Source of the DNA: an uncultured Thermoplasmata archaeon | GTDB lineage: Archaea > Thermoplasmatota > DTKX01 > GCA-020343715 | Direction: 5' to 3' | NCBI GenBank assembly: GCA_965369625.1 | Contig: CBDUQW010000002.1 | Coordinates: forward strand, 27,708 to 91,707 | Length of the DNA: 64,000 bases | Shown: piece by piece, positions 1-64,000 of the stretch | Position numbering within the stretch: position 1 is the first letter of the stretch | Layout: each line of letters starts with the position of its first letter | Notes under the pieces: model-generated | The model's database searches: none | Seen by the model: only the letters and a program-made list of their open reading frames with translations | What the model was told of the DNA's origin: nothing | Made by a program: the position numbers and the translations under genes

Positions 1-167
1 GACCCACTGGCTCGTACGCTTTACCGGGAGCCTCCCGGGCTCCTCCGGCGACACGGCCCACAGGGCCGTGGGAGGGGGTGTACGGCAGCCCGGAACGGGG
101 GTCGATCCACCCCCAACCCAGGGGGTAGCCAGGGGCGATTATTACCGCTGAAAATACGTCCCTTACC

Positions 168-177
168 TATTTATACA
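168..177 (+). promoter_or_regulatory. Putative archaeal TATA box (ctatttatac) in an AT-rich island upstream of the giant surface protein gene. A GGAGG-like RBS lies at about 251-259 before the ATG at 266.
   Basis: The only AT-rich stretch in the first 260 nt. TTTATA-type motif about 90 nt upstream of the ATG. GGAGGGTGTGAGG lies 7-15 nt before the start. Confidence 0.3.
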
Positions 178-265
178 GGTTGGCTAATGCTATCAAAAGA
201 AGTCTGGGGGCTCCCCTCAGGAGCCCTTGAACAACAGTCCGGGAGCACTTGGAGGGTGTGAGGTC

Positions 266-3200
266 ATGAAGAAAGGTAATATCGAAGGAAGGGAACCAAA
301 GAGCGGACGTAGGATCAAAGGGGTCGGTGCACTGACCGTGTCCGTGGTCCTGTTCATGCTCGTATCGCTGATCATGCCCACCGTGAGCGCAGCTCCCGCC
401 CCGGACCTGTTCGTCGACCCCTTGGACCTGTCCGTGGGACCAGAGCCCCTCGTGGAGGGCGTTCCTGCCACGGTGAGCTTCGTGGTCAACAACATGGGTG
501 ACCAGAGCGCCTTCAGCCTGAACATCTCCCTGTACGACCACGGCGAGCTGGTGGCCGACAAGTGGTTCAGGGATTGCATCATCGGTGAGAACATCACCGA
601 CACCCTCCCCTGGACGCCGCAGGCGGCCGGCACCTACGACCTCACCATCAGGGCCTGGTACGGTCCAGGCTCGACCAAGACCGACCAGAACTGGGATGAC
701 AACAACGGTAGCGTCAGCGTGACCGTGAGGTCGCGACCCGACGTGTACCTGACCTCCTCCGACATCACCCACACCGCCCCCGACCCCGACTACGTGGTCG
801 ACGGGGACCTGGTCACCGTCCGCGCCGTGCTGCACAACGCCGGGACCGCCGACGTGACCTCGTGCAACGTGACCCTCTGGGAGGCCGCCGTGGACGGCGG
901 GGGCGAACGTGTCGCCACGCTGGCCGCCATCACCATCCCAGGCTCCGGCCAGGTAACTGTCAATCTGCCCTGGAACACCACCGGCTTCTCGGGCAAGCGG
1001 AACCTGTACGTCCGCGTCACCGACGTCCTGCCCACCGAGACCGCCTTCGCGAACAACGTGGCGACCATAAGCATAAAGGTCCACACCGTGGAGGACAAGG
1101 TCTTCGACGGCGTGGACAGGGAGATCATCTCGTCCTTCAAGATACAGTTCTTCATCACCGTCAAGGGTGGCGGCACCCTGACGATAACCGACGTCGGCAA
1201 CGCCACGGTCTACCAGGACTACGGCGAGCAGTACGAGATCGAGGTGATGGACACTGGCAAGCTGATAATCGATGGTGGCATCCTCAACGCCGCCATGAAC
1301 TACACCGTTTCGCTTACCGACTCCGCCGAGCTCCATCTGCTCAACGGCGCCGAGTCCAACGTGAGGGTGGTGGCCTCTGGCAATGCCAAGGTCTTCATAC
1401 ATGACAGCACCCTGGACGCGCCCACCATCGAGATGACCGGGGGCGCCCTAACTGCCTCCGGTTCGAACATCACCGCTGGCCGTCTGGACCTCTTCTACAC
1501 CACCGTCGTGGTCGACTCCTCGAGCATCAGGACCGGGGAGACCATACGCATCGTTGGCCAGACCGCCTCGTTCAACGACACCGAGATCAAGGTGGCCCGA
1601 GAGTTCGAGGACATCGTTCTGGCCATCGAGGCCTTCCCGCAGCTGGAGGGCCACGACCCGGACACCAGGGAGGTCGAGATACTGCCCCCGGCACTGGTGG
1701 TCACGGACGGTGCCATGGTGGACCTGCGGAACGTCTCCGTCGATTCCACCATCTACATCACCTCCGAGGAAAGCAGCTACTGGACCTCCAACAGGCTCGA
1801 CGCCGAGGGGCGCACCTCCGTCGTGAACGTGCACAGGTACGTGGTCGTCCAGGTGAGGGACTGGTTCGGCGAGGTCGTGCCGAACGCCGAGGTCCAGGTG
1901 ATGGACTACTTCGACGACATCGTGATCATCAGCGGCACCACCAACCTCACCGGCGACGTGACGCTGGCGGTCAAGACCGACTACGTGACGGCCGCCCAGA
2001 AGCCCTACGTGGGGAACCTCAGGGTGAGGGCCTCCGCCTACGGCAGGAACTCCGACGACGTCTGGTTCGCCCACAGCAAGTACCCCGACATGGACTTCGA
2101 GAGCAACACGTTGTTCGTGGACATCGAGATGCCCCCCAACCCGCACCCGGACATGGGCCTGAGGTACAGGAGGTACGTGACCCCCCACCTGATAAAGAAT
2201 GACGAGTCGAGCATGGACAAGAACATCATCGTCGACAACACCGTGCTCACGCTGTTGAACACCACCTTCACCCTGGAGCAGGAGTTCCCGTACCAGTGGT
2301 ACATACTGATCACCGGCGAGCACGGCACCCTCAGGCTGCAGAACGCCACCATCATGAGCCAGTATCCCTTCAAGATCTACGTGGAGGAGAGCGGGACCCT
2401 CGTCATGAGCGAAGGGTCGGCGCTCCTCGACGTCCGGATCATCGCCAAGGACGATTCCAGCCTCGAGATAGTCGACGGCATCATAATGGGAGGCATCTTC
2501 ACCGAGTGCCAGTCCATCGATATCGCCGGCGCCTCCCGCCTCACGCTCTCCCATACCCACATGGAGGCCACCACTGTCAGCATCACCGGTGGCTATGTCC
2601 ACGAGCAGGCGGACATGTTGATCAAGGCCAACGACGTGATGCTGAGCGGCGTGGAGCTCTCCGCCGACTACGAGATCAGCGACACCGTGGGCGCGGAGGA
2701 CCTTTGGGACATCACCCTCTACTTCGGATGGAGCATCCTCAACGACGAGGAGTACCTCTTGAACATCAGCGCAGGCTTCTTCGACTACTTCGCCGCCGGG
2801 TCCGAGATCACCATCGAGACCTCGAGGCTCAACATCATCGATTCCTTCGTCTACGCGATAGACACCAACATCAAGGTGCGTCGCTCAAGCACGCCCAAGC
2901 AGACGTCCATCGAGGGCAGCTGGATCGGCGGCATCAACCTGACGGTCATCTCCGACGACATGGTGGCCATCGACTCCCACTTCAACAGGGTGCTGGACAA
3001 CTTCTCCGGCACCGACAAGATCCGCCTCGAGAGCGTGGAGGTCCCAGGGATCGTCTGCGAGGGCGAGGCCCTGGTGGAGCGGTACTGGTCCCTGACCGTC
3101 TACGCCTACGACGGCGCCGGGTCCGTGAGGCCCTGGGCCCTCCTGGAGGTGTTCTCCACCGAGACCAACGACAGGGTCTTCCCGCCCACGGGCGAGGAGG

Positions 3201-5425
3201 ACCTGGAATCCAGCCGTACCAATTCAGCAGGCATGATAACCGTCTCGCTCCTGGCCAACGTGACCGACAGCACCGGGGACTACTTCGTGGGCTCCTACTA
3301 CTTCTGGCTGGTCTACGATGGTCCCAACTTCGAGAACGACCCCGCCTACACCGAGACGAAGCAGGTGAACCTCAAGGGGGACAGCGTCTTCGAGGCCCGT
3401 TGGCCCATCGTGATAGCGCCCCTCGAGAAGGATATCATCTACTGCCTCTACACCGCAGAGGAGGCAGGCCCCTCCGTGGACATCAAGATGTACAACCACA
3501 CCTTCTGGTCGGAGGAGGAGGCCGAGCAGTTCCTCAACGAGAGCGCCTACATGTCCTACGACAGGATCAAGTTCAACAGGACCATCATCCGGAACACCAC
3601 CATCAGGATGACCTTCTACGCCTCGGCCAGGGTCAACGAGGTCTGGGAACCCCTCACGGAAGGCACGGTGAAGGTCTACGTGCTGACCACTCCCGACCCC
3701 AACCCCAACCGGCCCGCGACGGACTACAACGGCACGGCCCTCATCTACACCGTAGAGCCCCACCAGTTGGTGGACGGCATGGGGAACATCACGATATCCA
3801 TTCCCAACGGTGTCAGCGTGTACCAGCTGTACATCGCCATCGCTGGTGGTGACTACGACCCGATCTTCGAGCCCATCACCGAGCGGTTCATGGACCTGGA
3901 GGTCAAGCACCCCCAGACCATCCAGATCACCAGCGCCAAGATACAGGAGTATCCCATCCACGTGGGCGATGCGATATCCATCATGGGCTCGGTCAGGTAC
4001 ATCTACACCGACGAGCCCGTCCTCTACGCCGAGATCGAGGTCACCGGGACCTACGTCACCCCCGGACGCGGCCTGACCAACATGGACGGGGGTTTCACCA
4101 TCTCCATGCAGGCGCCGCTGCAGCCCCAGGAGAACGTCTCCCTCGAGATCATCGCGGTGGACCCCATCTCCGACGAGCAGTCCGCAATGATCATCAACTA
4201 CGCCGTCGAACCTCCCTACGAGGCCGAGGATGTGGTAGAATTCCCGTGGGGATGGGTCATCGTCGGTATCATCGCCGCCGTGATCGCCTTCTCCATCGTA
4301 CTGGGCGCGGTCATGATGTACCGCAAGCACTACGGCGAGGTGGTGGAGTGCGGCGAGTGCGGCGCCTTCATACCATCCAGCGCCACCTCGTGCCCCAAGT
4401 GCGGCATCGAGTTCGAGACTGACCTGGCCCGCTGCTCGGAGTGCGAGGCCTGGATACCTGCGAAATCATCCTCTTGCCCCGTGTGTGGAACCCCCTTCAC
4501 CATCCAGTCCCTGGAGGAGGCGGTGGCCATGGAGGAGGCGGAGGAGGACGTGGCCCCCATCGACCAGCTGACCACCTCCACCGCCCAGCTGGCCCCCCTC
4601 ACCCTTGAGGGCTCCACCCAGGCCTCCAAGTGGGGTGACAAGGTGGAGAAGCGCCGCCGCCGCATCAAGAAGCGGGTCAAGAAGCGCCTCACCGTCACCG
4701 ATGCCGAGGGCAACCTGGAGGAGGAGGCCCCCGAGGAGGCGAAGGACCTGTTCGTTGGCGACGAGGGTGATGAGGCGACCCGCCTGCCCGGTCTGGGCGT
4801 GGACGAGTCCATGCTCTCCGACGACGAGCTCTCCAGGCTCCTGCCCACAGAGGACATGCTCAAGGAACTCATGCTGACCAGCGACCAGCCTCCCAGCGAG
4901 GCCGCCCTCGAGGGCGAGGCCGACGAACTGGCCGACGAACTGGCCGACGAGGAGGCTCCCGAGGCGGACGAGGCAGAGGCCGATGCCGATGCTGATGCCG
5001 ATGCCGACGCGATGGAGGCGGGAATGGACCTGGAGGAGATCCCCTCAGAAGAGGGCGAGGTCCCCGAGCCTGACGCCGAGGACCTGGAGGAGATCCCGCC
5101 GCCCGAGGGGGCCGACGACGACCTGGACCTTCCCGAGGACGAGGAGACCATGCCCGGCCTTGGCCAGGTCCCCGACGAGGACAAGCCCGAGGAGGAGATG
5201 TACGAGGGACGCGAGCTGCTCAGCGAGCTGGGCCTGGTCGCCGAGGTGCCCAGCACCGCCGACCGGGATGAGGGAGGGGAACCCGCCGAGGAGGAGTCCC
5301 TCAAGGACCTGCTCACCGAGGAGGGGTCCAAGGAGACCCCCAAGCTCTGCCCCAACTGCGGTGGCAACTGGATCCTCTACAAGGACGGCGAGTACACCTG
5401 TCGCATCTGCGGCGAGAAGTGGTGA
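266..5425 (+). CDS. Giant (about 1719 aa) type I membrane surface protein. It has an N-terminal signal peptide, two CARDB-like domains, beta-helix-like repeats and many N-x-S/T sequons. A single TM segment (WGWVIVGIIAAVIAFSIVLGAVMMY, about nt 4246-4320) is followed by a ~370-aa cytoplasmic tail with three Cys4 zinc ribbons and an acidic low-complexity tract.
   Basis: Long ORF 227..5425 with non-shadow composition. The likely start is ATG 266 (MKKGNIEGREPKSGRRIKGVGALTVSVVLFMLVSLIMPTVSAAPAP, a signal peptide). CARDB-like motifs (VSFVVNNMGDQSA..., VRAVLHNAGTAD...). Zinc ribbons CGECG...CPKCG, CSECE...CPVCG and CPNCG...CRICG. Acidic tract EEAPEADEAEADADADADA. Confidence 0.8.
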   Translation: MKKGNIEGREPKSGRRIKGVGALTVSVVLFMLVSLIMPTVSAAPAPDLFVDPLDLSVGPEPLVEGVPATVSFVVNNMGDQSAFSLNISLYDHGELVADKWFRDCIIGENITDTLPWTPQAAGTYDLTIRAWYGPGSTKTDQNWDDNNGSVSVTVRSRPDVYLTSSDITHTAPDPDYVVDGDLVTVRAVLHNAGTADVTSCNVTLWEAAVDGGGERVATLAAITIPGSGQVTVNLPWNTTGFSGKRNLYVRVTDVLPTETAFANNVATISIKVHTVEDKVFDGVDREIISSFKIQFFITVKGGGTLTITDVGNATVYQDYGEQYEIEVMDTGKLIIDGGILNAAMNYTVSLTDSAELHLLNGAESNVRVVASGNAKVFIHDSTLDAPTIEMTGGALTASGSNITAGRLDLFYTTVVVDSSSIRTGETIRIVGQTASFNDTEIKVAREFEDIVLAIEAFPQLEGHDPDTREVEILPPALVVTDGAMVDLRNVSVDSTIYITSEESSYWTSNRLDAEGRTSVVNVHRYVVVQVRDWFGEVVPNAEVQVMDYFDDIVIISGTTNLTGDVTLAVKTDYVTAAQKPYVGNLRVRASAYGRNSDDVWFAHSKYPDMDFESNTLFVDIEMPPNPHPDMGLRYRRYVTPHLIKNDESSMDKNIIVDNTVLTLLNTTFTLEQEFPYQWYILITGEHGTLRLQNATIMSQYPFKIYVEESGTLVMSEGSALLDVRIIAKDDSSLEIVDGIIMGGIFTECQSIDIAGASRLTLSHTHMEATTVSITGGYVHEQADMLIKANDVMLSGVELSADYEISDTVGAEDLWDITLYFGWSILNDEEYLLNISAGFFDYFAAGSEITIETSRLNIIDSFVYAIDTNIKVRRSSTPKQTSIEGSWIGGINLTVISDDMVAIDSHFNRVLDNFSGTDKIRLESVEVPGIVCEGEALVERYWSLTVYAYDGAGSVRPWALLEVFSTETNDRVFPPTGEEDLESSRTNSAGMITVSLLANVTDSTGDYFVGSYYFWLVYDGPNFENDPAYTETKQVNLKGDSVFEARWPIVIAPLEKDIIYCLYTAEEAGPSVDIKMYNHTFWSEEEAEQFLNESAYMSYDRIKFNRTIIRNTTIRMTFYASARVNEVWEPLTEGTVKVYVLTTPDPNPNRPATDYNGTALIYTVEPHQLVDGMGNITISIPNGVSVYQLYIAIAGGDYDPIFEPITERFMDLEVKHPQTIQITSAKIQEYPIHVGDAISIMGSVRYIYTDEPVLYAEIEVTGTYVTPGRGLTNMDGGFTISMQAPLQPQENVSLEIIAVDPISDEQSAMIINYAVEPPYEAEDVVEFPWGWVIVGIIAAVIAFSIVLGAVMMYRKHYGEVVECGECGAFIPSSATSCPKCGIEFETDLARCSECEAWIPAKSSSCPVCGTPFTIQSLEEAVAMEEAEEDVAPIDQLTTSTAQLAPLTLEGSTQASKWGDKVEKRRRRIKKRVKKRLTVTDAEGNLEEEAPEEAKDLFVGDEGDEATRLPGLGVDESMLSDDELSRLLPTEDMLKELMLTSDQPPSEAALEGEADELADELADEEAPEADEAEADADADADADAMEAGMDLEEIPSEEGEVPEPDAEDLEEIPPPEGADDDLDLPEDEETMPGLGQVPDEDKPEEEMYEGRELLSELGLVAEVPSTADRDEGGEPAEEESLKDLLTEEGSKETPKLCPNCGGNWILYKDGEYTCRICGEKW
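4979..5008 (+). repeat. Hexanucleotide microsatellite (GCCGAT/GCTGAT)x5 encoding (Ala-Asp)n inside the cytoplasmic tail. An adjacent 12-nt direct repeat (gccgacgaactg x2, at 4921-4950) encodes ADELADEL.
   Basis: Direct reading of gccgatgccgatgctgatgccgatgccgac. Confidence 0.8.
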
Positions 5426-6007
5426 GGCGGGGGAGCGCCCCCCGTCCGTCACTCGTTACGGCACCAGCCTGCGGCCTGCATCTTCTGCAAGGGCTGCCCG
5501 GTGGGGATGGGCGCGCATTCCTTGACCCTTGGGGATGGTGATATGTCCAGGGTCGTGCAACCGGCCACCTGGGTGGATGAAGGGTCAGACACGATGCGGC
5601 CTCGGGGAACGCCCTGCCCCCGGGACCAATGATGCATGTGGAGGCGGCCGACGGCCTGGGATCAGGCCTGCGAACGTGGGCGGCGGCACGGTCGCGATGG
5701 GCTGCTGTGCGGTCACGTGGACGCCCCCATGTCAATGGGAGATATGGAGGGGAGGGTAGTCGCTGCCCCGCTGCACGGGACGTGCCTCTACGTTACCACG
5801 GTCAAGGACGATGGGGAGGGTCGGCTCGGGGGTGTCGTCGGTGCGATGGCGAAGGGGAGGAGGATGGGCTGTCCGATGATTGCCATCCGGACCCGTGACC
5901 CCCCCGCCTACTAGCTGCATGTCGATGGCGATGGGGACTGCGTTGCCCTGCCCCGAGCAGGGCTGTCGAGATGACGAATGCGGGCCCGATGGTGGTCCCC
6001 GATGGCT

Positions 6008-6910
6008 CTACATCTCGATGTCGGTCTTGATCAAGGCGTAGCCCAGGTCGAAGAACTGCACGTTCTTGATGTCCATGGTGATGAAATCGCCGGAGATGGA
6101 CAGGACGAAGTCGGTGCCCGGCACCAGGCCGGCGTCGATCATGGAGTTGTTGAAGTACCGGGACCACGCGATGGTGTACTCGGTGATCATGGTCAGGTTG
6201 AGCCACTCAGGGGGGTTGAACCGGTGGGATGCGGCGGTGTAGGTCACCAGCTGGGTCTGGAACAGGATGGTGCTGGTGCCCTGTATGGAGGTCTCGATGC
6301 CCGATATTGTGATCTGGACGAAGGTGACCTTGACGACGGGCCCGAACTTCTCCACGGTGAACTGGGGTCCTATGCGCACGATCTCGCCGGCGCCCTGGTT
6401 GAGGATGAGGGCGCCGTTCTCGTAGGCGATCTCCTGGTTGACGTAGTACTGGTTGTTGGAGGTGTACTTCATCCCGCCGGTGGCGGTGATGTTGACCTCC
6501 CCCGACTGGTTCTTGACGTTGCAATAGTACTCCAGCTCGTCGTTGCGGAAGTGGTTGATGGAGAATGTGCCGGACGAGTCGGTGCCGAACATGGCGTAGC
6601 CCTCGGTGCCCAGGGACACAGGGTTGGCCACGCTGAAGGCGGTGTCGCCCTGCAGGATCTGGTTGTCGATGGTGGCCTTGATGTTGCCGAAGTCGGCGGA
6701 GACCTTGTGTATCTGGTTGGCCTCCCTCTTCTCCATCCAGACGGGCATCCAGACCGAGGTGACCATGGTCACCAGCAGGATCACGATGAGGATGGACAGC
6801 ATGATGGCGACCACGCCGGCGGCGGCCTCGTCCTCTTCCCGGAGGTGGCATATCCTCCGTCTGAGGCGTCCTCCGCCGTGTCCAGCAGCCTGTCCCATCG
6901 ACCTGGTCAT
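6008..6910 (-). CDS. Archaeal type IV pilin-like protein (class III signal peptide / Pilin_N-like N-terminus), 300 aa. It is a paralog of the N-terminal 300 aa of the next gene.
   Basis: N-terminus ...EDEAAAGVVAIMLSILIVILLVTMVTSVW has a charged region followed by a hydrophobic helix, typical of archaeal prepilins. Realistic composition, versus Arg/His-rich antisense ORFs on the other strand. It aligns with 6938..8536 (KVSADFGNIKATIDNQILQGDTAF vs KVVNSQFDGMASSIDKQILNGDTKF). Confidence 0.65.
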   Translation of the reverse strand: MTRSMGQAAGHGGGRLRRRICHLREEDEAAAGVVAIMLSILIVILLVTMVTSVWMPVWMEKREANQIHKVSADFGNIKATIDNQILQGDTAFSVANPVSLGTEGYAMFGTDSSGTFSINHFRNDELEYYCNVKNQSGEVNITATGGMKYTSNNQYYVNQEIAYENGALILNQGAGEIVRIGPQFTVEKFGPVVKVTFVQITISGIETSIQGTSTILFQTQLVTYTAASHRFNPPEWLNLTMITEYTIAWSRYFNNSMIDAGLVPGTDFVLSISGDFITMDIKNVQFFDLGYALIKTDIEM

Positions 6911-6937
6911 TCCCGTCTTCCCCTTTTACAGCTTTCC

Positions 6938-8536
6938 CTATGGATGCAACATTTGATAATATCGGGCGATGTCCGCGTCGGACAGCGCCTTGTCGAATAT
7001 GATGAGCTCGTCCACCTCGCCCTCGAAGTGTCTCCTGTAGATGCCGGAGTGGTACTGGGCGCCCACCGTCAGTCCCTGGGCGACGATGTTGATGTCCCCG
7101 GCGAGCGCGGTGGTGTTCTCGAGGGTGCCGTTGACGTAGATCTTGAGGGCGCCCTCGGCCGTGCTGAAGACGCCTGTGACATGGTACCATATGTTGGGCC
7201 CGGGCACCGTTGAGGACCACACCCAGTCCCGTCTCACGTCCGTGCGGACCGAGAACTCGAAGCCATCGTTGGTGTGACTCGTGCCTACGGTGTTCCCGTT
7301 GTGCTGGAGGGACCACTGGTTCTCGCCCTTGGCCGCGATGGTCGCCCAAGTTGTCCCGTTCCACGGGTTCACGTCCCACCGGACCCAGCACATGACGGTG
7401 ACGCCGTCCTGGACGTTGTACTCGGGTATCTCGGGGATGCTCATGCGCGACCCGGTGCCGTTGAAGGTGTAGCCGCCGCTGTGCACGCCGGCGGTGAAGC
7501 AGCCGCTCCCCACCACGGTGCCGTGGTTGTGGTAGAAGCTGGAATCTGCCGCCAGGGGTCCCGTCCCGTCGTTGAAGTGCCAGAGGCCCACCACGTCCTG
7601 GAGGCCGGGACCGAGGGTGGAACCGCCTGCATTGTCCTGGATCTGGACGTTGACCAGTGCGTAGCCCATCTGGAGGGAGTTGACGTTCCTGATGGCAAGG
7701 TGGATGTCGTTGCCGCTCACGGTCATGATGTAGTCGACGCCTGGGGTGAAGCCCTCCTGGATGAGGGTGTTCTCGTAGTACCTCTGCCAGGCCACGGGGA
7801 ACTCCGTCACCATGCTGATGTTCATCCACTCCGGGGCCGCGAAGCGGAATTCGGCGGTGGTGTAGGTGACCAGCTGGGACTGGACGATGAGTGTGCCCAT
7901 CCCGGTGACCTCCGCCTCCACACCGGACACGGTGATCAGCACGTACGACATGTGGACCACGGGGCCGTGCTTCTCGATGATGAACTGGGGACGGGCCCGC
8001 ACCACCTGGCCCCCGCCCTGTTTGAGGACGATGGCGCCGTTCTGGTAGGCCAGGGTCTGGTCGACGTAGAGGGCGTTGGAGGAGGTGTACTTCATGCCCC
8101 CGGTGCAGGTGATGTTGACCTCGCCCGACTCGTTGCGGAGGTTCGTGTAGAACTCCAGGTCGCCGTCGCGGAAGGAGTTGATGGAGAAGGTGCCCACGGA
8201 GTCGGCGGCGAAGACGGAGGAGCCCTGGACCCCCAGGGTGATGGGGCTGCCGATCAGGAACTTGGTGTCGCCGTTGAGGATCTGCTTGTCGATGGAGGAC
8301 GCCATCCCGTCGAACTGGGAGTTGACCACCTTCATGTGGTCGCTCTCGGCGGTCTCCATCCACTCGGGGATCCACGTGGTGGTCACCATGGTGATGAGGA
8401 GGATCATTATCATGAGGCCCAGCATGATGGTGACGACCCCGGCGGACGCGTCCTCGTCATGCCTGAGCCTCCCCATCCTCCGCTTGGTGGACCAGGTCCG
8501 GTCCCCTGTCGGGCTGTCCCCCATCCCTTCTTCCAT
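6938..8536 (-). CDS. Type IV pilin-like protein (532 aa) with a C-terminal LamG/concanavalin-A-like lectin domain. Candidate pilus-associated adhesin.
   Basis: N-terminus DEDASAGVVTIMLGLMIMILLITMVTTTW (Pilin_N-like). C-terminal about 220 aa contain LamG_3 hallmarks (LWHFNDGTG...HGTVVGS...FNGTGSRMSIP...YHVTGVF...LKIYVNGT...GEVDELIIFDKALSDADI). Confidence 0.7.
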   Translation of the reverse strand: MEEGMGDSPTGDRTWSTKRRMGRLRHDEDASAGVVTIMLGLMIMILLITMVTTTWIPEWMETAESDHMKVVNSQFDGMASSIDKQILNGDTKFLIGSPITLGVQGSSVFAADSVGTFSINSFRDGDLEFYTNLRNESGEVNITCTGGMKYTSSNALYVDQTLAYQNGAIVLKQGGGQVVRARPQFIIEKHGPVVHMSYVLITVSGVEAEVTGMGTLIVQSQLVTYTTAEFRFAAPEWMNISMVTEFPVAWQRYYENTLIQEGFTPGVDYIMTVSGNDIHLAIRNVNSLQMGYALVNVQIQDNAGGSTLGPGLQDVVGLWHFNDGTGPLAADSSFYHNHGTVVGSGCFTAGVHSGGYTFNGTGSRMSIPEIPEYNVQDGVTVMCWVRWDVNPWNGTTWATIAAKGENQWSLQHNGNTVGTSHTNDGFEFSVRTDVRRDWVWSSTVPGPNIWYHVTGVFSTAEGALKIYVNGTLENTTALAGDINIVAQGLTVGAQYHSGIYRRHFEGEVDELIIFDKALSDADIARYYQMLHP

Positions 8537-8563
8537 GTCCTCTCAACACTCCCTTGTGCACCT

Positions 8564-11500
8564 CTAGGTGATCTCCCTCTCCAATGCTGCCAGCGGGAAC
8601 GCCGCCGTCGGTGTGATGGACAGGCCAGAGACCTGCCCCCTCGATTGTATGTCCCCTGTCATGTTGATGCCGAGTGTGAAGTTGCCAGCGCTTCCCGCAT
8701 TGGGAAGGATTATCACCAGCACGTTGTAGGCGATACGCTCCTTGACCTCGAACAGGGGCGACCTGATGAACTCCGCCGAGCCGAAGGAATCGAACCACTC
8801 GTCATCGATGTAGACGTCCTGGTTCGGTCCGGCCGCCAGGTCCCAGGCGCTGTTGTTCGTCCTGTCCCAGTAGAGGCCGATGCGGATCCTCGTCCAGTCG
8901 GCGGGGGGGTTGCCCGAGCTGTTGTAGGCCGCGAAGATCAGGCTGTTCACGTCGGCGTTCTCTCCCTCTGCCCAGAAGGTGAGCTTCATCCAGACGTAGG
9001 GCGTGGACTCCGAGGGGGCTGGCGGGCTCAGGTCCTCCATGTTGACCTTGACGGTGCCGCGGGTGCGGATGGGCACCGTGCCCGAGCTGGCGACCATGGG
9101 GGGGTTCCTGGGCAGATCGAGGCACAGGTTCGGATAGGCCGAAGCCAGGTTGGGCAAGGCTGTGGTGGTACCGATGCCACCCGCGTTGATGCTGCAACCC
9201 AGTGTCCATCCCGCTGTGCCCAGGTTCAGCGAGAACACGACCACGATGTTGAAGTCGGTGCCTGGCGTGACCCACCTCAGGGGAGCGGGTGTGAAGGTTA
9301 TCTGGTTAGCCACGAAGGAGCCCGCGTCCTCGGCATCCAGCTCGATGTCGTCGGGTCCCAGCTTTCTGTCGGTGTCGTTGTTCTGGTCCCAGTAGATACG
9401 CACGGTGACCAGGTTGCCCGCCACCGTGCCCAGCTTGTTGACCCTTATGGAGTTGATGAGCACATCCTGTCCCTCGGCGTTCAAGGTGATCTTGAACACG
9501 GGGACGTTCTGTGACGAGTCGACCAGGGGGTCGGGTATGAGGCCCTCTCCGTGGACGTAGAGCTGTCCGTTGACGGTCCTCCAGTAGGACCTGGACGGGA
9601 TGTCGCTTCCTCCGTAGCCCACAGGGGTGATCGGCAGGGTCGTGATCTGCCCGATCACCTCCGTCTGGGTCGCCAGCTCTATGCTGGTACGTATGGTCTT
9701 GCCCTCTGTCCCGTGGGCCAGGTAGGCGTACGAGTCGACCCGGACGTAACCGTAGAAGTTGGTGTCCATGGGCACCGTCCACATGGGCACGCCGGGGATG
9801 CCGTTGTCGAACAGGGCATGACCTGTGGCGTCGAAGGTGATGGTCTGGTCGTACGCCAGGGTCCCCGAGGATGAGGAGGATATCAGGATGCGGATGCCCG
9901 TGACCTCGTCCCAGGCGATGGTGCCTGCCAGGGTCACGTTGATGGAATGGAACTCGATGGGCTCGCCGTAGCACTTGTAGAGCCACCTGCGCTGGTAGGC
10001 CGTTCCGCCAGCCCTCGTGGGAAGCGTGGTGGTCCCCTCCATGTCGATGGTAACGTGGCCCGAGGAGGCCAGCGTCTTGATGGTGGGGGATGAGGGCAGC
10101 GGCACGCCGCCGGGGGTCTGGGGGTTGATGCCGTCGCCCGAGACCTCGGTGATGGCGAAGGTGTCCGCCGCAGTGTCCATCTGAACACCGACCGTGTCCC
10201 CGTTGTTGCCACGGATGTTGAAGTAGATGTACACATGGCGGTACGGCCACGCCTCGTCTATCCTCCAGCCTCCGGGCGGTGCGTTGACCTCGAGGCGTCG
10301 TGTGATGGCGTTGAAGGCCAGGGGGCCAGAGTCCAGGAAAGTACCGCCCGAGTCCTTGATGTAGCAGTCGACGTCGGTGACGTCGATGTTGCCGAGGAGG
10401 GTCAGGTTGAGCTGGTGGATGAAGACGGTCTCGCCCGTCGCCTGGTAGAGCAGCTCGATCATCTTGACGTCGTCGGTATGGGTCAGGATGCGGGTGGGAT
10501 GCCGGTTGTAGCCCCAGACCTTGAACACGCCCTTGATGGTCAGCACCGAGCTGTCGATGGGGAAGCTGCCGATGGGAAGGATCCTGATGGGGGTGGACAC
10601 ACCGACGGCGGTGATGCTGGTCTGCGACTCGATGCGGACGCCGATGGAGAAACCCTCGGTCCCGCCCGAGATGGAGACCAGGATCCAGACGTACGTGGGC
10701 TCGTCCTCGATGCAGGTGAAGAGGGGAGCCCCGATGAAGTCACGGTAGCCCCCGATGAAGTTGCCGCCCGAACCGGGCAGCTGGTAGTCGAGGACCGTGT
10801 TAAGGACCCCGTCGCGGTCCTTGTCCCAGTAGGCCCTCAGGACCACCTTGTTGTCGGCGATGGTCCCCAGTTTGCGGACGCGTATGCCGTTGACGTTGAT
10901 GGACTCGCCGTTGGACAGGAACTCCAGCTTGAGGAAGAGCTTGTTGGCATCGCCCGACTTGAGTATGGTGGGTGGGGGGACCTCGTCGGTGCCCGTCAAG
11001 CGGAGGGAGCTGAACGAGGTCGACACCGTCACCCTCACGGTGGCGGTGGCGGAGCGTCCAGTGTCGTCGGTGGCGGTGACGGTGAAGGAGTAGTCGCCGG
11101 GCAGCACGGTGGTGGCGATCTTGAGCAGGCCGGTTATGTAGACGCCGTCGCCCCTGCTGTCGACCATGGCGGTGCTGCCGGCACCGAAGGCGGTGACGGT
11201 GAAGGTGCCGTCGCCGTTGTCGGTGGAGGTGATGGTCGCGGTCACGCTGCCCGTGGTGGGCAGGTCGCCGTCGATGTCCTTGCAGACGGCGTAGAGGCGC
11301 CAGGTGGTGTAGTCGTTGTTGGGAAGCACGTCCACACCAGGCAGGGTGGAGTCGGCCCATGCGTAGGCTATGATGGGATCGTGGTCGCCGCCGGAGCTGA
11401 CGCCCCGCTGGACAACGGTGTAGAACAGAAGGCTGTTCGATGTCACGTCGACGATCTTGACGTCCAGCTTGGCCTGGGTGGAGATAGTGCCCAGGAAGTC

Positions 11501-11836
11501 CATGGTCCAGATGTCACCCGGTTCCATGACCTTCTTGCCGGCCGGCAGGCCATCCGATATCTCGAACCTTGTCGGTGTGTCATCTATGCTCACAAGGATG
11601 TAGGTCTCGCCTTCCTTGAGGGGCTCTCCTCCGGTGTGCTGCAGGTGCAGCGTGCCATCCACGGCCGAGGTCCGCTCCAGCATCGGAACGATGTCCGCCT
11701 GGATGGTGGCCTCGGGGCCAGGGATGCTGTACACAAAGGATAGGACCACCGAGAACAGGGACACGGTGATCACAAGGATGAGGAGATTCCCAACGACCTC
11801 GGAGACTGCGTCGTCTCCCGATCTTTTCCACAACAT
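8564..11836 (-). CDS. Large (1090 aa) secreted adhesin-like protein with an archaeal class III (pilin-like) signal peptide. Ig-like/Big-domain-rich, with Thr/Ser/Gly/Val-rich composition.
   Basis: N-terminus MLWKRSGDDAVSEVVGNLLILVITVSLFSVVLSFVY closely matches the archaeal Pilin_N consensus (D/E-R/D-A-V-S-E-V-I/V-G + hydrophobic helix). Long beta-rich repetitive body. A TATA-like GTATAAATAC sits at 11888-11897 upstream. Confidence 0.7.
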   Translation of the reverse strand: MLWKRSGDDAVSEVVGNLLILVITVSLFSVVLSFVYSIPGPEATIQADIVPMLERTSAVDGTLHLQHTGGEPLKEGETYILVSIDDTPTRFEISDGLPAGKKVMEPGDIWTMDFLGTISTQAKLDVKIVDVTSNSLLFYTVVQRGVSSGGDHDPIIAYAWADSTLPGVDVLPNNDYTTWRLYAVCKDIDGDLPTTGSVTATITSTDNGDGTFTVTAFGAGSTAMVDSRGDGVYITGLLKIATTVLPGDYSFTVTATDDTGRSATATVRVTVSTSFSSLRLTGTDEVPPPTILKSGDANKLFLKLEFLSNGESINVNGIRVRKLGTIADNKVVLRAYWDKDRDGVLNTVLDYQLPGSGGNFIGGYRDFIGAPLFTCIEDEPTYVWILVSISGGTEGFSIGVRIESQTSITAVGVSTPIRILPIGSFPIDSSVLTIKGVFKVWGYNRHPTRILTHTDDVKMIELLYQATGETVFIHQLNLTLLGNIDVTDVDCYIKDSGGTFLDSGPLAFNAITRRLEVNAPPGGWRIDEAWPYRHVYIYFNIRGNNGDTVGVQMDTAADTFAITEVSGDGINPQTPGGVPLPSSPTIKTLASSGHVTIDMEGTTTLPTRAGGTAYQRRWLYKCYGEPIEFHSINVTLAGTIAWDEVTGIRILISSSSSGTLAYDQTITFDATGHALFDNGIPGVPMWTVPMDTNFYGYVRVDSYAYLAHGTEGKTIRTSIELATQTEVIGQITTLPITPVGYGGSDIPSRSYWRTVNGQLYVHGEGLIPDPLVDSSQNVPVFKITLNAEGQDVLINSIRVNKLGTVAGNLVTVRIYWDQNNDTDRKLGPDDIELDAEDAGSFVANQITFTPAPLRWVTPGTDFNIVVVFSLNLGTAGWTLGCSINAGGIGTTTALPNLASAYPNLCLDLPRNPPMVASSGTVPIRTRGTVKVNMEDLSPPAPSESTPYVWMKLTFWAEGENADVNSLIFAAYNSSGNPPADWTRIRIGLYWDRTNNSAWDLAAGPNQDVYIDDEWFDSFGSAEFIRSPLFEVKERIAYNVLVIILPNAGSAGNFTLGINMTGDIQSRGQVSGLSITPTAAFPLAALEREIT

Positions 11837-12039
11837 GGTAGTCCCTCTTCTAACCTGGGTTCAGGCAGCCCTGACGTACCCCAGGTCCGTATAAATACTT
11901 TTTCGCATACTTCTCACGCGCGCGAAAAAAAGATATCGGCACTTTTGTTATCCTAGCCAAATAGATTCTGGAAAATCACATATTCTGATAAAAGCCCCTA
12001 AACCCATAACGCCTCCCATATCGCACTCTGGGTGGTAGG

Positions 12040-12063
12040 AAGTGCCGTCCCCTCGGGGGGACG
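12040..12063 (-). terminator. GC hairpin (7-bp stem) immediately downstream of the sepF stop. It is followed on the minus strand by oligo-T tracts at about 11985-11995 and 11925-11935. Likely an intrinsic terminator region.
   Basis: gtcccctcg-ggggga-cgaggggtc imperfect inverted repeat. T5-T7 runs on the minus strand follow it. Confidence 0.3.
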
Positions 12064-12070
12064 AGGGGTC

Positions 12071-12451
12071 TCAGTACGGTCCCCTGAGAACCTCTCTGTT
12101 GATGAACACGCCCGTCGGGGTGACGGCGAGGATGTTCTTGCCCACGCCGGCGACGTCGCCGTTGACGTCCCGGGCGACGGACTTGAGCTCGTTCGCGATA
12201 CGCCTCATCGCGGTGTCGTCGGTGGAGAGGGCCGAGATGTCCACGAGGATCATGTTACCATCGTAGACCTCTTCGATGACGGGGCCAAGGTCCTCGAAGG
12301 TGGTGACCTCCGCGACCCGCAGCTCCATGCCTCCGGCGCCGGATTCCAGCTCCAGGCCCTCGATGTCGATGTCCCCCAGGTCGATGAACTTCTCGCTTTC
12401 GGGAACAGGCCGTGGATCCGTCTTGAGCCGCTTGAGTAGACCCTTCTTCAT
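12071..12451 (-). CDS. sepF: Cell-division protein SepF (DUF552 family, FtsZ-interacting).
   Basis: 126 aa. C-terminal core ...NMILVDISALSTDD..RRIANEL...GKNILAVTPTGVFINRE matches the SepF fold signature (iLlNL...rriDfl.G...g.ifLltP..V). Confidence 0.7.
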   Translation of the reverse strand: MKKGLLKRLKTDPRPVPESEKFIDLGDIDIEGLELESGAGGMELRVAEVTTFEDLGPVIEEVYDGNMILVDISALSTDDTAMRRIANELKSVARDVNGDVAGVGKNILAVTPTGVFINREVLRGPY

Positions 12452-12604
12452 ACCCTACCCTCCGGGTGGTAAGCCTATAACCCATTCGGTGGTTATAAGG
12501 TTTAGGGGGAGCGCCTGGCGGGTCCGTGGCACGCCATCTGGTCCCCCTCCGCCGGTCAAGAGATATATACCCGTGGCCATATTGGGGGACTGGAGGATGA
12601 CCGG

Positions 12605-14140
12605 GTGAGGTTCGAACTTCGTGGCGCCATTCTCTTCAGCGCCGACCTGGGACCCGTCGCAGAGCACCTCGAGGGCTACGTCAGGGAGATCGAGGCGGGT
12701 CCCCTCCTAAAGGGCGTCCCAGAGGGCGAGGAGGGCCCCCGCGTCGAGGGGGCCGAGCCCAAGGGTCAGGAGCTGGCGCTGGTCATCGTCTCCGGTCGTT
12801 ACGTGCGGGCCCACGAGGCGCTGCTGAGGCTCCGCAAGGAGCTGTCCACCCGCATGGGCAAGGAGCACCGCATCGGGGCCCGCGGTGTGCGCATCGACCG
12901 CTACACCATCTCCTTCTCGGTGTCCAAGGAGCCCGCCCGGCCCGTCAAAGTGCCCTTCGCCACCTCCCTCGAGTTCCAGGGCGAGACCGCCGTTCTGACC
13001 CTCACCGACGTCTCCGAGGACTTCCTCAGCCGCAACTACGTCGACCGGCTGGTGGCCCTGGTCAGGGAGAAGGTGGACGCCCAGGGGTACGAGGGCAAGG
13101 AGGAGTTCTGGGAGCTCATCTGGACCTCGCCGCCCAGGGAGATGCCCTACCAGGAGGACCCCACCGAGGACATGGCGGGGCGGGGATGGGTCCAGCAGGG
13201 CCCGGGGAAGGGCCGGTGGTTCTTCCGGCCCCAGGCCGCCGCCGTGATCCGGACGATGGAGCGCATCGCCCTGGAGAAGGTGCTCCACCCCCTCGGCTTC
13301 CAGGAGGTCATCTCGTCCTCGCTGGTCCCCTTCGAGGTCTGGCTGAAGACGGGCCACCTCAAGGGCGTGGCCAACGAGATCTACTACTTCTCCGAGCCCG
13401 CCACCCGCAACGAGGAGGCATGGGAGGAGCTGCGCGACCTGGTGAAGGTAACCCGGGAGGTGCCCCGTGAGAAGCTGGTCGACCTCCTCGACGCGCCCAG
13501 GGCGGGCATGACCTACGCCCAGTGCCCCAACATATACTGGTCCTTCCAGAAGCGCACCCTGGCCGACGAGGACCTGCCCATCATGGTATACGACCGCACC
13601 GCCAACTCCTACCGGTACGAGTCCGGGGGGCGTCACGGCATCGAGCGGGTGGACGAGTTCCACCGCATCGAGCCCGTCTACATCGGCACCATGGACCACC
13701 TGGTGGAGCTCCGCGAGGCCCTCATCGACCTCTACAAGCGCGTGTTCAACGAGATCCTCGAGCTGGAATGGCGCATGGCCTGGGTGTCCCCCTTCTACCT
13801 CCAGCAGGCGGGGATGGCCGGGGGAGAGGAGGAGGAGGCCCCCGTCCCCGACGAGCGACGGGAGGGCACCATCGACTTCGAGGCCTACCTGCCCTACCGG
13901 GGCACCCGCGAGGAGAGCGAATGGCTGGAGTTCCAGAACCTGTCCATCCTGGGCGACATCTACACCACCGCCTTCAACATCAAGGCCCAGCGGCACGAGC
14001 TGGTCTCGGGATGCTCCGGCATAGGGCTGGAGCGGTGGACCGCCGTCTTCCTGGCCCAGAAGGGCCTCGACCCCGCCGGATGGCCCGATGGGTTCAAGGC
14101 CTTCCTGCCCGACCTCCCCAAGGGCTTCACCTTCCACTGA
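12605..14140 (+). CDS. serS: Seryl-tRNA synthetase, methanogen-type (atypical class II SerRS).
   Basis: GTG start preceded by GGAGGA. Class II motif 2 SYRYESGGRHGIERVDEFHRIE and motif 3 GCSGIGLERW. Zn-ligand candidates (AQCPN about aa 303, ERVDEF about aa 350, SGCSG about aa 468) sit at positions matching Cys306/Glu355/Cys461 of the Methanosarcina barkeri atypical SerRS. Length 511 aa and a non-canonical N-terminal domain. Confidence 0.75.
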   Translation: MRFELRGAILFSADLGPVAEHLEGYVREIEAGPLLKGVPEGEEGPRVEGAEPKGQELALVIVSGRYVRAHEALLRLRKELSTRMGKEHRIGARGVRIDRYTISFSVSKEPARPVKVPFATSLEFQGETAVLTLTDVSEDFLSRNYVDRLVALVREKVDAQGYEGKEEFWELIWTSPPREMPYQEDPTEDMAGRGWVQQGPGKGRWFFRPQAAAVIRTMERIALEKVLHPLGFQEVISSSLVPFEVWLKTGHLKGVANEIYYFSEPATRNEEAWEELRDLVKVTREVPREKLVDLLDAPRAGMTYAQCPNIYWSFQKRTLADEDLPIMVYDRTANSYRYESGGRHGIERVDEFHRIEPVYIGTMDHLVELREALIDLYKRVFNEILELEWRMAWVSPFYLQQAGMAGGEEEEAPVPDERREGTIDFEAYLPYRGTREESEWLEFQNLSILGDIYTTAFNIKAQRHELVSGCSGIGLERWTAVFLAQKGLDPAGWPDGFKAFLPDLPKGFTFH

Positions 14141-14195
14141 GGGCACCGGACCGGCGCCTCCAGGGCCCTGGCATCCCTTCGCCTTGGACGCAAAC

Positions 14196-14207
14196 TAATA
14201 TAAAGGG
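14196..14207 (+). promoter_or_regulatory. TATA box (ctaatataaagg) plus a GGAGGG RBS upstream of rps3ae.
   Basis: AT-rich element about 40-50 nt upstream of the GTG start at 14246. aaggaggg lies 10 nt before the start. Confidence 0.4.
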
Positions 14208-14245
14208 GTCCCTCTTTACGGGAAACACCCCCAAGGAGGGCTCAA

Positions 14246-15235
14246 GTGGCCAAGAAATCAGCCCGCGCTGAGGCGAGGAAGGTAAAGGACCGCTGGAAGT
14301 CCAAGGTCTGGTACAACCTGTACGCCCCCGAGATATTCGGGGCGAGCCAGATCGGCGAGACCCTGGCGGACACCCCCGAGAAGCTGAACGGTCGCGTCAC
14401 CCAGATCACCCTTCAGGACATAACCGGTGACTTCTCGCAGATGCACGTCAAGCTGAACTTCCAGATCAACCGCGTGGTGGGACTGGACGCCCACACCGCC
14501 TTCGTCGGCCACGACCTGACCTCCGATTACATCCGCCGCCTGACGCGCAGGAAGCACTCCAAGATGGACGGCATCTACGATGTCACCACCCTCGACGGCT
14601 ACCGCGTGCGCATCAAGCCCATGGCCATCACCGAGCGGCGCATCAAGTCCTCCCAGCAGGAAGCCATCCGTGCCCAGATGATGCAGGTGGTCAACGACAG
14701 CGCCAGTCGCGCAACCCTCCCCGAGGTCATCAGGGCGATGATCTCCGGAGAGATGTCCAAGTCCATCTTCCGCAAGTGTAAGCCCATCTACCCCATCAAG
14801 CGGGTGGAGATCCGTCGCAGCCAGGTGATCGGTCGCGAGTTCGTCCCCGACGGCCCCGTCCGCGAGGGTGGCGACGGCTACGTGCTTGGAGGTCCCGAAC
14901 CAGAACCCGAGCCGGAAGGCGAGGAGGCTCCCGCCGAGGGCGAGGTACCCGTCGAGGCTCCCGCCGAGGAGACCCCTGCAGAGGAGGCTCCCGCGGAGGT
15001 TCCCGCCCCCGCCGAGTCGGAGGAGGAGTCCGAGGTGGACCCCGAGACGGTGGCCGCCATCATAGCCTCCTTCGGGGACATCCCGGGCATCGGCCCGTCC
15101 AAGGCCCAGGCCCTCTTCGACAGCGGTTACACCTCCGTCGAGGAGATCAAGGCCCTCTCCGCGGAGGACCTGGCCAAGGTCGAGGGCATCTCCGAGGCCC
15201 TGGCCAAGAGCGTCCACGAGGCCCTCAACGAGTAG
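14246..15235 (+). CDS. rps3ae: 30S ribosomal protein S3Ae (eS1) fused to a C-terminal acidic Pro/Glu/Ala-rich linker and a helix-hairpin-helix (HhH) domain.
   Basis: N-terminus MAKKSARAEARKVKDRWKSKVWYNLYAPEIFG... is the canonical S3Ae start. It is about 210 aa, followed by EPEPEPEGEEAPAEGEVPVEAPAEETPAEEAPAEVPAPAESEEESE and then IASFGDIPGIGPSKAQALFDSGYTSVEEIKALSAEDLAKVEGISEALAK (two GIG-type HhH motifs). Confidence 0.8.
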   Translation: MAKKSARAEARKVKDRWKSKVWYNLYAPEIFGASQIGETLADTPEKLNGRVTQITLQDITGDFSQMHVKLNFQINRVVGLDAHTAFVGHDLTSDYIRRLTRRKHSKMDGIYDVTTLDGYRVRIKPMAITERRIKSSQQEAIRAQMMQVVNDSASRATLPEVIRAMISGEMSKSIFRKCKPIYPIKRVEIRRSQVIGREFVPDGPVREGGDGYVLGGPEPEPEPEGEEAPAEGEVPVEAPAEETPAEEAPAEVPAPAESEEESEVDPETVAAIIASFGDIPGIGPSKAQALFDSGYTSVEEIKALSAEDLAKVEGISEALAKSVHEALNE

Positions 15236-15268
15236 GCCTCGCCGCCGTGGGAGGTCTCGCAGAACAGC

Positions 15269-16522
15269 TCAGATGAGCTTGCCCCAGGTGTGCTCGGTGT
15301 TGCACCGGGTCCATCCCAGGTCCTCGAGGTCGGTCACGTCGGAGCCCACCTTGAGCCGGAAGGTGTTGACCTGGGTCGGGTACTCGTTGTAGTGGAGGAT
15401 GGACCTGGCGATGCCGAAGCGCTTGGGCTGTTCGAAGCGCCAGTAGGCCCTGGAATACGCCTCCAGCTCCAGGTCGATGGTGGCCTCGGCGCTCTCGCCC
15501 CGGACGGTGAACACGGGGTAGTCCTCGTCGGTGAGGACGTGCTTGATCTTGGGCTTCTTGAACTTGTACAGCCGCTGGGCGGTCTCGTCCCAGAACTGCA
15601 GGCTGCGGTTGAGGAAGATGTCGCCGAAGTCCCATCGGCTCCTCGGCCGCTCGTCCTTCCGGTGCAGCTGGGGTCCGACGTGGGGGAAGAAGTAGTCCAG
15701 GTAGTCTCCCCTCTGGGTGTGCATCACCGTCCAGTACCAGGGTATGGCGGGGGCGTTGACGCGGACCTTCTGGAAGTACGCGGTGGAGCCCGCGGCGTCC
15801 ACCTCCTCTCCGTCCACCTTGTAGGTCCCCTCCACCTTCATCCCGTAGATGCGCAGGATGTTGTACGAGTACTTCTTGGAGTAGGCGTTGGCCCGGTAGC
15901 GGTGGTCGGACATGAAGGGGGTCCAGTCCGTCATGTCCAGGTGGAAGCCGTGGCCGTCCTCGGGCATGTCGATGTCGAGCCTGTACCTGCCGGGCCTTCC
16001 GGAGAACCGGAGGTCCTTGGGGGACTGGGGGTCCAAGAGGCCATCAGCGCCTCGCTTTTCGACCCTGAACCAGTTCGGCTCGAGGATGACGGGGTCCTTC
16101 ATCCTCCTTCCATCGTACCACCAGGCGGCGGTCATCCCGTTGAACTTGAGGTCGATGTCATCCCCCTCGGCCTTTCGCTCTATCTTTCCCTCGGGGGTCC
16201 AGTCAAAGTAGTCCACCTTTATCCAGTCGGTGTACTTGGTGGACCACAGGATCATCAGCTGCCGCGTCCGTCGCGGGTTGTCCGGGTCGGGGAAGAAGAA
16301 GAGCCACCACCACCACCACCAGGTGAGCCCCTGGTGGATGTTCGAGAGGTCCAGGTCCCACATCAGGGCCTCGGCCTCCGGGCCCAGGACCTCCTTGGCG
16401 TCGGTGGTGTGGCCCCTGGGCCTCTCCACAGTCTGGTGACCGACCGGCTCCTCCATCACGGGTGAATCCCCCGTTCGATACATAAAGGTGCCGTGGGGTC
16501 CCCACCCAGCAAGATGGTTCAC
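15269..16522 (-). CDS. Conserved hypothetical cytoplasmic protein, Trp/Tyr-rich, containing a hexa-Trp run. The start could be M1 (16522), M14 (16483) or M23 (16456).
   Basis: Coherent non-shadow composition over 417 aa. A TATA-like cttataaagg at 16548-16557 is appropriately placed upstream on the minus strand. Confidence 0.55.
   Translation of the reverse strand: MNHLAGWGPHGTFMYRTGDSPVMEEPVGHQTVERPRGHTTDAKEVLGPEAEALMWDLDLSNIHQGLTWWWWWWLFFFPDPDNPRRTRQLMILWSTKYTDWIKVDYFDWTPEGKIERKAEGDDIDLKFNGMTAAWWYDGRRMKDPVILEPNWFRVEKRGADGLLDPQSPKDLRFSGRPGRYRLDIDMPEDGHGFHLDMTDWTPFMSDHRYRANAYSKKYSYNILRIYGMKVEGTYKVDGEEVDAAGSTAYFQKVRVNAPAIPWYWTVMHTQRGDYLDYFFPHVGPQLHRKDERPRSRWDFGDIFLNRSLQFWDETAQRLYKFKKPKIKHVLTDEDYPVFTVRGESAEATIDLELEAYSRAYWRFEQPKRFGIARSILHYNEYPTQVNTFRLKVGSDVTDLEDLGWTRCNTEHTWGKLI
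16303..16320 (-). repeat. (TGG)6 trinucleotide repeat encoding WWWWWW. It is followed by CTC(TTC)3 encoding LFFF within the hypothetical gene.
   Basis: Plus strand reads ccaccaccaccaccacca immediately after gaagaagaagag. Confidence 0.85.
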
Positions 16523-16762
16523 CTTTTGCTAAACGAACCCGTCTCGCTTATAAAGGAAGAGGGCGGTCCTCTGTTACGGCAACAGCCGGAAATGTGGTGG
16601 CAAGAGGCGACATACAAATTTCCGATCCCTCCCTCAAAATTGGAAAATTTTTGGAACCATCCTCGGTTTCAATCCCCCCCCCTCCTGTCCCTCTTGCCCC
16701 CCGTTTCCTTTCTCATGTTCTGACACGTAGAGCGGGTACGTTCCACGTCCTCCCTGAGATCC

Positions 16763-19700
16763 TCATCGATGCTTCAGCATGTGCCCTATCAGGAAACCCA
16801 ACACGAGCAGTGCAAGGGCGGTCAAGAGCAGTATGATGATGACCTTGGCGTCCTCCGTGGGTCCCCAGACGGGCTGTGCCTCAGGTTTCCCCCTCACCAA
16901 TAGGTCCGTCTCCGAACGGGCGGAGGCGGTCCCGTCCGTAACGATGGCCGAGATCCGGTGCGCGCCCGCAGCAAGGTCGTTGACCGTGAACTCCACATCA
17001 CGGTCCGTCTCGATGGTGAGCAGGATGCCCGAGATGTTCGAGATGAGGGTGAGAGTCACCATCTCGCCGTAAATGAAGTCGGGGTCCTCGACGGAGATCC
17101 TGAAGGTCACCGGCGCCCCCTCGTCGAAGGCGCTACCGTCGCGAGGTGCCAGGAAAATCGGGGGCAGGGGTGGCTCCCCAATCTTCGTTACATGTACGGT
17201 GATGTCCTCCGATGCCGAACCCCCACGGCCGTCCGTTCCAGAAAGGGTGACATGGTGGGTGCCCAGGTCCCCCGCATCCGCTGAGAGCCTCAACGAACCG
17301 TTCCCAAGGAGGCTTGCGCCGTCCCAGTCCGACTCGATGGATAGATGGACCCGGTCCCCGTCCTTGTCAATGGTGAGGACATCGAGGACCAGCTCCTCTC
17401 CCACCTGCATCTCGATCTCTGCCGGGAGGTGGTAATCGCCGACGGCCAGTAGGTCCGGGTTGTGGTTCCTATCGATGACCCGTATGGGTAGGAGTCCCAC
17501 CGTGGTCTCGTACCCGTCCGATACCCTGAACTCGATCTGGTGGGGTTCCTCGTAACTTGGGTAGTACAGACGTATCATCAGGTCCGTGATGTACAATACC
17601 GCAGGGTCCCCGGAGCTCAGTTTGAGGTCGTGCTTGGCGTCGTCCACGTCGTAGATATAGGGACCCAGGTCCACTTCCTTCAACATCCTCACCGATATGT
17701 TGAACTGTGGGATCTCCATGATGCTCGGCGGTGAATTCAGGTGCGTGAACTTGAAGGGTTCCGACCATGGACCGCCACGTTTGGGTGGACGCGAATAGAG
17801 CGTCGCCACCCGCCAGTAGAGCTCACCCTTGCGGGTCCCCGAGACATTGGCGTAGGGATCTGGAACATCCGAGGTCAACGTGACGAGGTCGAAGTCAGGG
17901 TCGAGGGCCAGCTGGAACCTGTAGCCCCATACATCCCCGTTGGTGGTCGACCCGTGGACCGGCGACCATGTGAAAAGGGGAACGTCCTTGCTCTCGTGCC
18001 CGTTCCACGGGGTCTGCAGGGCGGTCATGCTCATGGGGACGTACCGGTGGGCGCGTCCCTTGGATGTCATCCTTCCCGTCCCCTCCCCGCCCGTTGGTCC
18101 CAGGGCGGCGGACCTCCAGCAGAACCCACCATCGCCTCCGGTGGCGCCCAGGTGATTGTTGGCGTGGATGACCGGCTCAATGACCACCAGGCGCATCGAG
18201 GCATCTCCTCCGTCTCCAACCCCCTGCTCGATGACACCGGTCCCGCCACCGTGGCTGATCCAGAGGCCATCCTCGATGATACATCCACCACCACCGCCGG
18301 AGTAGGAGCCGCCGCCCCCACCTCCCCTCCATTCGTTCCTAGCGGCCATCATGTGAGAGCGTCCAGCCCTTCCTCCGGGGCCACCTCCACCAGCGTGGAC
18401 GTTGACATCCACGAGGAAGAACGTTCCCTGGGTCGATGTAACCTCCAGTCGGGCATCTCCTCCCGAGGCCACGTCACCCTCCACCGTGCCACCAGACCCC
18501 CCGTTCACGGTGAGCGGGTCTGATGCGGACGGGATCCATCCTGCCCCTCCACCTCCGGAGTGCCCACCCCCTCCAGCTCCACTGGGACCTGTGGATGTCC
18601 CTCCATCACCTGCCCTGCCCCCTTGGCCCGCGGTCACGTTCAGGATGCCATCGGAAAGATGGACGGAATGCGACACGATGGTCGCGGTGGCGTCGCCCCC
18701 TGAACCCACGTGACCTTCGACCGTTCCTCCGTTTGCTCCCCCGTTCCGAGATTCATGACTGCCACCTCCGCCTCCCGAGTAACCTCCACCACCGGCACCG
18801 CCGAGACCCGCCGTGTCACCACCGTCGCCAGCATCACCACCGTCACCCGCCTGGATGGCCACCTCCGAGGCCTGCATGGAAACCTCGACCGCAAGGATGT
18901 ACAGGGTCGAATCGCCGCCGACGCCAACCCATCCCGAGACCTGTCCACCTGGACCCGCGGGATGCTCGGGGTCCGAGGCCCCCGTGCCTCCCGAGTAACC
19001 GCCACCTCCGGCGCCCAGGCCGGCGTTGGACTTCACGGAGCCACCGTCGCCCGCATCACCTCCGTCACCGCCCACGACATGGACCACAGAGCCCTGGACA
19101 TCGACCTTGTTCGTGGTCATACCGATGAAGGCGTCCCCTCCGGAACCAACCCTGTCCGAGACAGACCCACCCTGGGTATAACCCCCGCCGAGGACTTGGG
19201 CGGTGCCCTCGGAGGTCACGCCGTCGGGGGCGTCCCCTCCCACTCCCGCCTGGACGAGGACGGTGGAGTTCAATATGGCGAGGGAGGCGAAGTCCAGTGT
19301 GGTCTTCAGGACGAAGCGGGCATCGCCCCCGGCGTACCTACGACCGTCCAGGTCGTCGAGCGTCACCGGGATATCCGGGCCCATTCCATCGCCCGCCGAC
19401 AGGACCACGGACGCGTTCTCGATCAATATCTCCCGGCTGGCCCTCACGTTCATCTCCACGCTCACTCCCTGACCGTCCCAACGGTTCGAGCCGTCAGGTC
19501 CCTCGATGATGATCGAGGATCCATCGGTGACGCGCATGTGCCTGCACGTCCCGTTGATGCCGATGACCTCCCCTGCCGTCCAAGGAGAGATGACCAGGTC
19601 GCCCCCTGTGAGATCGACGGTGGCCAGTCCTTCCATGGTCATTTGGGATACCGACAGCGTCGTCCCCTCGGGTATCACCAGGTGACCAAAGGTCGTTATC

Positions 19701-19891
19701 TTGACGGAGCTCCACGACTCCGTCCCCGAGACGACGTACTCCTGGTTCACGTAGAGGCTGGCATCGGTGGTGGGAGGGCGATCGGCACCAAGGTCGGAGG
19801 GCGTCACGGGTGGGTCTATTAAGGGTACGACGGTCACCATGAGCATTGTGAGGGCCACGACGAGCGGGACCAAGGGGCACGGACGTTTCAT
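16763..19891 (-). CDS. Paralog B' of the giant Gly/Asp-repeat surface protein family (1042 aa). Domain order: signal peptide, beta-helix-like N-domain, about 370 aa of Gly-rich repeats, Fn3-like domain, Ig/cadherin-like domains, then a C-terminal TM anchor (VIIILLLTALALLVLGFLIGHMLKHR).
   Basis: ORF composition. N-terminal signal MKRPCPLVPLVVALTMLMVTVVPL. Repeats of the type AGDGGDAGDGG...GGAGGGGYSGGGGG...VGSGGDA. FTWSPVHGST...ELYWRVATLY is Fn3-like. The start ATG overlaps the stop of the upstream paralog (ATGA at 19888-19891). Confidence 0.8.
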   Translation of the reverse strand: MKRPCPLVPLVVALTMLMVTVVPLIDPPVTPSDLGADRPPTTDASLYVNQEYVVSGTESWSSVKITTFGHLVIPEGTTLSVSQMTMEGLATVDLTGGDLVISPWTAGEVIGINGTCRHMRVTDGSSIIIEGPDGSNRWDGQGVSVEMNVRASREILIENASVVLSAGDGMGPDIPVTLDDLDGRRYAGGDARFVLKTTLDFASLAILNSTVLVQAGVGGDAPDGVTSEGTAQVLGGGYTQGGSVSDRVGSGGDAFIGMTTNKVDVQGSVVHVVGGDGGDAGDGGSVKSNAGLGAGGGGYSGGTGASDPEHPAGPGGQVSGWVGVGGDSTLYILAVEVSMQASEVAIQAGDGGDAGDGGDTAGLGGAGGGGYSGGGGGSHESRNGGANGGTVEGHVGSGGDATATIVSHSVHLSDGILNVTAGQGGRAGDGGTSTGPSGAGGGGHSGGGGAGWIPSASDPLTVNGGSGGTVEGDVASGGDARLEVTSTQGTFFLVDVNVHAGGGGPGGRAGRSHMMAARNEWRGGGGGGSYSGGGGGCIIEDGLWISHGGGTGVIEQGVGDGGDASMRLVVIEPVIHANNHLGATGGDGGFCWRSAALGPTGGEGTGRMTSKGRAHRYVPMSMTALQTPWNGHESKDVPLFTWSPVHGSTTNGDVWGYRFQLALDPDFDLVTLTSDVPDPYANVSGTRKGELYWRVATLYSRPPKRGGPWSEPFKFTHLNSPPSIMEIPQFNISVRMLKEVDLGPYIYDVDDAKHDLKLSSGDPAVLYITDLMIRLYYPSYEEPHQIEFRVSDGYETTVGLLPIRVIDRNHNPDLLAVGDYHLPAEIEMQVGEELVLDVLTIDKDGDRVHLSIESDWDGASLLGNGSLRLSADAGDLGTHHVTLSGTDGRGGSASEDITVHVTKIGEPPLPPIFLAPRDGSAFDEGAPVTFRISVEDPDFIYGEMVTLTLISNISGILLTIETDRDVEFTVNDLAAGAHRISAIVTDGTASARSETDLLVRGKPEAQPVWGPTEDAKVIIILLLTALALLVLGFLIGHMLKHR

Positions 19892-22800
19892 CGCCTGACC
19901 TCCTCCAGATAGGGATCCTCGACCCCACTCGAGCCTGCCAGGTAACCTATCGTGACCACAATGATGAAGATGAAGGCGAACAACACATAGAGCCAGGTGT
20001 GGTCCTGCCCCGGCGGGGGCGATGATTCCTCCGCCTCATCCACCGTGAGATGGAGGGTGACGCTCTTCTCGTACGTCCCATCGTCGACGGTGATCACTAT
20101 CCTGTGGTCTCCCGGGGAGAGCCGGTCCGTGGCGAGGGATGCGAACGACTGGGTTGACGTTTGACCCAGCGTCCCCGATGTGTCCGACCAGAAGGTGACG
20201 TTGAGCCACGCTCCCGAAGGGATGTCCGGGTCCGATACCCTCACCGAGAAGACCACCAGATCCCCCTCCCTGAACACCGACCGGTCTGCAGGGCTGAAGA
20301 CCTCTGGCGGTTCCGGCGGTCGGTTCGACCTCACGACGACGATCCAGACGACCACTGAGGCGGTACCTCCCCTTCCATCATCCACGATGACCTTCAGTCT
20401 GTTCGAACCCAGGTCATAACTGTCAGGATGGAGCACGATGACCCCGGCGGGGGTGATCTCGACCCCTATCATGTCCGATGTGAGCGTGTATGTCAGGGGA
20501 TCGTCGTCCGGGTCGTCGGCCTCCACCTTCAACCACTCCTCCTCGAGCTCGGCCATCGTCCATTGATAGGGGGCCAGCCTCTCACCCACGCTCACTATCA
20601 CGGGTGCCTCGTTCGCGTCGATCACCTCGACGATGACATGCCCCATAGTGGTGCTGACCCCGTCGGACACGCTATAGTGGACACGGTGGGGCGCCTCCCA
20701 CCATTCGTAGTAGAATATGACGAACAGTCCCGTGATCGATTCCACCCCGGGATGGTCGATCTCGACCACCAAATCGTCTATGAAGGTGTCCCTGTCGTGA
20801 AAGTAGTATCCCAAGTAGATGGATTTGGGCTGGTCCTCTATCACCGTCACAGTAGGGTAGTCATCGATCTCCGGTGGCTCGTTGTAGAACCTGAAGGAAC
20901 TGAACCTGACCTCTGGCCCATTGACCTGCGGGGGGCCTCTGTAGACCGCGATGACCTTCCAGTAGTACGTCCCCATCTGCAGGTCAGGGATGGAAAGGTC
21001 CGGTCTGACGGACGTGGTCTCCGTCACGATTTCGGTGAACGGGATGTCACGGGCCATCTTGAACAGGTAGTGGACCACATCACCGTCCTCCGTGGACCTG
21101 TGGACGGGCATCCACTCGAAGCTGGGCACGAAGTGTAGTTCCAACCTGTCCCCAGGGCTCCAGAGGATGACCTCGCTCTTGGGGATGTACTCCCACCTCG
21201 TTCCGTCCCTGGTGCTCCGCACCCGGGCTTTTCCCTGGGGGTCCTCGAGGTTGAGCGAGCGAGTGGAGCCACAATCTCCCCAGAGCACGTAGATCATGGT
21301 GTTCCTATGCAAGGAAAGCCTCTCGCTCTGGATGTCCAGCGAGGCGTTGCCGCCATCCCCCACCTTCCCGAGGACGTCCGATGCACTACCGCCTGAACCG
21401 TAGGTCTGACCCTCATGGCCTGCACCACCTCCCCCGCCGGAGGAGTGGCCACCGGCCCCACCACCACAGGCCGGTCGCTGGTTCTCATCGATCCTCGCGT
21501 TCCCATAGCCTCCCTCGTCACCTCCCGACCCTCCCACGACGTTGAACACGGAGGTCGTCGAGACGAGACGGGGTGACTCCAGGAGGAGACTTGCATCGCC
21601 ACCGCTCCCCACCGACCCTCTCAGAGCGCCTCCTGCGCCACCGTCGGTGCCAGGCGTTCCCCCGGATGAGTTCCCGTCGGCGCCACCACCCCCTCCGGTG
21701 TAACCACCGCCTCCTCCTCCTGCGAGGGCACCCGCATCGCCACCATCACCGCCTTCACCCCCGTTCCCTGCAGTGGCCAGGACCCTTGACGTTCCTATAT
21801 CCATGGTGTCTGCGCCCGTCAAGGTGGCGCTGACATCCCCGCCCCTCCCCACAGACCCCGTGACCGTGCCACCGTCGCCACCGGGCATGAGCCCGTGATT
21901 GCCACCTCCGCCGCCCGAGTAGCCGCCGCCGCCGGCCCCGCCACCTCCATCCGTGAGCGAGCCTCCGTCGCCAGCATCTCCACCGTCGCCTCCCAGCATC
22001 TCGATGCGGGCGCCTTCCAGTTCCACCCATCCCCCTACGAGGTTGAAACTCACGTCACCTCCCTTGCCCACGCCTTCTGACACGGAACCCCCTGGGCCCG
22101 GGGGGTCCTGGGCGTTGGAGGCGCTGGCACCGTCCCCACCGGAGTAGCCCCCGCCACCGCATCCGGCGTCGGTCGTCCACTTGGTGCTCCCCCCGTCACC
22201 AGCGTCCCCGCCGTTCCCAGCCGTCATGTTCAACGTGGTGTCCGTGATCATGATGTGGTCGGAAGAAAGGACGCCGTCCACGTCGCCTCCCGAGCCCACG
22301 TTGCCAGATACGTCGCCGCCCCGGGTGTAGCCACCACCAATCCCCCCACGGTCACCATCCCCTCCGCGAATAGGGGATTGGCCATCGGGAGCCCGGCCGC
22401 CGTTCCCCGCGGTCAGGGCGATCTTGCAGTTGGAGAGGATGAGCATGTCGTTGTCCTTCACGAGGGTAACGCTCATCGTTACATCCCCTCCCGCGAAGGA
22501 GTATCCGTCCAGGTCCCCATCGGTCAATGACTCCGGGGGAGAGAACCCATTCCCCGCGGTCAAGGAGATGGTGGAATCCATCCACATCATCGTTCGGGTG
22601 GAGGTGAGGTTCAGACCCACCGAGCAGCCCCTGCTGGTGGGGACGTCGTACCCTCCGTCGGGACCCCGGATGTTCACCAGGCTGCCCTTGGTGATTTCGA
22701 ACCAGCTGCAATGCCCCGAGATCCCCACGAACTCCCTGTACGTTCGGGGTTCGATCTCGAGCACACCCCCCTGCAGGTGCATCTGGGCGTTGTCGAGGAG

Positions 22801-23046
22801 GGTGACGCTGTCGGCCACCAGGTGACCGCCATCGCCGATGATGAGCGAGCCCGTGGACTCCACCACCACATTGGACCACACCTCGTAGTGGTCCACGGAG
22901 CAGTTCGAGTCGATGACCATGGTTTCACCAGAACGGGTCCCCGGCGAGGCCGATACCAAGGAGGGATGGTCCACCTCCAGCATCCCCAGCGGACAGGCTA
23001 GGAGGAACATCGAGACAACAAGCGCAAACGAAACCCCCGCGCGCAT
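19888..23046 (-). CDS. Paralog A' of the giant Gly/Asp-repeat surface protein family (about 1052 aa from ATG 23046).
   Basis: The 6-frame ORF extends to 23115, but the signal peptide MRAGVSFALVVSMFLLACPLG begins at ATG 23044-23046. Same architecture as above. The Fn3-like segment (MGTYYWKVIAVYRGPPQVNGPE) groups it with the 26326..29478 paralog. A TATA-like attattat at about 23066-23078 sits in the 113-nt gap upstream. Confidence 0.8.
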   Translation of the reverse strand: MRAGVSFALVVSMFLLACPLGMLEVDHPSLVSASPGTRSGETMVIDSNCSVDHYEVWSNVVVESTGSLIIGDGGHLVADSVTLLDNAQMHLQGGVLEIEPRTYREFVGISGHCSWFEITKGSLVNIRGPDGGYDVPTSRGCSVGLNLTSTRTMMWMDSTISLTAGNGFSPPESLTDGDLDGYSFAGGDVTMSVTLVKDNDMLILSNCKIALTAGNGGRAPDGQSPIRGGDGDRGGIGGGYTRGGDVSGNVGSGGDVDGVLSSDHIMITDTTLNMTAGNGGDAGDGGSTKWTTDAGCGGGGYSGGDGASASNAQDPPGPGGSVSEGVGKGGDVSFNLVGGWVELEGARIEMLGGDGGDAGDGGSLTDGGGGAGGGGYSGGGGGNHGLMPGGDGGTVTGSVGRGGDVSATLTGADTMDIGTSRVLATAGNGGEGGDGGDAGALAGGGGGGYTGGGGGADGNSSGGTPGTDGGAGGALRGSVGSGGDASLLLESPRLVSTTSVFNVVGGSGGDEGGYGNARIDENQRPACGGGAGGHSSGGGGGAGHEGQTYGSGGSASDVLGKVGDGGNASLDIQSERLSLHRNTMIYVLWGDCGSTRSLNLEDPQGKARVRSTRDGTRWEYIPKSEVILWSPGDRLELHFVPSFEWMPVHRSTEDGDVVHYLFKMARDIPFTEIVTETTSVRPDLSIPDLQMGTYYWKVIAVYRGPPQVNGPEVRFSSFRFYNEPPEIDDYPTVTVIEDQPKSIYLGYYFHDRDTFIDDLVVEIDHPGVESITGLFVIFYYEWWEAPHRVHYSVSDGVSTTMGHVIVEVIDANEAPVIVSVGERLAPYQWTMAELEEEWLKVEADDPDDDPLTYTLTSDMIGVEITPAGVIVLHPDSYDLGSNRLKVIVDDGRGGTASVVVWIVVVRSNRPPEPPEVFSPADRSVFREGDLVVFSVRVSDPDIPSGAWLNVTFWSDTSGTLGQTSTQSFASLATDRLSPGDHRIVITVDDGTYEKSVTLHLTVDEAEESSPPPGQDHTWLYVLFAFIFIIVVTIGYLAGSSGVEDPYLEEVRR

Positions 23047-23159
23047 GGGAACTACTAAGGACGCATGCTGATAATAATCCCATCGATGCGTGACACCCGC
23101 GTCGTCCGAGGCCAAGGTCCAGGACCGACGAGGGAAAGGATGGGGTCATAATCCCAGGC

Positions 23160-26100
23160 TCACTCCGTAGGCCTTCCCCTCCGTGTTTGCCACCGTCCTG
23201 CACCGTAGGCCACCGCGAAGAGGGCGATGGTTGCCATCAGGTAGAGGGTGGGGTCCACCTCCTCGGTCTGGGGAAGGACCACGTTGGAGGGCTCTGGTGG
23301 CCCCTCCACCGTCAGGATGAACCAGGTGTTCGACGAGTAGCGGCCATCGGTGGCGACCACGCTGATCCTGTGGTTGCCAGGTTGTAGCCCGGAGTGGCTG
23401 AAGGATGCCACCCCGTCGGTCTCGATGGTCTTGAGGACCCCCGAGGAGTTGGAGATGAACGACACGTTGAGCCGCTGACCGAACCGGACGTCGTCATCCT
23501 CGACGGACACCACGAACCGGACCAGGGTCCCAAGGGGGACCGTGGTCCCGTTGTCCGGGCTGATGACCACCGGGACACGGGGCGGGTCGTTCACGTTCGT
23601 CACGACCACCGTGATCTCCATCTCGGCGGTCTGGCCCTCCTCGTCCGTCACCGTCAGGATGGCCTTGAAGGTGTCCACCTCCCCCTTGCCGGCCGCCACC
23701 TGGAGGGTCCCGTTCTCGTGGGCGATCACCCCCGGCCACCCGTAGGTGCTGTAGTTGAACTCGTCGCTGTCCACGTCGTGGACGAGGATGTCGTACCACT
23801 CCGAGGTCCCCTCCTCGATGGTGAGCCTTGTGGGAGGACGTATCCCCTCGAGCCCCCTGATGTAGGGCGGGTGCATGTGCCTGAGCGCCTGGACGGCGAA
23901 CTCCCCGTACACCCTGCTCAACCCGTCGGTCACCGAGAACCGCACCACGTGACCCGTGTCCTCCTCCCCGAAGTAGACGCTCAGGTTCAGATCGGATATC
24001 CTGAACAGGTGAGGGTCATGGCATTCGAGCACCAGACGGTCATCGTCGTCGTCGGGGTCGTCGATGTAGGGCGCGAGGTCGATCCTCGTCACCGTCTCGA
24101 TCTGGACCGTCATCAGCGGGATATCCCCGATCACGGGTGGCAGGTTCACGTACTCGAAGACGCGAGGTTCGGACCAGATCCCCCTGGGGTTCGGAGGGTT
24201 GGCGTAGCGTGGGGCCACCCTCCAGTAGAAGGTGAAGTTGGGCACCCAGATGGCATCGTAGCTCTCGGTCGGGACGATGACCGTCCACTCCGGGCTGGAG
24301 AAGTCCGGGTCGTCGTCGACCGTGAGCTCGTGCCCCACAACGGCCCCGCCGTCGGAAGAGGGATGGATGGGAGCCCATGTGAATTTCGGAAGGCTTGAGT
24401 CGATGGTGCCGTCCTCGGGGAGGATCGGAACTCCCCTGCTCCTCGGGATATATACCTCCGTCATACCGTTGGAGGTCAAACGGCCCTCTCCCCTCCCGGA
24501 CAGCGGTCCGAGCTCGGGGGAGACCAGGCACGGACCTTTCTTACCACGGGTCGCCCCAAAGAGGTTATCGAGGAGGACCGTGGCATTCTCAGGCTCGAGA
24601 AGGAGGGATGCGTCCCCGCCGTCCCCTACGGTCCCGAGGGCACCACCGCTCCTGCCGCCTGTGCCCCCGGATCCCGTCCGACCCGTGCTGCCGGCACCTC
24701 CCCCTCCCGAGTAGGAGCCACCACCTCCACCTGCCATCTCGTTCTCGATGTCACCGATCCACAGGCTCCTGCCATGGACCCCTCCCCGTCCCCCGTCACC
24801 TCCACCGACCGAGAAGCCCCATCCGTGGAGGCGTGCATCCTCCGCTGCAAGCTTGACCTTTGCGTCCCCGCCCATTCCCACCTCGTGGGTGACGGGTCCA
24901 CCGTCCCCCCCGTTCGTGCCACGGTCCAGGGTCAGGTTTCCTGCCATGCGGCCCGCTGCACCTCCGCCGCCGCCCGAGTAGCCGCCGCCGCCAGCGCCGC
25001 CCATCGGCAACGGAAGGGGAGCCCGGACCACGGACCCACCATCGCCAGCATCACCGCCGTTGCCACCAAGGGCCTGGACCAGTGAGGACCCGGTCCTCAG
25101 CTCGCCGGAGAGGCCGTACCTGATGGAGGCATCACCGCCATGTCCCACTGCGAAACCGACACGTCCGCCTTCCGCCCCATCGGCGGACGCGGAGCTTCCA
25201 CCGCCGCCACCGGAGTACCCGCCTCCTCCTCCACCTCCCTCGCCGGTGGAGCTGCCGCCGTCGCCCGCGTCGCCGCCTCTCCCACCATGGACCTGGATGT
25301 CCGTGCCCACCTGAGAGCAGTTCCCTCCCGACACGCGTAGGGTGGCGTCACCTCCAGCCCCGACGCGGCCCGTGACATCTCCGCCTGGCGTCGCCTGGAG
25401 GGCGCCAGCGTCCGCTCCGGGGCCGCCGGAGTAACCTCCACCTCCACCTCCCGCGGTGACGTCAGGACCCACCGAGGCCCCGTCACCCGCATCGCCGCCG
25501 TCACCACCGCTGATGTTGATGGATGTGCCGTCCAGCACGATAGAGCGAGCTGAAAGATGGACCCTGCTGGTTCCCCCGGTGGCGACATCACCCGTTACCT
25601 GACCGCCTTCGGTGAACCCACCTCCCCTGCCTCCGGTCGCGCTGTGGGCCGCCGTCCCGTTGGGGGCGTCCCCACCGTCACCTCCTTTGACGTCGATGCG
25701 GGAGTCGATGATCTTGAGGGAGGTTCCCGAGGAGCCCACGGTCAGGGAGATAGAGGCGGGGCCACCCGCCGATACCTCGCCTTCCAGGTCACCGTCGGTG
25801 TACGGCCTGCTGGGGGAATGACCAGCACCTCCCGTCAACCAGATGAGGGAGCCCTCTATCTGGATCCTCACGCTGGCGGTGAGATCGATGGAGGTGCTCT
25901 CTCCATGGCTGCCCTCGATAGTCCCGTTACCGGCCCCACCGATGGCCGAGATGATCGAGCCTGGCGACATCGTCAGCTCGCGACACCCCCCTGAAAGGCT
26001 CCTCGGACCGCGGTCGAAGGACCCGCCCAATATCAGGGACCCCCCCCTGATCTCCAGCACGCCCCTGAGGGAGACGCTTCCGGCGAAGAGGGTCGAGTTC

Positions 26101-26336
26101 GCCTCGATCACGAGCCTCCCGTCCCTCCCGACCTGGATCTGGTCCCAGGACTCCGAACCGGTCACCGTGTAGGTCTCGTCGACCACCAGCACATCCCCGG
26201 AACGATGGGTGCCCTCTCCGGCGACGTCCATCGTCGCCATCGGGAGCATGAGGGCCAGGACCACCAGGAGATTGACCAGGACCGGCACCGCCGAGGACCG
26301 CGGGTACGGGCCCCACGGACCGAGCCTAATCGGCAT
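23160..26336 (-). CDS. Paralog B of the giant Gly/Asp-repeat surface protein family (1058 aa). Most similar to 16763..19891.
   Basis: Signal peptide ...SAVPVLVNLLVVLALMLPMATM, Gly-rich repeats, FTWAPIHPSS...FYWRVAPRYANPPNPRGIWSEPRVF (compare P1 ELYWRVATLYSRPPKRGGPWSEPFKF), C-terminal TM LYLMATIALFAVAYGAG. The start overlaps the 3' end of the upstream gene by 11 nt. Confidence 0.8.
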   Translation of the reverse strand: MPIRLGPWGPYPRSSAVPVLVNLLVVLALMLPMATMDVAGEGTHRSGDVLVVDETYTVTGSESWDQIQVGRDGRLVIEANSTLFAGSVSLRGVLEIRGGSLILGGSFDRGPRSLSGGCRELTMSPGSIISAIGGAGNGTIEGSHGESTSIDLTASVRIQIEGSLIWLTGGAGHSPSRPYTDGDLEGEVSAGGPASISLTVGSSGTSLKIIDSRIDVKGGDGGDAPNGTAAHSATGGRGGGFTEGGQVTGDVATGGTSRVHLSARSIVLDGTSINISGGDGGDAGDGASVGPDVTAGGGGGGYSGGPGADAGALQATPGGDVTGRVGAGGDATLRVSGGNCSQVGTDIQVHGGRGGDAGDGGSSTGEGGGGGGGYSGGGGGSSASADGAEGGRVGFAVGHGGDASIRYGLSGELRTGSSLVQALGGNGGDAGDGGSVVRAPLPLPMGGAGGGGYSGGGGGAAGRMAGNLTLDRGTNGGDGGPVTHEVGMGGDAKVKLAAEDARLHGWGFSVGGGDGGRGGVHGRSLWIGDIENEMAGGGGGSYSGGGGAGSTGRTGSGGTGGRSGGALGTVGDGGDASLLLEPENATVLLDNLFGATRGKKGPCLVSPELGPLSGRGEGRLTSNGMTEVYIPRSRGVPILPEDGTIDSSLPKFTWAPIHPSSDGGAVVGHELTVDDDPDFSSPEWTVIVPTESYDAIWVPNFTFYWRVAPRYANPPNPRGIWSEPRVFEYVNLPPVIGDIPLMTVQIETVTRIDLAPYIDDPDDDDDRLVLECHDPHLFRISDLNLSVYFGEEDTGHVVRFSVTDGLSRVYGEFAVQALRHMHPPYIRGLEGIRPPTRLTIEEGTSEWYDILVHDVDSDEFNYSTYGWPGVIAHENGTLQVAAGKGEVDTFKAILTVTDEEGQTAEMEITVVVTNVNDPPRVPVVISPDNGTTVPLGTLVRFVVSVEDDDVRFGQRLNVSFISNSSGVLKTIETDGVASFSHSGLQPGNHRISVVATDGRYSSNTWFILTVEGPPEPSNVVLPQTEEVDPTLYLMATIALFAVAYGAGRWQTRRGRPTE

Positions 26337-29300
26337 GGTCCACCCCCTTCCTTCCCAGGTAGTAGCCGAGGAGCGGCATGGCGATGAGCAGGACGATGAT
26401 GTAGGGAGGGATCTCCTCGGCGACCCTCTCCTCCGGCTCGTGCTCGATCTCCCGCTCCTTGACCCTGATGTCGAGGTACGTCTCCTTCTTGTACGTCCCG
26501 TCCCACACGGTGATGGTTATCCTGTGGTGACCCACCGGGAGGTCGTTGATATGGAAACTGGCGATGTCCGTTGTCTTGATGGACATCAGCTGGCCTGTGA
26601 CGTTGGAGGTCCAGGTCACCCACAGCTCCTCGCCCCAGACCAGGTCCGGGTCGTTCACCTTCACGGTGAAGGGGATGCTGTCCAGCTCCTTGTGGACCGA
26701 CCTGTTCCAGGGGGAGTACACCTCTATGGGTCCGGGTGGGTCGCACACGTTGTTGACGAGGATGGTGATCTCGGCGACGGTGATGGCCCGTCTCTTGTCC
26801 TCCACCTCGAGGCGCGCGTGGAACTGGCCGAACCTCTCCTGCCTCGTCGTGACGCGGATGCTCCCGTTGGAGAACAGCCTGATGCCCCTCCAGCTGGAGT
26901 AGAGCGACATGGTCATGTCATCGCCATCGGGGTCGAGCAGTTCGATCTCGAACCACCTCACCGTCCCCTCGTCCACCTGGAGGGTGACGGGAGGGGGAAG
27001 GCCGCCGATGGACACCACCTCGGGGGGTTCGTTGACGTCCCACACGACGACGGGGAGCTTGAACAGCTTGCTGGTATAACCGTCGGAGAGGCTGAACTTG
27101 ACCCACCGGATGTCGCTGGGCTCGTCGAAATAGAGGGTCATGGTCAGGTTCTCGATGTTCCGAACGGCCGGGTCGCCGGTGGTCATCGTGAGGTTCTCGA
27201 GCTCGGTGTCGACGTCGGTGATGAAGGGAGCAAGGTCCACGACGGTCTCGGTCATCTCGTTGATGTAGAGGGGCTCGAACATGTGGAAGGTCGGGGGCGC
27301 GTTGTCGAACCCGAAGTTGTTGATGATGGATTCCGGCCCCAAGTGCCCCGGGGGCTCGGAGTAGATGGCCCTCACCCTGACGTAGTACGAACCAAAGGAC
27401 AGGCCCGTGACCTCCGCCCAAGGGTCCGTGGTCGTGATAGAGAATTCGACGCGGTCGAACGTCGGGTAGTCATCGACCTCGACCAAGTACGCGGAAATGG
27501 GACCATGGAGGGTGGAATCGTGTACGTCGACCCATCTGCATACGGGGAGCGAGTAGGTAAGCGTGCCATGCTGTGGCCATGTGATCAGCGGTCTGCTCAT
27601 CGGGATGTGGAGGACGGTGGACCCGTACTGTCCACTGCGGTGGGCCGAATCGCCGCACAGCGGGTCATAGGGCGGCTCAACACCATCCGACCCGGGTTCA
27701 CCAGGATGGGCGAAGAGGCTCGAGCTCCTGGTGATGGTGGGCAATGGGCTGTAGCAGATGACGCTGGCGTCACCACCATCGCCGATGTGACCCACCAGGT
27801 CACCACTGGAACCGGGGTTCCCGTATGCAGTGCCGGTGGTTTCCGTGCCCGCTCCCCCTCCGCCGGAGTATCCTGCGCCTCCACCGCCGCCCTTGGGCCC
27901 ATCGTCGGTACCCTCCTTGCCCTCGCCGGCGTCACCCTGGTCGCCTCCATGACCGGCGAACGCTGAAAGGTTGCAATCGAAGACCAGGGCGTAGTAAGAG
28001 ACGAGGACCACGGTCGCGTCACCTCCCGCCCCCAGGTTGCGCTTGACATCGCCCCCGTCACCACCATCGGACCCGGACCCATCGGTTCCCGCCGTACCCT
28101 GACGGCCTCCGCCTCCGCCACTATATCCGCCACCCCCGCCTCCTGCAGGACCCAGGGCATCGCCGCCATCGCCCGCGCTGCCGCCAGCGCCACCCGTCGA
28201 GGACAGGTAACTGGCGTTCAGGAGGACCGAGGACCACAGGGTGATGTTGATCAGGGCGTCGCCCCCGGAGCCAACGTCGCCGTGGACGTTCCCTCCGTCC
28301 CCGCCGGGGGACGAGATGGTGCCTCCACCGCCTCCAGTGTACCCTCCGCCGCCACCCCCTGCGTTGGAGGCGCTGGTCGCGCCGTCACCGGCATCGCCGC
28401 CCTTGCCTCCGGTGACATCGATGGTGGTCCTCGAGATGGTCGCGACCATGCCACGGACCAGGGCCGTTGCGTCGCCGCCGGTGCCCACCTCCCCCGACAC
28501 GTTGCCGCCGTTCCCGGCCGCGTTGGATGGGTGGTACCTCGTACCCCCATCGCCGCCGGAGTAGCCGCCGCCACCGCTTCCGTAGAAGTTCTGGGAGGGA
28601 TCGATGTCCCCGCCATCGCCCGCGTCCCCCGCCTTGCCGCCGACCAGCTCCACGAGGGTGTCCATCACGGTCAATGACCGGGCCCGCAGTACGAGTTCGG
28701 CGTCTCCGCCACTGCCCACGGTGCCCGACACGTCACCGCCCCTGGTGTAGCCCCCACCGCGACCTGCGGTCTCGGGAGCCATCGGCGGCTGCCCGTCCGG
28801 TGCCTTGCCGCCGTCGCCCCCCTTGACCCTGATGGAGGACGACTTGATCTCAAGGACCGGGTCGTAGGCGGTGACGTTGATGGACATCTCGGCGTCGCCT
28901 CCCGCGAAGGCGTCACCACCCAGGTCCCCGACGGTCATGGGATAGCCGGGCGAGAGGCCGTTCCCGCCGGTTATCTCGACCGTGGAACCCTTTACCCTCG
29001 CCGAGATGTACACGACCACGTCGATACGTGCCTTCCCGCCCCTGCTGTGGGGGACGTCATAGACGCCATCCGTCCCCGAGATGGTCACCCGGGACCCTCC
29101 GAGCAAGTCGAACCGGTTGCACTCGCCGAAGATCCCGACCTCGGAGGCGTAGGACCGGTCCGAGATGGCGAGGGTGGCCCTGCGCACCTCCAACGAGGAG
29201 GAGCCCTCGAGGTGGATAGAGCGGGTCTCCAGGACGGCACCGTTCATCACGAGGAGCCGCGCGCCGGAGCGGACGGTGACGTCCCTCCATACCTCGTGTC

Positions 29301-29478
29301 CCGTGACCTTGTAGGTGCCATCCACGTAGAGGGTGGCGTCGGGGTCGCCCCCGATCCCCTGGGCCTCGACGGCGACATCTTCGAGCAATATTTGTAACGA
29401 TGAGAGAAGGAACAGGAGAAGAATCAACACTACTGGAATGCAAACCCCCTTTCGCATCAAGGTTACTAGGCCCCACAT
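26326..29478 (-). CDS. Paralog A of the giant Gly/Asp-repeat surface protein family (1050 aa). First gene of the four-gene array.
   Basis: Signal peptide MWGLVTLMRKGVCIPVVLILLLFLLSSLQ (an alternative start is M8 at 29457). Gly-rich repeats (GGDAGDGG, GGGGYSGGDGG, VGSGGDA). SYYVRVRAIYSEPPGHLGPE is Fn3-like. C-terminal TM IIVLLIAMPLLGYYLG. Confidence 0.8.
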   Translation of the reverse strand: MWGLVTLMRKGVCIPVVLILLLFLLSSLQILLEDVAVEAQGIGGDPDATLYVDGTYKVTGHEVWRDVTVRSGARLLVMNGAVLETRSIHLEGSSSLEVRRATLAISDRSYASEVGIFGECNRFDLLGGSRVTISGTDGVYDVPHSRGGKARIDVVVYISARVKGSTVEITGGNGLSPGYPMTVGDLGGDAFAGGDAEMSINVTAYDPVLEIKSSSIRVKGGDGGKAPDGQPPMAPETAGRGGGYTRGGDVSGTVGSGGDAELVLRARSLTVMDTLVELVGGKAGDAGDGGDIDPSQNFYGSGGGGYSGGDGGTRYHPSNAAGNGGNVSGEVGTGGDATALVRGMVATISRTTIDVTGGKGGDAGDGATSASNAGGGGGGYTGGGGGTISSPGGDGGNVHGDVGSGGDALINITLWSSVLLNASYLSSTGGAGGSAGDGGDALGPAGGGGGGYSGGGGGRQGTAGTDGSGSDGGDGGDVKRNLGAGGDATVVLVSYYALVFDCNLSAFAGHGGDQGDAGEGKEGTDDGPKGGGGGAGYSGGGGAGTETTGTAYGNPGSSGDLVGHIGDGGDASVICYSPLPTITRSSSLFAHPGEPGSDGVEPPYDPLCGDSAHRSGQYGSTVLHIPMSRPLITWPQHGTLTYSLPVCRWVDVHDSTLHGPISAYLVEVDDYPTFDRVEFSITTTDPWAEVTGLSFGSYYVRVRAIYSEPPGHLGPESIINNFGFDNAPPTFHMFEPLYINEMTETVVDLAPFITDVDTELENLTMTTGDPAVRNIENLTMTLYFDEPSDIRWVKFSLSDGYTSKLFKLPVVVWDVNEPPEVVSIGGLPPPVTLQVDEGTVRWFEIELLDPDGDDMTMSLYSSWRGIRLFSNGSIRVTTRQERFGQFHARLEVEDKRRAITVAEITILVNNVCDPPGPIEVYSPWNRSVHKELDSIPFTVKVNDPDLVWGEELWVTWTSNVTGQLMSIKTTDIASFHINDLPVGHHRITITVWDGTYKKETYLDIRVKEREIEHEPEERVAEEIPPYIIVLLIAMPLLGYYLGRKGVDHAD

Positions 29479-29490
29479 GATTTATAAGGG

Positions 29491-29499
29491 CTGCGAATG
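29491..29499. promoter_or_regulatory. Near-palindromic TATA element (gatttataaggg) in the divergent intergenic region between the surface-protein array (minus) and the ferredoxin-AOR operon (plus).
   Basis: TTTATAA motif 13-35 nt from the minus-strand start codons (leaderless-type spacing) and 80 nt upstream of the plus-strand ATG at 29578. Confidence 0.35.
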
Positions 29500-29577
29500 A
29501 GGACATCAGCGGCGAAGGTCCGGTCCGTCCGTGAGGTTCTTTAGCCCTTCCCGCCATTCGGTACGCGGTCGGTCCCC

Positions 29578-30036
29578 ATGGTGAAGGTCCTCGTTCCCGT
29601 CCCCGAGAGGTGCTCCGGATGCGGCCTGTGCGAGATGGTGTGCACCATCACCCACGGTCACGGCCTCGCCCCGACGCGGTCGAACCTCCGTCTCGAGAAG
29701 CGCTGCATAGACCTGGACCTGGTGGTGGTGTGCTCCCACGGCGAGGGTTGCGAGCTGGAGTGCATCGAGGCCTGCCCCGCCGACGCCATCAGCGTGGGCA
29801 GGACGGGGGCCGTCCTCATCGACTACAACGATTGCATAGCCTGCGGCTCGTGCGGCCGGGCCTGTCCCTTCCACGTGATCTGGTCCGACGAGGGCGAGAA
29901 GGCATGGAAGTGCGACCTGTGCGGCGGCGACCCCGCCTGCGTCAGGTACTGCAAGCTGGAGGCCCTGGAGTACAGGGAGGCCACGTGGAAGGACTTCGAG
30001 CTCATCCGCTCCCACGTCGAGGAGGTGTGCGAGTGA
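29578..30036 (+). CDS. 2x[4Fe-4S] ferredoxin-domain protein (152 aa). Putative electron-transfer partner of AOR.
   Basis: Cys motifs CSGCGLCEMVC, CIEACPADAI, CIACGSCGRACP and CDLCGGDPACVRYC. Its stop overlaps the AOR start (GTGA). Confidence 0.8.
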   Translation: MVKVLVPVPERCSGCGLCEMVCTITHGHGLAPTRSNLRLEKRCIDLDLVVVCSHGEGCELECIEACPADAISVGRTGAVLIDYNDCIACGSCGRACPFHVIWSDEGEKAWKCDLCGGDPACVRYCKLEALEYREATWKDFELIRSHVEEVCE

Positions 30037-31877
30037 AGGGCTACGGCGGCACCGTCCTCCACGTGGACGTGACCACCGGGGAGGTGGAAAGGCGGCCCCT
30101 CGACCCCGAGGAGGCCCGGCTGTGGCTGGGAGGGGCCGGCCTGGGGGCCTACCTGGTCTACACCAACGTCCCCCGGGGCGCCGACCCCCTGGGGCCCGAC
30201 AACGCCCTGGTGTTCACCCCCGGCCTGGTCAACGGGGTACCCCTCATCACCCCGGGCAAGTGCACCTTCTCCGCCCGCAGCCCCCTCACGGGCACCATCG
30301 GCGACGCCACCATGGGCGGCCGCCTCGGCGTGGCGACCCGGCACGCCGGCTACGACGCCATCGTCGTCAAGGGCCGGTCGGTCAAGCCCGTGACCATCGT
30401 GGTGGACGACGACGAGGTCACCCTCCGGCCCAGCTCGGACCTGTGGGGCCTGGACACCCGGCAGGCGTCCGAGGACCTGCGGCGGGAGCTGGGCCACGAG
30501 TTCGCGGTGGCCACCATCGGCGTGGGCGGCGAGAACCTGGTCAAGTACGCCTGCATCGACTGCGACGACCGGCAGTCGGGGCGCGGCGGCATCGGTGCCG
30601 TGATGGGCTCCAAGCTGGTCAAGGCCATCGCCGTCCGGGGCACCAAGCGCCTCCGCATCGCCCACGAGGACGAGCTGCCCGGCCTGCTGGAGAGCAACCA
30701 CGAGAAGCTGGCGGGGGACCCAGGATGGGACGACACGCGCAAGCACGGCACCGGCGGCTTCACCAACTGGGTCAACGAGGAGCGGGGCACCTTCCCCACC
30801 CGCAACTGGCAGGAGTCGGTGTACGAGGACCGGGACCGCATCGTCCCCCAGCACTGGGCGCCCAAGTACGGCGTGCGCAGCAAGGCATGCCACGGCTGCA
30901 TGAAGCCCTGCGGCAAGCTGTTGCGCATCGAGGATGGCCCCTACGAGGGCACCGTGGTGGACGGCGTGGAGTACGAGACCATCTACTCCCTGGGGGGCGT
31001 GATCTGCAACCCCGACCCCGAGCTGCTGGCCCACCTGAACGAGCTCTGCGACGTGTACGGACTGGACACCATCTCCGCCGGCGTCGTCATCGCCTGGGCC
31101 ATGGAGGCGACGGAGCGGGACCTCCTCACGAAGTTCGACCTGGGAGGCCTGGACGTGGGCTTCCACAACCCCGCCTGCGCCCCCGAGCTGCTCCGTCGCA
31201 TCGCCCACCGCGAGGGCATCGGCGACCTCCTCGCCGAGGGCGTCGCCAAGGCATCGGCCATCGTGGGCCAGGGCTCGGAGGAGTTCGCCATCCACGTCAA
31301 GGGGCTGGAGCCCCCCGCCTACGACGTGCGGGGCATGAAGACCCTGGCCCTGGGCTTCGCCGTCAGCTCCCGGGGCGCCTGCCACCTGAAGTCCGGCGGT
31401 TACCTGGTCGACCTGATGGGCAAGTTCGGACCCTTCAAGGACGTGGACCGGTTCTCCGCCGAGGGCCGGGGCGAGATGGTGATGTACCTCGAGGACCTGT
31501 TCGCCTACTACGACTGCATCGGCGTGTGCAAGTTCTCCCGCCGCATGTACGGGAACGAGGACCTGGCCGACGCCGCCCGCCTGGTGACGGGACGCCAGCT
31601 GACGGAGGAGGAGATGTTCCGCATCGGCGAGAGGGTGACCAACCTGCGCCGGCTGTTCAACTGCCGCGAGGGCTTCACCCGGGCGGACGACAGGCTGCCC
31701 CACCGCGTCATGAACGAGCCCGTCAAGGATGGCCCCTCCAAGGGGCACATGGTGACCGAGGAGGAGCTGCAGACGATGCTGGACGACTACTACGCCCGGC
31801 GGGGCTGGGACGGGGACGGTCGACCCACCGAGGAGAAGCTGGCCCAGCTGGGCATAGCTGACATGGCGTACTGGTGA
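30033..31877 (+). CDS. aor: Tungsten-containing aldehyde:ferredoxin oxidoreductase (AOR family), 614 aa.
   Basis: N-terminus (M)KGYGGTVLHVDVTTGEVERRPL... is the classic AOR start. Conserved AOR segments (DTISAGVVIAWAME, GCMKPCGKL, GACHLKSGGYLVD, ELQTMLDDYYARRGWD). GTG start at 30033 within gaGTGa, overlapping the ferredoxin stop. Confidence 0.9.
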   Translation: MKGYGGTVLHVDVTTGEVERRPLDPEEARLWLGGAGLGAYLVYTNVPRGADPLGPDNALVFTPGLVNGVPLITPGKCTFSARSPLTGTIGDATMGGRLGVATRHAGYDAIVVKGRSVKPVTIVVDDDEVTLRPSSDLWGLDTRQASEDLRRELGHEFAVATIGVGGENLVKYACIDCDDRQSGRGGIGAVMGSKLVKAIAVRGTKRLRIAHEDELPGLLESNHEKLAGDPGWDDTRKHGTGGFTNWVNEERGTFPTRNWQESVYEDRDRIVPQHWAPKYGVRSKACHGCMKPCGKLLRIEDGPYEGTVVDGVEYETIYSLGGVICNPDPELLAHLNELCDVYGLDTISAGVVIAWAMEATERDLLTKFDLGGLDVGFHNPACAPELLRRIAHREGIGDLLAEGVAKASAIVGQGSEEFAIHVKGLEPPAYDVRGMKTLALGFAVSSRGACHLKSGGYLVDLMGKFGPFKDVDRFSAEGRGEMVMYLEDLFAYYDCIGVCKFSRRMYGNEDLADAARLVTGRQLTEEEMFRIGERVTNLRRLFNCREGFTRADDRLPHRVMNEPVKDGPSKGHMVTEEELQTMLDDYYARRGWDGDGRPTEEKLAQLGIADMAYW

Positions 31878-31898
31878 GGAAAGGGTCCGTCGGCCCGC

Positions 31899-34800
31899 TC
31901 AGTCCACGGCGGTGGGCACTGTGGAGGGCGGCGCGTCGGTGGCGTACACCCGGCTCTTCCTGCGGGTCCGGTCCACCTTGATGAGTTTGCCCTCCTCCAT
32001 GATCTTGATGTGGTAGTTGATGACCTGGGAGCTGGCGCCGATGCGCTTGGCGATGTCCTTCTGGGAGAGGCCCTGGTTGTTCTTGACGATGGTCAGGATG
32101 ACCTCCTGGAAGGAGCTGATGTTGTGCTGGGTGCGGGGCAGCTTCATGTCCGCCGGGTAGAACCGCTTGTAGATGCCGTCCATCCGGGACCGGACGTAGC
32201 CCTCCCGCTCGAGGACGCGGAGGTGGTACGACAGCGCGCCGTTGGTCACGTCCAGCTGGTCCTTGATGGCGTTGTAGTGCTCCCCCGGATTCGCGATTAT
32301 GTAACCATGGATCTTACCACGCAGGTAGTGGTCCAGGACCCGGTCCTTCTTGATCTTGGTGTAAAGGGGGAGGAAGATGACGGTGAGGAAGGCGTACCTG
32401 CCCACCTCGGTCCCGCCCACCAGGCCGAGGATGGAGACGGTGATCACGGCGGCCACCGAGACATGCACCACGGCGGGCGGGATGGCCTGGTCGGGGGCGC
32501 CGTCCACGTACACGTGGCGCTTGACCAGGTTGTTCGCCTCGTTCCGCTCGCGGATCTCATCCGCTGGGTCCACCTGCAGCACCAGCGTCCTTCTGCCCTG
32601 GTTCGGGACCATGTACAGGACGACCTCCAGCTGTCCCATGCGGGGCACGATGGACAGGGTGTCCCGGTCCATGACGGTGGAGCCGTCCTTGAGGACCACG
32701 GTGACGTCCTCGGCGTCGGCCATGCCCAGGTTGAAGACGGTGGCGCGCACGGTCAAGGGCGTCCCCTCGTGGGGCTCGTAGGGGAGGATGGTGAAATCGA
32801 CGACGGCCAGGTCGGGGAACCGCAATCTCACGTAGAGGATCTGTCGGAGGATCTGGCCTCCCTGCTCGCTCCACAGGACCATGTCGATAGCGTGGTCGCC
32901 GTCGGCGCCGGCGGGCACCTTGAGGGCGAGCCGGGCGGACCGGACGCCGCCCATCTCCATCGGGAACGTGACCGTGGGCTCACCATCGGCGTCCTGGAAG
33001 GAGTAGTCCCAGCCGTAGGGCAGTCCCTCCAGGGCGAGGCGCGCCGTCCCTGCGGAGTTGCCCACGCTGTGCATCTCGAAGGGGAAGGTCACCGTCGCGG
33101 GTGGCGTCAGCGTCCTGGTGGTCTCCTCGATCACCAGGTCCACGTCGAACACCTGGGGCACGTGGACGTCGCACCACGAGCTGTAGTAGCCGATGGAGCC
33201 GCGCACCTGCACGGCCACGGGAACCCTTCCAGGCATGGTGTCCCTGGGGGCCGTTATCGTCACCTCGAGGGTGCGGCTCTCCCCCGGACCGAGGATGATG
33301 GGGCCGGTGACACCGGCGGCCTTCGCCCTCCATCCCTCGGGAAGGCCCAGGAACGAGATGGACAACCGCTCGAAGGAGTTGCCATTGTTGTTCAGCACGA
33401 GGTCTGTCACCGCGGTGCCGTCCATGAGGGGCACGGACATGGGCATGAACAGCCCCTCGTACTCCACCTTCAACCCCACGGTGGCGGTGAAGTACTCCAC
33501 GGCCAGGGTGGGTCCCTCCTCGCTGGCGGCCACGACCATGATCCTCGCGGGGGTCTGGTAGGGCACCCCCTCGGGGGCCGTCACCCATACCAGCACGGGG
33601 GCCTGGGAGCCCGGGGTCAGCACGAGGGAGGGCTCGCTCACCTCGACGGTCCAGCCCTCCTTGTTGGGCTGGGCGTACATCCTCACCGTCACCGGCTCGT
33701 TGCCGGTGTTCCTGACCATCGCCTCGAGGCTGGTGGGAGCGGTGGGCGATATCTCCAGCTTGCCCTCGCCCAGGTCCAGGGCTACGCCGGCGTGCGGGAC
33801 CACGACGGCGGGCAGGCTCGTCCCAGCGCCCTCATCGCCGTCCTCGGTGTGGCCGATGACCTTGATGACGGCCTCTGTCCCGGCGGCGGCGCCCTCGGGG
33901 GCCGTCACCTTCACCTCGACGTCGACGGTCTCGCCGGCGGGGAGGTTGACGGGGGCGGGCGCCTCGGCGGACCAGCCGCGGGGCACCTCCACCTCGACGG
34001 TCACCGTCTCGTCGGTGTCGGACCAGCTCTCCAGGGTCAGCGTCACGGACACGGGGTCGCCCGGCAGAGCCGACAGGGGCTCGTCAGGGCCCCTGACGAT
34101 GAAGGGATGGTGCTCGGGCACCTGGACCGGGATGTCGATGCTGGAGACCGCCTCGGGCCAGCCCTCGGGGTGGGCCGTGACGGTCACGGTGTCCCGGGCG
34201 CCCGTGGTGGCGGTCATGGAGGCGATGATGCGTACGGTGACGAGGGCGGAATCCCCGCCCTCCATCTCGATGAGGTCGTCCCCGAGTATCTCGGCGCCGA
34301 AGGGGGTCTCCAGGCCATCGGCGATGCCCAGCTGGACCCTGTGGGGATACCCCACCTTGCTCTCGACCAGCACCGTGGTCTCCAAGGTGGTGCCCGCCCG
34401 GAGCAGCACGGGCTCCAGGGGGTCGATGGACGCGGGCCTTCGCATCATGGTGTCGGTGGCCCTGTCGATGATCCAGAAGCGAACGGAAAGGTCGGGATCC
34501 CAAGAGGAAACCGCGTGGGCAGTCCTAGAGTGATCCGCGTGGGCCATATAGGTCTGACCCCTTCCATCGGTGGTGGTGGAAGCTGACTGGATAGGAGGAA
34601 TATACTCGTGTATTACGATGAAAGGGAAGGTGCCCTCGAGCTTGCCCTCGGGTGTGGCATAGATCGGAGCGTGTACGAATTTGAAGGTGCCCACAGCCAG
34701 GTAACCACCGTTTAGCACAGTGGCCAGGTCGGATGCCCTCACGGAGTTCAGTATGCCGCCCGAGCCCTCGTAGTCGGTGATGTTAACCACCTCTCCGATA

Positions 34801-35672
34801 CCGTCCTCACCCAGATCCCGCTGCCAGACGTTCGATGCGGATGAGGGTCCGTCTACCCACACGGCGGTGGGGACACCGTTCGGGACGGGCAGGATGACGG
34901 GCAGCGTGCCCTCGTCGGCTCCATGGACCAGATGGATGTCGAAGCCGTCCTCGCCGTCGGGGACGGCCCAGTGGTCGCCGTCCTCCCCGATGAAGGTCAC
35001 GTGGGGCTGGCCGTCCAGGTCGAGGGCCACGTCGACCGCGGACGGGCCGTAGTCGCCGAGGATGCCGTCCACCAGCTCGGAGGTGAGGATGTTGCCGTCC
35101 CTGCTGAGGGAGACCAGCCGGACGTGGGTGCCGACCCGGTCCTTCTCCTCGACCCAGGTCATCCAGGCCGCGGCGCCGTCCTCGGAGACGGTGGCGGCTA
35201 TGGCCGGGGCCGAGGCGGTGACGTCGGTGGCACTGAACCTGTGATTGTTGGAAAGGACGTTGCCGTAGTCGTCGTAGGTCTTGTGCCAGACGGCGCCCTG
35301 GCCGTCCTCCCACACCACGTGGAGGACGCCCTTGGCGTCCATGGCGACCACGTCGACCTGGCCGTCGATGGGCTCGGGAGCGACCCGGGGCAGGTTGGAC
35401 AGCTCTACGCCGATCTTGGAGTCGGCGGTGAGGTTGAGCCGGGAGAGGTAGAGCTTGCCGTCCTCGTCCTCCCAGGTGGCCAGGGGGACGTCGTCGGGAC
35501 CGATGAACAGGGTGACGTTGGACTCGTCGCCTGGACCGTAGGTGACGTGCCATCCCATCTTGGGCTGCTCGCCATCGGCAGCGCTGGTGGACAGCGCCGC
35601 CAGTGGGGCGATGATGAAGAGGGCGACGATGACGACGGCCCACGACCGGTTCCCGGGCGGAGACAACTTCAT
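31899..35672 (-). CDS. Membrane-tethered transcriptional regulator (about 1258 aa from ATG 35672). Signal peptide, beta-propeller-like WxDxxG repeats, multiple DUF11/CARDB-like beta-sandwich domains, a TM segment, then two cytoplasmic winged-helix HTH domains (ArsR/HTH_20-like and MarR-like).
   Basis: MKLSPPGNRSWAVVIVALFIIAPLAALS is a signal peptide. W-containing repeats (WEDEDGKLYL, VVWEDGQGAVW, AAWMTWVEEKDRVG). Repeated ...VTVT..PEGW... domains. TM AIPPAVVHVSVAAVITVSILGLVGG. wHTH 1 is GEHYNAIKDQLDVTNGALSYHLRVLEREGYV. wHTH 2 is QGLSQKDIAKRIGASSQVINYHIKIMEEGKLIKV. Confidence 0.75.
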   Translation of the reverse strand: MKLSPPGNRSWAVVIVALFIIAPLAALSTSAADGEQPKMGWHVTYGPGDESNVTLFIGPDDVPLATWEDEDGKLYLSRLNLTADSKIGVELSNLPRVAPEPIDGQVDVVAMDAKGVLHVVWEDGQGAVWHKTYDDYGNVLSNNHRFSATDVTASAPAIAATVSEDGAAAWMTWVEEKDRVGTHVRLVSLSRDGNILTSELVDGILGDYGPSAVDVALDLDGQPHVTFIGEDGDHWAVPDGEDGFDIHLVHGADEGTLPVILPVPNGVPTAVWVDGPSSASNVWQRDLGEDGIGEVVNITDYEGSGGILNSVRASDLATVLNGGYLAVGTFKFVHAPIYATPEGKLEGTFPFIVIHEYIPPIQSASTTTDGRGQTYMAHADHSRTAHAVSSWDPDLSVRFWIIDRATDTMMRRPASIDPLEPVLLRAGTTLETTVLVESKVGYPHRVQLGIADGLETPFGAEILGDDLIEMEGGDSALVTVRIIASMTATTGARDTVTVTAHPEGWPEAVSSIDIPVQVPEHHPFIVRGPDEPLSALPGDPVSVTLTLESWSDTDETVTVEVEVPRGWSAEAPAPVNLPAGETVDVEVKVTAPEGAAAGTEAVIKVIGHTEDGDEGAGTSLPAVVVPHAGVALDLGEGKLEISPTAPTSLEAMVRNTGNEPVTVRMYAQPNKEGWTVEVSEPSLVLTPGSQAPVLVWVTAPEGVPYQTPARIMVVAASEEGPTLAVEYFTATVGLKVEYEGLFMPMSVPLMDGTAVTDLVLNNNGNSFERLSISFLGLPEGWRAKAAGVTGPIILGPGESRTLEVTITAPRDTMPGRVPVAVQVRGSIGYYSSWCDVHVPQVFDVDLVIEETTRTLTPPATVTFPFEMHSVGNSAGTARLALEGLPYGWDYSFQDADGEPTVTFPMEMGGVRSARLALKVPAGADGDHAIDMVLWSEQGGQILRQILYVRLRFPDLAVVDFTILPYEPHEGTPLTVRATVFNLGMADAEDVTVVLKDGSTVMDRDTLSIVPRMGQLEVVLYMVPNQGRRTLVLQVDPADEIRERNEANNLVKRHVYVDGAPDQAIPPAVVHVSVAAVITVSILGLVGGTEVGRYAFLTVIFLPLYTKIKKDRVLDHYLRGKIHGYIIANPGEHYNAIKDQLDVTNGALSYHLRVLEREGYVRSRMDGIYKRFYPADMKLPRTQHNISSFQEVILTIVKNNQGLSQKDIAKRIGASSQVINYHIKIMEEGKLIKVDRTRRKSRVYATDAPPSTVPTAVD

Positions 35673-35862
35673 GGAGACCCGACCACCTGGTTCAACCTCA
35701 CTCCTTGCATCCATTCCTGCCTGGCCCATATATACAGTCTTGTACGGTTCTTTATCGTTCCCATACGGGGTATGGGGTCCTGGCACTCGCTCACGTGGTG
35801 CCATGTGCGACCGTACGCCTTAAGGGTTGCGACGTGGTTTTCCTCGGGGCGAACCCAGTTAT

Positions 35863-35874
35863 TACCTTTTATAA
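35863..35874 (+). promoter_or_regulatory. TATA box (cttttataaagg) about 57 nt upstream of the ATG of the tandem-Roadblock membrane protein gene.
   Basis: TTTATAA in the divergent intergenic region 35673-35930. Confidence 0.4.
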
Positions 35875-35930
35875 AGGGGACGCAAACCCTTTATGGCCGC
35901 TGGGTCCTTCCGTACCTAGGTGGTCAGCGG

Positions 35931-37571
35931 ATGGCGAGGAGGTCGCGTCCTATCGGGTCTCAGAAGAAGATGACCAAGAAGAAGGACTGGACGTACAAAC
36001 TGGAGACGGGGAAGATATTCCTCTACATCCTCCAGATCATCCTGGTCATCCTCTACATCATCCGGGCGACCATCGACGACATGGAGGAGATCAAGGACGG
36101 CTACTTCAACCTCCTCGACGTCCTGGTCCCCCTGAGCCTCCTCATCGTCGTCATCGGCGTGGAGGAGGTGCTGATCTCGACCATGGTGGGCGCCTTCCGG
36201 AAGGACCTCTCCGACAGGTACCGGTACCTGGAGGCCGCGAAGCGGGGCGCCATCACCACCGCCGTCGTGGCCTTCATCATCGCCATCATAATGCTGGCGC
36301 CCCCGGTCCACGACATGATAGAGGACGCCTCCGGGCTCAACGAGACCGAGACCTCCCCCGAGCTTTTCAAGAACTTCAGGTCCAAGGACCCGCTGAACCT
36401 TACGGGGTTGGACAGGATGTTCGTGACCACCGAGGACAACGTCCTGTTCAACGTCACGCTGTACCGCGGGGACAAGCTGACCGACGGGTTGGTGGTGGAC
36501 AACGCCAGTCGCGTGCGGGAGTGGGAGTACAACTTCGACGTGGACGAGGTGGATGACTACATCATCCTCGCCACCCCCGTCTCCGCCTCGGGTGATATCA
36601 CCTGGGTCCTGGAGATGGAGACCAAGGTCCGGCAGGAGTTGATCTACGGCGTCGCCGTGCCCTTCCTCATCCTGGGCATCGTCAACCTCTGCTTCTACCC
36701 CCTGGCCCGCTTGTGGTCCCGGTCCACCGAGGACGAGTACGTCGAGACCCAGACCAAGAGGCTGCGCGCCCGGTTCAAGATAGAGGAGGCCTTCCTCATC
36801 TACGAGGACGGCAGGCTCATCGCCCACAACTCCCGTCGCCTCAAGCCTGAGAGGGACAAGGACATCATGACGGGCATGCTCACCGCGGTCCAGAGCTTCG
36901 TCACCGACACCCTCATCGACGAGGAGAGGGGGACCCTGGACCAGCTGAGGTACGGCTCCCTCAGCATCCTGGTGGAGGGCAAGGGCAGGGTGAACCTGGC
37001 CACCATCATCTCCGGCGACGAGTCGCCGGCGCTGCGCCAGGGCATGACGAACATCGTGTCCTACATAAGCGGCCAGTACCGCCAGTACCTGGAGGACTGG
37101 GACGGCGACGTGGACCACTTCAAGGACGTGAAGCGCTACATCGGCCACCTGGTCTCCACCGGCCAGGAGAAGGCCGTGCTGCCCGACGAGCTGTACCTGT
37201 TCCACCGTGACGGCCGGCTGGTGGCCCACCAGAACTCGCGCCTCGAGCCCTCCATCGACGACGGCCTGCTCCAGGACTGGGTGGACCAGATAGTGGGCGC
37301 GGTGCGCCGGTCGATGGCCGACCCCTCCAAGTCGATGCCCGCCCAGCTCAACGTGATGGGCTACGACGTCTACCTGGAGTACACCAACTACCTGAACATG
37401 GCCTTCATGACCACGCGCAAGGACGTCGAGGCGCGCAGGGACCTGATGTCCGACGTGCTCCACGACATCGACGCCCAGTTCCACGACACCCTCTACCAGT
37501 GGGACGGTGCGACCCAGGAGCTGGCGGACCTCAAGCTGATGCTGGAGTCGGTGTTGACCGAGAGGGTATAG
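35931..37571 (+). CDS. Membrane protein (546 aa) with about three N-terminal TM helices and two tandem Roadblock/LC7 (MglB-like) domains in the cytoplasmic C-terminal half.
   Basis: The ATG at 35931 is in frame with the long 6-frame ORF 34923..37571, whose upstream part is antisense noise. TM segments IFLYILQIILVILYII, LLDVLVPLSLLIVVIGV and AITTAVVAFIIAIIML. Roadblock repeat 1 is EEAFLIYEDGRLIAHNSRRL...MLTAVQSFVTDTL...GSLSILVEGKGRVNLATII. Repeat 2 is LYLFHRDGRLVAHQNSRLEP...WVDQIVGAVRRSM...YDVYLEYTNYLNMAFM. Confidence 0.75.
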   Translation: MARRSRPIGSQKKMTKKKDWTYKLETGKIFLYILQIILVILYIIRATIDDMEEIKDGYFNLLDVLVPLSLLIVVIGVEEVLISTMVGAFRKDLSDRYRYLEAAKRGAITTAVVAFIIAIIMLAPPVHDMIEDASGLNETETSPELFKNFRSKDPLNLTGLDRMFVTTEDNVLFNVTLYRGDKLTDGLVVDNASRVREWEYNFDVDEVDDYIILATPVSASGDITWVLEMETKVRQELIYGVAVPFLILGIVNLCFYPLARLWSRSTEDEYVETQTKRLRARFKIEEAFLIYEDGRLIAHNSRRLKPERDKDIMTGMLTAVQSFVTDTLIDEERGTLDQLRYGSLSILVEGKGRVNLATIISGDESPALRQGMTNIVSYISGQYRQYLEDWDGDVDHFKDVKRYIGHLVSTGQEKAVLPDELYLFHRDGRLVAHQNSRLEPSIDDGLLQDWVDQIVGAVRRSMADPSKSMPAQLNVMGYDVYLEYTNYLNMAFMTTRKDVEARRDLMSDVLHDIDAQFHDTLYQWDGATQELADLKLMLESVLTERV

Positions 37572-37583
37572 CGCTAGGGCGGC

Positions 37584-38144
37584 CTACCCCTGGTTGGGGT
37601 ACCTCTTCCTCTGGTCCTGCTCGAGCATGAGCTCGGCGAGGCGGTAGAAGGCGATCTCCACGTTGTTGCCTGTCTTGGCCGAGGTCTTGTAGTAGACCGT
37701 GTTGTACTTGGCGGCCAGGGCCTCCATGCCGTGCTCGTCCATGGTCCAGTATCCCTCCAGGTCCGTCTTGTTGTACACCAGGAGCACCGTCTTGTCGCCC
37801 ACGGCAGACCTGAAGGATTTGACCCACATCTCGAAGTTCTCGATGGTGGAGAGGCGGGTGATGTCCGCGATCACGATGGCACCGTCGGCGCCCCTGTAGT
37901 ACATCTCGTGAAGGCGGGTGGACTCCCTGGAGCCGATGAGGTCCCAGATCATCATGTCCATCTTGACGGTGTACACCATGGTGGGTACCTCGATCTTCTT
38001 CTTGGAGACGCGGGCGCCGATGGTGGACACGTACTTATCGTCGAAGGTGTTGAGCACGAACCTGCAGATGAGGCTGGTCTTTCCCACTGCCGGGTCTCCC
38101 AGCAGGACGATCTTCTTCTTGACCCTCTTGGTTGGCTCGTCCAT
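37584..38144 (-). CDS. Ras-like small GTPase (archaeal MglA/Arf/Rab-like), 186 aa.
   Basis: G1 GDPAVGKTS, G3 WDLIGSRE (DxxG), G4 NKTD. RBS GGAGTGA 7 nt upstream. Only 12 nt downstream of the nadX stop, suggesting co-transcription. Confidence 0.85.
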   Translation of the reverse strand: MDEPTKRVKKKIVLLGDPAVGKTSLICRFVLNTFDDKYVSTIGARVSKKKIEVPTMVYTVKMDMMIWDLIGSRESTRLHEMYYRGADGAIVIADITRLSTIENFEMWVKSFRSAVGDKTVLLVYNKTDLEGYWTMDEHGMEALAAKYNTVYYKTSAKTGNNVEIAFYRLAELMLEQDQRKRYPNQG

Positions 38145-38156
38145 CGAGTATCACTC

Positions 38157-38963
38157 CTAGGATCCTACCCAGAACGCCCCGGCGATCTTCCGGACCATCG
38201 AGATCGCGGCCAGGGCTGAGAGGTAGGAGGTCTTCTTGTTGTCCGGGTGGGGGTAGTTGCTCACCCAGCTGCGCATCTCCCCGAAGCTCCCCTTCAGGGT
38301 GATGGTGTGCTGGTTGGTGTCCACGTGGGGGTCGGCGATGATGCGCACCTTGGTCGCGTCGAAGCCCACCCCCGCCAGGGACAGCGCGGCGGCCACGTTG
38401 ATGTTCTGGGGGAAGTCCTTCACCGCCTGGCGGGCGGTCCCGTCGAAGAGGACCGTCTCCTCCTCGAGGGCGTCCAGGTCTATGCCCATCCTCGCCACGG
38501 CCTCGTTGCCCACCAGGGCCCGGGGCGGCTTGCGGGTCTCCAGCATGACCTCGTCGATGCGACCCTCGGCGGCGCACCTGACGCCGTCCACCCCCGCGAT
38601 GGCGCCGGTGGGGATGTAGATCTTGCACCCCTTCTCCCGGGCTATGCGGCGGAGGTGGTCTGCCAGCTTGTCGTCGGCCAGGGCGCCCACCGACATCATC
38701 ATCAGGTCGCGACCGGCCCACAGCACCTGGGGGGCGAACTCGGTCACGGCCCCCTGGGACGCGGCCTCGACCACCAGCTCGCTGTTCTTGATGAGCACCT
38801 CTATCGAGGTGACGTGCACCGCCTTGTCCAGGCGGGTGGCCAGGGAGCGGGCCGACTCCTCGCTGTGGTCGAACAGGAAGATGGAGCCGATGGCCTCGGT
38901 CCGGTCCATCGCCACGGCGATGGTGCGTCCGATGGCGCCACAGCCTATCAGTCCTATCTTCAT
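38157..38963 (-). CDS. nadX: L-aspartate dehydrogenase (NadX), 268 aa from ATG 38963.
   Basis: MKIGLIGCGAIGRTIA Rossmann start with a perfect GGAGGA-6nt-ATG. Overall similarity to NadX (...IYIPTGAIAGVDGVRCAAEGRIDEVMLETRKPP...HVDTNQHTITLKG). Confidence 0.8.
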   Translation of the reverse strand: MKIGLIGCGAIGRTIAVAMDRTEAIGSIFLFDHSEESARSLATRLDKAVHVTSIEVLIKNSELVVEAASQGAVTEFAPQVLWAGRDLMMMSVGALADDKLADHLRRIAREKGCKIYIPTGAIAGVDGVRCAAEGRIDEVMLETRKPPRALVGNEAVARMGIDLDALEEETVLFDGTARQAVKDFPQNINVAAALSLAGVGFDATKVRIIADPHVDTNQHTITLKGSFGEMRSWVSNYPHPDNKKTSYLSALAAISMVRKIAGAFWVGS

Positions 38964-39049
38964 AGGGCATCCTCCCGGGACTCGATTCGGCACGTCGGTA
39001 TTTCAAGGTATGGGAAAGAGAACCATCATTGGAAGGAAGGGACGGTCCC

Positions 39050-40105
39050 TCAGTCGAGGCCGATGTGCCCGATGGCCTCGGCGTGGCGGTACGCCCTCAG
39101 GAACTCCCCCGTGGTGGGCCGCCTCGAGATGTCCTCGTGCTCCCGGGCCCGGTACACCGGTCGGTACTGGTCCATCACGTTGACCCGGAGGGGCCCGATG
39201 CTCTCGCGGAGCCAGTCGAGGACCGGGACGGAGCAGCAGTCCACGTGGTTCGGCAGGACCAGGTGGCGGACGATGAGCTCGGCCTGGTCGAAGGCGTGCA
39301 GGTGGTTCCGGGACACCACCTCGAAGTAGCCCTCCACGTGGGACAGGCGGCGGGCGCAGTCGTCGTTGCCGTACTTGAAGTCGGTGAGGTAGAGGTCCAT
39401 GGTGGCGTCGAGCAGCGCGATGGTCCTCTCGGTCATGTACATGTTGGAGTTGAACACCTGGGGCCTGGGACGGTCCGACCGGAGCACGCCAAGGGTCCGG
39501 AGGATGAAGGGCACGTTGGGGATGGGGTCCCCACCCACCCAGTTGACGTTCCGCGAGGACCACTCCTCCCCGACGATCAGGTCGGCGCAGTCCTCGGGGG
39601 TCAGGGCCGTGCCCGACCGGGGGTTGCGGGAGATGTCGTGGTTCTGGCAGAACTGGCACTCCAGGTTGCACCCCGAGAAGAAGATGGTGTGGGAGGGGAC
39701 CAGCTCGTACTCCTCGCCGTGGTGCAGAAAGGAGGAGGACACCCGGGACTCGACCACACCGCACGTTCCCGCCTCGCCCCCCGCACGGTCGGCCCGGCAG
39801 CGCCGCTCGCACAGCTCGCACACCGCCCCCAGCCGGCCAGCCAGCTCTATCTTCAGGTCCAGCAGACTACCCTCGACGGGCTCGGGGGGAGGCGTGCCCT
39901 CCTCGGGCCCGCGGTCGAGGATGCCCGAGGCCCTGAGCCGGGACACCTCCTTCTCGTGGAGGGCCCAGAGCTCATCGGCGTCGTCCCCGGGGTCGAAGGT
40001 GACCTCCCTCGCCCTGGCGTGGACGTACTGGGGCCATCGTTCACCTGCCAGGATTGCGGCGTACCTGGGCAGGTGGGACAGGTCCTCGCGGGTCCGGCCG
40101 AACAC
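39050..40105 (-). CDS. Radical SAM enzyme of the pyruvate formate-lyase activating enzyme-like (PflX/AmmeMemoRadiSam-type) family. The start is uncertain: candidate GTG at 40103-40105 or about 40153.
   Basis: CNLECQFCQN radical-SAM cluster motif preceded by CELCERRC...GTCG. The 604-aa 6-frame ORF (to 40864) is an over-extension whose N-terminal 200 aa is antisense-type noise. It would also collide with the divergent subtilase start at 40248. Confidence 0.65.
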   Translation of the reverse strand: MFGRTREDLSHLPRYAAILAGERWPQYVHARAREVTFDPGDDADELWALHEKEVSRLRASGILDRGPEEGTPPPEPVEGSLLDLKIELAGRLGAVCELCERRCRADRAGGEAGTCGVVESRVSSSFLHHGEEYELVPSHTIFFSGCNLECQFCQNHDISRNPRSGTALTPEDCADLIVGEEWSSRNVNWVGGDPIPNVPFILRTLGVLRSDRPRPQVFNSNMYMTERTIALLDATMDLYLTDFKYGNDDCARRLSHVEGYFEVVSRNHLHAFDQAELIVRHLVLPNHVDCCSVPVLDWLRESIGPLRVNVMDQYRPVYRAREHEDISRRPTTGEFLRAYRHAEAIGHIGLD

Positions 40106-40247
40106 GCCAGAAGGCAGGACCTCTGGGCCCAATAAAGGCTTCGGAGCCGCTTCGACGCCCCTGACCCGTGTCCATCCGTTGCCCGCCGATGGGAGAACAG
40201 TAAAATAACCGGAACGACCTGAACCACCGTACTGGAGAGCTGATGCA

Positions 40248-42758
40248 ATGTCTTGGGTCAACGGGTCCGCCGCGAAGGCCATCGTCGCCACCATGCTCGT
40301 CGCGATGATGGTGCTGCCCGCGGCCTCCATCGCGCTGCCTATCGACGGACCCCTCTCCGGGCCACGGGACGATGGTCCCGACGGCGATGCGCCCCCCGGC
40401 GACAAGGTCTGGCCCGTGGTCGAGGCGGAGCGGGTCCCCATGTCCGAACGGTCATGGCTGGTGGACATCCACGGGTCGGGTCGCCCATATCCGCCCCAGC
40501 TGCTCACCGCCCTGGCCCCCAAGGGCTTCGACGAGGTGGTGTCGGTGATCGTGCAGTTCCGCGACGGCACCGACGCCGGCGACAGGGCCCTGCTCCAGCG
40601 GCTGGGGCTGCGCCTGGTGCACCGGTACGTGGGCGTGGACGCCTGCCACGTCGAGGGCCCCGTGGGCGCGGTGTGGACCCTTGTTGACTCCGGCCGCACC
40701 TGGTACGTGGAGCCCGACCTCCCCCTGGTGCACGACATGGAGGTGGGCACCAGGGTGGTGAACGCCACCCGGGTCTGGGCCAGCGAGGTCCAGCAGATGA
40801 TGGCCACCCCCAGCGCCCCCATCGACGGCACCGGCGTGACCTGCGTGGTGGTGGACACCGGCATCGACGCCAGCCATCCCGACCTGGACTACGGGACCAA
40901 GACCATCTTCAACCTCCGGTCGGACACCGGCGAGGGCCCGTACTACGAGACGGAGAACAGCGACCTGGGCTACGGGCACGGCACCCACGTGGCGGGCACC
41001 GTGGCGGGCAACGGCGACGGCTCGGCGGGTGCGAGGCGCGGCGTCGCCCCCGGGGCGAACCTCATCGGCATCACCGTCGACACCGACAACAGCGCGGGCT
41101 ACATGGGGTCCCTGGACTGGATATGGCAGAACTCCCGCCCGGGGGGCAACCCCCACAACATCCGGGTGTTCACCAACTCCTGGCACAGCACCGTGGAGGA
41201 GTACGACCCCCAAAAGGCCCTCATCGTGCTCATCAACAACATCGCCTTCGAGAACAGCGTGGTCTCGACCTGGTCGGCGGGCAATGACGGCCGGGACGAC
41301 CCCGAGGGCAACGCGCTGACCACCTCGGGCCAGGGCAACACCCCCGTGGGCATCATGTGCGCCGCCTTCGAGCGGGACGGGACCGGCGTGGCCGACTTCT
41401 CGTCCCGGGGCAAGCGGGGCGACAGCCACACCTACCCCGACGTGGGCGCCCCCGGCGTGCGGATCTGGAGCTGCGCCGCGCGGCGGACCATCATCAGCGC
41501 CGGGTCGTACGCGGGCAGCAACACCAACCCCTACTACCTGGCTATCTCCGGGACCTCGATGTCCACCCCCCACCTGGCGGGGCTGGTGGCGCTGGTCTGG
41601 CAGGCCGCCCCGTCCATGAGGATGTCGGACAAGCACGAGGACCACAGCGGCGACCCCGGCGACTGGTTCGAGCGGCCCGACACCCGCATCCACGAGGCGG
41701 AGTGGATCATCGAGGCCACCGCCAACTACCTGCGCGGCGGTACCGGCGGAGGCAGCGGCATCCCCCAGCACGACCCGGAGCTGGACGGTTACGGGGTGGA
41801 CGGCGAGCCCATCGACTTCGTGCAGGGCTACGGTCTGATCAACGCCGACCGCGCGGTCGCCGTGGCGCTGACCCTGGAGCAGCTGCGGATGGAGAACCCC
41901 GACAAGGACATCACGGTGGCCGACGCCCTGGAGGCCTACGAGGACGCCCTCGAGGAGGGCGAGCGGGAGGTGGCCACCGACCGGCTCTCCACCTCCTGGG
42001 AGGGCGAGTGGGGTCGCTTCACCGAGAACGAGGACGCTGCCTACCAGCCCTACAGCGCCAACCAGACCAAGCTCCTGTGGGTCCCCGCGGGCACCGAGAG
42101 CCTGGACGTCGAGGTGTTGTACCCCCCCATCGACCTGCTGAAGAAGAACGTGGGCACCATCACCTGGACGGTGGACTTCGGCGCTGACGGGACCGTGGAC
42201 GTGCAGGGCGAGATGACGCCGTCGATGACGGGCGCCCGGCGGGGTACCGTTTCCGCCAGCGGCCACGACGGCGAGTTCTGGGCCGTCGGCGTGATGGGCC
42301 AGGGCATCAAGGTGCAGCGGCCCACCCAGGACCACACCTACATGGAGGTGCGCGTCGAGTACGTGACCTCGGTGGTGGCCCACCTGTCCTCGGGGTCGGG
42401 TGCGCTGGCCGTCGACCCCCCCAACCTGGGGAGCGGTTACTACCACGCCTACTCAGAGCAGTGGCACGTCGTGGAGCCCACCGTGGATTACGGTGGCGGC
42501 ACCGTCATCGTCCCCTACCTGGCGTACAACATGACCAAGGTGGAGCTGGGCGGGCAGGGTCCCTCCATCGACGACCAGGCCTCCGGCTCCGGTGGGATGG
42601 GATGGCTGTGGTGGCTCCTCCTGGCCGTCGTGATCGTGGTCCTGGCCCTCCTCTACTGGAGGTACCGCGAGCGCATCGACCTCAAGCACAGGGCGGGCCG
42701 GATCACCCAGCGGGCCAGGGCGGCAGTGGGCCGCGTGACCCGGCGTTCCACGGGTTGA
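40248..42758 (+). CDS. Subtilisin-like serine protease (S8 family), 836 aa, with a signal peptide and a C-terminal TM anchor.
   Basis: Catalytic triad motifs VVDTGIDASHPDL (Asp), HGTHVAGTVAG (His) and GTSMSTPHLAGLVALVWQA (Ser). N-terminal MSWVNGSAAKAIVATMLVAMMVLPAASIA. C-terminal MGWLWWLLLAVVIVVLALLYW followed by a basic tail. Confidence 0.85.
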   Translation: MSWVNGSAAKAIVATMLVAMMVLPAASIALPIDGPLSGPRDDGPDGDAPPGDKVWPVVEAERVPMSERSWLVDIHGSGRPYPPQLLTALAPKGFDEVVSVIVQFRDGTDAGDRALLQRLGLRLVHRYVGVDACHVEGPVGAVWTLVDSGRTWYVEPDLPLVHDMEVGTRVVNATRVWASEVQQMMATPSAPIDGTGVTCVVVDTGIDASHPDLDYGTKTIFNLRSDTGEGPYYETENSDLGYGHGTHVAGTVAGNGDGSAGARRGVAPGANLIGITVDTDNSAGYMGSLDWIWQNSRPGGNPHNIRVFTNSWHSTVEEYDPQKALIVLINNIAFENSVVSTWSAGNDGRDDPEGNALTTSGQGNTPVGIMCAAFERDGTGVADFSSRGKRGDSHTYPDVGAPGVRIWSCAARRTIISAGSYAGSNTNPYYLAISGTSMSTPHLAGLVALVWQAAPSMRMSDKHEDHSGDPGDWFERPDTRIHEAEWIIEATANYLRGGTGGGSGIPQHDPELDGYGVDGEPIDFVQGYGLINADRAVAVALTLEQLRMENPDKDITVADALEAYEDALEEGEREVATDRLSTSWEGEWGRFTENEDAAYQPYSANQTKLLWVPAGTESLDVEVLYPPIDLLKKNVGTITWTVDFGADGTVDVQGEMTPSMTGARRGTVSASGHDGEFWAVGVMGQGIKVQRPTQDHTYMEVRVEYVTSVVAHLSSGSGALAVDPPNLGSGYYHAYSEQWHVVEPTVDYGGGTVIVPYLAYNMTKVELGGQGPSIDDQASGSGGMGWLWWLLLAVVIVVLALLYWRYRERIDLKHRAGRITQRARAAVGRVTRRSTG

Positions 42759-42945
42759 CGTACCACGGGATGTATTGACATGGTCATTACGGGCCATGGC
42801 AAGGGGTCGTCGCAGGTATCTAGACCGTAATAAACAATACCAATAGGCATAAATACGAGCGTGCCGTCTTGCCCATCGGGGTCATTGGCGTCCTGGAAAC
42901 TGCCGGGGGTGTCTTGTAGACCAGGTCATTTATTGGGAGAATGGT

Positions 42946-42964
42946 CATCAGCGGGGGCTTCGCG
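42946..42964. terminator. Perfect GC hairpin (gggggc-ttcgc-gccccc) in the convergent intergenic region between the subtilase and alaX. Possible bidirectional terminator.
   Basis: 6-bp G/C stem with a 5-nt loop, read directly. AT-rich flanks (cattattggg / tattgg). Confidence 0.3.
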
Positions 42965-43005
42965 CCCCCGTCCACCATCTTCTCACCATGGCCCCACCTC
43001 TCCTC

Positions 43006-43731
43006 TCACTGCTCTTCCAGGGTGAAGTGCACCCTCTCCTTCTGGGCACCCTTGGACTCGCGACCCAGGGGCTTGAGGTGACCCAGCTCGGAGAGGTTGC
43101 GCACGTGGGTGCCGGCGCAGGGGCACAGGTCGTAGCCCTCGATGTCGACGACCCGCATCCGGGTGATGTGCTTGGGCAGCAGGTCCAGCTGGGCCCGCCC
43201 CACCTTGACCCGGGTCTCCATCTCGTCCCGGTCCATCTCGTACACCGAGACCGGGACGGCGGCGTCCACCAGAGCGTCGAAGCGGACCTTGACCCTCTCC
43301 AGGTCCTCGTCGGTCAGCCGGGCCCGGTCGAAGTCGATGCGGGACCGGTCGGCATACAGCTGGTTGCCCACGGTGTGGGCGTCGTAGAGCTCGAGGATCA
43401 CGGCGGAGATGAGGTGCTGGGCGGTGTGCATGCGCATGTGGGCGTAGCGCAGGTCCCAGTCCAGCACTCCGCGGACCTGGTCGGGGACCGAGTGGGGGTC
43501 GCCGTCCACCACGTGCTTGACGATGCCCTTCTTCAGGACGTGGCCAACTGGGATGGAGCCTCCCTCCCACTCCAGGGTGCCGCGGTCGCTGGGCTGGCCC
43601 CCTCCCTCGGGGTAGAAGGCGCTGGCCTCGAGGACCACGTAGTCCTTCTTCCGCTTGATGACGCGGGCGTCCCACTCCCTGATGTAGTTGGCCTCCACGT
43701 CGGGCATGTAGAGCATTTCGGTGTCCGCCAT
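43006..43731 (-). CDS. alaX: Alanyl-tRNA editing protein AlaX (AlaRS editing-domain homolog), 241 aa.
   Basis: Zn-binding HxxxH (MHTAQHLISA) and CPCAGTHV motifs. Length and overall pattern of AlaX-M. Confidence 0.8.
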   Translation of the reverse strand: MADTEMLYMPDVEANYIREWDARVIKRKKDYVVLEASAFYPEGGGQPSDRGTLEWEGGSIPVGHVLKKGIVKHVVDGDPHSVPDQVRGVLDWDLRYAHMRMHTAQHLISAVILELYDAHTVGNQLYADRSRIDFDRARLTDEDLERVKVRFDALVDAAVPVSVYEMDRDEMETRVKVGRAQLDLLPKHITRMRVVDIEGYDLCPCAGTHVRNLSELGHLKPLGRESKGAQKERVHFTLEEQ

Positions 43732-43868
43732 AGGGGGTCCCCGGGCATCGAAGGGGCCTCGGCTTACTTGATGGTTTGGGCCGAACGAACCAGCGTCGCT
43801 TTATATAGCCGAGGGACATAGATCCACGTGGAAGCCGTTTTCTCCATACGCTGAAACGCACGGGAATA

Positions 43869-43880
43869 CTCTTAAATAAT
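43869..43880 (+). promoter_or_regulatory. TATA box (ctcttaaataatg) about 30 nt upstream of the lonB GTG start. A second TATA (gctttatatagcc, 43798-43810) on the opposite side may serve alaX.
   Basis: AT-rich elements in the divergent 178-nt intergenic region. Confidence 0.35.
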
Positions 43881-43909
43881 GACGGCAACATAATCAGCGA
43901 CCCCAGTGA

Positions 43910-45955
43910 GTGTTACCATTGTCCGATGAACTGAACGAGGAGGAACTGAACGAGAACGGCAGCGACGAGGTCATCCACGAGCCCGTCGACCAGTGGGTGC
44001 GTCGCCATAGGTTCTCGGACACCTGCGATGTGGAGATACCCGACCGACTGGTGGAGCAGGTCATCGGCCAGGACCGCGCGGTCCAGGTGGTGCGCAAGGC
44101 CGCCGAGCAACGTCGCCACGTCATGCTCATCGGCTCCCCTGGCACGGGCAAGTCCATGCTGGCCAACTCCATGGTGGAGATGCTGCCCCGGGGCGAGCTC
44201 CAGGACGTCATCTGCTACCACAACCCCGAGGACGCCAACCAGCCCAAGGTCAGGGCCGTTCCCGCGGGGAAGGGCAAGGAGATAGTGGCCGCCCAGAAGG
44301 CCGAGGCCTTCCAGCGCAAGAAGGAGCGCCAGTCCATCTTCATAGTCTTCGTGGCCCTCATCCTCATCATGTTCGTCCTGTTCGCCTTCAAGCGGGACGA
44401 GGACGGCGAGCTCTACTTCGACACCACCGTCCTGTTCTGGGGCATCCTGGCCGCCATCATCGTGCTGGTGTTCATGCGATGGTCCGCCGGCAAGGGCGAG
44501 GTCGCCATGGTGCCCAAATTGCTCATAACCAACGACCCCGACGACCCGCCGCCCTTCATAGACGCCACCGGCGCCCACGCCGGCGCGCTGCTGGGGGACG
44601 TGAAGCACGACCCCTTCCAGTCGGGAGGCCTGGAGACACCGTCCCACGACCGGGTGGAGGCCGGGGCCATCCACAAGGCCAACAAGGGCGTGCTGTTCAT
44701 CGACGAGATCAACATGCTGCGCATCGAGTCGCAGCAGTCCCTGCTCACCGCCCTGCAGGAGGGCGAGTTCTCCATCGTGGGACAGTCGGAGCGCAGCTCC
44801 GGGGCCATGGTCAAGACCGAGCCGGTGCCCACCGACTTCGTCCTGGTGGCCGCGGGCAACCTGGACGCCGTCAGCGGCATGCATCCCGCCCTGAGGTCCC
44901 GCGTGCGCGGCTACGGATACGAGGTGTTCGTGCGCGATACCATGGACGACACCCCCTCCAACCGGGCCAAGATGGTCAGGTTCATCACCCAGGAGGTCGT
45001 CAAGGACGGCAAGATCCCCCACTTCGGCAAGGGGGCGGTCGCCGAGATACTCCTGGAGGCCCAGCGGCGCAGCGGGACGTCGGGCAAGCTGACCCTGCGC
45101 CTGCGCGAGCTGGGCGGCCTGATACGCACCGCCGGCGACATCGCCAGCGAGGCCTCCGCCGACATGGTCACCGTGGAGCACGTGCTGGAAGGCAAGAAGA
45201 TCGCCCGCAGCCTGGAGCAGCAGATAGCCGACCAGTTCATCGAGAGGAAGCTGGAGTACAAGAGCTACATCACCGATGGCTTCGAGGTCGGCCGCGTCAA
45301 CGGCCTGGCCGTCATGGGCGCCGGGGACCAGGGCGTGTCCGAGGTGGCGGGCGTGGTAATGCCAATAATGGCCGAGGTCACCACCTCCTCCTCGTCCTCC
45401 GAGGGCCGCATCATCGCCACGGGCAAGCTGGGCGAGATCGCCAAGGAGGCGGTGATGAACGTCAGCGCCCTCATCAAGAAGTACACCGGGCAGGACATCC
45501 GGAAGTACGACATCCACATTCAATTTATAGGCACCTACGAGGGAGTGGAGGGCGATTCGGCCTCCATATCCATCGCCACCGCCGTCATCTCCGCCCTGGA
45601 GGATGTGGAGGTCGACCAGAGCCTGGCGATGACAGGGTCCCTCTCCATCCGCGGGCAGGTGCTGCCCGTCGGTGGCGTCACCGCCAAGGTGGAGGCCGCC
45701 GCCGAGGTCGGTATAAAGAAGGTCATCGTGCCCGCCGCGAACGTGAAGGACCTGATGCTCCAGCGGAAGTACAAGGACAAGATAGAGATCATCCCTGCCG
45801 CCACCCTCGGGGACGTGCTGGACGCGGCCCTGCTCGCGGGGCCCCGCAAGAAGTCCCTGGTGGACCGGTTGGCGGCGGTGGTGAAGAAGCGGGAGGACCC
45901 CGACGTCCCTTCCCCCGAGAGGAAGGACATCGTCGGCGTCCCTCACCCGCAGTGA
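43910..45955 (+). CDS. lonB: Archaeal membrane-bound ATP-dependent Lon protease (LonB).
   Basis: Walker A GSPGTGKS. Two TM helices inserted in the AAA+ domain ([19 protein letters not shown] and [18 protein letters not shown]). C-terminal Lon protease domain with the catalytic Ser context [17 protein letters not shown] and Lys (KKVIVP). Confidence 0.9.
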
Positions 45956-45977
45956 GCTGTGACGGGGGTGGGAGCAC

Positions 45978-46484
45978 GTGCGTGCTCTGGTGATAGGGCG
46001 GTTCCAGCCATTCCATGACGGGCATCTGGCAGTGGTCCGAGAGACAGCGCCCGGGGTGGACGAGGTACTGGTCTGCATCGCCGCCGCCGCGGACTCCGGC
46101 ACCAAGGACAACCCCTTCACCTCGGGCGAGAGGCGGGAGATGATCTCCCTCGCCCTCGAGGGTGCGGGCATCGGCAACTTCTCCATCATCGACATCCCCG
46201 ATATCCACAACCCGCCGGTGTGGGCCAGGTACGTCGCCTCGCTGTGTCCCCCCATCGATGTGGTCGTGGCCCACAGCGACGATACCCTGGACCTCTTCCG
46301 CGGGGAGGGGTACGAGGTCAGGCAGGCCACCCCCTACGAGAGGGACACCCACTCGGGCACCCATGTGCGCCAGCTGATGGCGGAGGGCGGCGACTGGCAG
46401 CGGCTGGTGCCGCCCGCCGTGGTCGAGTACCTGGGCAGGATCGATGGCGCCGAGAGGGTGCGACGGCTCACCATGGATGCCTGA
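45978..46484 (+). CDS. nadM: Nicotinamide-nucleotide adenylyltransferase (archaeal NMNAT).
   Basis: MRALVIGRFQPFHDGHLAVV (the (H/T)xGH nucleotidyltransferase motif in the archaeal NMNAT context GRFQPFHxGH). 168 aa. Confidence 0.85.
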   Translation: MRALVIGRFQPFHDGHLAVVRETAPGVDEVLVCIAAAADSGTKDNPFTSGERREMISLALEGAGIGNFSIIDIPDIHNPPVWARYVASLCPPIDVVVAHSDDTLDLFRGEGYEVRQATPYERDTHSGTHVRQLMAEGGDWQRLVPPAVVEYLGRIDGAERVRRLTMDA

Positions 46485-46526
46485 TGGGATACCCCCTCGA
46501 TGCGTATCACAAAGAGGTCCAGAGGC

Positions 46527-49500
46527 TCAGTACTCCTCCCAACCACCTTTGGGTGGCTCCTCCGGCGGGGCCTGCTCGGGTGGTGACCGTGGGTCCGGAC
46601 CGGATGGCCCGCGGAGCCCTTCGTCCCCTCCGCCGCCGTCCCGTCGTCCGAGGACGTACATCACCACGATGCCGATGACCACCCCGATGACCAGGGCCAT
46701 TGCCATGGTGCCCACGCTGGACTCGGAGACCGCCTCGGCCTCCATGCGCTCCACGGTAACCTCGGTGGAGGCCTCGTTGCCGGCCCTGTCGGCGTTGCGC
46801 ACGGAGAAGGTGTTGTCGCCCCAGCTCAGGCCCACCACCATCTCGAAGGTGCCGTCGGACTTGATGCCCACCGGGTTGTCGTTCACCCACACCTTGGACG
46901 AGGGGTCGTCGGTCACGCCCCGGAGGGTCAGCTCGCCCTCGGAGGTGGTGAAGCTGCCGGTGGGGTAGGTGATGGCGATCTTCGGTGCCTGCACGTCGTA
47001 GTCGATGACGTAGGTGTGGGTGGTGCCCAGGTTGCCCATGCGGTCGGCCACCTCGATGGTGATGGCGTTGGTCCCCTCCACCAGCTTGTGGGAGAAGGAG
47101 AAGGAGCCCACGCCCTCGTGGACCGCAGACCCGATGGAGAAGAAGGCGTACTCGTCCACCTTCACGTGGAACACCAGGTTGTCGCCGGTGGCGAACTTGT
47201 CCGCACCCACGACGATGATCTCGCCGTTGGTCACCTCCTCGTCCTCCACGGAGTACTTGGGGGCCCGGGTGTCGCGGGTGATGGTGACCGAGGTGCGGTT
47301 CTCGTTGCCCGCGGCGTCGCGGACCACGATGTTGAAGGGGTTCTCTCCCTCGATGAGGTTGACCTGGATGGCGAACTCTCCTGGGAGGGCGGCCTCCGAC
47401 TTGCCGTTGATGAAGACGTGATCGATCTCCGGGTCCATACTGCCGGCGATGAAGGCGGAGTCCTCCGTCGTGATGAGGCCCTCCCCCGAGGGGGAGTCGA
47501 CCACGAGCATGGGGTCGGTGGTGTCCACCGTGACATCGCGGAACTGGACCGCCTTGTTGCCGGCCATGTCGGTGGCCTCGACGGTGATGGTGTGGGTGCC
47601 CTCCCCCAGGGTGACGTCGGTGGAGAAGCCTCCCTTGAAGGGGGTGATGACGACCCCGTCGATGGTGACGGTGGCGTCGATGTCCGTGGTGCCCGCGACG
47701 GTGACCAGGGGGTCATCGGTGACCATCCCTTGCTCCGGCTTGGTCACCGTCAGGGAGGGCGGGGTGATGTCGAGGATGACGGTCAGCACCGTCTGGTTCC
47801 AGTTGCCCGCCACGTCCTGCACCTTGAGCACCAGGCCGTTGGTGCCCTCGGACAGGGGGAACTCCAGGGTGAAGTAGCCATCCTCGTCCGGCCATGCTAG
47901 GGACTGCCCCATGTAGATGGTGGCGCCCGCCTCGGTCCTTCCACTCAGCACCAGCAGGGGCTCGTTGGTCGCCAGCGGCGGCTCCTCGTCCAGGTCTATC
48001 GGTGGTGCCTCGGTGTCGACGATGACGCCCTCGCGGACCAGCTGGCCCACGTTGCCGGCCCGATCGGTGGCCCGCACCGTGACGTCGTACCTGCCGTCGT
48101 TCACCCGGTTGAAGGCGAAGTCCCACATCCCGCCGGTGACGCTTGCCGCGTGCCAGGTCTCGCCGTCCAGGCTGACCTCGACGGATGCAAGGCCCCTGCC
48201 CCGCTCGATGACGGAGCCGTCGAGGATGAGGTATGACACGTTGACCTTGGCCCCGTCCTCCAGTCCAGACATCGTCAGCTTGGGGGCGAAGTCGTCGGTG
48301 AAGATGATCTCCTGGGGCCGGCTCTCCATGTAGTCCAGCTCCGCGGCGCGGAACCAGGTGTCCACGTCCAGCAGGGCGGGGTACACGTGGATGTTGTACC
48401 AGACGTACGACCGCTTGGCCTCCCAGCGCTTGAAGTCCAGGGAGGCCGGGCCCAGGGACAGGTTGATCGACCCGATGCGCACGTCCGTCTCGTTGAGGAG
48501 GTAGATGGTGCCCTGGGAGATCGAAGTGCCGTCGGACCATTTGACGGAGGTGATGTTCAGCCGCTGCCAGGCCGTGATGCGGCCTCCGGTGTTGTCCACG
48601 AAGCCCGAACCCACATGGTGCTCTGTGTTGTAGACGTCGAAGGTGGCGCCGTACGCGACGTAGAAGTTGACGTTGGTGGTGTTGATGTAGCTGTCGACCA
48701 CGTCGGTGTTGCCGAAGACGGCCCGGACACCGTAGTAGGTGTTCCAGATGGACACGTCCTTGACCAGGTGCACGCCCGTGCCCGCGCCCTCGAGGTAGAC
48801 GCCGGTCCCGGAGCCCTGGCTGGCGCCCCGGATGTCCTCGTGGCGCCAGGTGCAGTTGCCGTAGCTGCCCTGGTAGAGGCGGATGCCGTAGCCGCCCCCG
48901 CGGACGATGTAGAGGTTGTGGTGCATGGTGATGTCGATGGACTTGGTGTAGGCCCGCACGCCGTAGACGTTGCGGTCGAACTCGTTGTAGGTCATCTCCA
49001 CCACGCCGTTGCGCCACTCGGGGTCGAGGTACACCCCGTAGCTGAGGCCCTCGAACTTGCAGTAGCTGATGTTGAGGTCCCTGACGTACTGGCCCGCGTA
49101 GTTGTCGGAGTTGTACACGCCGTAGCTGTAGGGGTCGTTGACGTTGGCCCGGAAGGTGCAGTTGTCCAGCACCCAGTACATGTCCCTAAACCCCTCATTG
49201 CCAGTGGTGGAGATGCCGAAGCGGGACCAGCCGGTGCCGCTGATGGTGGTCCTCCTCATGGTGATGGGCGCCTTGGTGTAGATGCCCCACGTCCGGCTGT
49301 CGGAGATGGTGCAGTCCTCGATCAGGTGGGTTCCGTCGAAGAACCTGAGGCCGCCCTGGTTGTCGTTGTTCCAGCCGTAGAGGCGGGAGATGCTGGTGTC
49401 CTTGAAGATGGTGTCGTTGCTAATGTCGAAGAAGAACCGCTCGTCGTTGTTGCCAGAGTAGCGGTTGGTGATGACCGATGAGTACGCGTACAGGTTGCCC

Positions 49501-49772
49501 GTCTCCTCCACGGTCAGACGGAAGCGGTCCCCCCTGCGGGAGTCCACCAAGAGGGTGGAGTTGCGCAGCGTCAGGACCCCCCCGTCCCTGATGTTTATGT
49601 TGCCCCGGACGATGATCTCGTCCCCCTCGTACTCCAAGATGGTGTCCACCACCCAGTCGGAGTCGATGTAGTAGTCCGCGGCGTGGGCTGGCGTCGCTAG
49701 GAGCAGGAAGGCGAGGGCCGTTCCCAGGGCCATGAACATTATAGCCACCACTATCCGATAGGAGGACCTCAT
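46527..49772 (-). CDS. Giant (1081 aa) surface protein with a cleavable signal peptide, right-handed parallel beta-helix (pectin-lyase-fold) repeats, multiple Ig-like (Big) domains, and a C-terminal TM anchor plus Pro-rich cytoplasmic tail.
   Basis: MRSSYRIVVAIMFMALGTALAFLLLATPAHA. Asn/Tyr/Gly-rich PbH1-like repeats (NISYCKFEGLSYGVYL..., MHHNLYIVRGGGYGIRLY...). Repeated TVT..D.AGN... Ig-like modules. C-terminal AMALVIGVVIGIVVMYVLGRRDGGGG...PPEEPPKGGWEEY. Confidence 0.8.
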   Translation of the reverse strand: MRSSYRIVVAIMFMALGTALAFLLLATPAHAADYYIDSDWVVDTILEYEGDEIIVRGNINIRDGGVLTLRNSTLLVDSRRGDRFRLTVEETGNLYAYSSVITNRYSGNNDERFFFDISNDTIFKDTSISRLYGWNNDNQGGLRFFDGTHLIEDCTISDSRTWGIYTKAPITMRRTTISGTGWSRFGISTTGNEGFRDMYWVLDNCTFRANVNDPYSYGVYNSDNYAGQYVRDLNISYCKFEGLSYGVYLDPEWRNGVVEMTYNEFDRNVYGVRAYTKSIDITMHHNLYIVRGGGYGIRLYQGSYGNCTWRHEDIRGASQGSGTGVYLEGAGTGVHLVKDVSIWNTYYGVRAVFGNTDVVDSYINTTNVNFYVAYGATFDVYNTEHHVGSGFVDNTGGRITAWQRLNITSVKWSDGTSISQGTIYLLNETDVRIGSINLSLGPASLDFKRWEAKRSYVWYNIHVYPALLDVDTWFRAAELDYMESRPQEIIFTDDFAPKLTMSGLEDGAKVNVSYLILDGSVIERGRGLASVEVSLDGETWHAASVTGGMWDFAFNRVNDGRYDVTVRATDRAGNVGQLVREGVIVDTEAPPIDLDEEPPLATNEPLLVLSGRTEAGATIYMGQSLAWPDEDGYFTLEFPLSEGTNGLVLKVQDVAGNWNQTVLTVILDITPPSLTVTKPEQGMVTDDPLVTVAGTTDIDATVTIDGVVITPFKGGFSTDVTLGEGTHTITVEATDMAGNKAVQFRDVTVDTTDPMLVVDSPSGEGLITTEDSAFIAGSMDPEIDHVFINGKSEAALPGEFAIQVNLIEGENPFNIVVRDAAGNENRTSVTITRDTRAPKYSVEDEEVTNGEIIVVGADKFATGDNLVFHVKVDEYAFFSIGSAVHEGVGSFSFSHKLVEGTNAITIEVADRMGNLGTTHTYVIDYDVQAPKIAITYPTGSFTTSEGELTLRGVTDDPSSKVWVNDNPVGIKSDGTFEMVVGLSWGDNTFSVRNADRAGNEASTEVTVERMEAEAVSESSVGTMAMALVIGVVIGIVVMYVLGRRDGGGGDEGLRGPSGPDPRSPPEQAPPEEPPKGGWEEY

Positions 49773-49873
49773 GCTGGCCCGATTGGCGCCCCCCCGAGAT
49801 ATACCTTTGGGTGATGTTGACCGGCCCTGGCGTTATCGAAAGGCCTATAGAGGGACCCGCCTCTCGGGGTGGC

Positions 49874-50845
49874 ATGCGCTGCCTCGTCACCGGCGCGGAC
49901 GGGTTCCTGGGCTCCCACCTGGTGGAGGCCCTGCTCAAGTGGGACCGCTGCGAGCACGTTTACGCCATGGTCCACCGCCCCCAGGTGAAATGGCTTCCAG
50001 CGCGGCCGGGCCGCCCCATGGACATCATCGTTGGGGACGTCACCAGGACCCCCTCGGTCGCCAGGCTCCCCGACGTGGACGTCGTGTTCCACCTGGCCGC
50101 CGTGGCCTCCCCCGCGAGGTGCGAGATCCGGCCCGAGATGGCCAGGCTCACCAACTTCCAGGGCACCATCAACATGCTCAACAGGTCCCTCCAGATGTCC
50201 ACGGACCCCGTCTTCGTGTACGTGTCCACCGCAGCCCTCTACGGCGAGCCCGAGTACGTGCCCATCGACGAGGACCACCCCGTCGAGCCCCGGGACTCGT
50301 ACACCTATTCCAAGTTGAGCGCCGAGATAACCGTCATGTCCTACCACCGTGAACAGGGCCTTCCGGGGGTCATCGTCCGCCCTTTCAACATCTATGGCCC
50401 CAGGCAGGCCGAGGATTTCGTCATCCCCACCATCATCACCCAGTGCCTGCAGGGCGTGGAGCTGCGCCTCGGCGACGGTCGCCCGGTGCGCAACTTCACG
50501 TACGTCACGGACGCCGTCGACATGCTGGCGAGGGCCGGCACCAGCAGGGAGGCCAGGGGCAAGGTGTTCAACCTGGGCAGCCGGCGGATACTCCCCATCT
50601 CCCGGGTGGCGGAGATGGTGGTGGACATCACCGGCTGCGGTCTCGAACCCATCTACGACCGGGCCAAGTTCCGGGAGGACGACCCGTCGGTGCTGGAGAT
50701 GGAACCCCGGCTGGCCGAGAGGGTGCTCGGGTGGCGTCGCAAGGTCCCCATCGAGGTCGGCCTCCAGCGGACGGTGGAGTTCCACAAGGGACGCATGGAC
50801 GCGCTGAGGGCGAAGGCCGCCGAGGAGCTGTACGGCAGCTACTGA
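49874..50845 (+). CDS. NAD-dependent epimerase/dehydratase (SDR extended family, GalE/dTDP-sugar-like), 323 aa.
   Basis: MRCLVTGADGFLGSHLVEAL (GxxGxxG). YxxxK region (YTYSKLSAE). The ATG at 49874 is in frame within the 6-frame ORF 49811..50845. Confidence 0.8.
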   Translation: MRCLVTGADGFLGSHLVEALLKWDRCEHVYAMVHRPQVKWLPARPGRPMDIIVGDVTRTPSVARLPDVDVVFHLAAVASPARCEIRPEMARLTNFQGTINMLNRSLQMSTDPVFVYVSTAALYGEPEYVPIDEDHPVEPRDSYTYSKLSAEITVMSYHREQGLPGVIVRPFNIYGPRQAEDFVIPTIITQCLQGVELRLGDGRPVRNFTYVTDAVDMLARAGTSREARGKVFNLGSRRILPISRVAEMVVDITGCGLEPIYDRAKFREDDPSVLEMEPRLAERVLGWRRKVPIEVGLQRTVEFHKGRMDALRAKAAEELYGSY

Positions 50846-50852
50846 GGGCGCC

Positions 50853-51863
50853 TCACAGGGTCAGGTCCTGGGCCTCCGGGTCGGAGCGGAACCACTCCAA
50901 GAATCTGCCCAGCCCCTCCTCCAGGGTGGTGGAGGGCGAGTACCCGAAGATGCGCTGGGCCTCGTCGATGGCCGCCCAGGTGTCCCGGGCGTCCCCCACC
51001 GCCGTGTCCTCGTACACCGCCTCGACGTCGGTGCCGGTCAGGTCCCGCAGCACGTCCAGGAGCTGGTTGATGGAGATGCGGCGCGAGGAGCCCACGTTGA
51101 CGGACTGGCCAGTGAGCTCGACCATGGGGTCCATCAGGGCCAGGTTGGCCTCGACCACGTCCCCTACGTACGTGTAGTCGCGGGTCTGCTCGCCGTCACC
51201 GAAGATCACGGGGGCCTCGCCGGCCAGCAGCCGCTTGGTGAAGCGGGGCACCGCCAGGTCGGGCCGCATGCGGGGCCCGTAGACGGTGAAGTAGCGCAGC
51301 GAGATGGTGGGCAGGCCGTACACCTCGTACCACACCCGGCAGTACTGCTCCGCCGCCAGCTTGGACACCCCGTAGGGGGAGACGGGCTTGGTGGGATGGT
51401 GCTCGTCGAAGGGCAGGTACGCCACGGTGCCGTACACCGATGACGAGGACGCGTTGACCACCCGCTGCACCCCGGCGTCGCGAGCCACCACAAGGACGTT
51501 AAGGGTCCCCTCCACGTTCACCCGGTTGGGCTTGAAGGGGTCCTCCACCGAGGCCCGGACCCCCGCCTGGGCCGCCTCGTGGTAGATCACGTCGGGCCGG
51601 TGGCCCATCACGATGTCCCGCATGGTGGCCAGGTCGGTCACGTCGGCGTCCAGGTACTCGTACGCCCCGGCGTCATCGGTCCTGGCCGCCGCCTCCACCG
51701 CCTCCAGGTTCTTGCGCTTGAGCCGGACGTCGTAGTAGGGGTCCAGGTTGTCGACCACCACCACGTCCATGCCCTCCCTCAGGAGGCGGTCCGCCAGGTG
51801 GGACCCGATGAAGCCCGCGCCTCCGGTAAGCAGCACTCTGTCCATGGTCACCAGAACGCCCAC
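50853..51863 (-). CDS. NAD-dependent epimerase/dehydratase (UDP-glucose 4-epimerase-like), about 330 aa. A GTG start at 51863 or an ATG at 51845.
   Basis: MDRVLLTGGAGFIGSHLADRLL. YGVSKLAAE (YxxxK). It lies convergent with the other epimerase. Confidence 0.8.
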   Translation of the reverse strand: MGVLVTMDRVLLTGGAGFIGSHLADRLLREGMDVVVVDNLDPYYDVRLKRKNLEAVEAAARTDDAGAYEYLDADVTDLATMRDIVMGHRPDVIYHEAAQAGVRASVEDPFKPNRVNVEGTLNVLVVARDAGVQRVVNASSSSVYGTVAYLPFDEHHPTKPVSPYGVSKLAAEQYCRVWYEVYGLPTISLRYFTVYGPRMRPDLAVPRFTKRLLAGEAPVIFGDGEQTRDYTYVGDVVEANLALMDPMVELTGQSVNVGSSRRISINQLLDVLRDLTGTDVEAVYEDTAVGDARDTWAAIDEAQRIFGYSPSTTLEEGLGRFLEWFRSDPEAQDLTL

Positions 51864-52060
51864 GGGCCTATTTTACTTTCCCGATGGCCGGACCGACGGA
51901 GGATGTCCTCGAGGGTCGGTCATGGAAAAGGGGCCGCCCGCCCCCCCGTCCGATCCAGAGGAGGAGAGACGCACGGGAAGGTCGGGGGGGCGGAAGCGGT
52001 GGGTCCTTGGGGCATCTGTCGGGGCCTGTCGCGGCCGAACCGGTCGCGCCGGACCCCTTG

Positions 52061-52081
52061 GGGGGCTTTCGGGGGGGGGGG
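52061..52081. repeat. Homopolymeric G tract (G5-ctttc-G11) within a G-run-rich 457-nt intergenic region (51864-52320).
   Basis: Read directly: ggggggctttcggggggggggg. Further G6-G7 runs occur at about 51975-52000. Confidence 0.8.
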
Positions 52082-52320
52082 TTGAAGGATGTTGAGGGTC
52101 AACCCCATAAGAGGGAGGAGGAACACCTACCACGGCCCTCCCCCCTCAGGGGGGGTGAACACTGTGACCTGATTATCGATGGTGCCTTTAAAAAGGGGAT
52201 TCCCTCCGATATCAAGGTCAATTATCACGCCCTAGCTGGGCGGGCCATAAACCCATATTATCGGGCCTTGGAGAGGGTCCCCTGCAACATGCAGGGGCCT
52301 CCCCGTCCCATGGGGACGGC

Positions 52321-52800
52321 TCAGAAGAACGCGAAGGCGAGGAGCAGTACGCCGCTCAGGATCATACCGAATCGGACTATGTCGCCCACCTTGTCGTAGT
52401 AGAGGCCGGTGATGACCATGGGCACGCCGATCATGAAGGCGCTGATGGTCCGGAGTATCCTGCCGGCCTTGATCAGGCCCTGGTCGTCGTACTCGGCCAC
52501 GTCCAGCATGATCTGGCCGACCAGTATCAGTATACCGCCGATTAGCACCAGGAACCACAGGGACTTCCAGAAGATGGTGCTCATCATGTCCTGGGGCGGT
52601 TGCGTGGGCGGTTGCGCATATGCGGCCGGTTGACCATAGGGCTGCTGGCCCTGGGGGGGGTAGGGGGGCGGGGTGCCGTACGGTGGCGGCTGCTGATGGG
52701 TCGGCTGACCCTCGACAGCGAAGGGCGCCTGTTGTTCGCTACCTTCATCGCTCGCTTCCTCGGCCTCCTTCGAAACCTCTTCATCCTCCACCATTTCCAT
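52321..52800 (-). CDS. Small membrane protein (159 aa) with an acidic N-terminus, a Pro/Gln/Tyr-rich low-complexity region and three predicted TM helices. Function unknown.
   Basis: QQPPPYGTPPPYPPQGQQPYGQPAAYAQPPTQPPQ followed by FWKSLWFLVLIGGILILVGQIM, ISAFMIGVPMVITGLYY and FGMILSGVLLLAFAFF. A hairpin ccgtccc-atg-gggacgg lies just downstream. Confidence 0.5.
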   Translation of the reverse strand: MEMVEDEEVSKEAEEASDEGSEQQAPFAVEGQPTHQQPPPYGTPPPYPPQGQQPYGQPAAYAQPPTQPPQDMMSTIFWKSLWFLVLIGGILILVGQIMLDVAEYDDQGLIKAGRILRTISAFMIGVPMVITGLYYDKVGDIVRFGMILSGVLLLAFAFF

Positions 52801-53048
52801 TCCTCAAGGGAAAATGACCCCTCCACAGGAAATAAAGGTTGCCCATCCATTATCAAAATGAAATATCTCGCGTGATATCAACGGATACGGCATGGGCCAG
52901 GTGGTGCCTGGATGGGTCGGAGTGCGGGCTCATGCCACCCATTGTCACTGGTGAACAATGCGGCAGCAATTTAAATAATAAGTCCCCACATTAGAAGGCC
53001 GTTCTGTAGGAGGTTAGAGGAATCTCTCGTTCCCGGAGTACCATCGTC

Positions 53049-53810
53049 GTGGCCCTCTTCGTCGTTCTGGGCCTGGCCGCATGTTGCATGGTCAGCCTTG
53101 GCGAGGACATCGAGGTGCCATACATCCCTGGCGACGGTGACGCCGGTGACGGTGGCAGCGGGGACCCGACGGGGTCCACCGGTACCGAGGTGCCAGCAGA
53201 GCCCGGGGTCCCGACCGTCCCGGGGGACGACGACGACCAGGATGGTCCAGGTCCCCGAGATGGCGGTGACGACGCCGGAGCGTACGACGGCGGAGGGTAC
53301 GACGCCGGAGCGTACGACGGCGGAGGGTACGACGCCGGAGGGTACGACGGCGGAGGGGACGACGGGGGAACATCCAGCCTTCCCGTCGAGACCATCCCCC
53401 GCAAGGGCGCCGACACCTACGATCCCTTCCCCACCTTGGACCCCCTGATAATCGTGGTGATGATCGTGGTGTTCGGGGCGCTGGCCCTCTACGCGCCCGG
53501 CGAGATCCAGCGGATGCGCATCGAGTCCGCCTTCCGCGAATCCCTGGACGCGCGACTTGCCCTGGCCAAGGGCGAGTTCGTGATGGCCCTGGCGGGCTTC
53601 GACCGGGCCATCGAGCAGGCCCATCCCGCCTACACCCGCAGGCTGAGGGTGGACCGGCCCGCCGACTGGACCCTGATGCCCGACGACTTCTACATCTCCC
53701 TATGGCGGGGTCGCGCCTCGGCCCTCAGGGGGATAGGTCGTGAGAAGGCGGCGGTGGCGACGGCCCGCCTCGCCGATGAGCTGGAGGCCGTCGTCCTCAA
53801 CGGACACTGA
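53049..53810 (+). CDS. Secreted/membrane protein (253 aa) with a signal peptide, a Gly/Asp/Tyr-rich repeat region, one TM helix, and a C-terminal alpha-helical domain of unknown function.
   Basis: MALFVVLGLAACCMVSLG. GAYDGGGYDAGAYDGGGYDAGGYDGGGDDGG. TM LIIVVMIVVFGALALY. Confidence 0.5.
   Translation: MALFVVLGLAACCMVSLGEDIEVPYIPGDGDAGDGGSGDPTGSTGTEVPAEPGVPTVPGDDDDQDGPGPRDGGDDAGAYDGGGYDAGAYDGGGYDAGGYDGGGDDGGTSSLPVETIPRKGADTYDPFPTLDPLIIVVMIVVFGALALYAPGEIQRMRIESAFRESLDARLALAKGEFVMALAGFDRAIEQAHPAYTRRLRVDRPADWTLMPDDFYISLWRGRASALRGIGREKAAVATARLADELEAVVLNGH
53277..53366 (+). repeat. 30-bp tandem direct repeat (ggagcgtacgacggcggagggtacgacgcc, about 3 copies, the last degenerate) encoding (GAYDGGGYDA)n.
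   Basis: Read directly from the sequence. Copies at 53277-53306, 53307-53336 and 53337-53366. Confidence 0.8.
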
Positions 53811-53920
53811 GCACTACTGTTCGCCGTCACCCTCGGGGCCCCACGGGTCAACCAAAGCCTTATACGCACTACAGGGAATCCACGGCAGGCCTTGTCCGTA
53901 GTGGGACCAAGGGTGATGGC

Positions 53921-55957
53921 TTGCGATCGAGATTCGGGGTAGACAGGGTCCGCCACCGTGGTTCGGAGGATCAGCGGGAGTACATCCAGCTCAGCATCCT
54001 CGCCGTCTTCATCGGGCTGGTGGTGGCCTTCATCGCCGTCCTGTTCCGCTACCTCATCGAGTTCATCTACGAATGGGTGTTCATCGGCGGCGGGGAGGCG
54101 ATGTCCTTCCTGGGTCCAGCCCAGTATGCCATCATCCCCGCCATTGGCGGCCTGATAGTGGGCCCCATCATTTACTTCTGGGCCCGGGAGGCCAAGGGCC
54201 ACGGCGTGCCCGAGGTGATGGACTCCGTCATCAGGTTCGGGGGCAGGATCCGGATGAGGGTCGTGGCCATCAAGGGTGTGACCGCCGCGATAACCATAGG
54301 CACGGGCGGTTCCTCCGGCCGCGAGGGCCCCATCATTCACATGGGCTCGGCCGTGGGCTCCAACGTTGGCCAGGCCCTCAAGATGACCCCCGCCCGGACC
54401 AAGATCCTCCTGGGCTGCGGTGCGGCGGCGGGCATCGCGGCCACCTTCAACACACCCATCGCGGGGGTGCTGTTCGCCATCGAGCTCATCCTCATGGAGT
54501 TCAAGACCCGCAGCTTCATCCCCATCGTCATATCCTCGGTCATCGCCACCCTGGTGGCCCCCGTTCTCGACGCCGGGATCGTGTTCATCCAGACGGGCGT
54601 CTGGTCCGACAACCCCTGGGCCTCCTACCCCGCCTTCGACGTGCCCATCTTCACCCTGGTGAGCCCCTGGGAGCTGGTGGCGTACCTGTTCCTCGGCATC
54701 ATCTGCGGGTTCCTGGCCCTCCTCTACATCAAGTCCCTGTACAGGATGGAGGACTTCTTCGACGATCTCAAGACCAAGCCCTGGGTCAAGCCCGCCATCG
54801 GCGGCCTTCTCCTTGGCGGCGTGGGCATCATTTTCCCCTGGGTCCACGGGGTGGGTTACGAGAGCGTCGAGGAGGTGCTCAACGGCAGGCTTGACATCGT
54901 CGCCAACCCGTACCTCATCGGCCTGATGGCGATACTGGCCCTGGTAAAGATCCTGGGCGTGAGCCTCACACTGGGTTCCGGGGGCTCGGGCGGCATCTTC
55001 GCCCCGGCACTGTTCATCGGTGCCATGGCGGGAGGCGCCTTCGGGGGGGTGCTGAACCACTTCTTCCCCGACAGCACCGCGATGTACGGCGCCTACGGCC
55101 TGGTGGCCATGGCCGCCGTGGTGGCCGCCTCGACCCGGGGCACCCTCACCGCCATCCTGATAATATTCGAGATGACCCGGGTGTACGAGATAATCCTGCC
55201 CCTGCTCTTCGCCTGCGTCATCGCCGACATGGTGTCGAGCCTGGGCTCCCCAGAGACCATCTACACCCGGAAGCTGCTCCGCCGTGGCGTGAAGATCGTC
55301 CACGACCTGGAGCCCAACGTGATGCAGCTGTTCTCCGTCAAGGACGTCATGGTCCAGCGGGAGGACGTGGTGACCATCGGTCCCGAGGACCAGCTCCACA
55401 AGGTGGTGGCTATCATCCGCCGGACGGGACACAACGGCTTCCCGGTCCTTGACGACGACAACAGGCTGGTGGGCATCGTTACCCACGAGGACGCAAGGAA
55501 CGCCCACAACCGGGGTGAGCTGTTCTTGAAGGCCAAGGAGTTCATGACAACGGACATGGTCTCAGTGACCCCCTACCAGACGGGCGAGGAAGCTTTGAGG
55601 GCCATGGGGGACCGGAGGGTATCCCACCTGCCCGTGGTGGACCCCTTCGACAAGGCCAAGCTGATGGGATGGCTCTCGAAGGGCGACCTGGTGTTCGCCT
55701 ACGAGGCCTACCACCGGAAGATGGAGGCCCCCTTCTGCGAGGACGATGATGGTCTGGCCGTCTGCGAGGAGGACGAGCTGACCACCGAGGACGTCCTGGA
55801 ACCCCCCAGCCTGCTGGAGCGGCTCTTCGGGAGGAAGGGAGACAAGGGAGACAAGGGCGGTCCCCCAGCTGACCAGGGAGTGGTCAAGGAAGGGGATGCG
55901 GAGGGAGAGATCGAGGCCTACGAGGTGCAGGCGGTCGAGGAGGAAGGGTCCGACTAG
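53921..55957 (+). CDS. ClC-family voltage-gated chloride channel / H+-Cl- antiporter with a C-terminal tandem CBS-domain pair.
   Basis: ClC selectivity motifs GSSGREGP, GIFAP and GxFxP-like segments. About 10 TM helices. C-terminal CBS pair (VKDVMVQREDVVTIGPEDQLHKVVAII...HNGFPVLDDDNRLVGIVTHED and TTDMVSVTPYQTGEEALRAMGDRRVSHLPVVD). Confidence 0.85.
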   Translation: MRSRFGVDRVRHRGSEDQREYIQLSILAVFIGLVVAFIAVLFRYLIEFIYEWVFIGGGEAMSFLGPAQYAIIPAIGGLIVGPIIYFWAREAKGHGVPEVMDSVIRFGGRIRMRVVAIKGVTAAITIGTGGSSGREGPIIHMGSAVGSNVGQALKMTPARTKILLGCGAAAGIAATFNTPIAGVLFAIELILMEFKTRSFIPIVISSVIATLVAPVLDAGIVFIQTGVWSDNPWASYPAFDVPIFTLVSPWELVAYLFLGIICGFLALLYIKSLYRMEDFFDDLKTKPWVKPAIGGLLLGGVGIIFPWVHGVGYESVEEVLNGRLDIVANPYLIGLMAILALVKILGVSLTLGSGGSGGIFAPALFIGAMAGGAFGGVLNHFFPDSTAMYGAYGLVAMAAVVAASTRGTLTAILIIFEMTRVYEIILPLLFACVIADMVSSLGSPETIYTRKLLRRGVKIVHDLEPNVMQLFSVKDVMVQREDVVTIGPEDQLHKVVAIIRRTGHNGFPVLDDDNRLVGIVTHEDARNAHNRGELFLKAKEFMTTDMVSVTPYQTGEEALRAMGDRRVSHLPVVDPFDKAKLMGWLSKGDLVFAYEAYHRKMEAPFCEDDDGLAVCEEDELTTEDVLEPPSLLERLFGRKGDKGDKGGPPADQGVVKEGDAEGEIEAYEVQAVEEEGSD

Positions 55958-55971
55958 GCCTGGACGTGGCG

Positions 55972-57441
55972 TTATTCTCGTATGGCCCTGGGCGAGAACA
56001 GCAGCAGGCACCCCAATATCTCGAGCCGACCCACCCACATCAGGAAGGCCAGCACGATCTTCGACAGCGCGGGCAGGTGGGCGAAGTTCTCCGCCGGCCC
56101 CACGTCGCCCAGGCCGGGCCCGACGTTGCTTATGGCGGTGACGGAGGCCGAGGCCGCTGTGACCAGGTCGGCGCCCTGCATGGCGAGGATGAGCATCCCT
56201 CCCGCGGCGAGGCCCAGGTAGAGCATCACGTAGGCGGCGGTGTTGGCCACCTGCCCGTCGTCGATGGTCACCTTGCCCAGCTTGACGTGGAACACGCCCC
56301 GACGATGGGTGGCGCGGTAGAACAGCACCCTGATGCTCTTGAGGATGATGAGCATCCTCAGCATCTTGATGGAGCCGCCGGTGGAGCCCAGGGTGCCTCC
56401 GAAGAACATCAGGAACAGCAGGATGAGCTGGCTGCCGAGGGGCCAGAGGTCGTAGTTCGCCGTGGCGTACCCCGTGGTCGTCGTTATCGAGATGACCTGG
56501 AAGGAGGCGAACCGAACGCTGTCGCCCAGGGAGTAGATGCCCCGGACGGCCAGGTCGCCGGTGATGAACAGGATGCCGAAGGCAATGATGAGCACGGCGA
56601 AGCGGAACTCTGGGTCCTTGAGGTACATGCGCCACTTGCCGCGCAGGACGTGGAAGTGGAGCACGAAGGAGGTCCCGCTGATGAAGGTGAAGGTCATGAT
56701 GGTCAGCTCGATGGCCGGGTTGTGCCAGTAGGCGATGGACGCATCGTGGGTGGAGAACCCTCCCGTGGGCAGGGTGGTGAAGGCGTGGTTGATGGCGTCG
56801 AAGGCCCCCATGCCCAGGAACAGCAGGATCAGGGCCTCCACCGCGGTGAACAGGACGTAGATGCCCCAGAGGAGGCGGGCGGTCTGGGCCATCCGGGGCG
56901 CCATCCGGGTCACCCTGTCACCGGGGACCTCCGCCTGCATCAGGAGGGGGTTGGCGCGGCCACCGAAGAACCGGGACAGGATGGCCACCGACAGCACGAT
57001 GACGCCCATCCCTCCCAGCCACTCGGTCAGCGAGCGCCAGAGCAGGATGCTCTTGGGCATGGTGTCCAGGCCGCTGAGGACCGTGGAGCCGGTCGTTGTG
57101 AAGCCCGACATGGACTCGAAGAAGGCGTCGACCCAGCCGCTGGTGAGGCTTCCCGGGATGACCACCATGTAGGGGATGATCCCGATGATGGCAAGCATCA
57201 GCCAGGCCACCGCCACGAGCACCATCGCCTCGGTGGTCCGGAGCTGCTCGTACTGGCGCTTCATGATGAGACGGAGGCCCAGGCCTCCCACGAAGGAGAT
57301 GATGAGGGGGATGCCGTAGGCCTGGAACAGCAATGCCCGGTCCTCGTTGAAGTACACCCCTGCCATGATGGGCAGGACGTAGGCGAAGGACATGCCCATG
57401 AGTACGAGGCCCAGCCCGTCCGCGATGACCCTGAACCGCAT
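55972..57441 (-). CDS. trkH: TrkH/KtrB-family K+ uptake transporter subunit (about 489 aa from ATG 57441).
   Basis: MRFRVIADGLGLVLMGMSFAYVLPIMAGVYF. Repeated M1-P-M2 units with selectivity-filter Gly motifs (TTTGYAT, GFSTHD, TTTGSTV-like). The 6-frame ORF extends to 57570, but the first 43 aa lack a TM segment or signal. Confidence 0.85.
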   Translation of the reverse strand: MRFRVIADGLGLVLMGMSFAYVLPIMAGVYFNEDRALLFQAYGIPLIISFVGGLGLRLIMKRQYEQLRTTEAMVLVAVAWLMLAIIGIIPYMVVIPGSLTSGWVDAFFESMSGFTTTGSTVLSGLDTMPKSILLWRSLTEWLGGMGVIVLSVAILSRFFGGRANPLLMQAEVPGDRVTRMAPRMAQTARLLWGIYVLFTAVEALILLFLGMGAFDAINHAFTTLPTGGFSTHDASIAYWHNPAIELTIMTFTFISGTSFVLHFHVLRGKWRMYLKDPEFRFAVLIIAFGILFITGDLAVRGIYSLGDSVRFASFQVISITTTTGYATANYDLWPLGSQLILLFLMFFGGTLGSTGGSIKMLRMLIILKSIRVLFYRATHRRGVFHVKLGKVTIDDGQVANTAAYVMLYLGLAAGGMLILAMQGADLVTAASASVTAISNVGPGLGDVGPAENFAHLPALSKIVLAFLMWVGRLEILGCLLLFSPRAIRE

Positions 57442-57615
57442 GTGTCCCACCCGATCGAACGCCGTTCCACCCTTGCTGGCGGAAAACCGCCAGCAGACCT
57501 CCAGAGGGGGCCTGGTATCCGGGCGAGCGATGCGAATGCCCCCATAAATACATTGCGAACAGGCTTCCAACGGCTGGAATCAACGTCTCCGGAACCCTCT
57601 TTACACCCCGCTGCG

Positions 57616-58839
57616 ATGGGGGTTCCGATGACCCCTGGCAACACCCTCGACGTGGCCGTGGTGGGAGCCGGTCCCATGGGTTCCCGCACCGCAGAGCTGC
57701 TGGCAAGGGCCGGCCTGGACGTGGTGGTGGTCGAGGAGCACGGGGAGGTGGGCCGCCCGGTGGCGTGCGCTGGCCTCCTCTCGAACAGGGTGTCCGAGCT
57801 GCTGGGTGAGGAGATTGCCGTCCTGAACCGTGCCAACGGTGCCCGCCTCCACGCGCCATCGGGCCACGTGGTGGCCTTCGACGCGGGGGGTCCCCGTGCC
57901 CAGGTGGTCGACCGGGCGGCCTTCGACCAGGCCCTGGCCCGCAAGGCCGTGGCCGCGGGAGCCCGCCTGGACATGGAAAGGCGTGTGCTCGAGGTCAGGG
58001 CCAGCTCCTCCGGGTGTGCCCTCGTGGTCCGGGACCTGGCCACCGCAGGGAACGCCAGGGAGGAGGTCCGATGCAGGGTCGTGGTGGGGGCCGACGGCCC
58101 CTCGTCCCTGGTGCGGCGCTCGGTGGGCATCCAGCGTCCCAGGCGCAAGCTGACGGGCTACCAGGTGGCCTTCGCATCCCCTGGGCCCATCGACACCGCT
58201 GTCGTGGACCTGTACGCGGGCCACGACGTGGCCCCCGGCTTCTTCGCGTGGGTCGTCCCCCACGACGACCACTCCGGCCTCGTGGGTCTGGCCCAGGAGC
58301 CTGGAGGAATGTCGCCGAAGGCCCGTCTGGAGGCCTTCATGGAGGGACCGGTCTTCAAGGGGGCGTTCCCCGATGTCCAGCCCCTCGCCACCTTCGCGGG
58401 CACCATCCCCATCGGCCCCATCAACAAGCCCGTCGCGGACGGCGTGGTCCTGGTGGGCGACGCCGCCGCCCAGGTGAAGGCGACCTCGGGGGGAGGCGTC
58501 TTCCCTGGCCTGGTGGCGGCCAAGCACGCCTCCGAGGCCATCGTGGACGCCCTGGGGAAGGGGGACCCCACGGCCCGGGCCCTCATGGCCTACCCCAAGG
58601 CCTTCGACAGGGAGGTGGGAGCGGAACTCCGGAAGGCGGCCCGCCTGCGGAGGTCGTTCGGGGTGATGTCAGACCGGATGGTCGACGACCTGATCGAGGC
58701 CCTGGACGACCCGGAGCTCCTGGACCTCATCGTCACCGAGGGGGACATCGAGTTCCCCTCCCGGCTCCTCCGGTCCCTCCTCCGGAAGTCCCCCCGCCTC
58801 GTCCGCATCGCCGGTCCCCTCTTCAGGGGCTTCTTCTGA
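57616..58839 (+). CDS. Geranylgeranyl reductase family FAD-dependent oxidoreductase (e.g. digeranylgeranylglycerophospholipid reductase), 407 aa.
   Basis: MGVPMTPGNTLDVAVVGAGPMGSRTAELLARAGLDVVVVEE (FAD Rossmann GxGxxG). GADGPSSLVRR and GDAAAQVKATSGGGV motifs are typical of GGR. The long 6-frame ORF 55966..58839 upstream of 57616 is antisense to trkH. Confidence 0.8.
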   Translation: MGVPMTPGNTLDVAVVGAGPMGSRTAELLARAGLDVVVVEEHGEVGRPVACAGLLSNRVSELLGEEIAVLNRANGARLHAPSGHVVAFDAGGPRAQVVDRAAFDQALARKAVAAGARLDMERRVLEVRASSSGCALVVRDLATAGNAREEVRCRVVVGADGPSSLVRRSVGIQRPRRKLTGYQVAFASPGPIDTAVVDLYAGHDVAPGFFAWVVPHDDHSGLVGLAQEPGGMSPKARLEAFMEGPVFKGAFPDVQPLATFAGTIPIGPINKPVADGVVLVGDAAAQVKATSGGGVFPGLVAAKHASEAIVDALGKGDPTARALMAYPKAFDREVGAELRKAARLRRSFGVMSDRMVDDLIEALDDPELLDLIVTEGDIEFPSRLLRSLLRKSPRLVRIAGPLFRGFF

Positions 58840-60189
58840 ACCGTCTCCGATGGTATCCGCGTCCACCCCGTGGTCCGGGATGTCGTCCTCCACGTTGCGG
58901 ATGCTCTTGACGAAGTAGGCCAGGAGGCCGATCACGATACCGATGATCCCTATGATGAAGATCATCAGGCCCATCCCCGCCCCGGGCCCCGACCCGAAGA
59001 GGACCTCCAGGGGCCCTGTGGCGTCCTCCATGAAGGGCTCGAAGACCTTGTCCGCCAGGGGGCCAGCGATCATCAGGGCGGGGCCCTGGCCCACCAATGC
59101 GATGAAGAACCGGGCCGAGAACACCCTGCCCTGGAGGTCGGGGGGGACCTTGGACTGCCAGATGGACTGGCTCGCGGCGAAGACCAGGGGTCCTAAGACC
59201 GAGAAGATGAACACCCCCACCGCCCATCCGGGGATCCACACGTCCAATCCCAGGATGAGGGCGCCCACGAACGAGAGGGTCAGTCCGATGATGAGACCCT
59301 TGATCTTGCGCTTGAACCCTCCCCATATGGAGACGACGGCGCCACCGACGATGCCTCCCATGCCGCCTATCAACATGACCGTCCCGAGGATGACCTCGTT
59401 GTTGCCTGTCTTCACCAGGATCATCGGCTGCATCAGCACCCATGCCATCACCCCGACGAAGTTGGAAGCGGCGAAGGTCAGCAGCAGCCCCAGCAGGCCC
59501 TTCCGGGCCCTGATGTAGCGGAAGCCGAATGTGAGGTCGGCCTTCCAGTCGGCCTGGGCCTCCTTCCCCTCCTCGGACCTCTTGGGCTCGGGTATCGGGA
59601 TGACGAGCAACGTGCCGATGGCCACGAAGAAGGTGATGATGTCGATGACGAGGATGCCACCGAGGCCTATGGGCCCGATGAGGACGGCGGCGGTGATGGG
59701 TGCCATCATCTCCGATATCGACCAGCCAAGGGAGATCAGGCCGCTGGCCCTGCCGTAGTGCTTCTTGGGGACCAGCAGGGTCGTGGCTGCGGAGAGGGCG
59801 GGGAACTGGAAGGCCCGGAAGACATCCCCGAAGGCCAGGAGCACCAGGATGTAGATGAACTCCAGGTTGTCCGTCATGTACAGGACGAGTATCCCGAAGG
59901 TCGAGGCCGCCGCGATGGCGTCGGTGATGGCCATTATCCATTTGCGGCTGTAGCGGTCGACGATGACGCCGGCCAGCGGGGCGAGGACGACCGAGGGCCC
60001 GAAGGCGGCCAGGAAGAGCAGCGAGACCGATGTGACCTCGCCCGTCTCCTCGAAGATCCAGACCATGATGGCGAACATGGTCATCCCCGAGCCGAGGATG
60101 GAGGCGACCTGGCCCGACCAGATGACGAGGTAGTTCCGCATCTCGCCAACTGCCTTGAGCTTAGAGCGGAATCCATCGCCTTCGGTCAT
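58669..60189 (-). CDS. MFS transporter (12 TM helices) with an about 80-aa acidic C-terminal tail.
   Basis: Typical MFS topology. The 3' end (58669-58839) overlaps the 3' end of the convergent geranylgeranyl reductase gene by about 170 nt. Confidence 0.75.
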   Translation of the reverse strand: MTEGDGFRSKLKAVGEMRNYLVIWSGQVASILGSGMTMFAIMVWIFEETGEVTSVSLLFLAAFGPSVVLAPLAGVIVDRYSRKWIMAITDAIAAASTFGILVLYMTDNLEFIYILVLLAFGDVFRAFQFPALSAATTLLVPKKHYGRASGLISLGWSISEMMAPITAAVLIGPIGLGGILVIDIITFFVAIGTLLVIPIPEPKRSEEGKEAQADWKADLTFGFRYIRARKGLLGLLLTFAASNFVGVMAWVLMQPMILVKTGNNEVILGTVMLIGGMGGIVGGAVVSIWGGFKRKIKGLIIGLTLSFVGALILGLDVWIPGWAVGVFIFSVLGPLVFAASQSIWQSKVPPDLQGRVFSARFFIALVGQGPALMIAGPLADKVFEPFMEDATGPLEVLFGSGPGAGMGLMIFIIGIIGIVIGLLAYFVKSIRNVEDDIPDHGVDADTIGDGSEEAPEEGTGDADEAGGLPEEGPEEPGGELDVPLGDDEVQELRVVQGLDQVVDHPV

Positions 60190-60270
60190 TCAAACCACCA
60201 CCCGGAACCCTACCTACGGGACCGGACACCGACACGAAGCACTGGCGTCATAAAAGGATGGCGGTCCACC

Positions 60271-61644
60271 TCAGGCGTCATCGTCCTCGAGGTCGTCGTC
60301 CTCGGCCTCCTGGTCGGCCCTGATGTCCTCGAGCCGCTGCCGCGCCAGCCGCTTCCGCTGCTGGTACTTGCCCGACCAGTACTGGAGCCCCTTCTTGAGC
60401 CGGGGGTACTGGTCCCCGTGCTCCTCGGCCAGGTAGAACACCACCGCCAGCACGCCCAGGATGATGCACAGGGTGATGAGGGTCGCCAGGGGCCAGAGGG
60501 GCACCGGGTCCTTGACGGAGAAGGAGGAGTCGGGAACGATGCCCGCGGTACCCAGCTGGTAGTACAGGTTGGTGTAGTCGAAGCCCTCCCACTGGTCCCA
60601 GGTGTAGTAGCCACGGGATTCCATGACGAAGGTCTCGTTCTCGTAGACGAACTCGATGCGGTGGCGCACGAAGTAGGTGCCCTTGGGCGTGTCCTCCTCC
60701 GTGGCGATGTCAAGCCGCACGGGCTCATTACCGCCCGGCGGGATGTCCGGCAGGAGGATCCTGTTGACGGGCTCCCCGATCCCATCGATGACGGGCACCG
60801 GGCCATCAAGGTCCTCGATGGGCTTGGACTCCTCGATGGTCGCCCACATGTAGAACTCCACCGTGACGAACACATCCGTGATGGTCATGTTGTAGCGGTT
60901 GGTGACGGTGAAGTTGTACCTGCCCATCTCCCCGGGCCTGATGACGGGGGTGGTGAAGTCGCCGAAGTCGGGGACCAGGTTGGGCATTTGCACGTACGTG
61001 AAATGCTCGGGGACGACGGTGAAGCCCGCCTCGGACACCAGGTAGTCGGTGCCGTTGGGATCCTCGCCGCTGCGGACCAGCTCGATGTTGTCAGCCCACT
61101 TCTGCTGGGTGAAGTGTCCCATAGACAACGCCTTTTCACCGACGGCGGTTAGGTCCAGGGAGACACGAATCCGGTAGTAACCGTGGTCCGCATCTTCCGG
61201 AACCACGACCTTCGGCAAGGTGATATCGATGGCGAGGTCGTTTTTCCATTCCTTGGTCGTCGTCCAGGAGAGCGATTCCACGGTCACGTTCAGACCCGGG
61301 GAGAAGAAGCTGAACTTGGGTGGAGGCCCATCGAGCTCATCGAGTTCCTTCTCCAGTCCGTACTCGCCCCATCGATAGATCTCGACAGTGATGTTGATAA
61401 CATCCTCCTTGTCATCCGACGAATTGATGATGAACCCAAAGAGGGTGACCTTCAGGATGTCGAACTCACCCACGGTCCCCACCTCGAAGGTCTCGTTCTT
61501 GAACATCACCACGGGATGGGTGTCGTCATCGCCGTACAGGTCCGCCGGCACCCGCGGGTCGATGCCGCCGTCCGAGAGGGCCACGAGGGGAAGGAACGCC
61601 ATGGCGAGGAGGAAGATGGCGACCGAAATAGAGGGGACCCTCAT
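60271..61644 (-). CDS. Type I membrane surface protein (about 458 aa from ATG 61644). Signal peptide, N-glycosylation sequons, C-terminal TM anchor and an acidic cytoplasmic tail.
   Basis: MRVPSISVAIFLLAMAFLPLVALS. NETF, NFTV, NMTI and NETF sequons. TM LWPLATLITLCIILGVLAVVFYL. Tail ...EAEDDDLEDDDA. Confidence 0.6.
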   Translation of the reverse strand: MRVPSISVAIFLLAMAFLPLVALSDGGIDPRVPADLYGDDDTHPVVMFKNETFEVGTVGEFDILKVTLFGFIINSSDDKEDVINITVEIYRWGEYGLEKELDELDGPPPKFSFFSPGLNVTVESLSWTTTKEWKNDLAIDITLPKVVVPEDADHGYYRIRVSLDLTAVGEKALSMGHFTQQKWADNIELVRSGEDPNGTDYLVSEAGFTVVPEHFTYVQMPNLVPDFGDFTTPVIRPGEMGRYNFTVTNRYNMTITDVFVTVEFYMWATIEESKPIEDLDGPVPVIDGIGEPVNRILLPDIPPGGNEPVRLDIATEEDTPKGTYFVRHRIEFVYENETFVMESRGYYTWDQWEGFDYTNLYYQLGTAGIVPDSSFSVKDPVPLWPLATLITLCIILGVLAVVFYLAEEHGDQYPRLKKGLQYWSGKYQQRKRLARQRLEDIRADQEAEDDDLEDDDA

Positions 61645-61866
61645 CGGGTTGCGAGAGGACCATCGGCGGAAATAAAGGCTTGGGTCCGGCCAGGCCCCAT
61701 GGGTGTCGTTGGTCCCTGCGACAGGGAGTGGCCAGGGCTTCCGATTATCCATTCTGATTATCTCTAACTGATAATAATGGGGTCGGAACGTTTATCTATT
61801 TCATTCGTTGTATCCGGGGGTAGTAGGCGCAGCCAGCGCACGCAAATTAGTAGACCGGGGTGTTGG

Positions 61867-62229
61867 ATGACTTCCCCCAATAAAGCGATCCGGGAAGTGC
61901 TGAACGAGCTTCGCAGCCTTGGCGAGGTCACCAACGCGGCCGTCGTCTCGCGGAGCGGGATGCTCATCGACGGGGACGCCCCGGACCACCTCCACATGGA
62001 GACCTTCGGCGCCATGATGGCGATCATGCTCGGTGCCGCCGAGACGGCCACCGCCGACTCCATCGACCCCCTCAAGCACATCGACGTGGAGCTGACCAAC
62101 TCCCACCTCATCATCACGGGAGCGGGGCAGCGGATCCTTCTGGCCTGCTTCATCTCCGACAAGGCCGCCATGCCCGAGGTGCTGCCCTTCGTCGAGGAGG
62201 CCGCGAAGCGCCTCAAGACCCTCGTGTGA
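61867..62229 (+). CDS. Roadblock/LC7 (MglB-like) domain protein, about 120 aa.
   Basis: AIREVLNELRSLGEVTNAAVVSRSGMLIDGDAPD...FGAMMAIMLGAAETA...IDVELTNSHLIITGAGQRILLAC is the classic Roadblock fold signature. ATG at 61867 within the 6-frame ORF 61777..62229. Confidence 0.75.
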   Translation: MTSPNKAIREVLNELRSLGEVTNAAVVSRSGMLIDGDAPDHLHMETFGAMMAIMLGAAETATADSIDPLKHIDVELTNSHLIITGAGQRILLACFISDKAAMPEVLPFVEEAAKRLKTLV

Positions 62230-62314
62230 GGTCATGCCGTGGGCTGTTCATTCTCTTGACCGTGCACCGTGGGTGCCGCTCGTGCCGCTCCCCCGTGTTA
62301 CCGACCGTCCTACC

Positions 62315-64000
62315 CTACCGGCGCCTGCGCCGGAAGGAGACCAGCAGGGCGATGGTGGCGATGGCCAGCATGGCCATGGTCCATCCGCCGGGCGTGTCCT
62401 CCGTCTTGTACTGGGCCACGTCGGGGCTGGTCCCCGAATTGCCATCTCCCGCGCTGGGACCGCCGGCGTCGTTGCCGAAGGAGTCCTTGCCTCGGAAGTA
62501 GTACGTGTGCTCGCCCTTGACCATGGTCGTCTCGTAGGTGAACTCCTGACCGTCGGTGGTGTCGGTGTCGGCGGGGTCCGCCGTCATGAGGATGCTATCG
62601 CCGTCGATGACCACCCAGACCTCGCCGTTGTCCCCGTCGGGGTCGGTGAAGGTCACGGTGAAGGTGAACTTGGTCTTCGTGGTCCCCTTGGCCGGACCCA
62701 GGTCGCCCAGCCGCAGGGTCGGGGCCTGGTTCTTGGAGAAGATGTCCACCTCCAGGACGTCCGAGGCGGTGTTGCCCGCCACGTCGGTCACGGTGAGGGT
62801 CACCTCGACGACGACGACGTCGGGGAAGGTGTAGGTGGCCGTCTCGCCGTCCAGCACCACATCGGTGCCGTCGAGGGTGAAGGTCCACTTCCACTCCACG
62901 ATGCCCCGGTTGTCCGCAGAGGCGGAGCCGTCGAAGGTGATCTCGTCCTCCTCGATGTTGGTGATATCGTCACCCGCCGCGGGGACGGGGTCCTCGGTGT
63001 CGAGGATGACGGTGACGCCGGAGGAGTCATCGCCCATGTTGCCCGCCAGGTCGGTGGCGCGTAGGGTGATGACGTTCTCACCCTCGCTCAGGTCGAACTC
63101 GAACTCCCATGCGCCGCCCTCGCCGGCGACCACGGTGCCCTCCTGGGCGTCTCCCACCAGGATGGTGACGGTGGAGCCGATCTCGGCGGTGCCGGAGACG
63201 GTGATGGTGGCCACGTTGGTGTACTCCGGGACCTCGTCCATCCCGGGGACGTCGGGGGCGATGGAGTCGAAGGCGACGCTCAAGGGCAGGGACAGATCGC
63301 CGGTGTTCAGCGACTCGTCGGTTGCCCATGCGGTCATCACGTTCACTCCCTGGTCCTCGAGGGTCAGCTCGAACTCCCAGGTGCCGTCGGGGTCGGTGTA
63401 GGTGGTGCCCACCTCCTCGTCGTTGACGAAGATGGTGATCATGGACCCCGCCTCGGCGGTGCCGGTCAGGGCATGGACCGCCTCGTTGGTCAGCTCGGGC
63501 AGCGTCCCGAGGACCGGGGCGTCGGGAGCCGTGACATCGAGGGTCATCACCTCGAGGACCTGCGAGTACGGCGATTCGTTGGGCACCTCGTCGAAGGCTG
63601 TCAGGACGAAGTAGTAGAACGTCTCGCTGTCCAGGTCCGTGACGTCGAAGGTCGTGGTCGTCAACCCGGCCACGGGCGACAGCTGCGTCCACGGGCCGGC
63701 CCAGTCGTTGCCTATGTAGAGGTGGTAGCCCTCCAGGTCCACGTCCTCGTTGGCGTTCCACTCCAGGGTGATGGAGTCGCCAGCGACGCTGAATGCCTGG
63801 AAGCCCGTGGGTGCCAGGGGCGACTTGCCGTCGACGTGGATCACGCTGACGACCGCCGTCATCGGTGACATGAGGGGCACCTCGTCCCAGGCCGCGACCT
63901 TGAAGCTGTACTCCGTGCCGTGGACCAGGCCGGTGTCTATGGCGTGCAGGTTGGTGGTTAAGTCTCCGAGCAGGACCCAGTCGCCTGCGCCCTGGTCCCA
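62315..64000 (-). CDS. Fibronectin-III/Ig-domain surface protein with a C-terminal TM anchor and an RRRRR tail. It is 5'-partial: the reading frame continues past the window end.
   Basis: Fn3 strands (SPLAPTGFQAFSVAGDSITLEWNANEDVDLEGYHLYIG...FYYFVLTAFDE). The frame stays open upstream of the listed GTG at 63880 and encodes ...GLVHGTEYSFKVAAWDE. C-terminal GWTMAMLAIATIALLVSFRRRRR. Confidence 0.7.
   Translation of the reverse strand, partial: WDQGAGDWVLLGDLTTNLHAIDTGLVHGTEYSFKVAAWDEVPLMSPMTAVVSVIHVDGKSPLAPTGFQAFSVAGDSITLEWNANEDVDLEGYHLYIGNDWAGPWTQLSPVAGLTTTTFDVTDLDSETFYYFVLTAFDEVPNESPYSQVLEVMTLDVTAPDAPVLGTLPELTNEAVHALTGTAEAGSMITIFVNDEEVGTTYTDPDGTWEFELTLEDQGVNVMTAWATDESLNTGDLSLPLSVAFDSIAPDVPGMDEVPEYTNVATITVSGTAEIGSTVTILVGDAQEGTVVAGEGGAWEFEFDLSEGENVITLRATDLAGNMGDDSSGVTVILDTEDPVPAAGDDITNIEEDEITFDGSASADNRGIVEWKWTFTLDGTDVVLDGETATYTFPDVVVVEVTLTVTDVAGNTASDVLEVDIFSKNQAPTLRLGDLGPAKGTTKTKFTFTVTFTDPDGDNGEVWVVIDGDSILMTADPADTDTTDGQEFTYETTMVKGEHTYYFRGKDSFGNDAGGPSAGDGNSGTSPDVAQYKTEDTPGGWTMAMLAIATIALLVSFRRRRR

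Follow-up and report, generated by a model that had tools for sequence, protein, structure and literature searches.

A putative modular minor type IV pilin with a C-terminal LamG module in an uncultured Thermoplasmata archaeon

Results

Operon structure and domain architecture

The window, that is the whole 64-kb stretch of Thermoplasmata DNA analysed here, carries on its minus strand an operon of three genes (hereafter g1, g2 and g3) that encode a Pilin_N protein of 1090 aa, a DUF7289 protein of 532 aa with a LamG domain and a DUF7289 protein of 300 aa, respectively. The features are listed below in the direction of transcription, the parts of g2 following the entry for the whole gene.

11890..11895 (-): TTTATA resembling a TATA box, preceded by purine-rich sequence and placed 53 nt ahead of the ATG of g1; putative promoter of the operon, read from the sequence
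8564..11836 (-): g1, first operon gene, 1090 aa, with the N-terminus of an archaeal type IV pilin and, after it, beta-rich domains that take up about 950 aa
6938..8536 (-): g2, middle operon gene, 532-aa modular pilin-like protein (DUF7289 scaffold plus LamG module); stop codon at 6938-6940
8444..8536 (-): g2 residues 1-31, putative class III signal peptide leader, basic/acidic, ending in R-H-D-E-D-A
8273..8443 (-): g2 residues 32-88, pilin alpha1-like N-terminal helix, hydrophobic then amphipathic
7628..8272 (-): g2 residues 89-303, beta-rich globular scaffold domain (DUF7289 core)
7595..7627 (-): g2 residues 304-314, linker of 11 residues between scaffold and LamG, variable and of low confidence
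6941..7594 (-): g2 residues 315-532, LamG / concanavalin-A-like beta-sandwich module
6008..6910 (-): g3, last operon gene, LamG-less paralog of g2, a DUF7289 pilin-like protein of 300 aa

Only 27 nt separate g1 from g2 and g2 from g3, a purine-rich stretch lies ahead of each start, and the GC3 of the g2 ORF is 0.92. No tandem repeats were found in the operon, BLASTP self-comparison of g1 gave no significant internal repeats, and there were no PADLOC, Rfam or tRNA matches. A scan for sigma-70 promoters and terminators stayed at background level, such signals being not applicable to archaea. The 580 nt that separate g3 from the convergent gene lack conservation. The corresponding spacer of the related contig L004, which runs from the g3 ortholog to the CARDB gene, holds, at approximately 12780-12860, a short tandem repeat (units like CACATCGA/CTCGGCA) that is absent from the window.

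A sequence-only reading of this DNA had placed a LamG/concanavalin-A-like lectin domain at the C-terminus of a pilin-like protein. The placement is confirmed by a Pfam scan, in which Laminin_G_3 (PF13385) matched g2 at 69.7 bits against a gathering threshold of 27.6 (E 4e-19, profile positions 2-151 of 151), and by the AF2 model, which shows, from the N-terminus on, a disordered leader, a helix of about 60 residues, a beta domain (residues 94-303), a low-confidence linker (pLDDT below 50 at residues 302-313) and a confident C-terminal beta-sandwich. The same Laminin_G_3 profile is matched by 18 of 18 long family members, with a best E of 2.4e-30. The model thus has the layout of archaeal type IV pilins, with a long alpha-helix at the N-terminus and a beta-rich globular domain after it. 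The scaffold itself is covered by DUF7289 (PF23960), for which the g2 match is marginal (E 1.7e-6, 28.2 bits against a threshold of 27) and confined to profile positions ~71-201 of 238, i.e. to the beta core only; g3 scores E 7.1e-7 and 29.4 bits against the same threshold, and the profile matches all 41 of 41 family members at E <= 1 (best 1.4e-8).

Comparison of the two DUF7289 proteins bears on how g2 came about. Indeed, g3 is 50% identical to g2 residues 23-300 with zero gaps and stops where the g2 linker begins, and its own AF2 model has a helix (residues 26-87) and a beta domain (pTM 0.66). The LamG domain therefore looks grafted via a variable linker onto the C-terminus of a g3-like scaffold. 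In the family alignment, mean pairwise identity is highest in the N-terminal helix (0.63) and lowest in the linker (0.36); the LamG module, with variable loops, is somewhat less conserved than the scaffold (0.52 versus 0.59-0.63).

N-terminal signal region

The archaeal pilin signature Pilin_N (PF07790) was matched by g1 (E 4.5e-13, residues 9-86), the N-terminus of which reads MLWKRSGDDA|VSEVVGNLLIL, and by neither g2 nor g3 in the Pfam search. An hhalign comparison of the g2/g3 family with the g1 family aligned just the 26-residue signal region and was not significant (E 0.17). No bacterial N-methylation or pilin family was among the Pfam and NCBIfam matches, the nearest being GspG for g3 at E 0.06, well below cut-off, and weak Flp1_like matches occur in 18 family members.

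The signal region was then compared over 93 distinct DUF7289 relatives, for which a gapless alignment was anchored on the P-x-W motif downstream. The proposed -1 residue is Ala in 61 and Gly in 31 of them (92/93), positions -2/-3 are E, D or S, positions -5/-6 are R or K, and about 22 hydrophobic residues follow. At this pattern level, with its conserved -1, -2/-3 and -5/-6 positions and its constant hydrophobic stretch, g2 carries the marks of a class III signal peptide, and its leader would be cleaved after Ala31. The lone TM-like segment of g2, and the sole hydrophobic stretch in the protein, spans residues 28-57 (KD up to 2.69); the AF2 model gives a continuous helix at residues 28-88, the first ~25 residues of which are hydrophobic. 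A Gly at +3 and a leader of 31 residues are unusual for archaeal prepilins when set against the FlaFind pattern, which reportedly goes back to Szabo and colleagues in 2007. Altogether, direct support for the pilin-likeness of the g2 scaffold is moderate, and the contextual support described below is good.

The near-invariant Ala or Gly at -1 argues for processing. It thereby speaks against an alternative in which g2 is no pilus subunit at all, being either an uncleaved membrane anchor or part of a bindosome- or pseudopilus-like surface assembly of g1, g2 and g3 without a long filament, which would hold the LamG module and the g1 ectodomain for substrate capture. Such an arrangement is consistent with the size of the g1, g2 and g3 products, all far bigger than typical major pilins, and has a documented counterpart in the class III signal peptides of archaeal substrate-binding surface proteins such as those of the Sulfolobales bindosome (preprint 10.64898/2026.04.22.720090). 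The gene neighbourhoods considered below bear further on this question.

Fold and probable ligand of the LamG module

The module adopts a two-sheet jelly-roll beta-sandwich, and among its fold neighbours some bind sugars and others do not. Carbohydrate binding is proven for the closest single-domain structure and for several more (AbnA Domain4, CBM40, PilC). Equally close are non-lectin members of the fold, namely the N-terminal subdomain of neurotoxin Hc (HCN jelly roll), pappalysin and the pentraxins; the acidic Ca-site motif of the latter is not conserved and aligns to non-acidic residues in the g2 module. There are 9 Trp in its 218 residues, a richness typical of sugar-binding faces that may serve as weak evidence. 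Of the idea that this is an adhesive glycan module on a pilin-like scaffold, the modular pilin-like architecture thus stands, and the mixed neighbours leave glycan binding a plausible property of the module and the reading we prefer.

Ligands other than glycans are also bound by the LamG fold, in the toxin HCN jelly roll, the pentraxins and pappalysin, which gives some weight to a second possibility. The modular pilin architecture would be the same, and the LamG module would not be a lectin; it would instead bind g1, the S-layer, a surface protein of another cell or some other non-glycan ligand, or would cap a minor-pilin complex. We consider this rather unlikely, given the proven carbohydrate-binding modules among the nearest structures and, as a weaker argument, the tryptophan content.

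The concanavalin-A-like superfamily also includes glucanases in its name, and TafC, an archaeal filament subunit, has a C-terminal LamG domain (PMC11821415). The C-terminal domain of g2 might hence be a catalytic glucanase, or g2 might be a TafC-type tip subunit of Tat-dependent donor-strand fimbriae, the latter finding a weak NCBIfam match over the LamG part (E 2.9e-4). However, no glycoside hydrolase family was matched in Pfam, and the TafC match (NF052521) reaches 20.1 bits against a cut-off of 410. The leader does not resemble a Tat signal either, since its arginines precede the acidic D-E-D/E and not a hydrophobic pair, and since its very hydrophobic h-region runs on into the 60-residue helix. 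Moreover, the N-terminal domain of g2 is DUF7289 and not a TafA-like Ig fold. Because of these Pfam and NCBIfam results and the leader sequence, both identities are effectively refuted.

Family and conserved neighbourhood

Full-length homologs of g2 form about 32 clusters in metagenomes (41-95% identity), all with the LamG module, and homologs of g3 form more than 40; their names go no further than 'hypothetical' or, for g3 homologs at JGI, 'pseudopilin PulG'. Scanning genome contigs gave a single 2.1-kb locus, in a 'Methanobacteriota archaeon' MAG. An exhaustive representative search used a profile of 522 positions that included the LamG columns and retrieved ~196,000 LamG-module relatives at E <= 1e-3; giant multi-LamG proteins fill the top 150 of these matches, and P0023 and P0086 are the only pilin-family cluster representatives to appear.

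The operon is kept in two related Thermoplasmata MAG contigs, L002 (g2 69% identical) and L004 (44%), where the Pilin_N gene encodes 1081-1085 aa, the LamG pilin 530-535 aa and the DUF7289 gene 300-306 aa. Shared with both is a neighbourhood of S3Ae, SepRS, SepF, the Pilin_N gene, the LamG pilin, the DUF7289 gene, a convergent CARDB gene of ~1730 aa, two FtsZ genes and SecE/Spt5. In this layout sepF (12071-12451, minus strand, in the window) lies on one side of the pilin operon and its convergent CARDB neighbour, and the ftsZ pair (L002:18625-21086; L004:18580-21071) on the other, followed by secE and spt5; the sepF-to-ftsZ arrangement is found in three genomes whose g2 proteins are 44-100% identical. 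SepF relatives at least 90% identical to that of the window occur in 'Thermoplasmata archaeon' MAGs. The arrangement is lineage-specific, since the homologous trio of Methanosarcina (see below) is located elsewhere. A functional tie of the pilin operon to sepF and ftsZ was also considered and judged unlikely, given the location of the Methanosarcina trio and the operon's own TATA-like element.

Distant homologs and pilus machinery

Neither the 64-kb window nor the 10 kb around the operon in L002 and L004 contains a T2SSE ATPase, a T2SSF platform protein, an A24 peptidase or a small major pilin. That three genomes have neither a major pilin nor assembly genes in the vicinity of the operon would fit an uncleaved anchor or a filament-free surface assembly. 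On the other hand, archaeal pilin genes are often unlinked from the ATPase/TadC genes (Makarova et al. 2016, PMC4858521), and homologous trios lie in or beside canonical type IV pilus loci with small Pilin_N pilins. A g3-family profile retrieves DUF7289 proteins of 285-531 aa that are 22-33% identical, and the Methanosarcina pilus locus (L007/L008) encodes a PilB3-type ATPase (T2SSE with PilB3_N/C), a T2SSF platform protein and a 163-aa Pilin_N pilin, followed directly by a trio of a 336-aa Pilin_N protein, a 340-aa DUF7289 protein and a 471-aa DUF7289 relative. The gene order of this trio is that of the window. The N-terminal 144 aa of g1 are homologous to the 336-aa Pilin_N protein (BLASTP E 8e-9), and g3 aligns with the 340-aa DUF7289 protein at an hhalign probability of 98.7%. 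In L009 and L015, too, a homologous trio has small Pilin_N genes as neighbours. With this association and the -1 residue on the other side, we regard the view that g2 is no pilus subunit as improbable.

Extra domains recur among these distant relatives. In two contigs (L013:408-1988, L014:1254-2834) a Pilin_N protein carries DUF11 (E 6e-20) and vWA (E 1.6e-7) domains, and its gene lies directly upstream of one for a plain 286-aa DUF7289 pilin; it is an archaeal counterpart to PilB, the modular pilin of Streptococcus sanguinis that bears a vWA domain. The Methanosarcina-type DUF7289 relatives of 470-530 aa (L007:10001-11416, which is P0277, and P0262, P0254, P0260 and P0266) have a C-terminal extension of ~200 aa that gave no Pfam match and may be another grafted module.

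Other genes of the window

Surface and adhesion-type proteins are unusually abundant in the window. The conserved convergent neighbour of the pilin operon (227-5425, plus strand) encodes a 1732-aa protein with a signal peptide, CARDB and a second TM near residues 1335-1349. Beyond this TM, on the cytoplasmic side, lie double zinc ribbons and a strongly acidic tail (17% D+E overall); the counterparts of the protein in L002 and L004 have 1724-1745 aa. Four tandem genes at 16763-29478 (minus strand) encode proteins of 1042-1075 aa each, three of them with weak-to-moderate Big_9/Ig-like matches near the C-terminus, and look like an array of paralogs that code for large surface proteins. Beta-helix, Big_13, Glucodextran_B and PKD domains occur in further large proteins of the secreted type, encoded at 46527-49772 and 62315-63880 (both minus strand). 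At 31899-35804 (minus strand), a 1301-aa protein combines NPCBM_assoc and CARDB with C-terminal winged-helix domains (HTH_24, HVO_0163-type HTH, MarR) and may be a membrane-spanning regulator.

Among the remaining genes, an O-phosphoseryl-tRNA synthetase-like gene (12605-14140, plus strand; tRNA_bind_4 at E 4e-39 and a class II core) implies that this Thermoplasmata lineage makes Cys-tRNA by the indirect pathway. It is followed at 14246-15235 (plus strand) by ribosomal protein S3Ae (E 2e-71) fused to a C-terminal HHH_5 domain (E 1.3e-13), a fusion kept in L002 and L004. A small Ras/Rab-like GTPase of 186 aa lies at 37584-38144 (minus strand), with matches to the eukaryote-type Ras family PF00071 (E 4.4e-36) and to Roc (E 2e-28).

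Discussion

Our analysis supports the notion that g2 is a putative minor type IV pilin of modular build, on which an adhesive, most likely glycan-binding, LamG module is displayed, a reading to which we give a probability of about 0.55. Its architecture and the fold of the module, the paralogy that points to grafting, the operon with its conservation, and the association of distant homologs with type IV pilus loci are observed. From there, a course of events can be proposed. [quoted passage not shown] The mature N-terminal helices of the three proteins could then associate and dock into a type IV filament by way of the T4P machinery, where, if bacterial complexes of minor pilins such as PilA-PilB-PilC of S. 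sanguinis are a guide, the trio might act together in priming the filament or at its tip. Adhesion would come from the LamG module on its flexible linker and from the large g1 ectodomain, and the ligand would most likely be a glycan, on a polysaccharide particle or on the glycosylated surface of another cell.

Because a vWA-bearing Pilin_N partner stands beside a plain DUF7289 pilin, and because the Methanosarcina relatives carry extensions of their own, a broader and more doubtful view can also be advanced, tentatively. In archaea generally, the trio of Pilin_N, DUF7289 and DUF7289 proteins would serve as a minor-pilin display platform, with varied adhesion modules grafted onto it in different lineages; LamG on DUF7289 in the window, DUF11 and vWA on Pilin_N in L013, the ~950 aa of beta domains on g1 and the Methanosarcina extension of ~200 aa may be examples. 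In this Thermoplasmata lineage the platform would have lost its coupling to the assembly genes and become fixed in the interval from sepF to the ftsZ pair, perhaps as a constitutive, possibly filament-independent, surface adhesion complex.

If the modular pilin reading is true, the grafting of modules onto type IV pili known in bacteria, where vWA and lectin modules sit on minor pilins, operates in archaea too, and does so on a different, structurally uncharacterised scaffold, DUF7289. This family would gain a testable role as a minor pilin able to carry cargo domains. Moreover, uncultured Thermoplasmata would have a concrete adhesin candidate, attachment to polysaccharide particles or cells being ecologically relevant. 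No new mechanistic question is raised, since bacteria already provide the design principle and TafC has been described as a case of an archaeal filament tipped with LamG.

Comparison with known systems

In the archaea, g2 and g3 resemble by description the euryarchaeal minor pilins of arCOG02911, which are FlaFind-positive, beta-rich, tandem-duplicated and ~250-550 aa long (Makarova et al. 2016, PMC4858521): they form a tandem pair of 300 and 532 aa, their relatives have 285-531 aa, and distant DUF7289 relatives lie in PilB3/PilC-type loci. In the literature searched, no LamG extension is described for minor pilins of this kind, and DUF7289 is not mentioned.

The closest bacterial parallel is PilC of S. 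sanguinis, a modular minor type IV pilin with a concanavalin-A-like lectin module (PMC9934059; PDB 7OA7/7OA8). In contrast to PilC, g2 is archaeal and has a DUF7289 scaffold of ~270 aa without a solved relative, in place of a short bacterial pilin with the IPR012902 N-methylation motif; it has no Ig-like spacer module, and its operon is not linked to assembly genes. Sequence similarity between the two was not detected, PilC being missing from the 24 PDB sequence matches. AbnA Domain4 of Geobacillus stearothermophilus (PDB 5HON; PMC9110388) and the sialic-acid-binding CBM40 differ from the g2 module in being appended to glycoside hydrolases and not to a pilin. PF13385 is among the frequent extra modules of bacterial modular pilins (PMC8179133). 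Modular pilins as defined by Raynaud et al. (2021) have an IPR012902 N-terminus, which g2 lacks, and an extra non-T4P domain, which g2 has, since its LamG module comes after a scaffold that exists alone as g3. In function g2 would resemble a modular pilin, yet it sits outside the bacterial operational definition.

Two archaeal precedents are available. TafC of the haloarchaeal Tat-fimbriae ('tafi') carries a C-terminal laminin-G-like domain and has been proposed as a filament-end adhesin (PMC11821415), although it is exported by Tat, is assembled by donor-strand exchange and has an N-terminal fold different from that of g2. Class III signal proteins with sugar-binding-type domains, for their part, are encoded in archaeal pilus clusters (preprint 10.64898/2026.04.22.720090).

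What the first reader, a model, noticed from the sequence alone, without database searches (positions are those of the whole stretch)
14246..15235. Ribosomal protein S3Ae fused to an acidic linker and a C-terminal HhH2 domain
Canonical S3Ae is about 200 aa. This gene continues in frame for about 120 extra aa: a Pro/Glu/Ala-rich acidic spacer, then IPGIGPSKAQALFDSGYTSVEEIKALSAEDLAKVEGISEALAK, a tandem helix-hairpin-helix nucleic-acid-binding module. A ribosomal protein carrying an extra nucleic-acid-binding tail may have extraribosomal or rRNA/mRNA-tethering functions. If it is an assembly frameshift, that should be ruled out.
Basis: partly seen in the sequence, partly recalled or inferred. Interest (0 to 1): 0.5.

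Follow-up and report, generated by a model that had tools for sequence, protein, structure and literature searches.

The report
Ribosomal protein eS1 with tethered HhH domain
This is a real, evolutionarily conserved archaeal gene in which small-subunit ribosomal protein eS1 (S3Ae) carries a floppy acidic spacer and a small helix-hairpin-helix domain, the same add-on that salt-loving archaea attach to ribosomal protein eL32, so these ribosomes carry an extra 'fishing-line' domain near the mRNA exit whose job is still unknown.

Summary
Window 14246-15235 (+) is one 329-aa ORF with three parts: a canonical eS1/S3Ae core (aa 1-197), a disordered Pro/Glu/Ala-rich acidic linker (aa 198-262), and a five-helix (HhH)2 domain (aa 263-329).

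It is not a frameshift or assembly artefact. The identical protein is encoded on two other independent assemblies, and a 74%-identical orthologue sits in a closed 2.28 Mb chromosome. About 90 distinct homologues (74 protein clusters and 20 species-representative genomes, all Thermoplasmatota-type) share the architecture. Core and HhH distances co-vary (Mantel r = 0.94), and the linker is hypervariable (9-88 aa).

The nearest sequence relative of the tail is the N-terminal (HhH)2 of haloarchaeal ribosomal protein eL32 (E = 1.9e-19, 45% identity). The same subtype also decorates RNA polymerase subunit A″ in many Thermoplasmatota.

Function is inferred, not shown. eS1 lines the Shine-Dalgarno/mRNA-exit chamber, so the tail most likely acts as a tethered, sequence-independent and salt-insensitive nucleic-acid backbone binder. 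A protein-docking or dimerisation role is a serious rival, because the closest folds (Hef, XPF-ERCC1) also dimerise.

I found no literature description. I rate it a new variant of a known kind, of moderate interest.

The parts
14196..14204 (+). Putative archaeal TATA-like box (TAATATAAA), about 42 nt upstream of the start codon
   Evidence: Read directly from the sequence. This is an inference. The sigma-70 promoter scan does not apply to archaea and found nothing.
14235..14239 (+). Shine-Dalgarno-like GGAGG, 6 nt before the GTG start
   Evidence: Sequence.
14246..15235 (+). Complete CDS of eS1(S3Ae)-linker-(HhH)2, 329 aa plus stop codon
   Evidence: ORF list. A 100% identical protein, P0001, is present in the NCBI, Logan and ENA sources.
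14246..14836 (+). eS1/S3Ae core, aa 1-197, basic (pI 10.3)
   Evidence: PF01015 E 2.2e-71. NCBIfam equivalog NF003142 scores 258.7 bits against a cutoff of 198. Colinear with solved archaeal eS1 chains 6skf and 6sw9. AF2 pLDDT is above 90.
14837..15031 (+). Disordered Pro/Glu/Ala-rich acidic linker, aa 198-262 (22 acidic, 1 basic residue)
   Evidence: AF2 pLDDT is below 50 for aa 204-262. Composition. Length (9-88 aa) and sequence are hypervariable among orthologues.
15032..15232 (+). (HhH)2 domain, aa 263-329, five helices, net charge about -9
15080..15094 (+). First hairpin, IPGIG (aa 279-283), the canonical h-x-G-h-G phosphate-binding hairpin
   Evidence: G281 and G283 are at least 90% conserved, and A287 is invariant, in alignment A1.
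15179..15193 (+). Second hairpin, VEGIS (aa 312-316), semi-canonical (G-h-S, as in RadA 'EGISE')
   Evidence: G314 is invariant in A1. The third position varies among G, S, T and D across orthologues.

Best explanation
Identity (near certain): this is the organism's genuine eS1/S3Ae ribosomal-protein gene. In a set of Thermoplasmatota lineages it has been fused since an early date to a flexible, extended, strongly acidic Pro/Glu/Ala spacer and a canonical (HhH)2 domain.

Mechanism (inferred): the basic core assembles into the 30S platform, where eS1 forms one wall of the Shine-Dalgarno/mRNA-exit chamber. The acidic linker is repelled by rRNA and projects into solvent. It holds the (HhH)2 domain on a leash of roughly 6-20 nm around the mRNA exit. 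There the domain acts as a sequence-independent nucleic-acid backbone clamp through its G-h-G hairpins. That mode of binding is largely insensitive to salt and does not need a basic surface. The likely effect is to capture or retain the 5' part of mRNAs (or duplex or structured segments, or nearby DNA) at the ribosome. The same module appears to play the same role on haloarchaeal eL32 and on Thermoplasmatota RNA polymerase subunit A″.
For: Shown:
- One ORF with S3Ae plus HHH_5.
- The tail starts exactly where solved archaeal eS1 chains end.
- AF2 gives an ordered core, a disordered linker and an ordered five-helix domain.
- The fold is a canonical (HhH)2.
- The identical protein occurs on two further assemblies, and an orthologue lies in a closed chromosome.
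- 74 of 126 retrieved proteins and 20 of 80 species-representative genome loci carry the tail.
- Conservation follows core > HhH >> linker: 84/76/58% among close homologues and 56/39/22% among distant ones.
- Core and HhH distances co-vary, with Mantel r 0.94 and p 0.001.
- Hairpin 1 (G-h-G, then A) is nearly invariant.
- The nearest sequence relative is the eL32 N-terminal HhH2 of haloarchaea, at E 1.9e-19 and 45% identity.
- The same subtype is fused to RpoA″ in 72 of 120 listed clusters and to eL32 in three copies.
- Loci that carry the fusion have more acidic neighbouring genes (p 0.004).

From the literature:
- eS1 borders the SD-duplex chamber and mRNA exit in archaea (PMC9932298; PMC11698992).
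- HhH motifs fused to polymerases confer salt-tolerant DNA binding (PMC8313265).
Against: - No binding data exist for this domain or for its eL32 counterpart.
- The domain is acidic (13 D/E against 4 K/R), which is unusual for a nucleic-acid binder outside salt-in organisms.
- The window's own proteome is only mildly acidic, with median pI about 4.9 from noisy gene calls.
- One fusion-bearing clade (L003, L004, L006, L008) has neutral neighbouring genes.
- (HhH)2 domains classically bind duplex DNA, not single-stranded mRNA.
- The second hairpin is degenerate, and its G-h-S/D-E form resembles the non-DNA-binding NusA acidic repeats.
- The closest folds (Hef, FAAP24, ERCC1-XPF) are also obligate dimerisation modules.
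- The fusion has been lost several times, with at least 7 state changes on the core tree, so it is dispensable.
Confidence: 0.42

Rival explanations
1. Protein-protein docking or dimerisation module. The tethered (HhH)2 pairs with another (HhH)2, either on a second ribosome, on the HhH-decorated RNA polymerase A″ subunit, or on one of the proteins made only of HhH2 repeats. Alternatively it binds a factor, as NusA-AR1/AR2 bind lambda N and the RNAP alpha-CTD. It would then organise polysomes or ribosome dimers, or couple transcription to translation.
Against: No partner has been identified. Whether eS1-HhH and RpoA″-HhH occur in the same genomes could not be tested. The NusA C-terminal repeat model scores below its cutoff (22.6 against 48.15). 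Hairpin 1 keeps the canonical phosphate-binding G-h-G in nearly all orthologues, which a pure protein-binding module would not need.
Confidence: 0.3
2. Cis-acting rRNA or assembly helper. The HhH2 binds the organism's own 16S rRNA or pre-rRNA, for example a lineage-specific helix on the platform, and so stabilises the subunit or aids early 30S assembly, in which eS1 is an early binder.
For: eS1 is an early-assembling small-subunit protein in yeast (PMC9932298). HhH-like motifs occur in the rRNA-binding protein uS13, and one hit gives a weak Ribosomal_S13 match. The tight co-evolution of core and HhH fits a partner that also evolves vertically.
Against: Linker length ranges from 9 to 88 aa and its sequence is not conserved. 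That is hard to reconcile with a fixed docking site. The homologous eL32 HhH domain did not appear among the structural matches even though its sequence is in the PDB entries. This suggests it is unmodelled and therefore mobile on solved haloarchaeal ribosomes (inference). The acidic linker should be repelled by rRNA.
Confidence: 0.1
3. Passive acidic appendage. The tail mainly adds negative charge and solubility (an entropic bristle, or a halophilic adaptation) to a very basic protein. The HhH fold would be only a stable cap with no specific ligand.
For: The core has pI 10.3 and the whole protein pI 5.1. Many Thermoplasmatota eS1 proteins have 37-158 aa low-complexity tails with no HhH domain. 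The fusion is weakly associated with acidic neighbouring genes.
Against: The HhH domain is conserved far better than the linker (76% against 58%, and 39% against 22%), with invariant hairpin glycines. That points to selection on a specific fold and surface, not just on charge. In some clades the domain is neutral or basic (L029 +2, L004 -1).
Confidence: 0.1
4. Artefact: a sequencing or assembly frameshift, or a chimera, that merged an S3Ae gene with a separate HhH gene.
For: None was found. The short 'stand-alone' HhH ORFs in databases (P0127, P0129) at first looked like separate genes.
Against: The identical 329-aa protein occurs on two other independent ENA assemblies. The architecture is intact in a closed 2.28 Mb chromosome and in about 90 orthologues from the JGI, ENA, NCBI and Logan sources. 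The reading frame is continuous, with GC3 of 0.90-0.97 on both sides of the linker. P0127 and P0129 start at base 1-4 of their contigs and are followed by the same convergent neighbour gene, so they are truncated copies of the fused gene.
Confidence: 0.01

Closest known systems
Haloarchaeal ribosomal protein eL32 (L32e) with an N-terminal (HhH)2 domain (NCBIfam NF009401/PRK12766; PDB 1JJ2 chain X, 1S72 chain Y, 9L94 chain Q)
   Same: It is a ribosomal protein carrying one (HhH)2 domain of the same sequence subtype. The profile E-value is 1.9e-19 to 3e-17, the best of all PDB sequences. Identity is 45% over 47 aa. It is also the best non-S3Ae NCBIfam hit. The domain is separated from the ribosomal core by a long spacer. 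It did not appear among the structural matches, which suggests it is mobile in the solved ribosomes (inference).
   Different: The host protein differs (eL32, large subunit, against eS1, small subunit). The terminus is the opposite one (N against C). The lineage differs (Halobacteria against Thermoplasmatota). No L32e core is present here (37.4 bits against a cutoff of 239). Its function is likewise unknown, and I found no paper discussing it.
Canonical archaeal eS1/S3Ae (T. kodakarensis 6SKF, P. abyssi 6SW9, about 200 aa)
   Same: The core is a full-length, equivalog-level match and is colinear over residues 1-196. The expected position is the 30S platform, forming a wall of the SD/mRNA-exit chamber (PMC9932298).
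   Different: Canonical proteins end at about residue 200. This one adds 132 aa.
XPF/Hef/ERCC1/FAAP24-type C-terminal (HhH)2 domains
   Different: Sequence identity is only 18-23%. Those domains sit on nucleases or helicases and work as obligate dimers on branched DNA. No nuclease or helicase domain is present here.
RadA/Rad51 N-terminal domain and PolX, UvrC and LigA HhH domains
   Same: They show similar hairpin sequences ('PGVGP..A', 'EGISE'), profile E-values of 4e-14 to 1e-7 and Foldseek rmsd of 1.2-1.4 Å. These are DNA-backbone binders.
   Different: None of the catalytic cores is present, and all the NCBIfam scores fall far below their cutoffs.
NusA acidic repeats AR1/AR2
   Different: The score is below the family cutoff (22.6 against 48.15). 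NusA repeats lack the canonical G-h-G hairpin that this tail keeps.
Thermoplasmatota RNA polymerase subunit A″ with 1-3 N-terminal (HhH)2 domains
   Same: The HhH subtype is the same (single-domain scores of 55-72 bits against the eS1-tail profile) and so is the phylum.
   Different: The host is RNA polymerase, the copies are tandem, and they sit at the N-terminus. I found no description of this in the literature either.
Bacterial bS6 (with its RimK-added oligo-Glu tail) and bS1: positional and functional analogues, recalled from memory
   Same: bS6 and bS18 occupy the place of eS1 on the bacterial platform (PMC9932298). From my own knowledge, bS6 carries an acidic C-terminal tail, and bS1 is an acidic, flexibly attached mRNA-catching protein at the same face.
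   Different: There is no homology. This is an analogy only and was not tested here.

Membership tests
eS1 / S3Ae ribosomal protein family | Match to the family models above the curated thresholds, over the full length | tested here: met
   PF01015 scores 239.8 bits against a cutoff of 29.3, covering profile positions 3-188 of 191. NCBIfam equivalog NF003142 scores 258.7 bits against a cutoff of 198.
eS1 / S3Ae ribosomal protein family | Colinear with experimentally solved ribosome-bound eS1 chains | tested here: met
   6skf_Ad aligns 1-196 to 1-196 at E 3.2e-53. 6sw9_A, 4v6u_AA and others also align.
eS1 / S3Ae ribosomal protein family | It is the sole eS1 copy and is incorporated in the 30S subunit | not testable with these tools
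   Only 64 kb of the genome is available. No second S3Ae gene lies in the window, and no assembly contributed two loci among the 80 best genome hits. That is weak support only. Proteomics of ribosomes would be needed.
(HhH)2 domain superfamily (Pfam HHH_5) | Match above the gathering score | tested here: met
   PF14520 scores 51.7 bits against a cutoff of 27, at aa 278-328.
(HhH)2 domain superfamily (Pfam HHH_5) | Two helix-hairpin-helix motifs with h-x-G-h-G hairpins joined by a connector helix (five helices in all) | tested here: met
(HhH)2 domain superfamily (Pfam HHH_5) | Non-sequence-specific nucleic-acid binding | not testable with these tools
   This needs EMSA or NMR. The domain is net acidic.
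Haloarchaeal HhH-eL32 (NF009401 / PRK12766) | N-terminal (HhH)2 of this subtype | tested here: met
   Profile E 1.9e-19 to 9l94_Q and 2.9e-17 to 1jj2_X. Identity is 45%.
Haloarchaeal HhH-eL32 (NF009401 / PRK12766) | L32e core domain and a whole-protein score above the cutoff | tested here: not met
   The score is 37.4 bits against a cutoff of 239, and only profile positions 10-59 are matched. There is no PF01655 hit. It works like this family but is not a member.
NusA C-terminal acidic repeat (TIGR01954) | Score above the cutoff | tested here: not met
   22.6 bits against a cutoff of 48.15.
RadA/Rad51 recombinase | ATPase core following the N-terminal HhH domain | tested here: not met
   TIGR02236 scores 27 bits against a cutoff of 361, and only the HhH part matches.

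The most novel reading that the evidence does not exclude
In Thermoplasmatota both the ribosome (eS1) and RNA polymerase (subunit A″) carry flexibly tethered (HhH)2 domains of one subtype. The closest folds of that subtype (Hef, XPF-ERCC1, FANCM-FAAP24) pair with each other. The tails could therefore heterodimerise, or co-bind the same nucleic acid, and physically couple the transcribing polymerase to the lead ribosome, or ribosomes to each other. That would be a built-in coupling device that replaces a NusG/NusA-type bridge.
Probability: 0.07. Interest if true: 0.85.

Novelty: new variant of a known kind. Interest (0 to 1): 0.45.

Why it matters
Lineage-specific additions to ribosomal proteins are one of the few handles on how ribosomes are customised. 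This one places an extra folded domain on a long leash beside the mRNA exit/Shine-Dalgarno chamber of the archaeal small subunit.

It has been kept under purifying selection across many uncultured Thermoplasmatota. It is homologous to the never-explained N-terminal domain of haloarchaeal eL32. That domain is encoded in the very protein present in the classic H. marismortui 50S crystal structures, yet it seems never to have been discussed.

The same module also sits on RNA polymerase A″ in this phylum. Together these observations suggest that archaeal gene-expression machines are equipped with salt-tolerant HhH 'grapples'.

The function could be tested with simple biochemistry (EMSA, SEC-MALS), or by deleting the eL32 domain in genetically tractable Haloferax. 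The outcome could bear on mRNA recruitment or on transcription-translation coupling in archaea.

Tried and rejected
- **Frameshift or merged-ORF artefact:** rejected.
- **Stand-alone HhH genes as the source of the tail:** the 66-67 aa database entries annotated 'NusA' and 'UvrC' are contig-edge fragments of the fused gene.
- **Word-indexed homology search with the 70-aa tail profile:** it gave only 7 short hits and was uninformative. I replaced it with the exhaustive representative search.
- **'Salt-in, acidic proteome explains the fusion':** only partly supported. The Mann-Whitney p is 0.004 on 19 against 40 loci, with 3-8 crude gene calls each. One fused clade has neutral neighbouring genes, and the window itself is only mildly acidic. 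I do not use it as a main argument.
- **Single-origin test:** the first attempt with Biopython NJ timed out. My own NJ on p-distances gave at least 7 state changes across about 6 fused clades. The tree is crude, has no support values, and includes one truncated entry (P0124).
- **AFDB fold search for taxonomy:** the library was unavailable.
- **Rfam scan and promoter/terminator scans:** nothing relevant.
- **Literature:** 'S3Ae' with 'helix-hairpin-helix', 'eS1' with 'helix-hairpin-helix' and 'archaea', and 'L32e' with 'helix-hairpin-helix' each returned 0 papers.

Full report

Yes. Window 14246..15235 (+) is a single uninterrupted ORF of 329 aa with a GTG start. GGAGG lies 6 nt upstream of the start, and a TATA-like TAATATAAA lies about 42 nt upstream.

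Pfam places Ribosomal_S3Ae at aa 10-195 (E 2.2e-71) and HHH_5 at aa 278-328 (E 1.3e-13). Both are above their gathering scores. The NCBIfam equivalog for S3Ae scores 258.7 bits against a cutoff of 198. Solved archaeal eS1 chains are 184-222 aa long and align with query residues 1-196/198. The extra 132 residues therefore begin exactly where canonical eS1 ends.

The extension has two parts:
- a 65-aa linker with 20 Glu, 13 Pro and 9 Ala, 22 acidic residues against 1 basic, and pI 4.05;

Third-position GC is 0.90 in the core and 0.97 in the HhH part, so both halves share one frame and one codon bias.

**2. Is it an artefact?**

No.
- The identical 329-aa protein is encoded on two further independent ENA assemblies (L001, L002).
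- A 74%-identical orthologue with the same architecture lies in a closed 2,277,065-bp 'Thermoplasmata archaeon' chromosome, CP070808.1.
- Of 126 proteins retrieved, 74 carry the HhH tail.
- Of 80 loci from species-representative genomes, nearly all labelled Thermoplasmata, Thermoplasmatota or Methanomassiliicoccales, 20 carry it.
- Short 'stand-alone' HhH proteins in the databases (P0127, P0129; annotated NusA and UvrC) start at base 1-4 of their contigs. They are followed by the same convergent gene of about 400 aa as in the window. They are truncated copies of the fused gene.

**3. Anatomy and evolution**

AlphaFold2 gives three regions:
- a confident eS1 core (pLDDT above 90);
- a disordered segment at aa 204-262 (pLDDT below 50);
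- a confident five-helix domain at aa 266-328 (pLDDT about 85-89).

In alignments of divergent orthologues the first hairpin (I-P-G-I-G...A) is nearly invariant. The second (V-E-G-I-S) keeps its first glycine, but its third position varies.

Conservation is graded:

| Set of homologues | Core identity | HhH identity | Linker identity |
|---|---|---|---|
| Close | 84% | 76% | 58% |
| Distant | 56% | 39% | 22% |

Linker length ranges from 9 to 88 aa. Its composition switches between Pro/Glu/Ala-rich, poly-Glu, Ala/Pro-rich and Lys-rich in different clades.

On a crude NJ tree of 205 eS1 cores, the 94 fused sequences fall into about six clades with at least 7 state changes. Within the fused set, core and HhH distances co-vary strongly (Spearman 0.84; Mantel r 0.94, p 0.001). 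That is the pattern expected of an old fusion inherited vertically with repeated loss, not of recent shuffling.

Most other Thermoplasmatota eS1 proteins also have low-complexity C-terminal tails of 37-158 aa without an HhH domain.

**4. What is the tail related to?**

A profile of the tail was searched against all PDB sequences. It hits first the N-terminal domain of haloarchaeal ribosomal protein eL32 (9L94 chain Q, E 1.9e-19; H. marismortui 1JJ2, 1S72 and 3CMA, about 3e-17). PolX (4e-14), Pfu Rad51 (5e-13), Topo V (2e-11), UvrC, LigA and NusA (about 5e-7) come well behind. Pairwise identity to the H. marismortui domain is 45% over 47 aa. NCBIfam's 'L32e' model PRK12766 is also the best non-S3Ae hit, and only its HhH part matches.

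These eL32 chains are absent from the structure-based hit lists. That suggests the domain is not modelled in the solved ribosomes, that is, it is mobile. This is an inference, and it agrees with my recollection that the N-terminal ~95 residues of L32e are disordered in the 50S crystals.

An exhaustive HMMER search of 1.84 billion representative proteins found 5,428 proteins with this subtype. They include eL32 with three copies (P0141) and RNA polymerase subunit A″ with three N-terminal copies (P0143). A follow-up search showed that 72 of 120 listed RpoA″ clusters carry 1-3 such domains. Those clusters are named Thermoplasmatota or Thermoplasmata where they are named at all. The fused forms are 600-796 aa, against about 415-480 aa for the canonical form.

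The window itself contains no other HhH ORF.

**5. How it most likely works**

Shown: the architecture, its conservation, the disorder of the linker, and the fold.

From the literature:
- Archaeal eS1, with uS11 and h26, forms one side of the chamber that holds the SD:anti-SD duplex at the mRNA exit. It contacts eS26 and uS11 (PMC9932298; PMC11698992).
- HhH motifs bind the nucleic-acid backbone through hairpin amides and confer salt-tolerant binding when they are fused to polymerases (PMC8313265).

Inferred: the basic core (pI 10.3) anchors in the platform. The acidic, Pro-rich linker is repelled by rRNA and acts as an extended leash. The (HhH)2 then samples a shell of some 6-20 nm around the mRNA exit and grips nucleic-acid backbone without sequence specificity. 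It would help retain the 5' part of mRNAs, structured segments, or DNA.

Supporting hints:
- the canonical first hairpin is retained;
- some non-acidic clades have a Lys-rich segment next to the domain;
- the same module is used on RNA polymerase;
- there is a modest association with acidic neighbouring genes (p 0.004).

I put about 0.4 on this mechanism, and about 0.97 on the identity statement that this is a genuine, conserved eS1-(HhH)2 fusion.

**6. Rivals**

(a) Protein docking or dimerisation, about 0.3. The best folds are all dimerising HhH2 modules, the domain is acidic like the NusA repeats, and potential partners with the same domain exist in the phylum. No partner is known, however, and co-occurrence could not be tested.

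(b) Cis-acting rRNA or assembly helper, about 0.1. The hypervariable linker and the apparent mobility of the eL32 homologue argue against it.

(c) Passive acidic appendage, about 0.1. The much stronger conservation of the HhH domain than of the linker, and the invariant glycines, argue against it.

(d) Artefact, about 0.01. Refuted as described in section 2.

**7. Comparison with what is known, and novelty**

The core is a bona fide member of the eS1/S3Ae family. The tail is a bona fide (HhH)2 domain. The protein is not a member of the eL32, RadA, UvrC or NusA families, because all of those models score far below their cutoffs and match only the HhH part.

The closest known system is the HhH-eL32 of haloarchaea. 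It uses the same module and the same 'tethered to a ribosomal protein' logic. It differs in host protein, subunit, terminus and lineage.

Database entries for the fused proteins are annotated simply as '30S ribosomal protein S3ae'. Full-text searches for S3Ae, eS1 or L32e together with helix-hairpin-helix returned nothing. I therefore rate it a new variant of a known kind.

It is of moderate interest on its own. It becomes more interesting as part of a wider, apparently undescribed pattern of HhH decoration of ribosomes and RNA polymerase in Thermoplasmatota and Halobacteria.

**8. Limits**

- No experimental data exist for any of these tails.
- The taxonomy comes only from record titles.
- The tree is a p-distance NJ without support values.
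- The proteome-acidity test uses crude ORF calls from 8-kb loci.
- Two things could not be checked with the available scans: whether a second, canonical eS1 exists in the same genome, and whether eS1-HhH and RpoA″-HhH co-occur in one genome.

Noticed in passing
related proteins P0143, P0288-P0357 (not in the window): RNA polymerase subunit A″ in many Thermoplasmatota carries 1-3 N-terminal (HhH)2 domains of the same subtype as the eS1 tail. This holds for 72 of 120 listed clusters, at 600-796 aa against about 415-480 aa for the canonical form. I found no literature on it.
   Followed up: partly
related protein P0141 (not in the window): An eL32 with three tandem (HhH)2 domains ahead of the L32e core (418 aa). 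It is an expanded version of the haloarchaeal HhH-eL32.
   Followed up: no
window 15269-16522 (-): A 417-aa ORF with no Pfam hit, convergent with the eS1-HhH gene. It carries a striking Trp/Phe-rich stretch (WWWWWWLFFF) near the N-terminus. A gene in the same position and orientation (368-415 aa) follows eS1-HhH in L001, L002, L083, L084 and the P0127 contig, so it is a conserved neighbour of unknown function.
   Followed up: partly
window 16763-29478 (-): Four tandem genes of about 1050 aa (1042, 1075, 1058 and 1050 aa). The one I read (16763-19891) has a signal-peptide-like N-terminus, long Gly/Asp-rich repeats (GGDGGDAGDGG...) and a Big_9 Ig domain. The four look like a paralogous surface-protein array.
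   Followed up: no
window 8564-11836 (-): A 1090-aa protein with an archaeal type IV pilin N-terminal domain (PF07790), so probably a very large pilin-like or adhesin surface protein.
   Followed up: no
window 12605-14140 (+) and 12071-12451 (-): Immediately upstream of eS1-HhH lies a methanogen-type seryl-tRNA synthetase (tRNA_bind_4 plus a class II core). Beyond it lies a SepF cell-division homologue on the opposite strand. This upstream neighbourhood is not conserved in the closed-genome orthologue (L084).
   Followed up: partly
L010 (PWHE01000011.1): A contig labelled 'Mollicutes bacterium isolate T1Sed10_136R1' encodes an archaeal eS1-HhH with a poly-Glu linker, so the MAG is mis-binned or mislabelled. 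Its 'T1Sed10' label and the 'GSL' label of L066 suggest that this poly-Glu clade comes from hypersaline sites. That reading rests on my interpretation of the sample names only.
   Followed up: no
P0127 and P0129 (JGI annotations): Contig-edge fragments of eS1-HhH are annotated by the source as 'transcription termination factor NusA' and 'excinuclease UvrABC nuclease subunit'. These are annotation errors caused by the HhH domain.
   Followed up: yes
L005-L081 (HhH-negative loci): Almost all Thermoplasmatota eS1 proteins retrieved have C-terminal low-complexity tails of 37-158 aa (Pro/Ala-rich, Glu-rich or Lys/Glu-rich) even where there is no HhH domain. Tail elongation of eS1 is therefore a phylum-wide trait.
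   Followed up: partly
P0154 (UCH88459.1, Thermoplasmata archaeon CP070629.1): A 344-aa 'hypothetical protein' with two (HhH)2 domains of the same subtype is encoded in a closed genome whose own eS1 (L018) lacks the HhH tail. It may be a free-standing counterpart of the tail.
   Followed up: no

Follow-up and report, generated by a model that had tools for sequence, protein, structure and literature searches.

In-place duplication of a two-gene unit underlies a conserved array of four paralogous beta-helix surface proteins in an uncultured Thermoplasmata archaeon

Four consecutive minus-strand genes in a 64,000-nucleotide stretch of DNA from an uncultured Thermoplasmata archaeon (the window) encode paralogous surface proteins of one architecture, and comparison with related genomes shows that the array arose in place, by duplication of a unit comprising a putative promoter and a pair of genes, A and B. 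The account that we favor, in which the paralogues are expressed as two bicistronic units and A and B form a hetero-oligomeric coat or adhesin, is considered as a whole to be slightly better than an even proposition. Next to nothing is known, to our knowledge, about how uncultured sediment Thermoplasmata build their cell envelopes, and the locus provides a concrete and conserved candidate for their outer surface. Current understanding is not overturned by it; sets of paralogous proteins that combine a beta-helix, Ig-like domains and a transmembrane (TM) helix are a familiar archaeal theme, and what the array adds is a new, well-documented family within a known kind of protein rather than a new kind of system.

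The four reading frames are intact, as the first-pass annotation had read them, and encode proteins of 1042–1058 residues. Gene 1 (g1, A type; 26326–29478) is 1050 aa long as an ORF, its true start probably being the ATG at 29457 (M8), and gene 2 (g2, B type; 23160–26336; 1058 aa) overlaps its end by 11 nt. Gene 3 (g3, A′ type; 19888–23046) encodes 1052 aa counted from the ATG at 23046; the resulting N-terminus, MRAGVS…, is kept in relatives, and the mechanical extension of this ORF to a TTG at 23115 is probably untranslated. The start of gene 4 (g4, B′ type; 16763–19891; 1042 aa) overlaps the stop of g3 in the sequence ATGA. The N-termini of g1 and g3 (M[RTN]KGV and MRAGVS) are slightly pilin-like, and a class III (pilin-type) signal peptide was rejected for both because they do not match what we take to be its usual [KR]-[GA]-hydrophobic run.

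All four proteins consist of a signal peptide, a beta-helix head of ∼575 residues, a stalk, a single predicted C-terminal TM helix and a short tail, confirming the common architecture proposed for them at first pass. In g1 the head spans residues 50–623 (27610–29331), the stalk residues 626–1007 (26458–27603) and the TM helix residues 1026–1049 (26332–26403), all on the minus strand. The head belongs to the right-handed parallel beta-helix class on the basis of its structural matches to solved beta-helices, the best of which are the monomeric bacterial adhesins HMW1, EtpA, HxuA and FHA. Its second half is built of five Gly/Asp-rich super-repeats of ∼72 aa with the pattern GGDA-strand-strand-GGxGGDAGDGG-GGGGGYSGGGGG-GGxVxGxVGxGGDA, and Gly makes up ∼30% of the head. 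The proteins are acidic (pI 4.3–4.6), each with 6–14 N-X-S/T sequons. The stalk comprises an Fn3-like domain and three domains of the cadherin/Big_9-like type, and its predicted model matches the ectodomains of C-cadherin and desmocollin (Foldseek). Big_9 (PF17963) scores above its gathering score of 23.6 bits in g3 (28.9 bits) and g4 (32.3 bits) and under this cut-off in g1 (16.1 bits) and g2 (18.5 bits), with the homologous domains of g1 and g2 aligning throughout with those of g3 and g4. The stalk carries invariant aspartates (D849, D943, and D945) and VxNVNDPP-type motifs, and these, together with DPDGD motifs, lie within the stalk domains or near their predicted ends. Judged from such sequence motifs, the stalk probably binds Ca2+, and in both its folds and its Asp motifs it resembles cadherin ectodomains and the Big_9 and Cadherin_5 families.

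The head defines a rare and unannotated family, with 108 representatives among 1.84 billion proteins, for which Pfam (E ≤ 1) and NCBIfam hold no model; Pfam Beta_helix (PF13229) and related families gave no match to the head above their gathering scores, and a phmmer search of PDB sequences returned only chance low-complexity matches. Genome contigs were searched with a stalk alignment of g3 only; in a contig search with the full-length alignment, the patterns picked were poly-Gly and no matches were obtained. A 1127-aa protein of Thermoplasmatales (L015) was rejected as a family member, having matched via an Ig domain only. In the literature, nothing specific to this family or to a Gly-rich archaeal beta-solenoid was found.

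Several known systems share features with the array. A right-handed beta-helix (RBH) with Ig-like domains and a TM segment is the common layout of archaeal adhesin-like proteins (ALPs) (PMC11532034), which in Methanobrevibacter and Methanosphaera, and also in Methanomassiliicoccales, have one or more RBH domains, Ig-like (ABD/Big) repeats and a TM anchor (PMC11532034; PMC7883539). By architecture alone g1–g4 qualify as ALPs, with an RBH toward the N-terminus, Ig-like repeats, a single TM helix and membership of a multi-paralogue surface family. They differ from most ALPs, which have an N-terminal TM helix, in their C-terminal anchor and cleavable N-terminal signal, and differ further in the super-repeat of the head, which matches neither Beta_helix nor any other family, and in forming a fixed syntenic A-B-A′-B′ pair of operons in contrast to dispersed ALP paralogues. 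The two-partner secretion (TPS) and autotransporter adhesins (HMW1, EtpA, HxuA, FHA; pertactin, Vag8, Ag43) are only 10–14% identical in sequence and resemble g1–g4 in fold and probable role, not in family membership, and they differ in that the host of g1–g4 is an archaeon without an outer membrane and the anchor is a TM helix. Membership of TpsA was rejected, as the NPN[LG] motif is absent from all four proteins, Haemagg_act is not matched in Pfam and no TpsB (Omp85-type) gene is adjacent in the window or in relatives. Membership of the autotransporters was likewise rejected, the C-terminus being a TM helix and not a beta-barrel and no autotransporter Pfam family being matched. The polymorphic membrane proteins (Pmps) of chlamydiae are tandem paralogous beta-helix surface adhesins with short Gly-containing repeats, for which homo- and hetero-oligomers have been reported. 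They are autotransporters from a different kind of organism with different anchoring, and g1–g4 are not Pmps, with only 0–2 chance matches to GGA[ILV]/FxxN per protein and none to TIGR01376 (NCBIfam). An RTX beta-roll was rejected since there are no tandem GGxGxDxUx nonapeptides, only an isolated GGxGGD once per ∼72-aa repeat, and no HemolysinCabind match. The proteins are also not PGF-CTERM/archaeosortase substrates, as PGF is absent from the last 40 residues of all four and NCBIfam gave no match.

The first-pass annotation had read the array as two copies of a two-gene cassette, in which g1 resembles g3 and g2 resembles g4. Within the window this order is not visible, because all six pairwise identities among the four proteins lie between 34.6 and 36.5% and carry no A/B signal at whole-protein level. 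Taken by themselves, such flat identities are the outcome that the annotation had named as speaking against its pairing. The pairing emerged once orthologues were added. In a neighbor-joining tree of the window proteins, their orthologues from seven related metagenomic genomes and outgroups, A = (g1, g3) and B = (g2, g4) each received 100% bootstrap support versus 0% for the alternatives, each array position formed its own orthologue clade (100% for g2), and the outgroups, including a single-copy gene from the equivalent slot, fell outside the array (93.5%). Profile–profile comparison (hhalign) gave scores of 1710 and 1646 for (g1, g3) and (g2, g4) versus 1396–1462 for the other pairs, six shared-gap (indel) columns favor the A/B pairing versus none, and the regions upstream of g1 and g3 resemble each other.

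The four-gene array occurs in equivalent synteny in L001/L002, L003, L004, L005, L006, and L007/L008, and in every relative, as in the window, it is neighbored by the genes for AFOR, a ferredoxin, a CARDB-wHTH protein, a 417-aa unknown protein and S3Ae. This chromosomal slot contains four genes in seven genomes, a single gene in L009 and the g3–g4 pair in L011, which lacks exactly the g1 promoter region with g1 and g2, a deletion that also fits the cassette. A slot with one, two or four genes indicates a history that runs from a single gene through A-B to A-B-A′-B′ with the promoter, A and B as the unit, and the duplication is older than the divergence of genomes whose orthologues share only 38–76% identity. 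Such an unusually clean series in one slot, with a promoter and gene pair as the unit of both duplication and deletion, makes a useful example of the way in which a homomeric surface protein may turn heteromeric.

The expression signals are consistent with two bicistronic units, g1–g2 and g3–g4, each of which would be transcribed from its own TATA box. On the minus strand, a TTATAAA box (29481–29487) has its centre 27 nt ahead of the g1 ATG (29457), and its likely role as a promoter is based on the usual archaeal TATA-to-start spacing; in L004 and L005 the region upstream of g1 has the matching arrangement ATTATAAA … CCTAGTAAG … ATG. The 113-nt gap between the gene pairs, where a TATA-like element had been pointed out, does contain one, ATTATTAT (23071–23078, minus strand), centred 28 nt upstream of the g3 ATG and by analogy a candidate promoter of the second unit, with ATTATAAA or TATAATTA at the equivalent place in L001, L004, and also the L011 junction. 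As the g1 and g3 ATG codons lie ∼27 nt downstream of these boxes, their mRNAs are probably leaderless. Within each pair, the reported overlaps of 11 nt and ATGA proved to be conserved and are accompanied by Shine–Dalgarno (SD)-like motifs in every genome compared. The motif GGGGGTGG (26340–26347, minus strand) precedes the g2 ATG by 3 nt, within the final codons of g1; it is kept in L001 and L003–L006 and suggests translational coupling from g1 to g2. For g4, the motif GGAGGAGGT (19898–19906, minus strand) precedes the ATG by 6 nt and falls within the end of g3. A T-rich stretch, AAAAATTTTCCAATTTTG (16631–16660, minus strand), ∼100 nt beyond the stop codon of g4, is a possible archaeal oligo-T terminator of the array.

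From these features we propose that g1–g4 are type I cell-surface membrane proteins that would, after cleavage of the signal, hold a membrane-distal beta-helix head on a stalk fixed by the TM anchor. A single gene gave rise to an A-B pair and then to the duplicated promoter-A-B block, the four copies since being retained as distinct orthologue groups, and coupling of the second gene of each unit to the first through the stop/start overlap and SD-like motif would yield A and B subunits in equal amounts. These may assemble side by side into hetero-oligomers and so form an outer coat or adhesive layer that would be acidic, glycosylated and stiffened by Ca2+, with the tips of the beta-helices outward. 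That A and B make a two-subunit complex is plausible given the conserved overlaps and SD-like motifs and the long retention of the four groups. The same proteins could instead be four independent, non-interacting adhesins or receptor binders with different ligands, the pair layout being a trace of duplication; each has the full set of signal, head, stalk and anchor, relatives have one or two copies and more distant members are single genes, and the best structural matches are monomers. We regard this as unlikely though by no means far-fetched, because a strict gene order, overlaps with SD-like motifs and four deep clades are more typical of paralogues that co-assemble.

The co-assembly that we favor could be taken further, to a hetero-tetramer of A, B, A′, and B′ that tiles the surface as the principal envelope by means of its Gly-rich super-repeat beta-helix, a type not described before; head swapping and the gain or loss of cassettes, leaving 1, 2, or 4 genes, would then serve the population as a strategy against viruses. 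We consider this extension distinctly doubtful. Two-gene operons for co-assembling envelope subunits exist in Sulfolobus (SlaA/SlaB). Like such S-layer proteins and the S-layer glycoprotein of Haloferax volcanii, csg (PMC8640222), g1–g4 are acidic and N-glycosylatable, contain many Ig-like domains and have a C-terminal tether; they differ in the beta-helix head, in having no PGF-CTERM and in comprising four homologous subunits, each with its own anchor. More doubtful still is that the four paralogues are protomers of an S-layer in the strict sense, a two-dimensional crystal that would be the main wall lattice of the lineage. This reading draws on the type I, sequon-rich character and Ig-like stalks that they share with archaeal S-layer glycoproteins (PMC8640222), on bacterial S-layers with beta-helix lattice domains and long stalks (bioRxiv 10.1101/2024.05.28.596244), and on a conserved housekeeping neighborhood (S3Ae, SepRS-like, SepF) that is not an island. 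However, known archaeal S-layers consist of one or two proteins, L011 has lost half of the array, and several further large surface proteins encoded in the window would do just as well as candidates.

Selection and strain variation bear on what the heads do. All four copies are kept in order and under purifying selection, with a dN/dS of ∼0.37 per whole gene and of 0.12–0.61 across head and stalk segments. The earlier suggestion of a pair duplication that served antigenic variation is not supported, since an ancient duplication with all four copies under purifying selection does not behave as a variation device. An antigenic or phase-variation device, with the duplicated cassettes acting as alternative copies or sequence donors, is very improbable, and the phylogeny already goes most of the way to refuting it: exchange of sequence among tandem paralogues is conceivable and heads are mosaic between close strains, but the duplicates are only ∼35% identical and each is orthologously conserved, near-identical tracts that would mark recent conversion among the paralogues are absent, all four copies have expression signals with no silent ones, and neither invertible elements nor recombinase genes are seen nearby. 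Equally improbable are surface-anchored enzymes that degrade or modify polysaccharides, a reading suggested by the many lyases, hydrolases and epimerases with a right-handed beta-helix. The head residues that are invariant across the alignment are nearly all Gly, indicating a structural and not a catalytic constraint.

The B-type tips evolve fastest and whole heads are exchanged between strains, as expected of an exposed face that is a viral target or binds ligands. Conservation of the N-cap is 36–37% in the B type versus 50–54% in the A types. Between the window strain and L010, flanking genes are 97–99% identical and the stalks and flanks have 94–99% nucleotide identity, versus only 64–87% across the entire g2 head and in part of that of g1, where dS is 0.47–0.92 compared with 0.04–0.07 in the g1 Fn3/Ig and g2 Ig segments. 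Heads are thus swapped by recombination between close strains. The divergent L010 heads still group with g1 and g2, respectively, and so did not arise by conversion from a paralogue. With mosaicism specific to the heads of strains that are otherwise nearly identical, the tips of the beta-helix are the likely point of contact with viruses or ligands.

Four long genes lie in tandem on the minus strand of the window, g1 (26326-29478), g2 (23160-26336), g3 (19888-23046, or to 23115 if a TTG start is allowed) and g4 (16763-19891), exactly as the first-pass annotation had placed them. ORF calls return all four, and their translations are free of internal stops and contain verbatim the four peptides that the annotation had quoted. 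The g1 and g2 genes overlap by 11 nt, g3 and g4 overlap by ATGA, and 113 nt separate g2 from g3. A tblastn search of the window returned these four copies and no fifth, and no tRNA genes were found in it. Opposite-strand ORFs are numerous here (such as 26209-27966, 585 aa), the shadows commonly seen across from high-GC coding sequence (window G+C ~65%).

The AlphaFold2 model of the g1 protein, G1, which was built from a 58-sequence alignment and is confident (pLDDT 87.9), has an N-terminal hydrophobic helix (residues 13-34) and a disordered linker, then a beta-rich head ending near residue 620, four beta-sandwich domains (621-1007) and a C-terminal TM helix (1026-1049). The head modeled by itself (residues 43-620) reaches a pLDDT of 94.6 and a pTM of 0.92. 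It is ~30% Gly, and its second half consists of five super-repeats of 64-83 residues each (193-256, 257-333, 334-404, 405-484 and 485-567) with the consensus GGDA, a long strand, a short strand, GGxGGDAGDGG, GGGGGYSGGGGG and then GGxVxGxVGxGGDA. In the stalk, which comprises an Fn3-like and three Ig domains, D849, D943 and D945 are invariant in the family alignment, and VxNVNDPP-type and DPDGD motifs lie near the ends of the predicted domains or within them; by their likeness to cadherins and Big_9 domains, these are probable Ca2+ sites. With pI values of 4.3-4.6 all four proteins are acidic, and each has 6-14 N-X-S/T sequons. That they are paralogous surface proteins, anchored in the membrane and built of a beta-helix head and an Ig/cadherin-like stalk, is well supported.

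The array had been read as a duplicated two-gene cassette, A-B-A'-B'. This is not visible from the window sequences alone, where the six pairwise identities are nearly equal (34.6-36.5%) and highest for g1-g2, which taken by itself counts against the pairing, but it is recovered by comparison with orthologues. The array is kept gene for gene in six more distinct genomes (loci L001/L002, L003, L004, L005, L006 and L007/L008; seven including the window), preceded by a CARDB-wHTH membrane protein and by AFOR and ferredoxin genes on the opposite strand, and followed after g4 by an unknown ~400-aa protein, S3Ae, a SepRS-like synthetase, SepF and a large pilin-like protein. With these orthologues each array position forms its own clade (NJ bootstrap 100%), and the split (g1,g3)|(g2,g4) has 100% bootstrap overall, with 98% in the N-terminal region, 92% in the Gly repeats, 95% in the Fn3-like domain and just 20% in the three C-terminal Ig domains. 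Once eight outgroup sequences are included, A (g1,g3) and B (g2,g4) are each recovered at 100%, array monophyly at 93.5% and every alternative pairing at 0%. Mean identities are 0.361 for g1-g3 and 0.348 for g2-g4 (remaining pairs 0.321-0.343), the corresponding hhalign group-profile scores are 1710 and 1646 versus 1396-1462 for the others, six gap-pattern columns favor this split and none either alternative, and diagnostic residues number 4-5 versus 1-2 and 0. The A/B signal is unambiguous once orthologues are added.

Copy number varies between related genomes, as the same syntenic slot holds one, two or four genes. At L009 (8829-12548) it contains a single 1239-aa homologue (P0049) that falls outside the A+B clade, apparently the pre-duplication state. 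Each of the more distant members P0057 and P0074 is also a single gene, located in another part of its genome. Locus L011 (JAUVEQ010000007.1, cold-seep MAG CSMAG_327) is colinear with L001 at 90% nucleotide identity to a point upstream of g1 and resumes at the g3 promoter, so that exactly 6.4 kb comprising the promoter, g1 and g2 are missing (L011 8081-8101 versus L001 9858-16294) and g3-g4 remain. The junction lies inside sequence that is alike upstream of g1 and g3 (ATCGCCAATCGATGGGATTATAAAC versus GTCGGCAATCATAGTTGTTATTAAAG), and the lack of any long DNA identity between g1/g2 and g3/g4 makes an assembly artefact unlikely. The simplest history is that one gene gave rise to a tandem A-B pair, followed by block duplication of promoter, A and B and one later cassette loss. 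No long near-identical DNA tracts exist among the four genes, which excludes recent gene conversion between them. An ancient cassette duplication is well supported.

Spacing between TATA box and start follows established rules in archaeal promoters. A TTATAAA box (29487-29481) ends 2 bases before the annotated g1 ATG and is centered 27 nt upstream of the next ATG (29457), and from this position we think that translation of g1 begins at M8 (MRKGVCIPVV...) and that its mRNA is leaderless. The TATA-like element previously noticed in the 113-nt gap is likewise present, as a ATTATTAT box (23078-23071) centered 28 nt upstream of the g3 ATG, and both arrangements recur in relatives. No such boxes precede g2 and g4, both of which overlap the preceding stop codon and have GGGGGTGG and GGAGGAGGT upstream. 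Together these features support two bicistronic operons, translationally coupled within pairs, and we infer that both boxes are actually used as promoters. The two-operon layout counts as well supported. The A-type N-termini (g1 29457-29440, g3 23046-23029), of the forms M-[RTN]-K-G-V... and M-R-A-G-V-S..., are conserved across genomes and may loosely resemble class III (pilin-type) signal peptides, which start with a charged residue and Gly/Ala; this pattern is absent from B types. At L004 (10001-13070), g1 is divided into ORFs of 915 and 135 aa, the C-terminal part of the first being out of frame; either a sequencing error has shifted the frame or g1 is a pseudogene in this MAG.

A search with G1 gave 142 homologues, none of which carries a name other than 'hypothetical'; those few whose source is named come from Thermoplasmata or Thermoplasmatota MAGs. 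Two GTDB representatives with array genes are the cold-seep MAGs 'Methanobacteriota archaeon CSMAG_327' and 'CSMAG_707', CSMAG being a cold-seep catalogue (PMC10491686). The family is rare, since a head-only profile matched only 108 of 1.84 billion representative proteins at E<=1e-3. The head has no model in Pfam or NCBIfam, whose matches are solely Ig-type and weak to moderate (Big_9, Big_7, PKD, tandem-95; residues 830-1005). Archaeal adhesin-like proteins have the same architecture of right-handed beta-helix, Ig-like repeats and TM helix (PMC11532034), while bacterial TPS and autotransporter adhesins resemble the head in fold alone, and a check of the four proteins for the features that define the TPS, autotransporter, RTX, Pmp and PGF-CTERM families did not find them. 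The proteins form a new family within a familiar class of archaeal surface protein, rare and unannotated.

Compared with the close strain GCA_030666405.1 (DAOUXX010000008.1, locus L010), dN/dS is about 0.37 per whole gene and 0.12-0.61 in head and stalk segments, indicating purifying selection, and exceeds 1 solely in two short parts of g1 with very little divergence, its signal and TM segments. That the genes are real, conserved and under purifying selection is well supported. Between these strains the AFOR/ferredoxin flank is 96-99.7% and the stalks 94-98% identical in nucleotide sequence, while identity drops to 69-87% in part of the g1 head (29005-27806), to 64-73% across the whole g2 head (26305-24512) and to 77-82% in the g2-g3 gap and g3 start. 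Values of dS are 0.47-0.92 where the heads are built of Gly repeats and 0.20-0.79 in the N-terminal helix, versus 0.04-0.07 in the g1 Fn3 and Ig and g2 Ig segments and 0.27 in g2 Fn3. High dS combined with a head dN/dS of ~0.3-0.4 points to recombinational import of old divergent alleles rather than accelerated protein evolution, and the pattern indicates at least two separate replacements of g1/g2 head segments. The g2 head differs again in a third strain (P0032), and L003 and L006 show the same head/stalk contrast in g2. Strain-level head mosaicism is well supported. Among orthologues, conservation of the N-cap, the part farthest from the membrane, is lowest in B types (0.36-0.37; A types 0.50-0.54).

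Coupled translation and the long-term retention of four distinct clades suggest that A and B co-assemble, and their assemblies would build up a coat or adhesive layer, acidic, glycosylated and stiffened by Ca2+, whose variable tips are exposed. That the proteins are instead independent adhesins has perhaps one chance in four: each is complete by itself and relatives have one or two copies, both of which argue against an obligate complex, while the coupling and retention favor co-assembly. S-layer proteins with a beta-helix are known from bacteria, and Thermoplasma has no S-layer (bioRxiv 10.1101/2024.05.28.596244), so an envelope role is possible; a true S-layer is improbable. Enzymes are very improbable, since the invariant head positions (58-64 family members) are nearly all Gly, which favors packing constraints over a catalytic site. 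An antigenic-variation device built on the duplicates is equally improbable, as recent gene conversion is excluded and divergent heads stay within their own orthologue clades; the earlier rationale of duplication for variation was misplaced, the copies being ancient and under purifying selection and the mosaicism lying between strains.

The array lies in a housekeeping neighborhood and not a genomic island, as a class II, SepRS-like aminoacyl-tRNA synthetase with a tRNA_bind_4 N-domain (12605-14140, plus strand) adjoins the S3Ae gene (14246-15235). Between these and g4 is a 417-aa Trp-rich protein (15269-16522, minus strand) that contains a WWWWWW run, lacks an obvious signal peptide and matches no Pfam family, and whose gene has a separate TATA-like box (TTTATAA, near 16553-16547); at several related loci a 374-442-aa gene without Pfam matches follows the array, or the single gene of L009. 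The product of the CARDB-wHTH gene (31899-35804, minus strand), a membrane protein of 1301 aa, combines NPCBM_assoc/CARDB Ig-like ectodomains with a cytoplasmic C-terminal part that contains two winged-helix domains (HTH_HVO_0163_N, then HTH_24/MarR), and it looks like a membrane-tethered one-component regulator; its gene is found upstream of the array, past the AFOR/ferredoxin pair, in relatives with long enough contigs, and also at L009. Giant surface proteins are unusually abundant in the window. A 1081-aa protein (46527-49772, minus strand) with a signal, Pfam Beta_helix, Big_13, three Glucodextran_B domains, a C-terminal TM helix and a Pro/Glu-rich tail is analogous in layout to the array proteins and unrelated in sequence. 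A 1090-aa protein (8564-11836, minus strand) has an archaeal type IV pilin N-terminus (Pilin_N), and a 1732-aa protein (227-5425, plus strand) combines a CARDB domain and double zinc ribbons with a predicted TM segment and a highly acidic tail. An 836-aa protein (40248-42758, plus strand), with subtilase motifs recognized by eye (HGTHVAGT, SGTSMSTPH) and a C-terminal TM segment, is probably a surface-anchored S8 protease.

Follow-up and report, generated by a model that had tools for sequence, protein, structure and literature searches.

Many surface proteins carry a β-helix on an Ig stalk, so the four proteins considered here, encoded in 64,000 nucleotides of DNA from an uncultured Thermoplasmata archaeon (the window), are not a new kind of system. 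Anchored β-helical adhesins include the autotransporters pertactin, Vag8, UpaB and Ag43, PfbA of S. pneumoniae, SRRP of L. reuteri and the Awp A-domains of Candida glabrata. These are held by a β-barrel, LPXTG or GPI anchor, whereas the Thermoplasmata proteins have a predicted C-terminal transmembrane (TM) helix. None of these adhesins shows a sequence relationship to the Thermoplasmata proteins or has a glycine-dominated coil of 73 aa. The β-helices of the TPS adhesins HMW1-PP (2odl), EtpA (8cpk), HxuA (4rt6) and FHA (1rwr) share 9-15% sequence identity with them. TPS adhesins also have no counterpart to the 73-aa Gly-rich repeat, and they differ in setting: the host here is an archaeon without an outer membrane or a TpsB partner, and the proteins bear a C-terminal TM anchor of their own. 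The NPN[LGI] pattern (NPNL/NPNGI) is absent from all four proteins, which also have no Haemagg_act Pfam match, and no Omp85-type transporter was matched among the subset of window ORFs scanned with Pfam.

Two other groups of proteins invite comparison. RTX repeats (PF00353) are made of GGxGxDxUx nonapeptides; the Thermoplasmata repeats lack these, have no 9- or 19-aa period and give no HMM match. They differ from RTX repeats, and from the Ca2+-bound β-helix of Marinomonas MpAFP region IV (3p4g), in a period of 73 aa and in poorly conserved Asp positions. There is a likeness to the polyglycine-II (PGII) sandwiches (snow-flea antifreeze protein 2pne, phage S16 gp38 6f45 and the modelled PE_PGRS domains), the logic of which has been described (PMC7830552). 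In both cases conserved (GGX)n motifs are separated by variable loops, glycine serves as the packing framework, and residues other than Gly lie exposed and vary. Both would also be surface-recognition proteins, a role that here is read from the architecture. In contrast to the PGII sandwiches, to which they have no detectable sequence similarity, the Thermoplasmata proteins have a hydrophobic β-arch in each unit and a predicted overall β-helix. They differ from PE_PGRS proteins in having no PE Pfam match and an archaeal, not mycobacterial, host.

The context of the window is archaeal (Pilin_N, S3Ae and AFOR are present). The four paralogs, of about 1045 aa each, lie in tandem and co-directionally on the minus strand. 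Gene A (16763-19891, minus strand) encodes 1042 aa, as judged from its ORF and translation, its homologs and a full-length AlphaFold2 (AF2) model of mean pLDDT 88.9. Gene B (19888-23046, minus strand) encodes 1052 aa when read from the ATG at 23046; translation and homolog N-termini make this probably the start, and the TTG listed at 23115 improbable. Gene C (23160-26336, minus strand) encodes 1058 aa by ORF and translation. The translated ORF of gene D, as listed, has 1050 aa (26326-29478, minus strand), but its homologs begin MxKG and the true start is likely Met8 at 29457, which would give 1043 aa. The start ATG of gene A and the stop of gene B are joined in the sequence ATGA, and genes C and D share 11 nt, at the start of C and the end of D. 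TATA-like sequences are found 28 nt upstream of the gene B ATG (ATTATTAT, 23071-23078) and 27 nt upstream of the gene D ATG at 29457 (TTATAAA, 29481-29487). These overlaps and boxes suggest expression as two putatively leaderless bicistrons, D-C and B-A. A downstream co-directional gene of 417 aa was considered as a member of the system and rejected, because it lacks a signal sequence, carries a TATA-like box of its own and evolves at a different rate.

All four proteins have the features of an archaeal membrane-anchored surface (glyco)protein: a signal-like N-terminus, an Ig/FN3 ectodomain, and a C-terminal TM segment with a basic tail. The putative signal, a hydrophobic N-terminal segment, and the C-terminal TM segment were called in the paralogs from hydropathy and AF2 helices; in gene C the C-terminal segment is hydrophobic yet falls under the Kyte-Doolittle cut-off of 1.6. 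Each protein contains 6-14 N-x-S/T sequons, and all are acidic, with D+E about twice K+R. For example, in gene A (all features on the minus strand) residues 44-203 (19283-19762) are the part of the predicted β-helix that is not Gly-rich, with short regular rungs in the DSSP string of the AF2 model (pLDDT ~96). The five Gly-rich units follow at residues 204-573 (18173-19282; Gly 30%, pLDDT 95-98), as delimited by hmmsearch with a unit HMM: 204-262 (short), 263-336, 337-409, 410-488 and 493-573. Residues 574-620 (18032-18172) form the C-terminal end of the β-helix domain in the alignments and the AF2 model, up to a conserved (I/V)PMS junction whose Pro is nearly invariant (alignments A1-A3). The stalk, residues 621-1000 (16892-18031), is assigned FN3-like and cadherin/Ig-like (Big_9, Big_7) domains; Big_9 matches at E 1.9e-7, PDB profile matches include neogenin FN3, protocadherin and the PKD domain of KIAA0319L, and DSSP of the model gives a β-sandwich. 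The C-terminal TM helix is placed at residues 1013-1041 (16769-16855; Kyte-Doolittle 3.27, AF2 helix 1013-1041), followed by a short basic tail.

A preliminary description of this DNA had reported a Gly/Asp-rich tandem repeat, with its motifs in the same order, in all four paralogs. Both points hold. The repeat region covers about 370 aa of each paralog and contains 30-34% Gly, compared with 7-9% in the remainder of each protein, and the unit HMM finds five imperfect repeats in each (E 1e-10 to 1e-32). In gene A the HMM boundaries are close to the 18211-19321 proposed earlier, and in the other genes 21322-22443 (B), 24588-25718 (C) and 27748-28854 (D), each with five units on the minus strand, agree with the earlier estimates of 21300-22500, 24600-25800 and 27700-28900. 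The order of motifs common to the four paralogs is h-x-h-x-GG-x-GGDAGDGG ... GGGGGGYSGGGGG ... GG-x-V-x-G-x-V-G-x-GGDA-x-h-x-h. The period is another matter. It had been put at 45-50 aa, and is 72-79 aa by the unit HMM and by autocorrelation (typically ~73; the first unit is shorter, at 58-62 aa); the lag maximum of 72-79 aa exceeds 200 of 200 shuffles in A, B and D, not in C. The spacing of GxGGDA alternates between 26 and 47-48 aa, and the shorter value came from the 47-48 aa gap between two related half-motifs inside one unit.

Each unit contains two glycine-only segments, (GGx)(GGD)(AGD)(GGx) and GGGGGGY(S/G)GGGG. Units are 37-54% identical to one another, and 18-26% once Gly-Gly columns are removed. 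No tandem repeat was found at the DNA level, so the protein repeats are old and diverged. As had been supposed, the region does not correspond to a described domain: it has no Pfam or NCBIfam match at E≤1, 12 single units have no Pfam match at E≤10, and sequence searches of the PDB with the repeats found only GGGGS linkers.

The same five units are aligned and kept in homologs from other metagenomes. A search of 1.84 billion representatives yielded 117 clusters at E≤1e-3 and 83 at E≤1e-30, and every named member is a Thermoplasmata "hypothetical protein". Judged from these searches, the family is small and confined to one clade. One candidate from the representatives search, P0131, was a false positive, an 83-aa Ig-like repeat protein. 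A pattern scan of genome contigs confirmed at least one locus (L001), and the four-gene array between AFOR/Fer4 and S3Ae is also present in three other contigs. An exact-match search with protein A returned no record, and one for the identical S3Ae returned short contigs only. By best matches its orthology is position-wise, with 37-46% identity, compared with 79% for the adjacent 417-aa gene; the four paralogs would thus be ancient and non-redundant. When orthologs are compared, identity is 23-34% for non-Gly repeat residues and 40-45% for the stalk. Across 503 units the family consensus has Gly above 90% at eight unit positions and at 88% at a ninth, Y/F at 88%, and V/I at 86-89% at positions 54 and 58. 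No description of the family was found in the literature on Thermoplasmata surfaces.

For the outer ~580 residues the prediction, at high confidence, is a rigid β-helix built in part from this undescribed repeat of ~73 residues. AF2 gave a mean pLDDT of 94.8 and a pTM of 0.92 for residues 40-625, with pLDDT 95-98 across the repeats, and the five models agree (mean pLDDT 94.0-94.8). The non-repetitive N-terminal 160 aa are also β-helical in the model. DSSP strings show long strands every 73-84 aa, and the Gly-rich parts have only a few isolated bridges, at identical relative positions in every unit, from which in-register stacking may be deduced. An earlier division of the unit into three rungs of ~24 aa, taken from the 26/47 spacing, was dropped, since the DSSP partner logic favors one coil per 73-aa unit. 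The predicted domain superposes on solved right-handed parallel β-helices of the pectin-lyase-like fold. No PDB entry was matched significantly by Foldseek (best E 0.05, TM ≤0.17), although all matches listed were β-helices, and no Beta_helix, PbH1 or NosD match was found in A-D with Pfam. The fold is assigned from AF2 alone, a method that over-predicts confident β-solenoids for perfect repeats (PMC11795689); the repeats here are imperfect. On this modelling the repeat domain is a new sequence family with a familiar fold. A flexible glycine-rich stalk had been the other option in the preliminary description; it is unsupported, and the model is a confident β-solenoid and not disorder.

We consider it probable that the Gly/Asp-rich region makes up most of a right-handed parallel β-solenoid ectodomain of ~580 residues, acting as a rigid recognition or adhesion module in membrane-anchored surface proteins of Thermoplasmata. 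Each repeat of ~73 aa would supply a conserved β-arch (strands of 13 and 5 residues joined by a tight turn), a GG-x-V-S-G-x-V-G-x-GGDA segment and the two glycine-only segments. Adjacent units would stack in register along the solenoid axis, so that each unit makes a single, very large coil whose Gly-rich lateral layer could be packed by glycine alone. Invariant glycines would be the scaffold together with the Tyr and two Val residues, and residues other than Gly, the D/N row among them, would point outward and evolve fastest. Displayed on the FN3/cadherin-like stalk and anchored by the single TM helix, the module would be membrane-distal. The fold neighbors are not only adhesins but also many enzymes, so adhesion or recognition is suggested by the architecture only.

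A different packing is conceivable, if unlikely, in which the Gly-rich segments form bundles of PGII (PPII-like) helices on a short β-helix core, a hybrid fold and not a pure β-solenoid, as in the snow-flea antifreeze protein, phage S16 gp38 and the modelled PE_PGRS domains. In DSSP, regular secondary structure is missing from about 70% of each unit, so the Gly-rich part may be PGII-like and not β; some 50 of the 73 residues are nearly strand-free despite pLDDT 95-98. Glycine autocorrelation peaks at lag 3 (0.17-0.30). In segment 1 the (G-G-X)4 triplet is exact, every third position is D/N and Tyr34 keeps to this phase, whereas segment 3 and the β-arch have no triplet pattern. Variable loops between conserved Gly motifs recall gp38. 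Against such bundles, 2pne and 6f45 were not matched by sequence, not even at E≤10, and the isolated β-bridges within the Gly segments suggest in-register stacking of the β type.

It is likewise doubtful that the domain is an RTX-type, or more generally Ca2+-dependent, β-roll or β-helix with Ca2+ held between stacked coils at the GGDAGDGG and GxGGDA turns, so that folding and rigidity would need extracellular Ca2+, just as they do in RTX repeats and in the helix of MpAFP region IV. The GGxGxD description given earlier is loose, and none of the sequence tests applied bears out a likeness to RTX. No paralog contains the strict nonapeptide GGxGx[DN]xUx, the bare hexapeptide (as GGxGGD) is found 1-6 times per paralog against 1-2 expected, and glycine has no 9-aa periodicity (lag-9 autocorrelation ~0). 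HemolysinCabind was not matched at E≤1 with whole proteins, nor was it or any other Pfam family at E≤10 with 12 single units. The Asp content is more suggestive in this genome, where 13, 16 and 18 of the 20 units have Asp at positions 16, 19 and 63, in proteins that are acidic overall. Family-wide, however, these three positions are only 39-45% Asp (56-64% D+N+E) and tolerate R, K, S and P, frequencies that weaken the candidate Ca2+ binding. The middle Gly-Tyr segment has no acidic residues, so that a continuous Ca2+ ladder is absent, and Asx ladders would also explain rows of D/N in β-helix turns.

A bolder and rather improbable proposal combines these elements into an architecture not seen before, with giant coils of ~73 residues in which a conventional β-arch is joined to nearly pure glycine, PGII-like layers stacked in register, and the D/N rows are perhaps stabilised by Ca2+. 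The D-C and B-A paralogs would then assemble into a heteromeric spike or coat that is a major component of the envelope in a Thermoplasmata lineage. To our knowledge, cultured members of the related order Thermoplasmatales have no paracrystalline S-layer.

Returning to the β-solenoid, the enzymes among its fold neighbors raise the question of a cell-surface-tethered carbohydrate-active enzyme of the pectin-lyase fold (a polysaccharide lyase, hydrolase or epimerase). This is very unlikely. There is no Pfam match to Beta_helix, Pectate_lyase or GH28, conserved residues are nearly all Gly, Val or Tyr, and the top structural neighbors are non-enzymatic adhesin secretion domains. The fastest-evolving residues, unlike those of a conserved catalytic groove, are the non-Gly surface residues (23-34% between orthologs). 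Spacers are usually free to vary in length and sequence. That the repeat region is a disordered, flexible Gly-rich spacer, with the AF2 solenoid an artefact of repeat bias, is suggested by its 30-34% Gly, the documented over-prediction (PMC11795689) and the insignificant Foldseek matches, and is most improbable given position-specific conservation in ~100 diverged clusters (fixed columns with Gly above 90%, Tyr and Val kept), conserved unit number and length (mode 5 units), imperfect repeats (37-54% identity) and the concordance of all five models.

If the β-solenoid prediction holds, a compact and highly conserved domain of more than 30% Gly would be rigid instead of disordered. It would provide a new repeat family for the structural biology of β-solenoids and PGII, and possibly a scaffold in which invariant glycines bear fast-evolving exposed residues. 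The locus itself is a conserved four-gene array of surface proteins in uncultured Thermoplasmata, a group about whose envelopes and modes of adhesion almost nothing is known, and residues 40-625 of each paralog are concrete targets for expression, structure determination and ligand screening. Elsewhere in the window, a separate protein (46527-49772) matches Pfam Beta_helix.

The best-supported reading of this glycine-rich sequence is a rigid, membrane-distal β-solenoid on the FN3/Ig stalk of a C-terminally anchored archaeal surface protein. It is encoded by four co-directional minus-strand ORFs, D (26326-29478 as listed), C (23160-26336), B (19888-23115 as listed, with ATG 23046 the probable start) and A (16763-19891), the last of which holds the region first singled out. 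The proteins share 35-36% pairwise identity and a common architecture. An N-terminal hydrophobic, signal-like segment is followed by a strand-rich stretch of ~160 aa and by ~370 aa in which Gly makes up 30-34% of residues, versus 7-9% in the remainder of each protein. The stalk combines two or three cadherin/Ig-like domains (Pfam Big_9, Big_7) with one that is FN3-like; profile searches of the PDB matched it to neogenin FN3, protocadherins and KIAA0319L PKD. The C-terminus is a single hydrophobic helix (in C, below the hydropathy cut-off used) and a short basic tail.

The end of D overlaps the beginning of C by 11 nt, and the stop codon of B overlaps the start codon of A as ATGA. TATA-like boxes on the minus strand, TTATAAA (29481-29487) and ATTATTAT (23071-23078), are each centred 27-28 nt upstream of an ATG, at 29457 in D and 23046 in B; the former corresponds to Met8 of D as listed and agrees with homolog N-termini. 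Overlaps and boxes together suggest two bicistrons, D-C and B-A. With boxes so near these ATGs, the mRNAs would be leaderless and the D and B ORFs shorter than in the mechanical list.

An HMM seeded with three units of A detects five units in each paralog; those of A are aa 204-262 (short), 263-336, 337-409, 410-488 and 493-573. The repeat regions so defined (18173-19282 in A, 21322-22443 in B, 24588-25718 in C and 27748-28854 in D, all minus strand) lie close to the Gly-rich ranges of the preliminary description. The period of 45-50 aa proposed there is in fact the gap between two related half-motifs within one unit; GxGGDA spacings alternate between 26 and 47-48 aa. Lag autocorrelation peaks give a period of 72-79 aa; except in C, they lie above 200 of 200 shuffles. 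Over 503 family units, spacing has a main mode of 72-76 aa and a second of 58-62 aa, which is the truncated first unit. The family consensus starts with h-x-[NGD]-S-x-h-x-h-x-G-G-x-G-G-[D/N]-A-G-[D/N]-G-G and 5-6 variable residues, continues with G-G-G-G-G-G-Y-[S/G]-G-G-G-G and ~10 variable residues, and ends in G-G-x-V-[S/T]-G-x-V-G-x-G-G-[D/N]-A-x-h-x-h. Gly exceeds 90% at eight unit positions and reaches 88% at a ninth; Y/F is conserved at 88%, and V/I at 86-89% at positions 54 and 58. The repeats are imperfect, with inter-unit identity of 37-54% (18-26% once Gly-Gly columns are dropped). No DNA-level tandem repeat was found in the array, which is therefore old, neither a recent expansion nor an assembly artefact.

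A resemblance to RTX, the hemolysin-type Ca2+-binding nonapeptide repeat, had also been proposed. It does not hold: the strict nonapeptide occurs 0 times in the four proteins, and Gly shows 3-aa periodicity with the 9-aa periodicity absent. That the region is not a described domain is borne out by Pfam and NCBIfam searches, without a match at E≤1 for the Gly-rich region or E≤10 for single units, and by PDB sequence searches with profiles built from the unit and from the complete N-terminal domain, which returned only GGGGS linkers and chance matches. Judged from sequence, Ca2+ binding by turn Asp residues is possible; Asp occupies three turn positions in 13-18 of the 20 units of this genome. 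Family-wide, the figure at these positions is 39-45%, and Ca2+ binding is not supported at that level.

A profile of the N-terminal domain, run against 1.84 billion representative proteins, retrieved 117 clusters at E≤1e-3; tightening the cut-off to 1e-10 and 1e-30 leaves 100 and 83, and at least one weak match (P0131) is a false positive. All named members are 'hypothetical protein' from Thermoplasmata or Thermoplasmatota MAGs. The Gly-rich module, of 1 to 7 units (mode 5), is always N-terminal, and the C-terminal parts differ (Big_7, Big_13, Big_5, fn3); whole proteins reach 3854 aa. The window itself is archaeal, encoding an archaeal type IV pilin N-terminal domain, AFOR and an S3Ae whose closest named relatives are Thermoplasmata. 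The four-gene array recurs on three further contigs (L002-L004), flanked on one side by AFOR/Fer4 and on the other by a conserved gene of 392-442 aa and then S3Ae. Each window protein has its best match at the same array position (45% identity between D and gene 1, 37-42% for C and gene 2, 45-46% for B and gene 3, 42-43% for A and gene 4), so the quadruplication is older than these lineages, and none of the four copies has been lost. Non-Gly repeat residues are the most divergent part between orthologs (23-34% identity versus 40-45% in the stalk); a conserved glycine scaffold bears fast-evolving exposed residues.

The top structural neighbours of the AlphaFold2 (AF2) model of A are mostly adhesins. 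Below them are Vag8, AlgE4, NosD, pertactin, PfbA and Awp adhesins as well as phage tailspikes and pectin-lyase-fold enzymes; identity is 6-15% throughout. As the first repeat begins after just 165 model residues, structural alignments of 256-300 residues must reach into the repeats. Foldseek against the PDB gave nothing significant (best E 0.05, TM ≤0.17), and all listed matches are β-helices. The modelled N-terminal domain is therefore a β-helix class member without a close solved relative. Architecture, adhesin-dominated top neighbours and rapid evolution of exposed residues make recognition or adhesion, by analogy, the likely role of the solenoid. An enzymatic role of the pectin-lyase-fold type is less likely, since no conserved polar cluster was seen.

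For full-length A, AF2 with a 45-sequence alignment gave a mean pLDDT of 88.9, with 95-98 throughout the Gly-rich region; residues 40-625 alone gave 94.8 and pTM 0.92, all five models falling at 94.0-94.8. A disordered spacer is unlikely. As a caveat, AF2 is known to predict β-solenoids too readily, and with high confidence, when repeats are perfect (PMC11795689). That the predicted solenoid is an AF2 repeat artefact is argued against by the imperfect repeats, the alignment of diverged homologs and the β-helical, non-repetitive N-terminal part.

By DSSP, strand is assigned within each repeat solely at a β-arch (13 residues, turn, 5 residues); the ~50 Gly-rich residues show about six isolated bridges, whose relative positions are shared by all units. 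Long strands occur at model positions 71, 106, 152, 215, 289, 362, 441 and 525, with spacing rising from 35 to 84 aa. Since a 13-residue strand needs full-length partners and the Gly segments give none, the long strands should pair mutually. Adjacent 73-aa units would probably stack in register, each forming one very large coil with a glycine-rich lateral layer. A first reading, three 24-residue rungs per unit, was dropped because the 13-residue strands need pairing with one another.

The fold class is already well known, as is the logic of β-helix tip, Ig stalk and anchor. Pfam, NCBIfam, the PDB and searchable literature describe neither the 73-aa glycine-dominated coil nor the sequence family nor the conserved four-paralog Thermoplasmata locus; the interest of the family is mainly structural. 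The same genome encodes a conventional β-helix, a large surface protein of 1081 aa (46527-49772, minus strand; Pfam Beta_helix, Big_13, three Glucodextran_B), whereas the Gly-rich family goes unrecognised by Pfam.

A 1090-aa protein with an archaeal type IV pilin N-terminal domain and PKD-like repeats (8564-11836, minus strand) and its neighbour with DUF7289 and Laminin_G_3 (6938-8536, minus strand) look like a pilus-associated surface-protein locus. A 1301-aa protein (31899-35804, minus strand), whose gene adjoins AFOR syntenically in L002-L004, combines ectodomain-type NPCBM_assoc, CARDB and FixG_C-like Ig modules with winged-helix DNA-binding domains at its C-terminal end (HVO_0163_N, HTH_24/MarR), and may be a membrane-spanning transcription regulator.

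Directly downstream of the array in all syntenic contigs is the gene of a conserved 417-aa hypothetical protein (15269-16522, minus strand; 79% identity in L002), with its own upstream TATA-like TTTATAA; the protein lacks a Pfam match and contains a six-tryptophan run, LTWWWWWWLFFF. Ribosomal protein S3Ae (14246-15235, plus strand) is fused to a C-terminal helix-hairpin-helix (HHH_5/HHH), a fusion found in dozens of Thermoplasmata relatives and absent from more distant S3Ae homologs. Kept beside it in L002 and L003 is a class II aminoacyl-tRNA-synthetase core with N-terminal tRNA_bind_4 (12605-14140, plus strand). A 1732-aa ORF (227-5425, plus strand) has N-terminal CARDB and, close to residue 1400, a double zinc ribbon; it is overlapped on the opposite strand by several long ORFs that lack Pfam matches and are probably a high-GC artefact.
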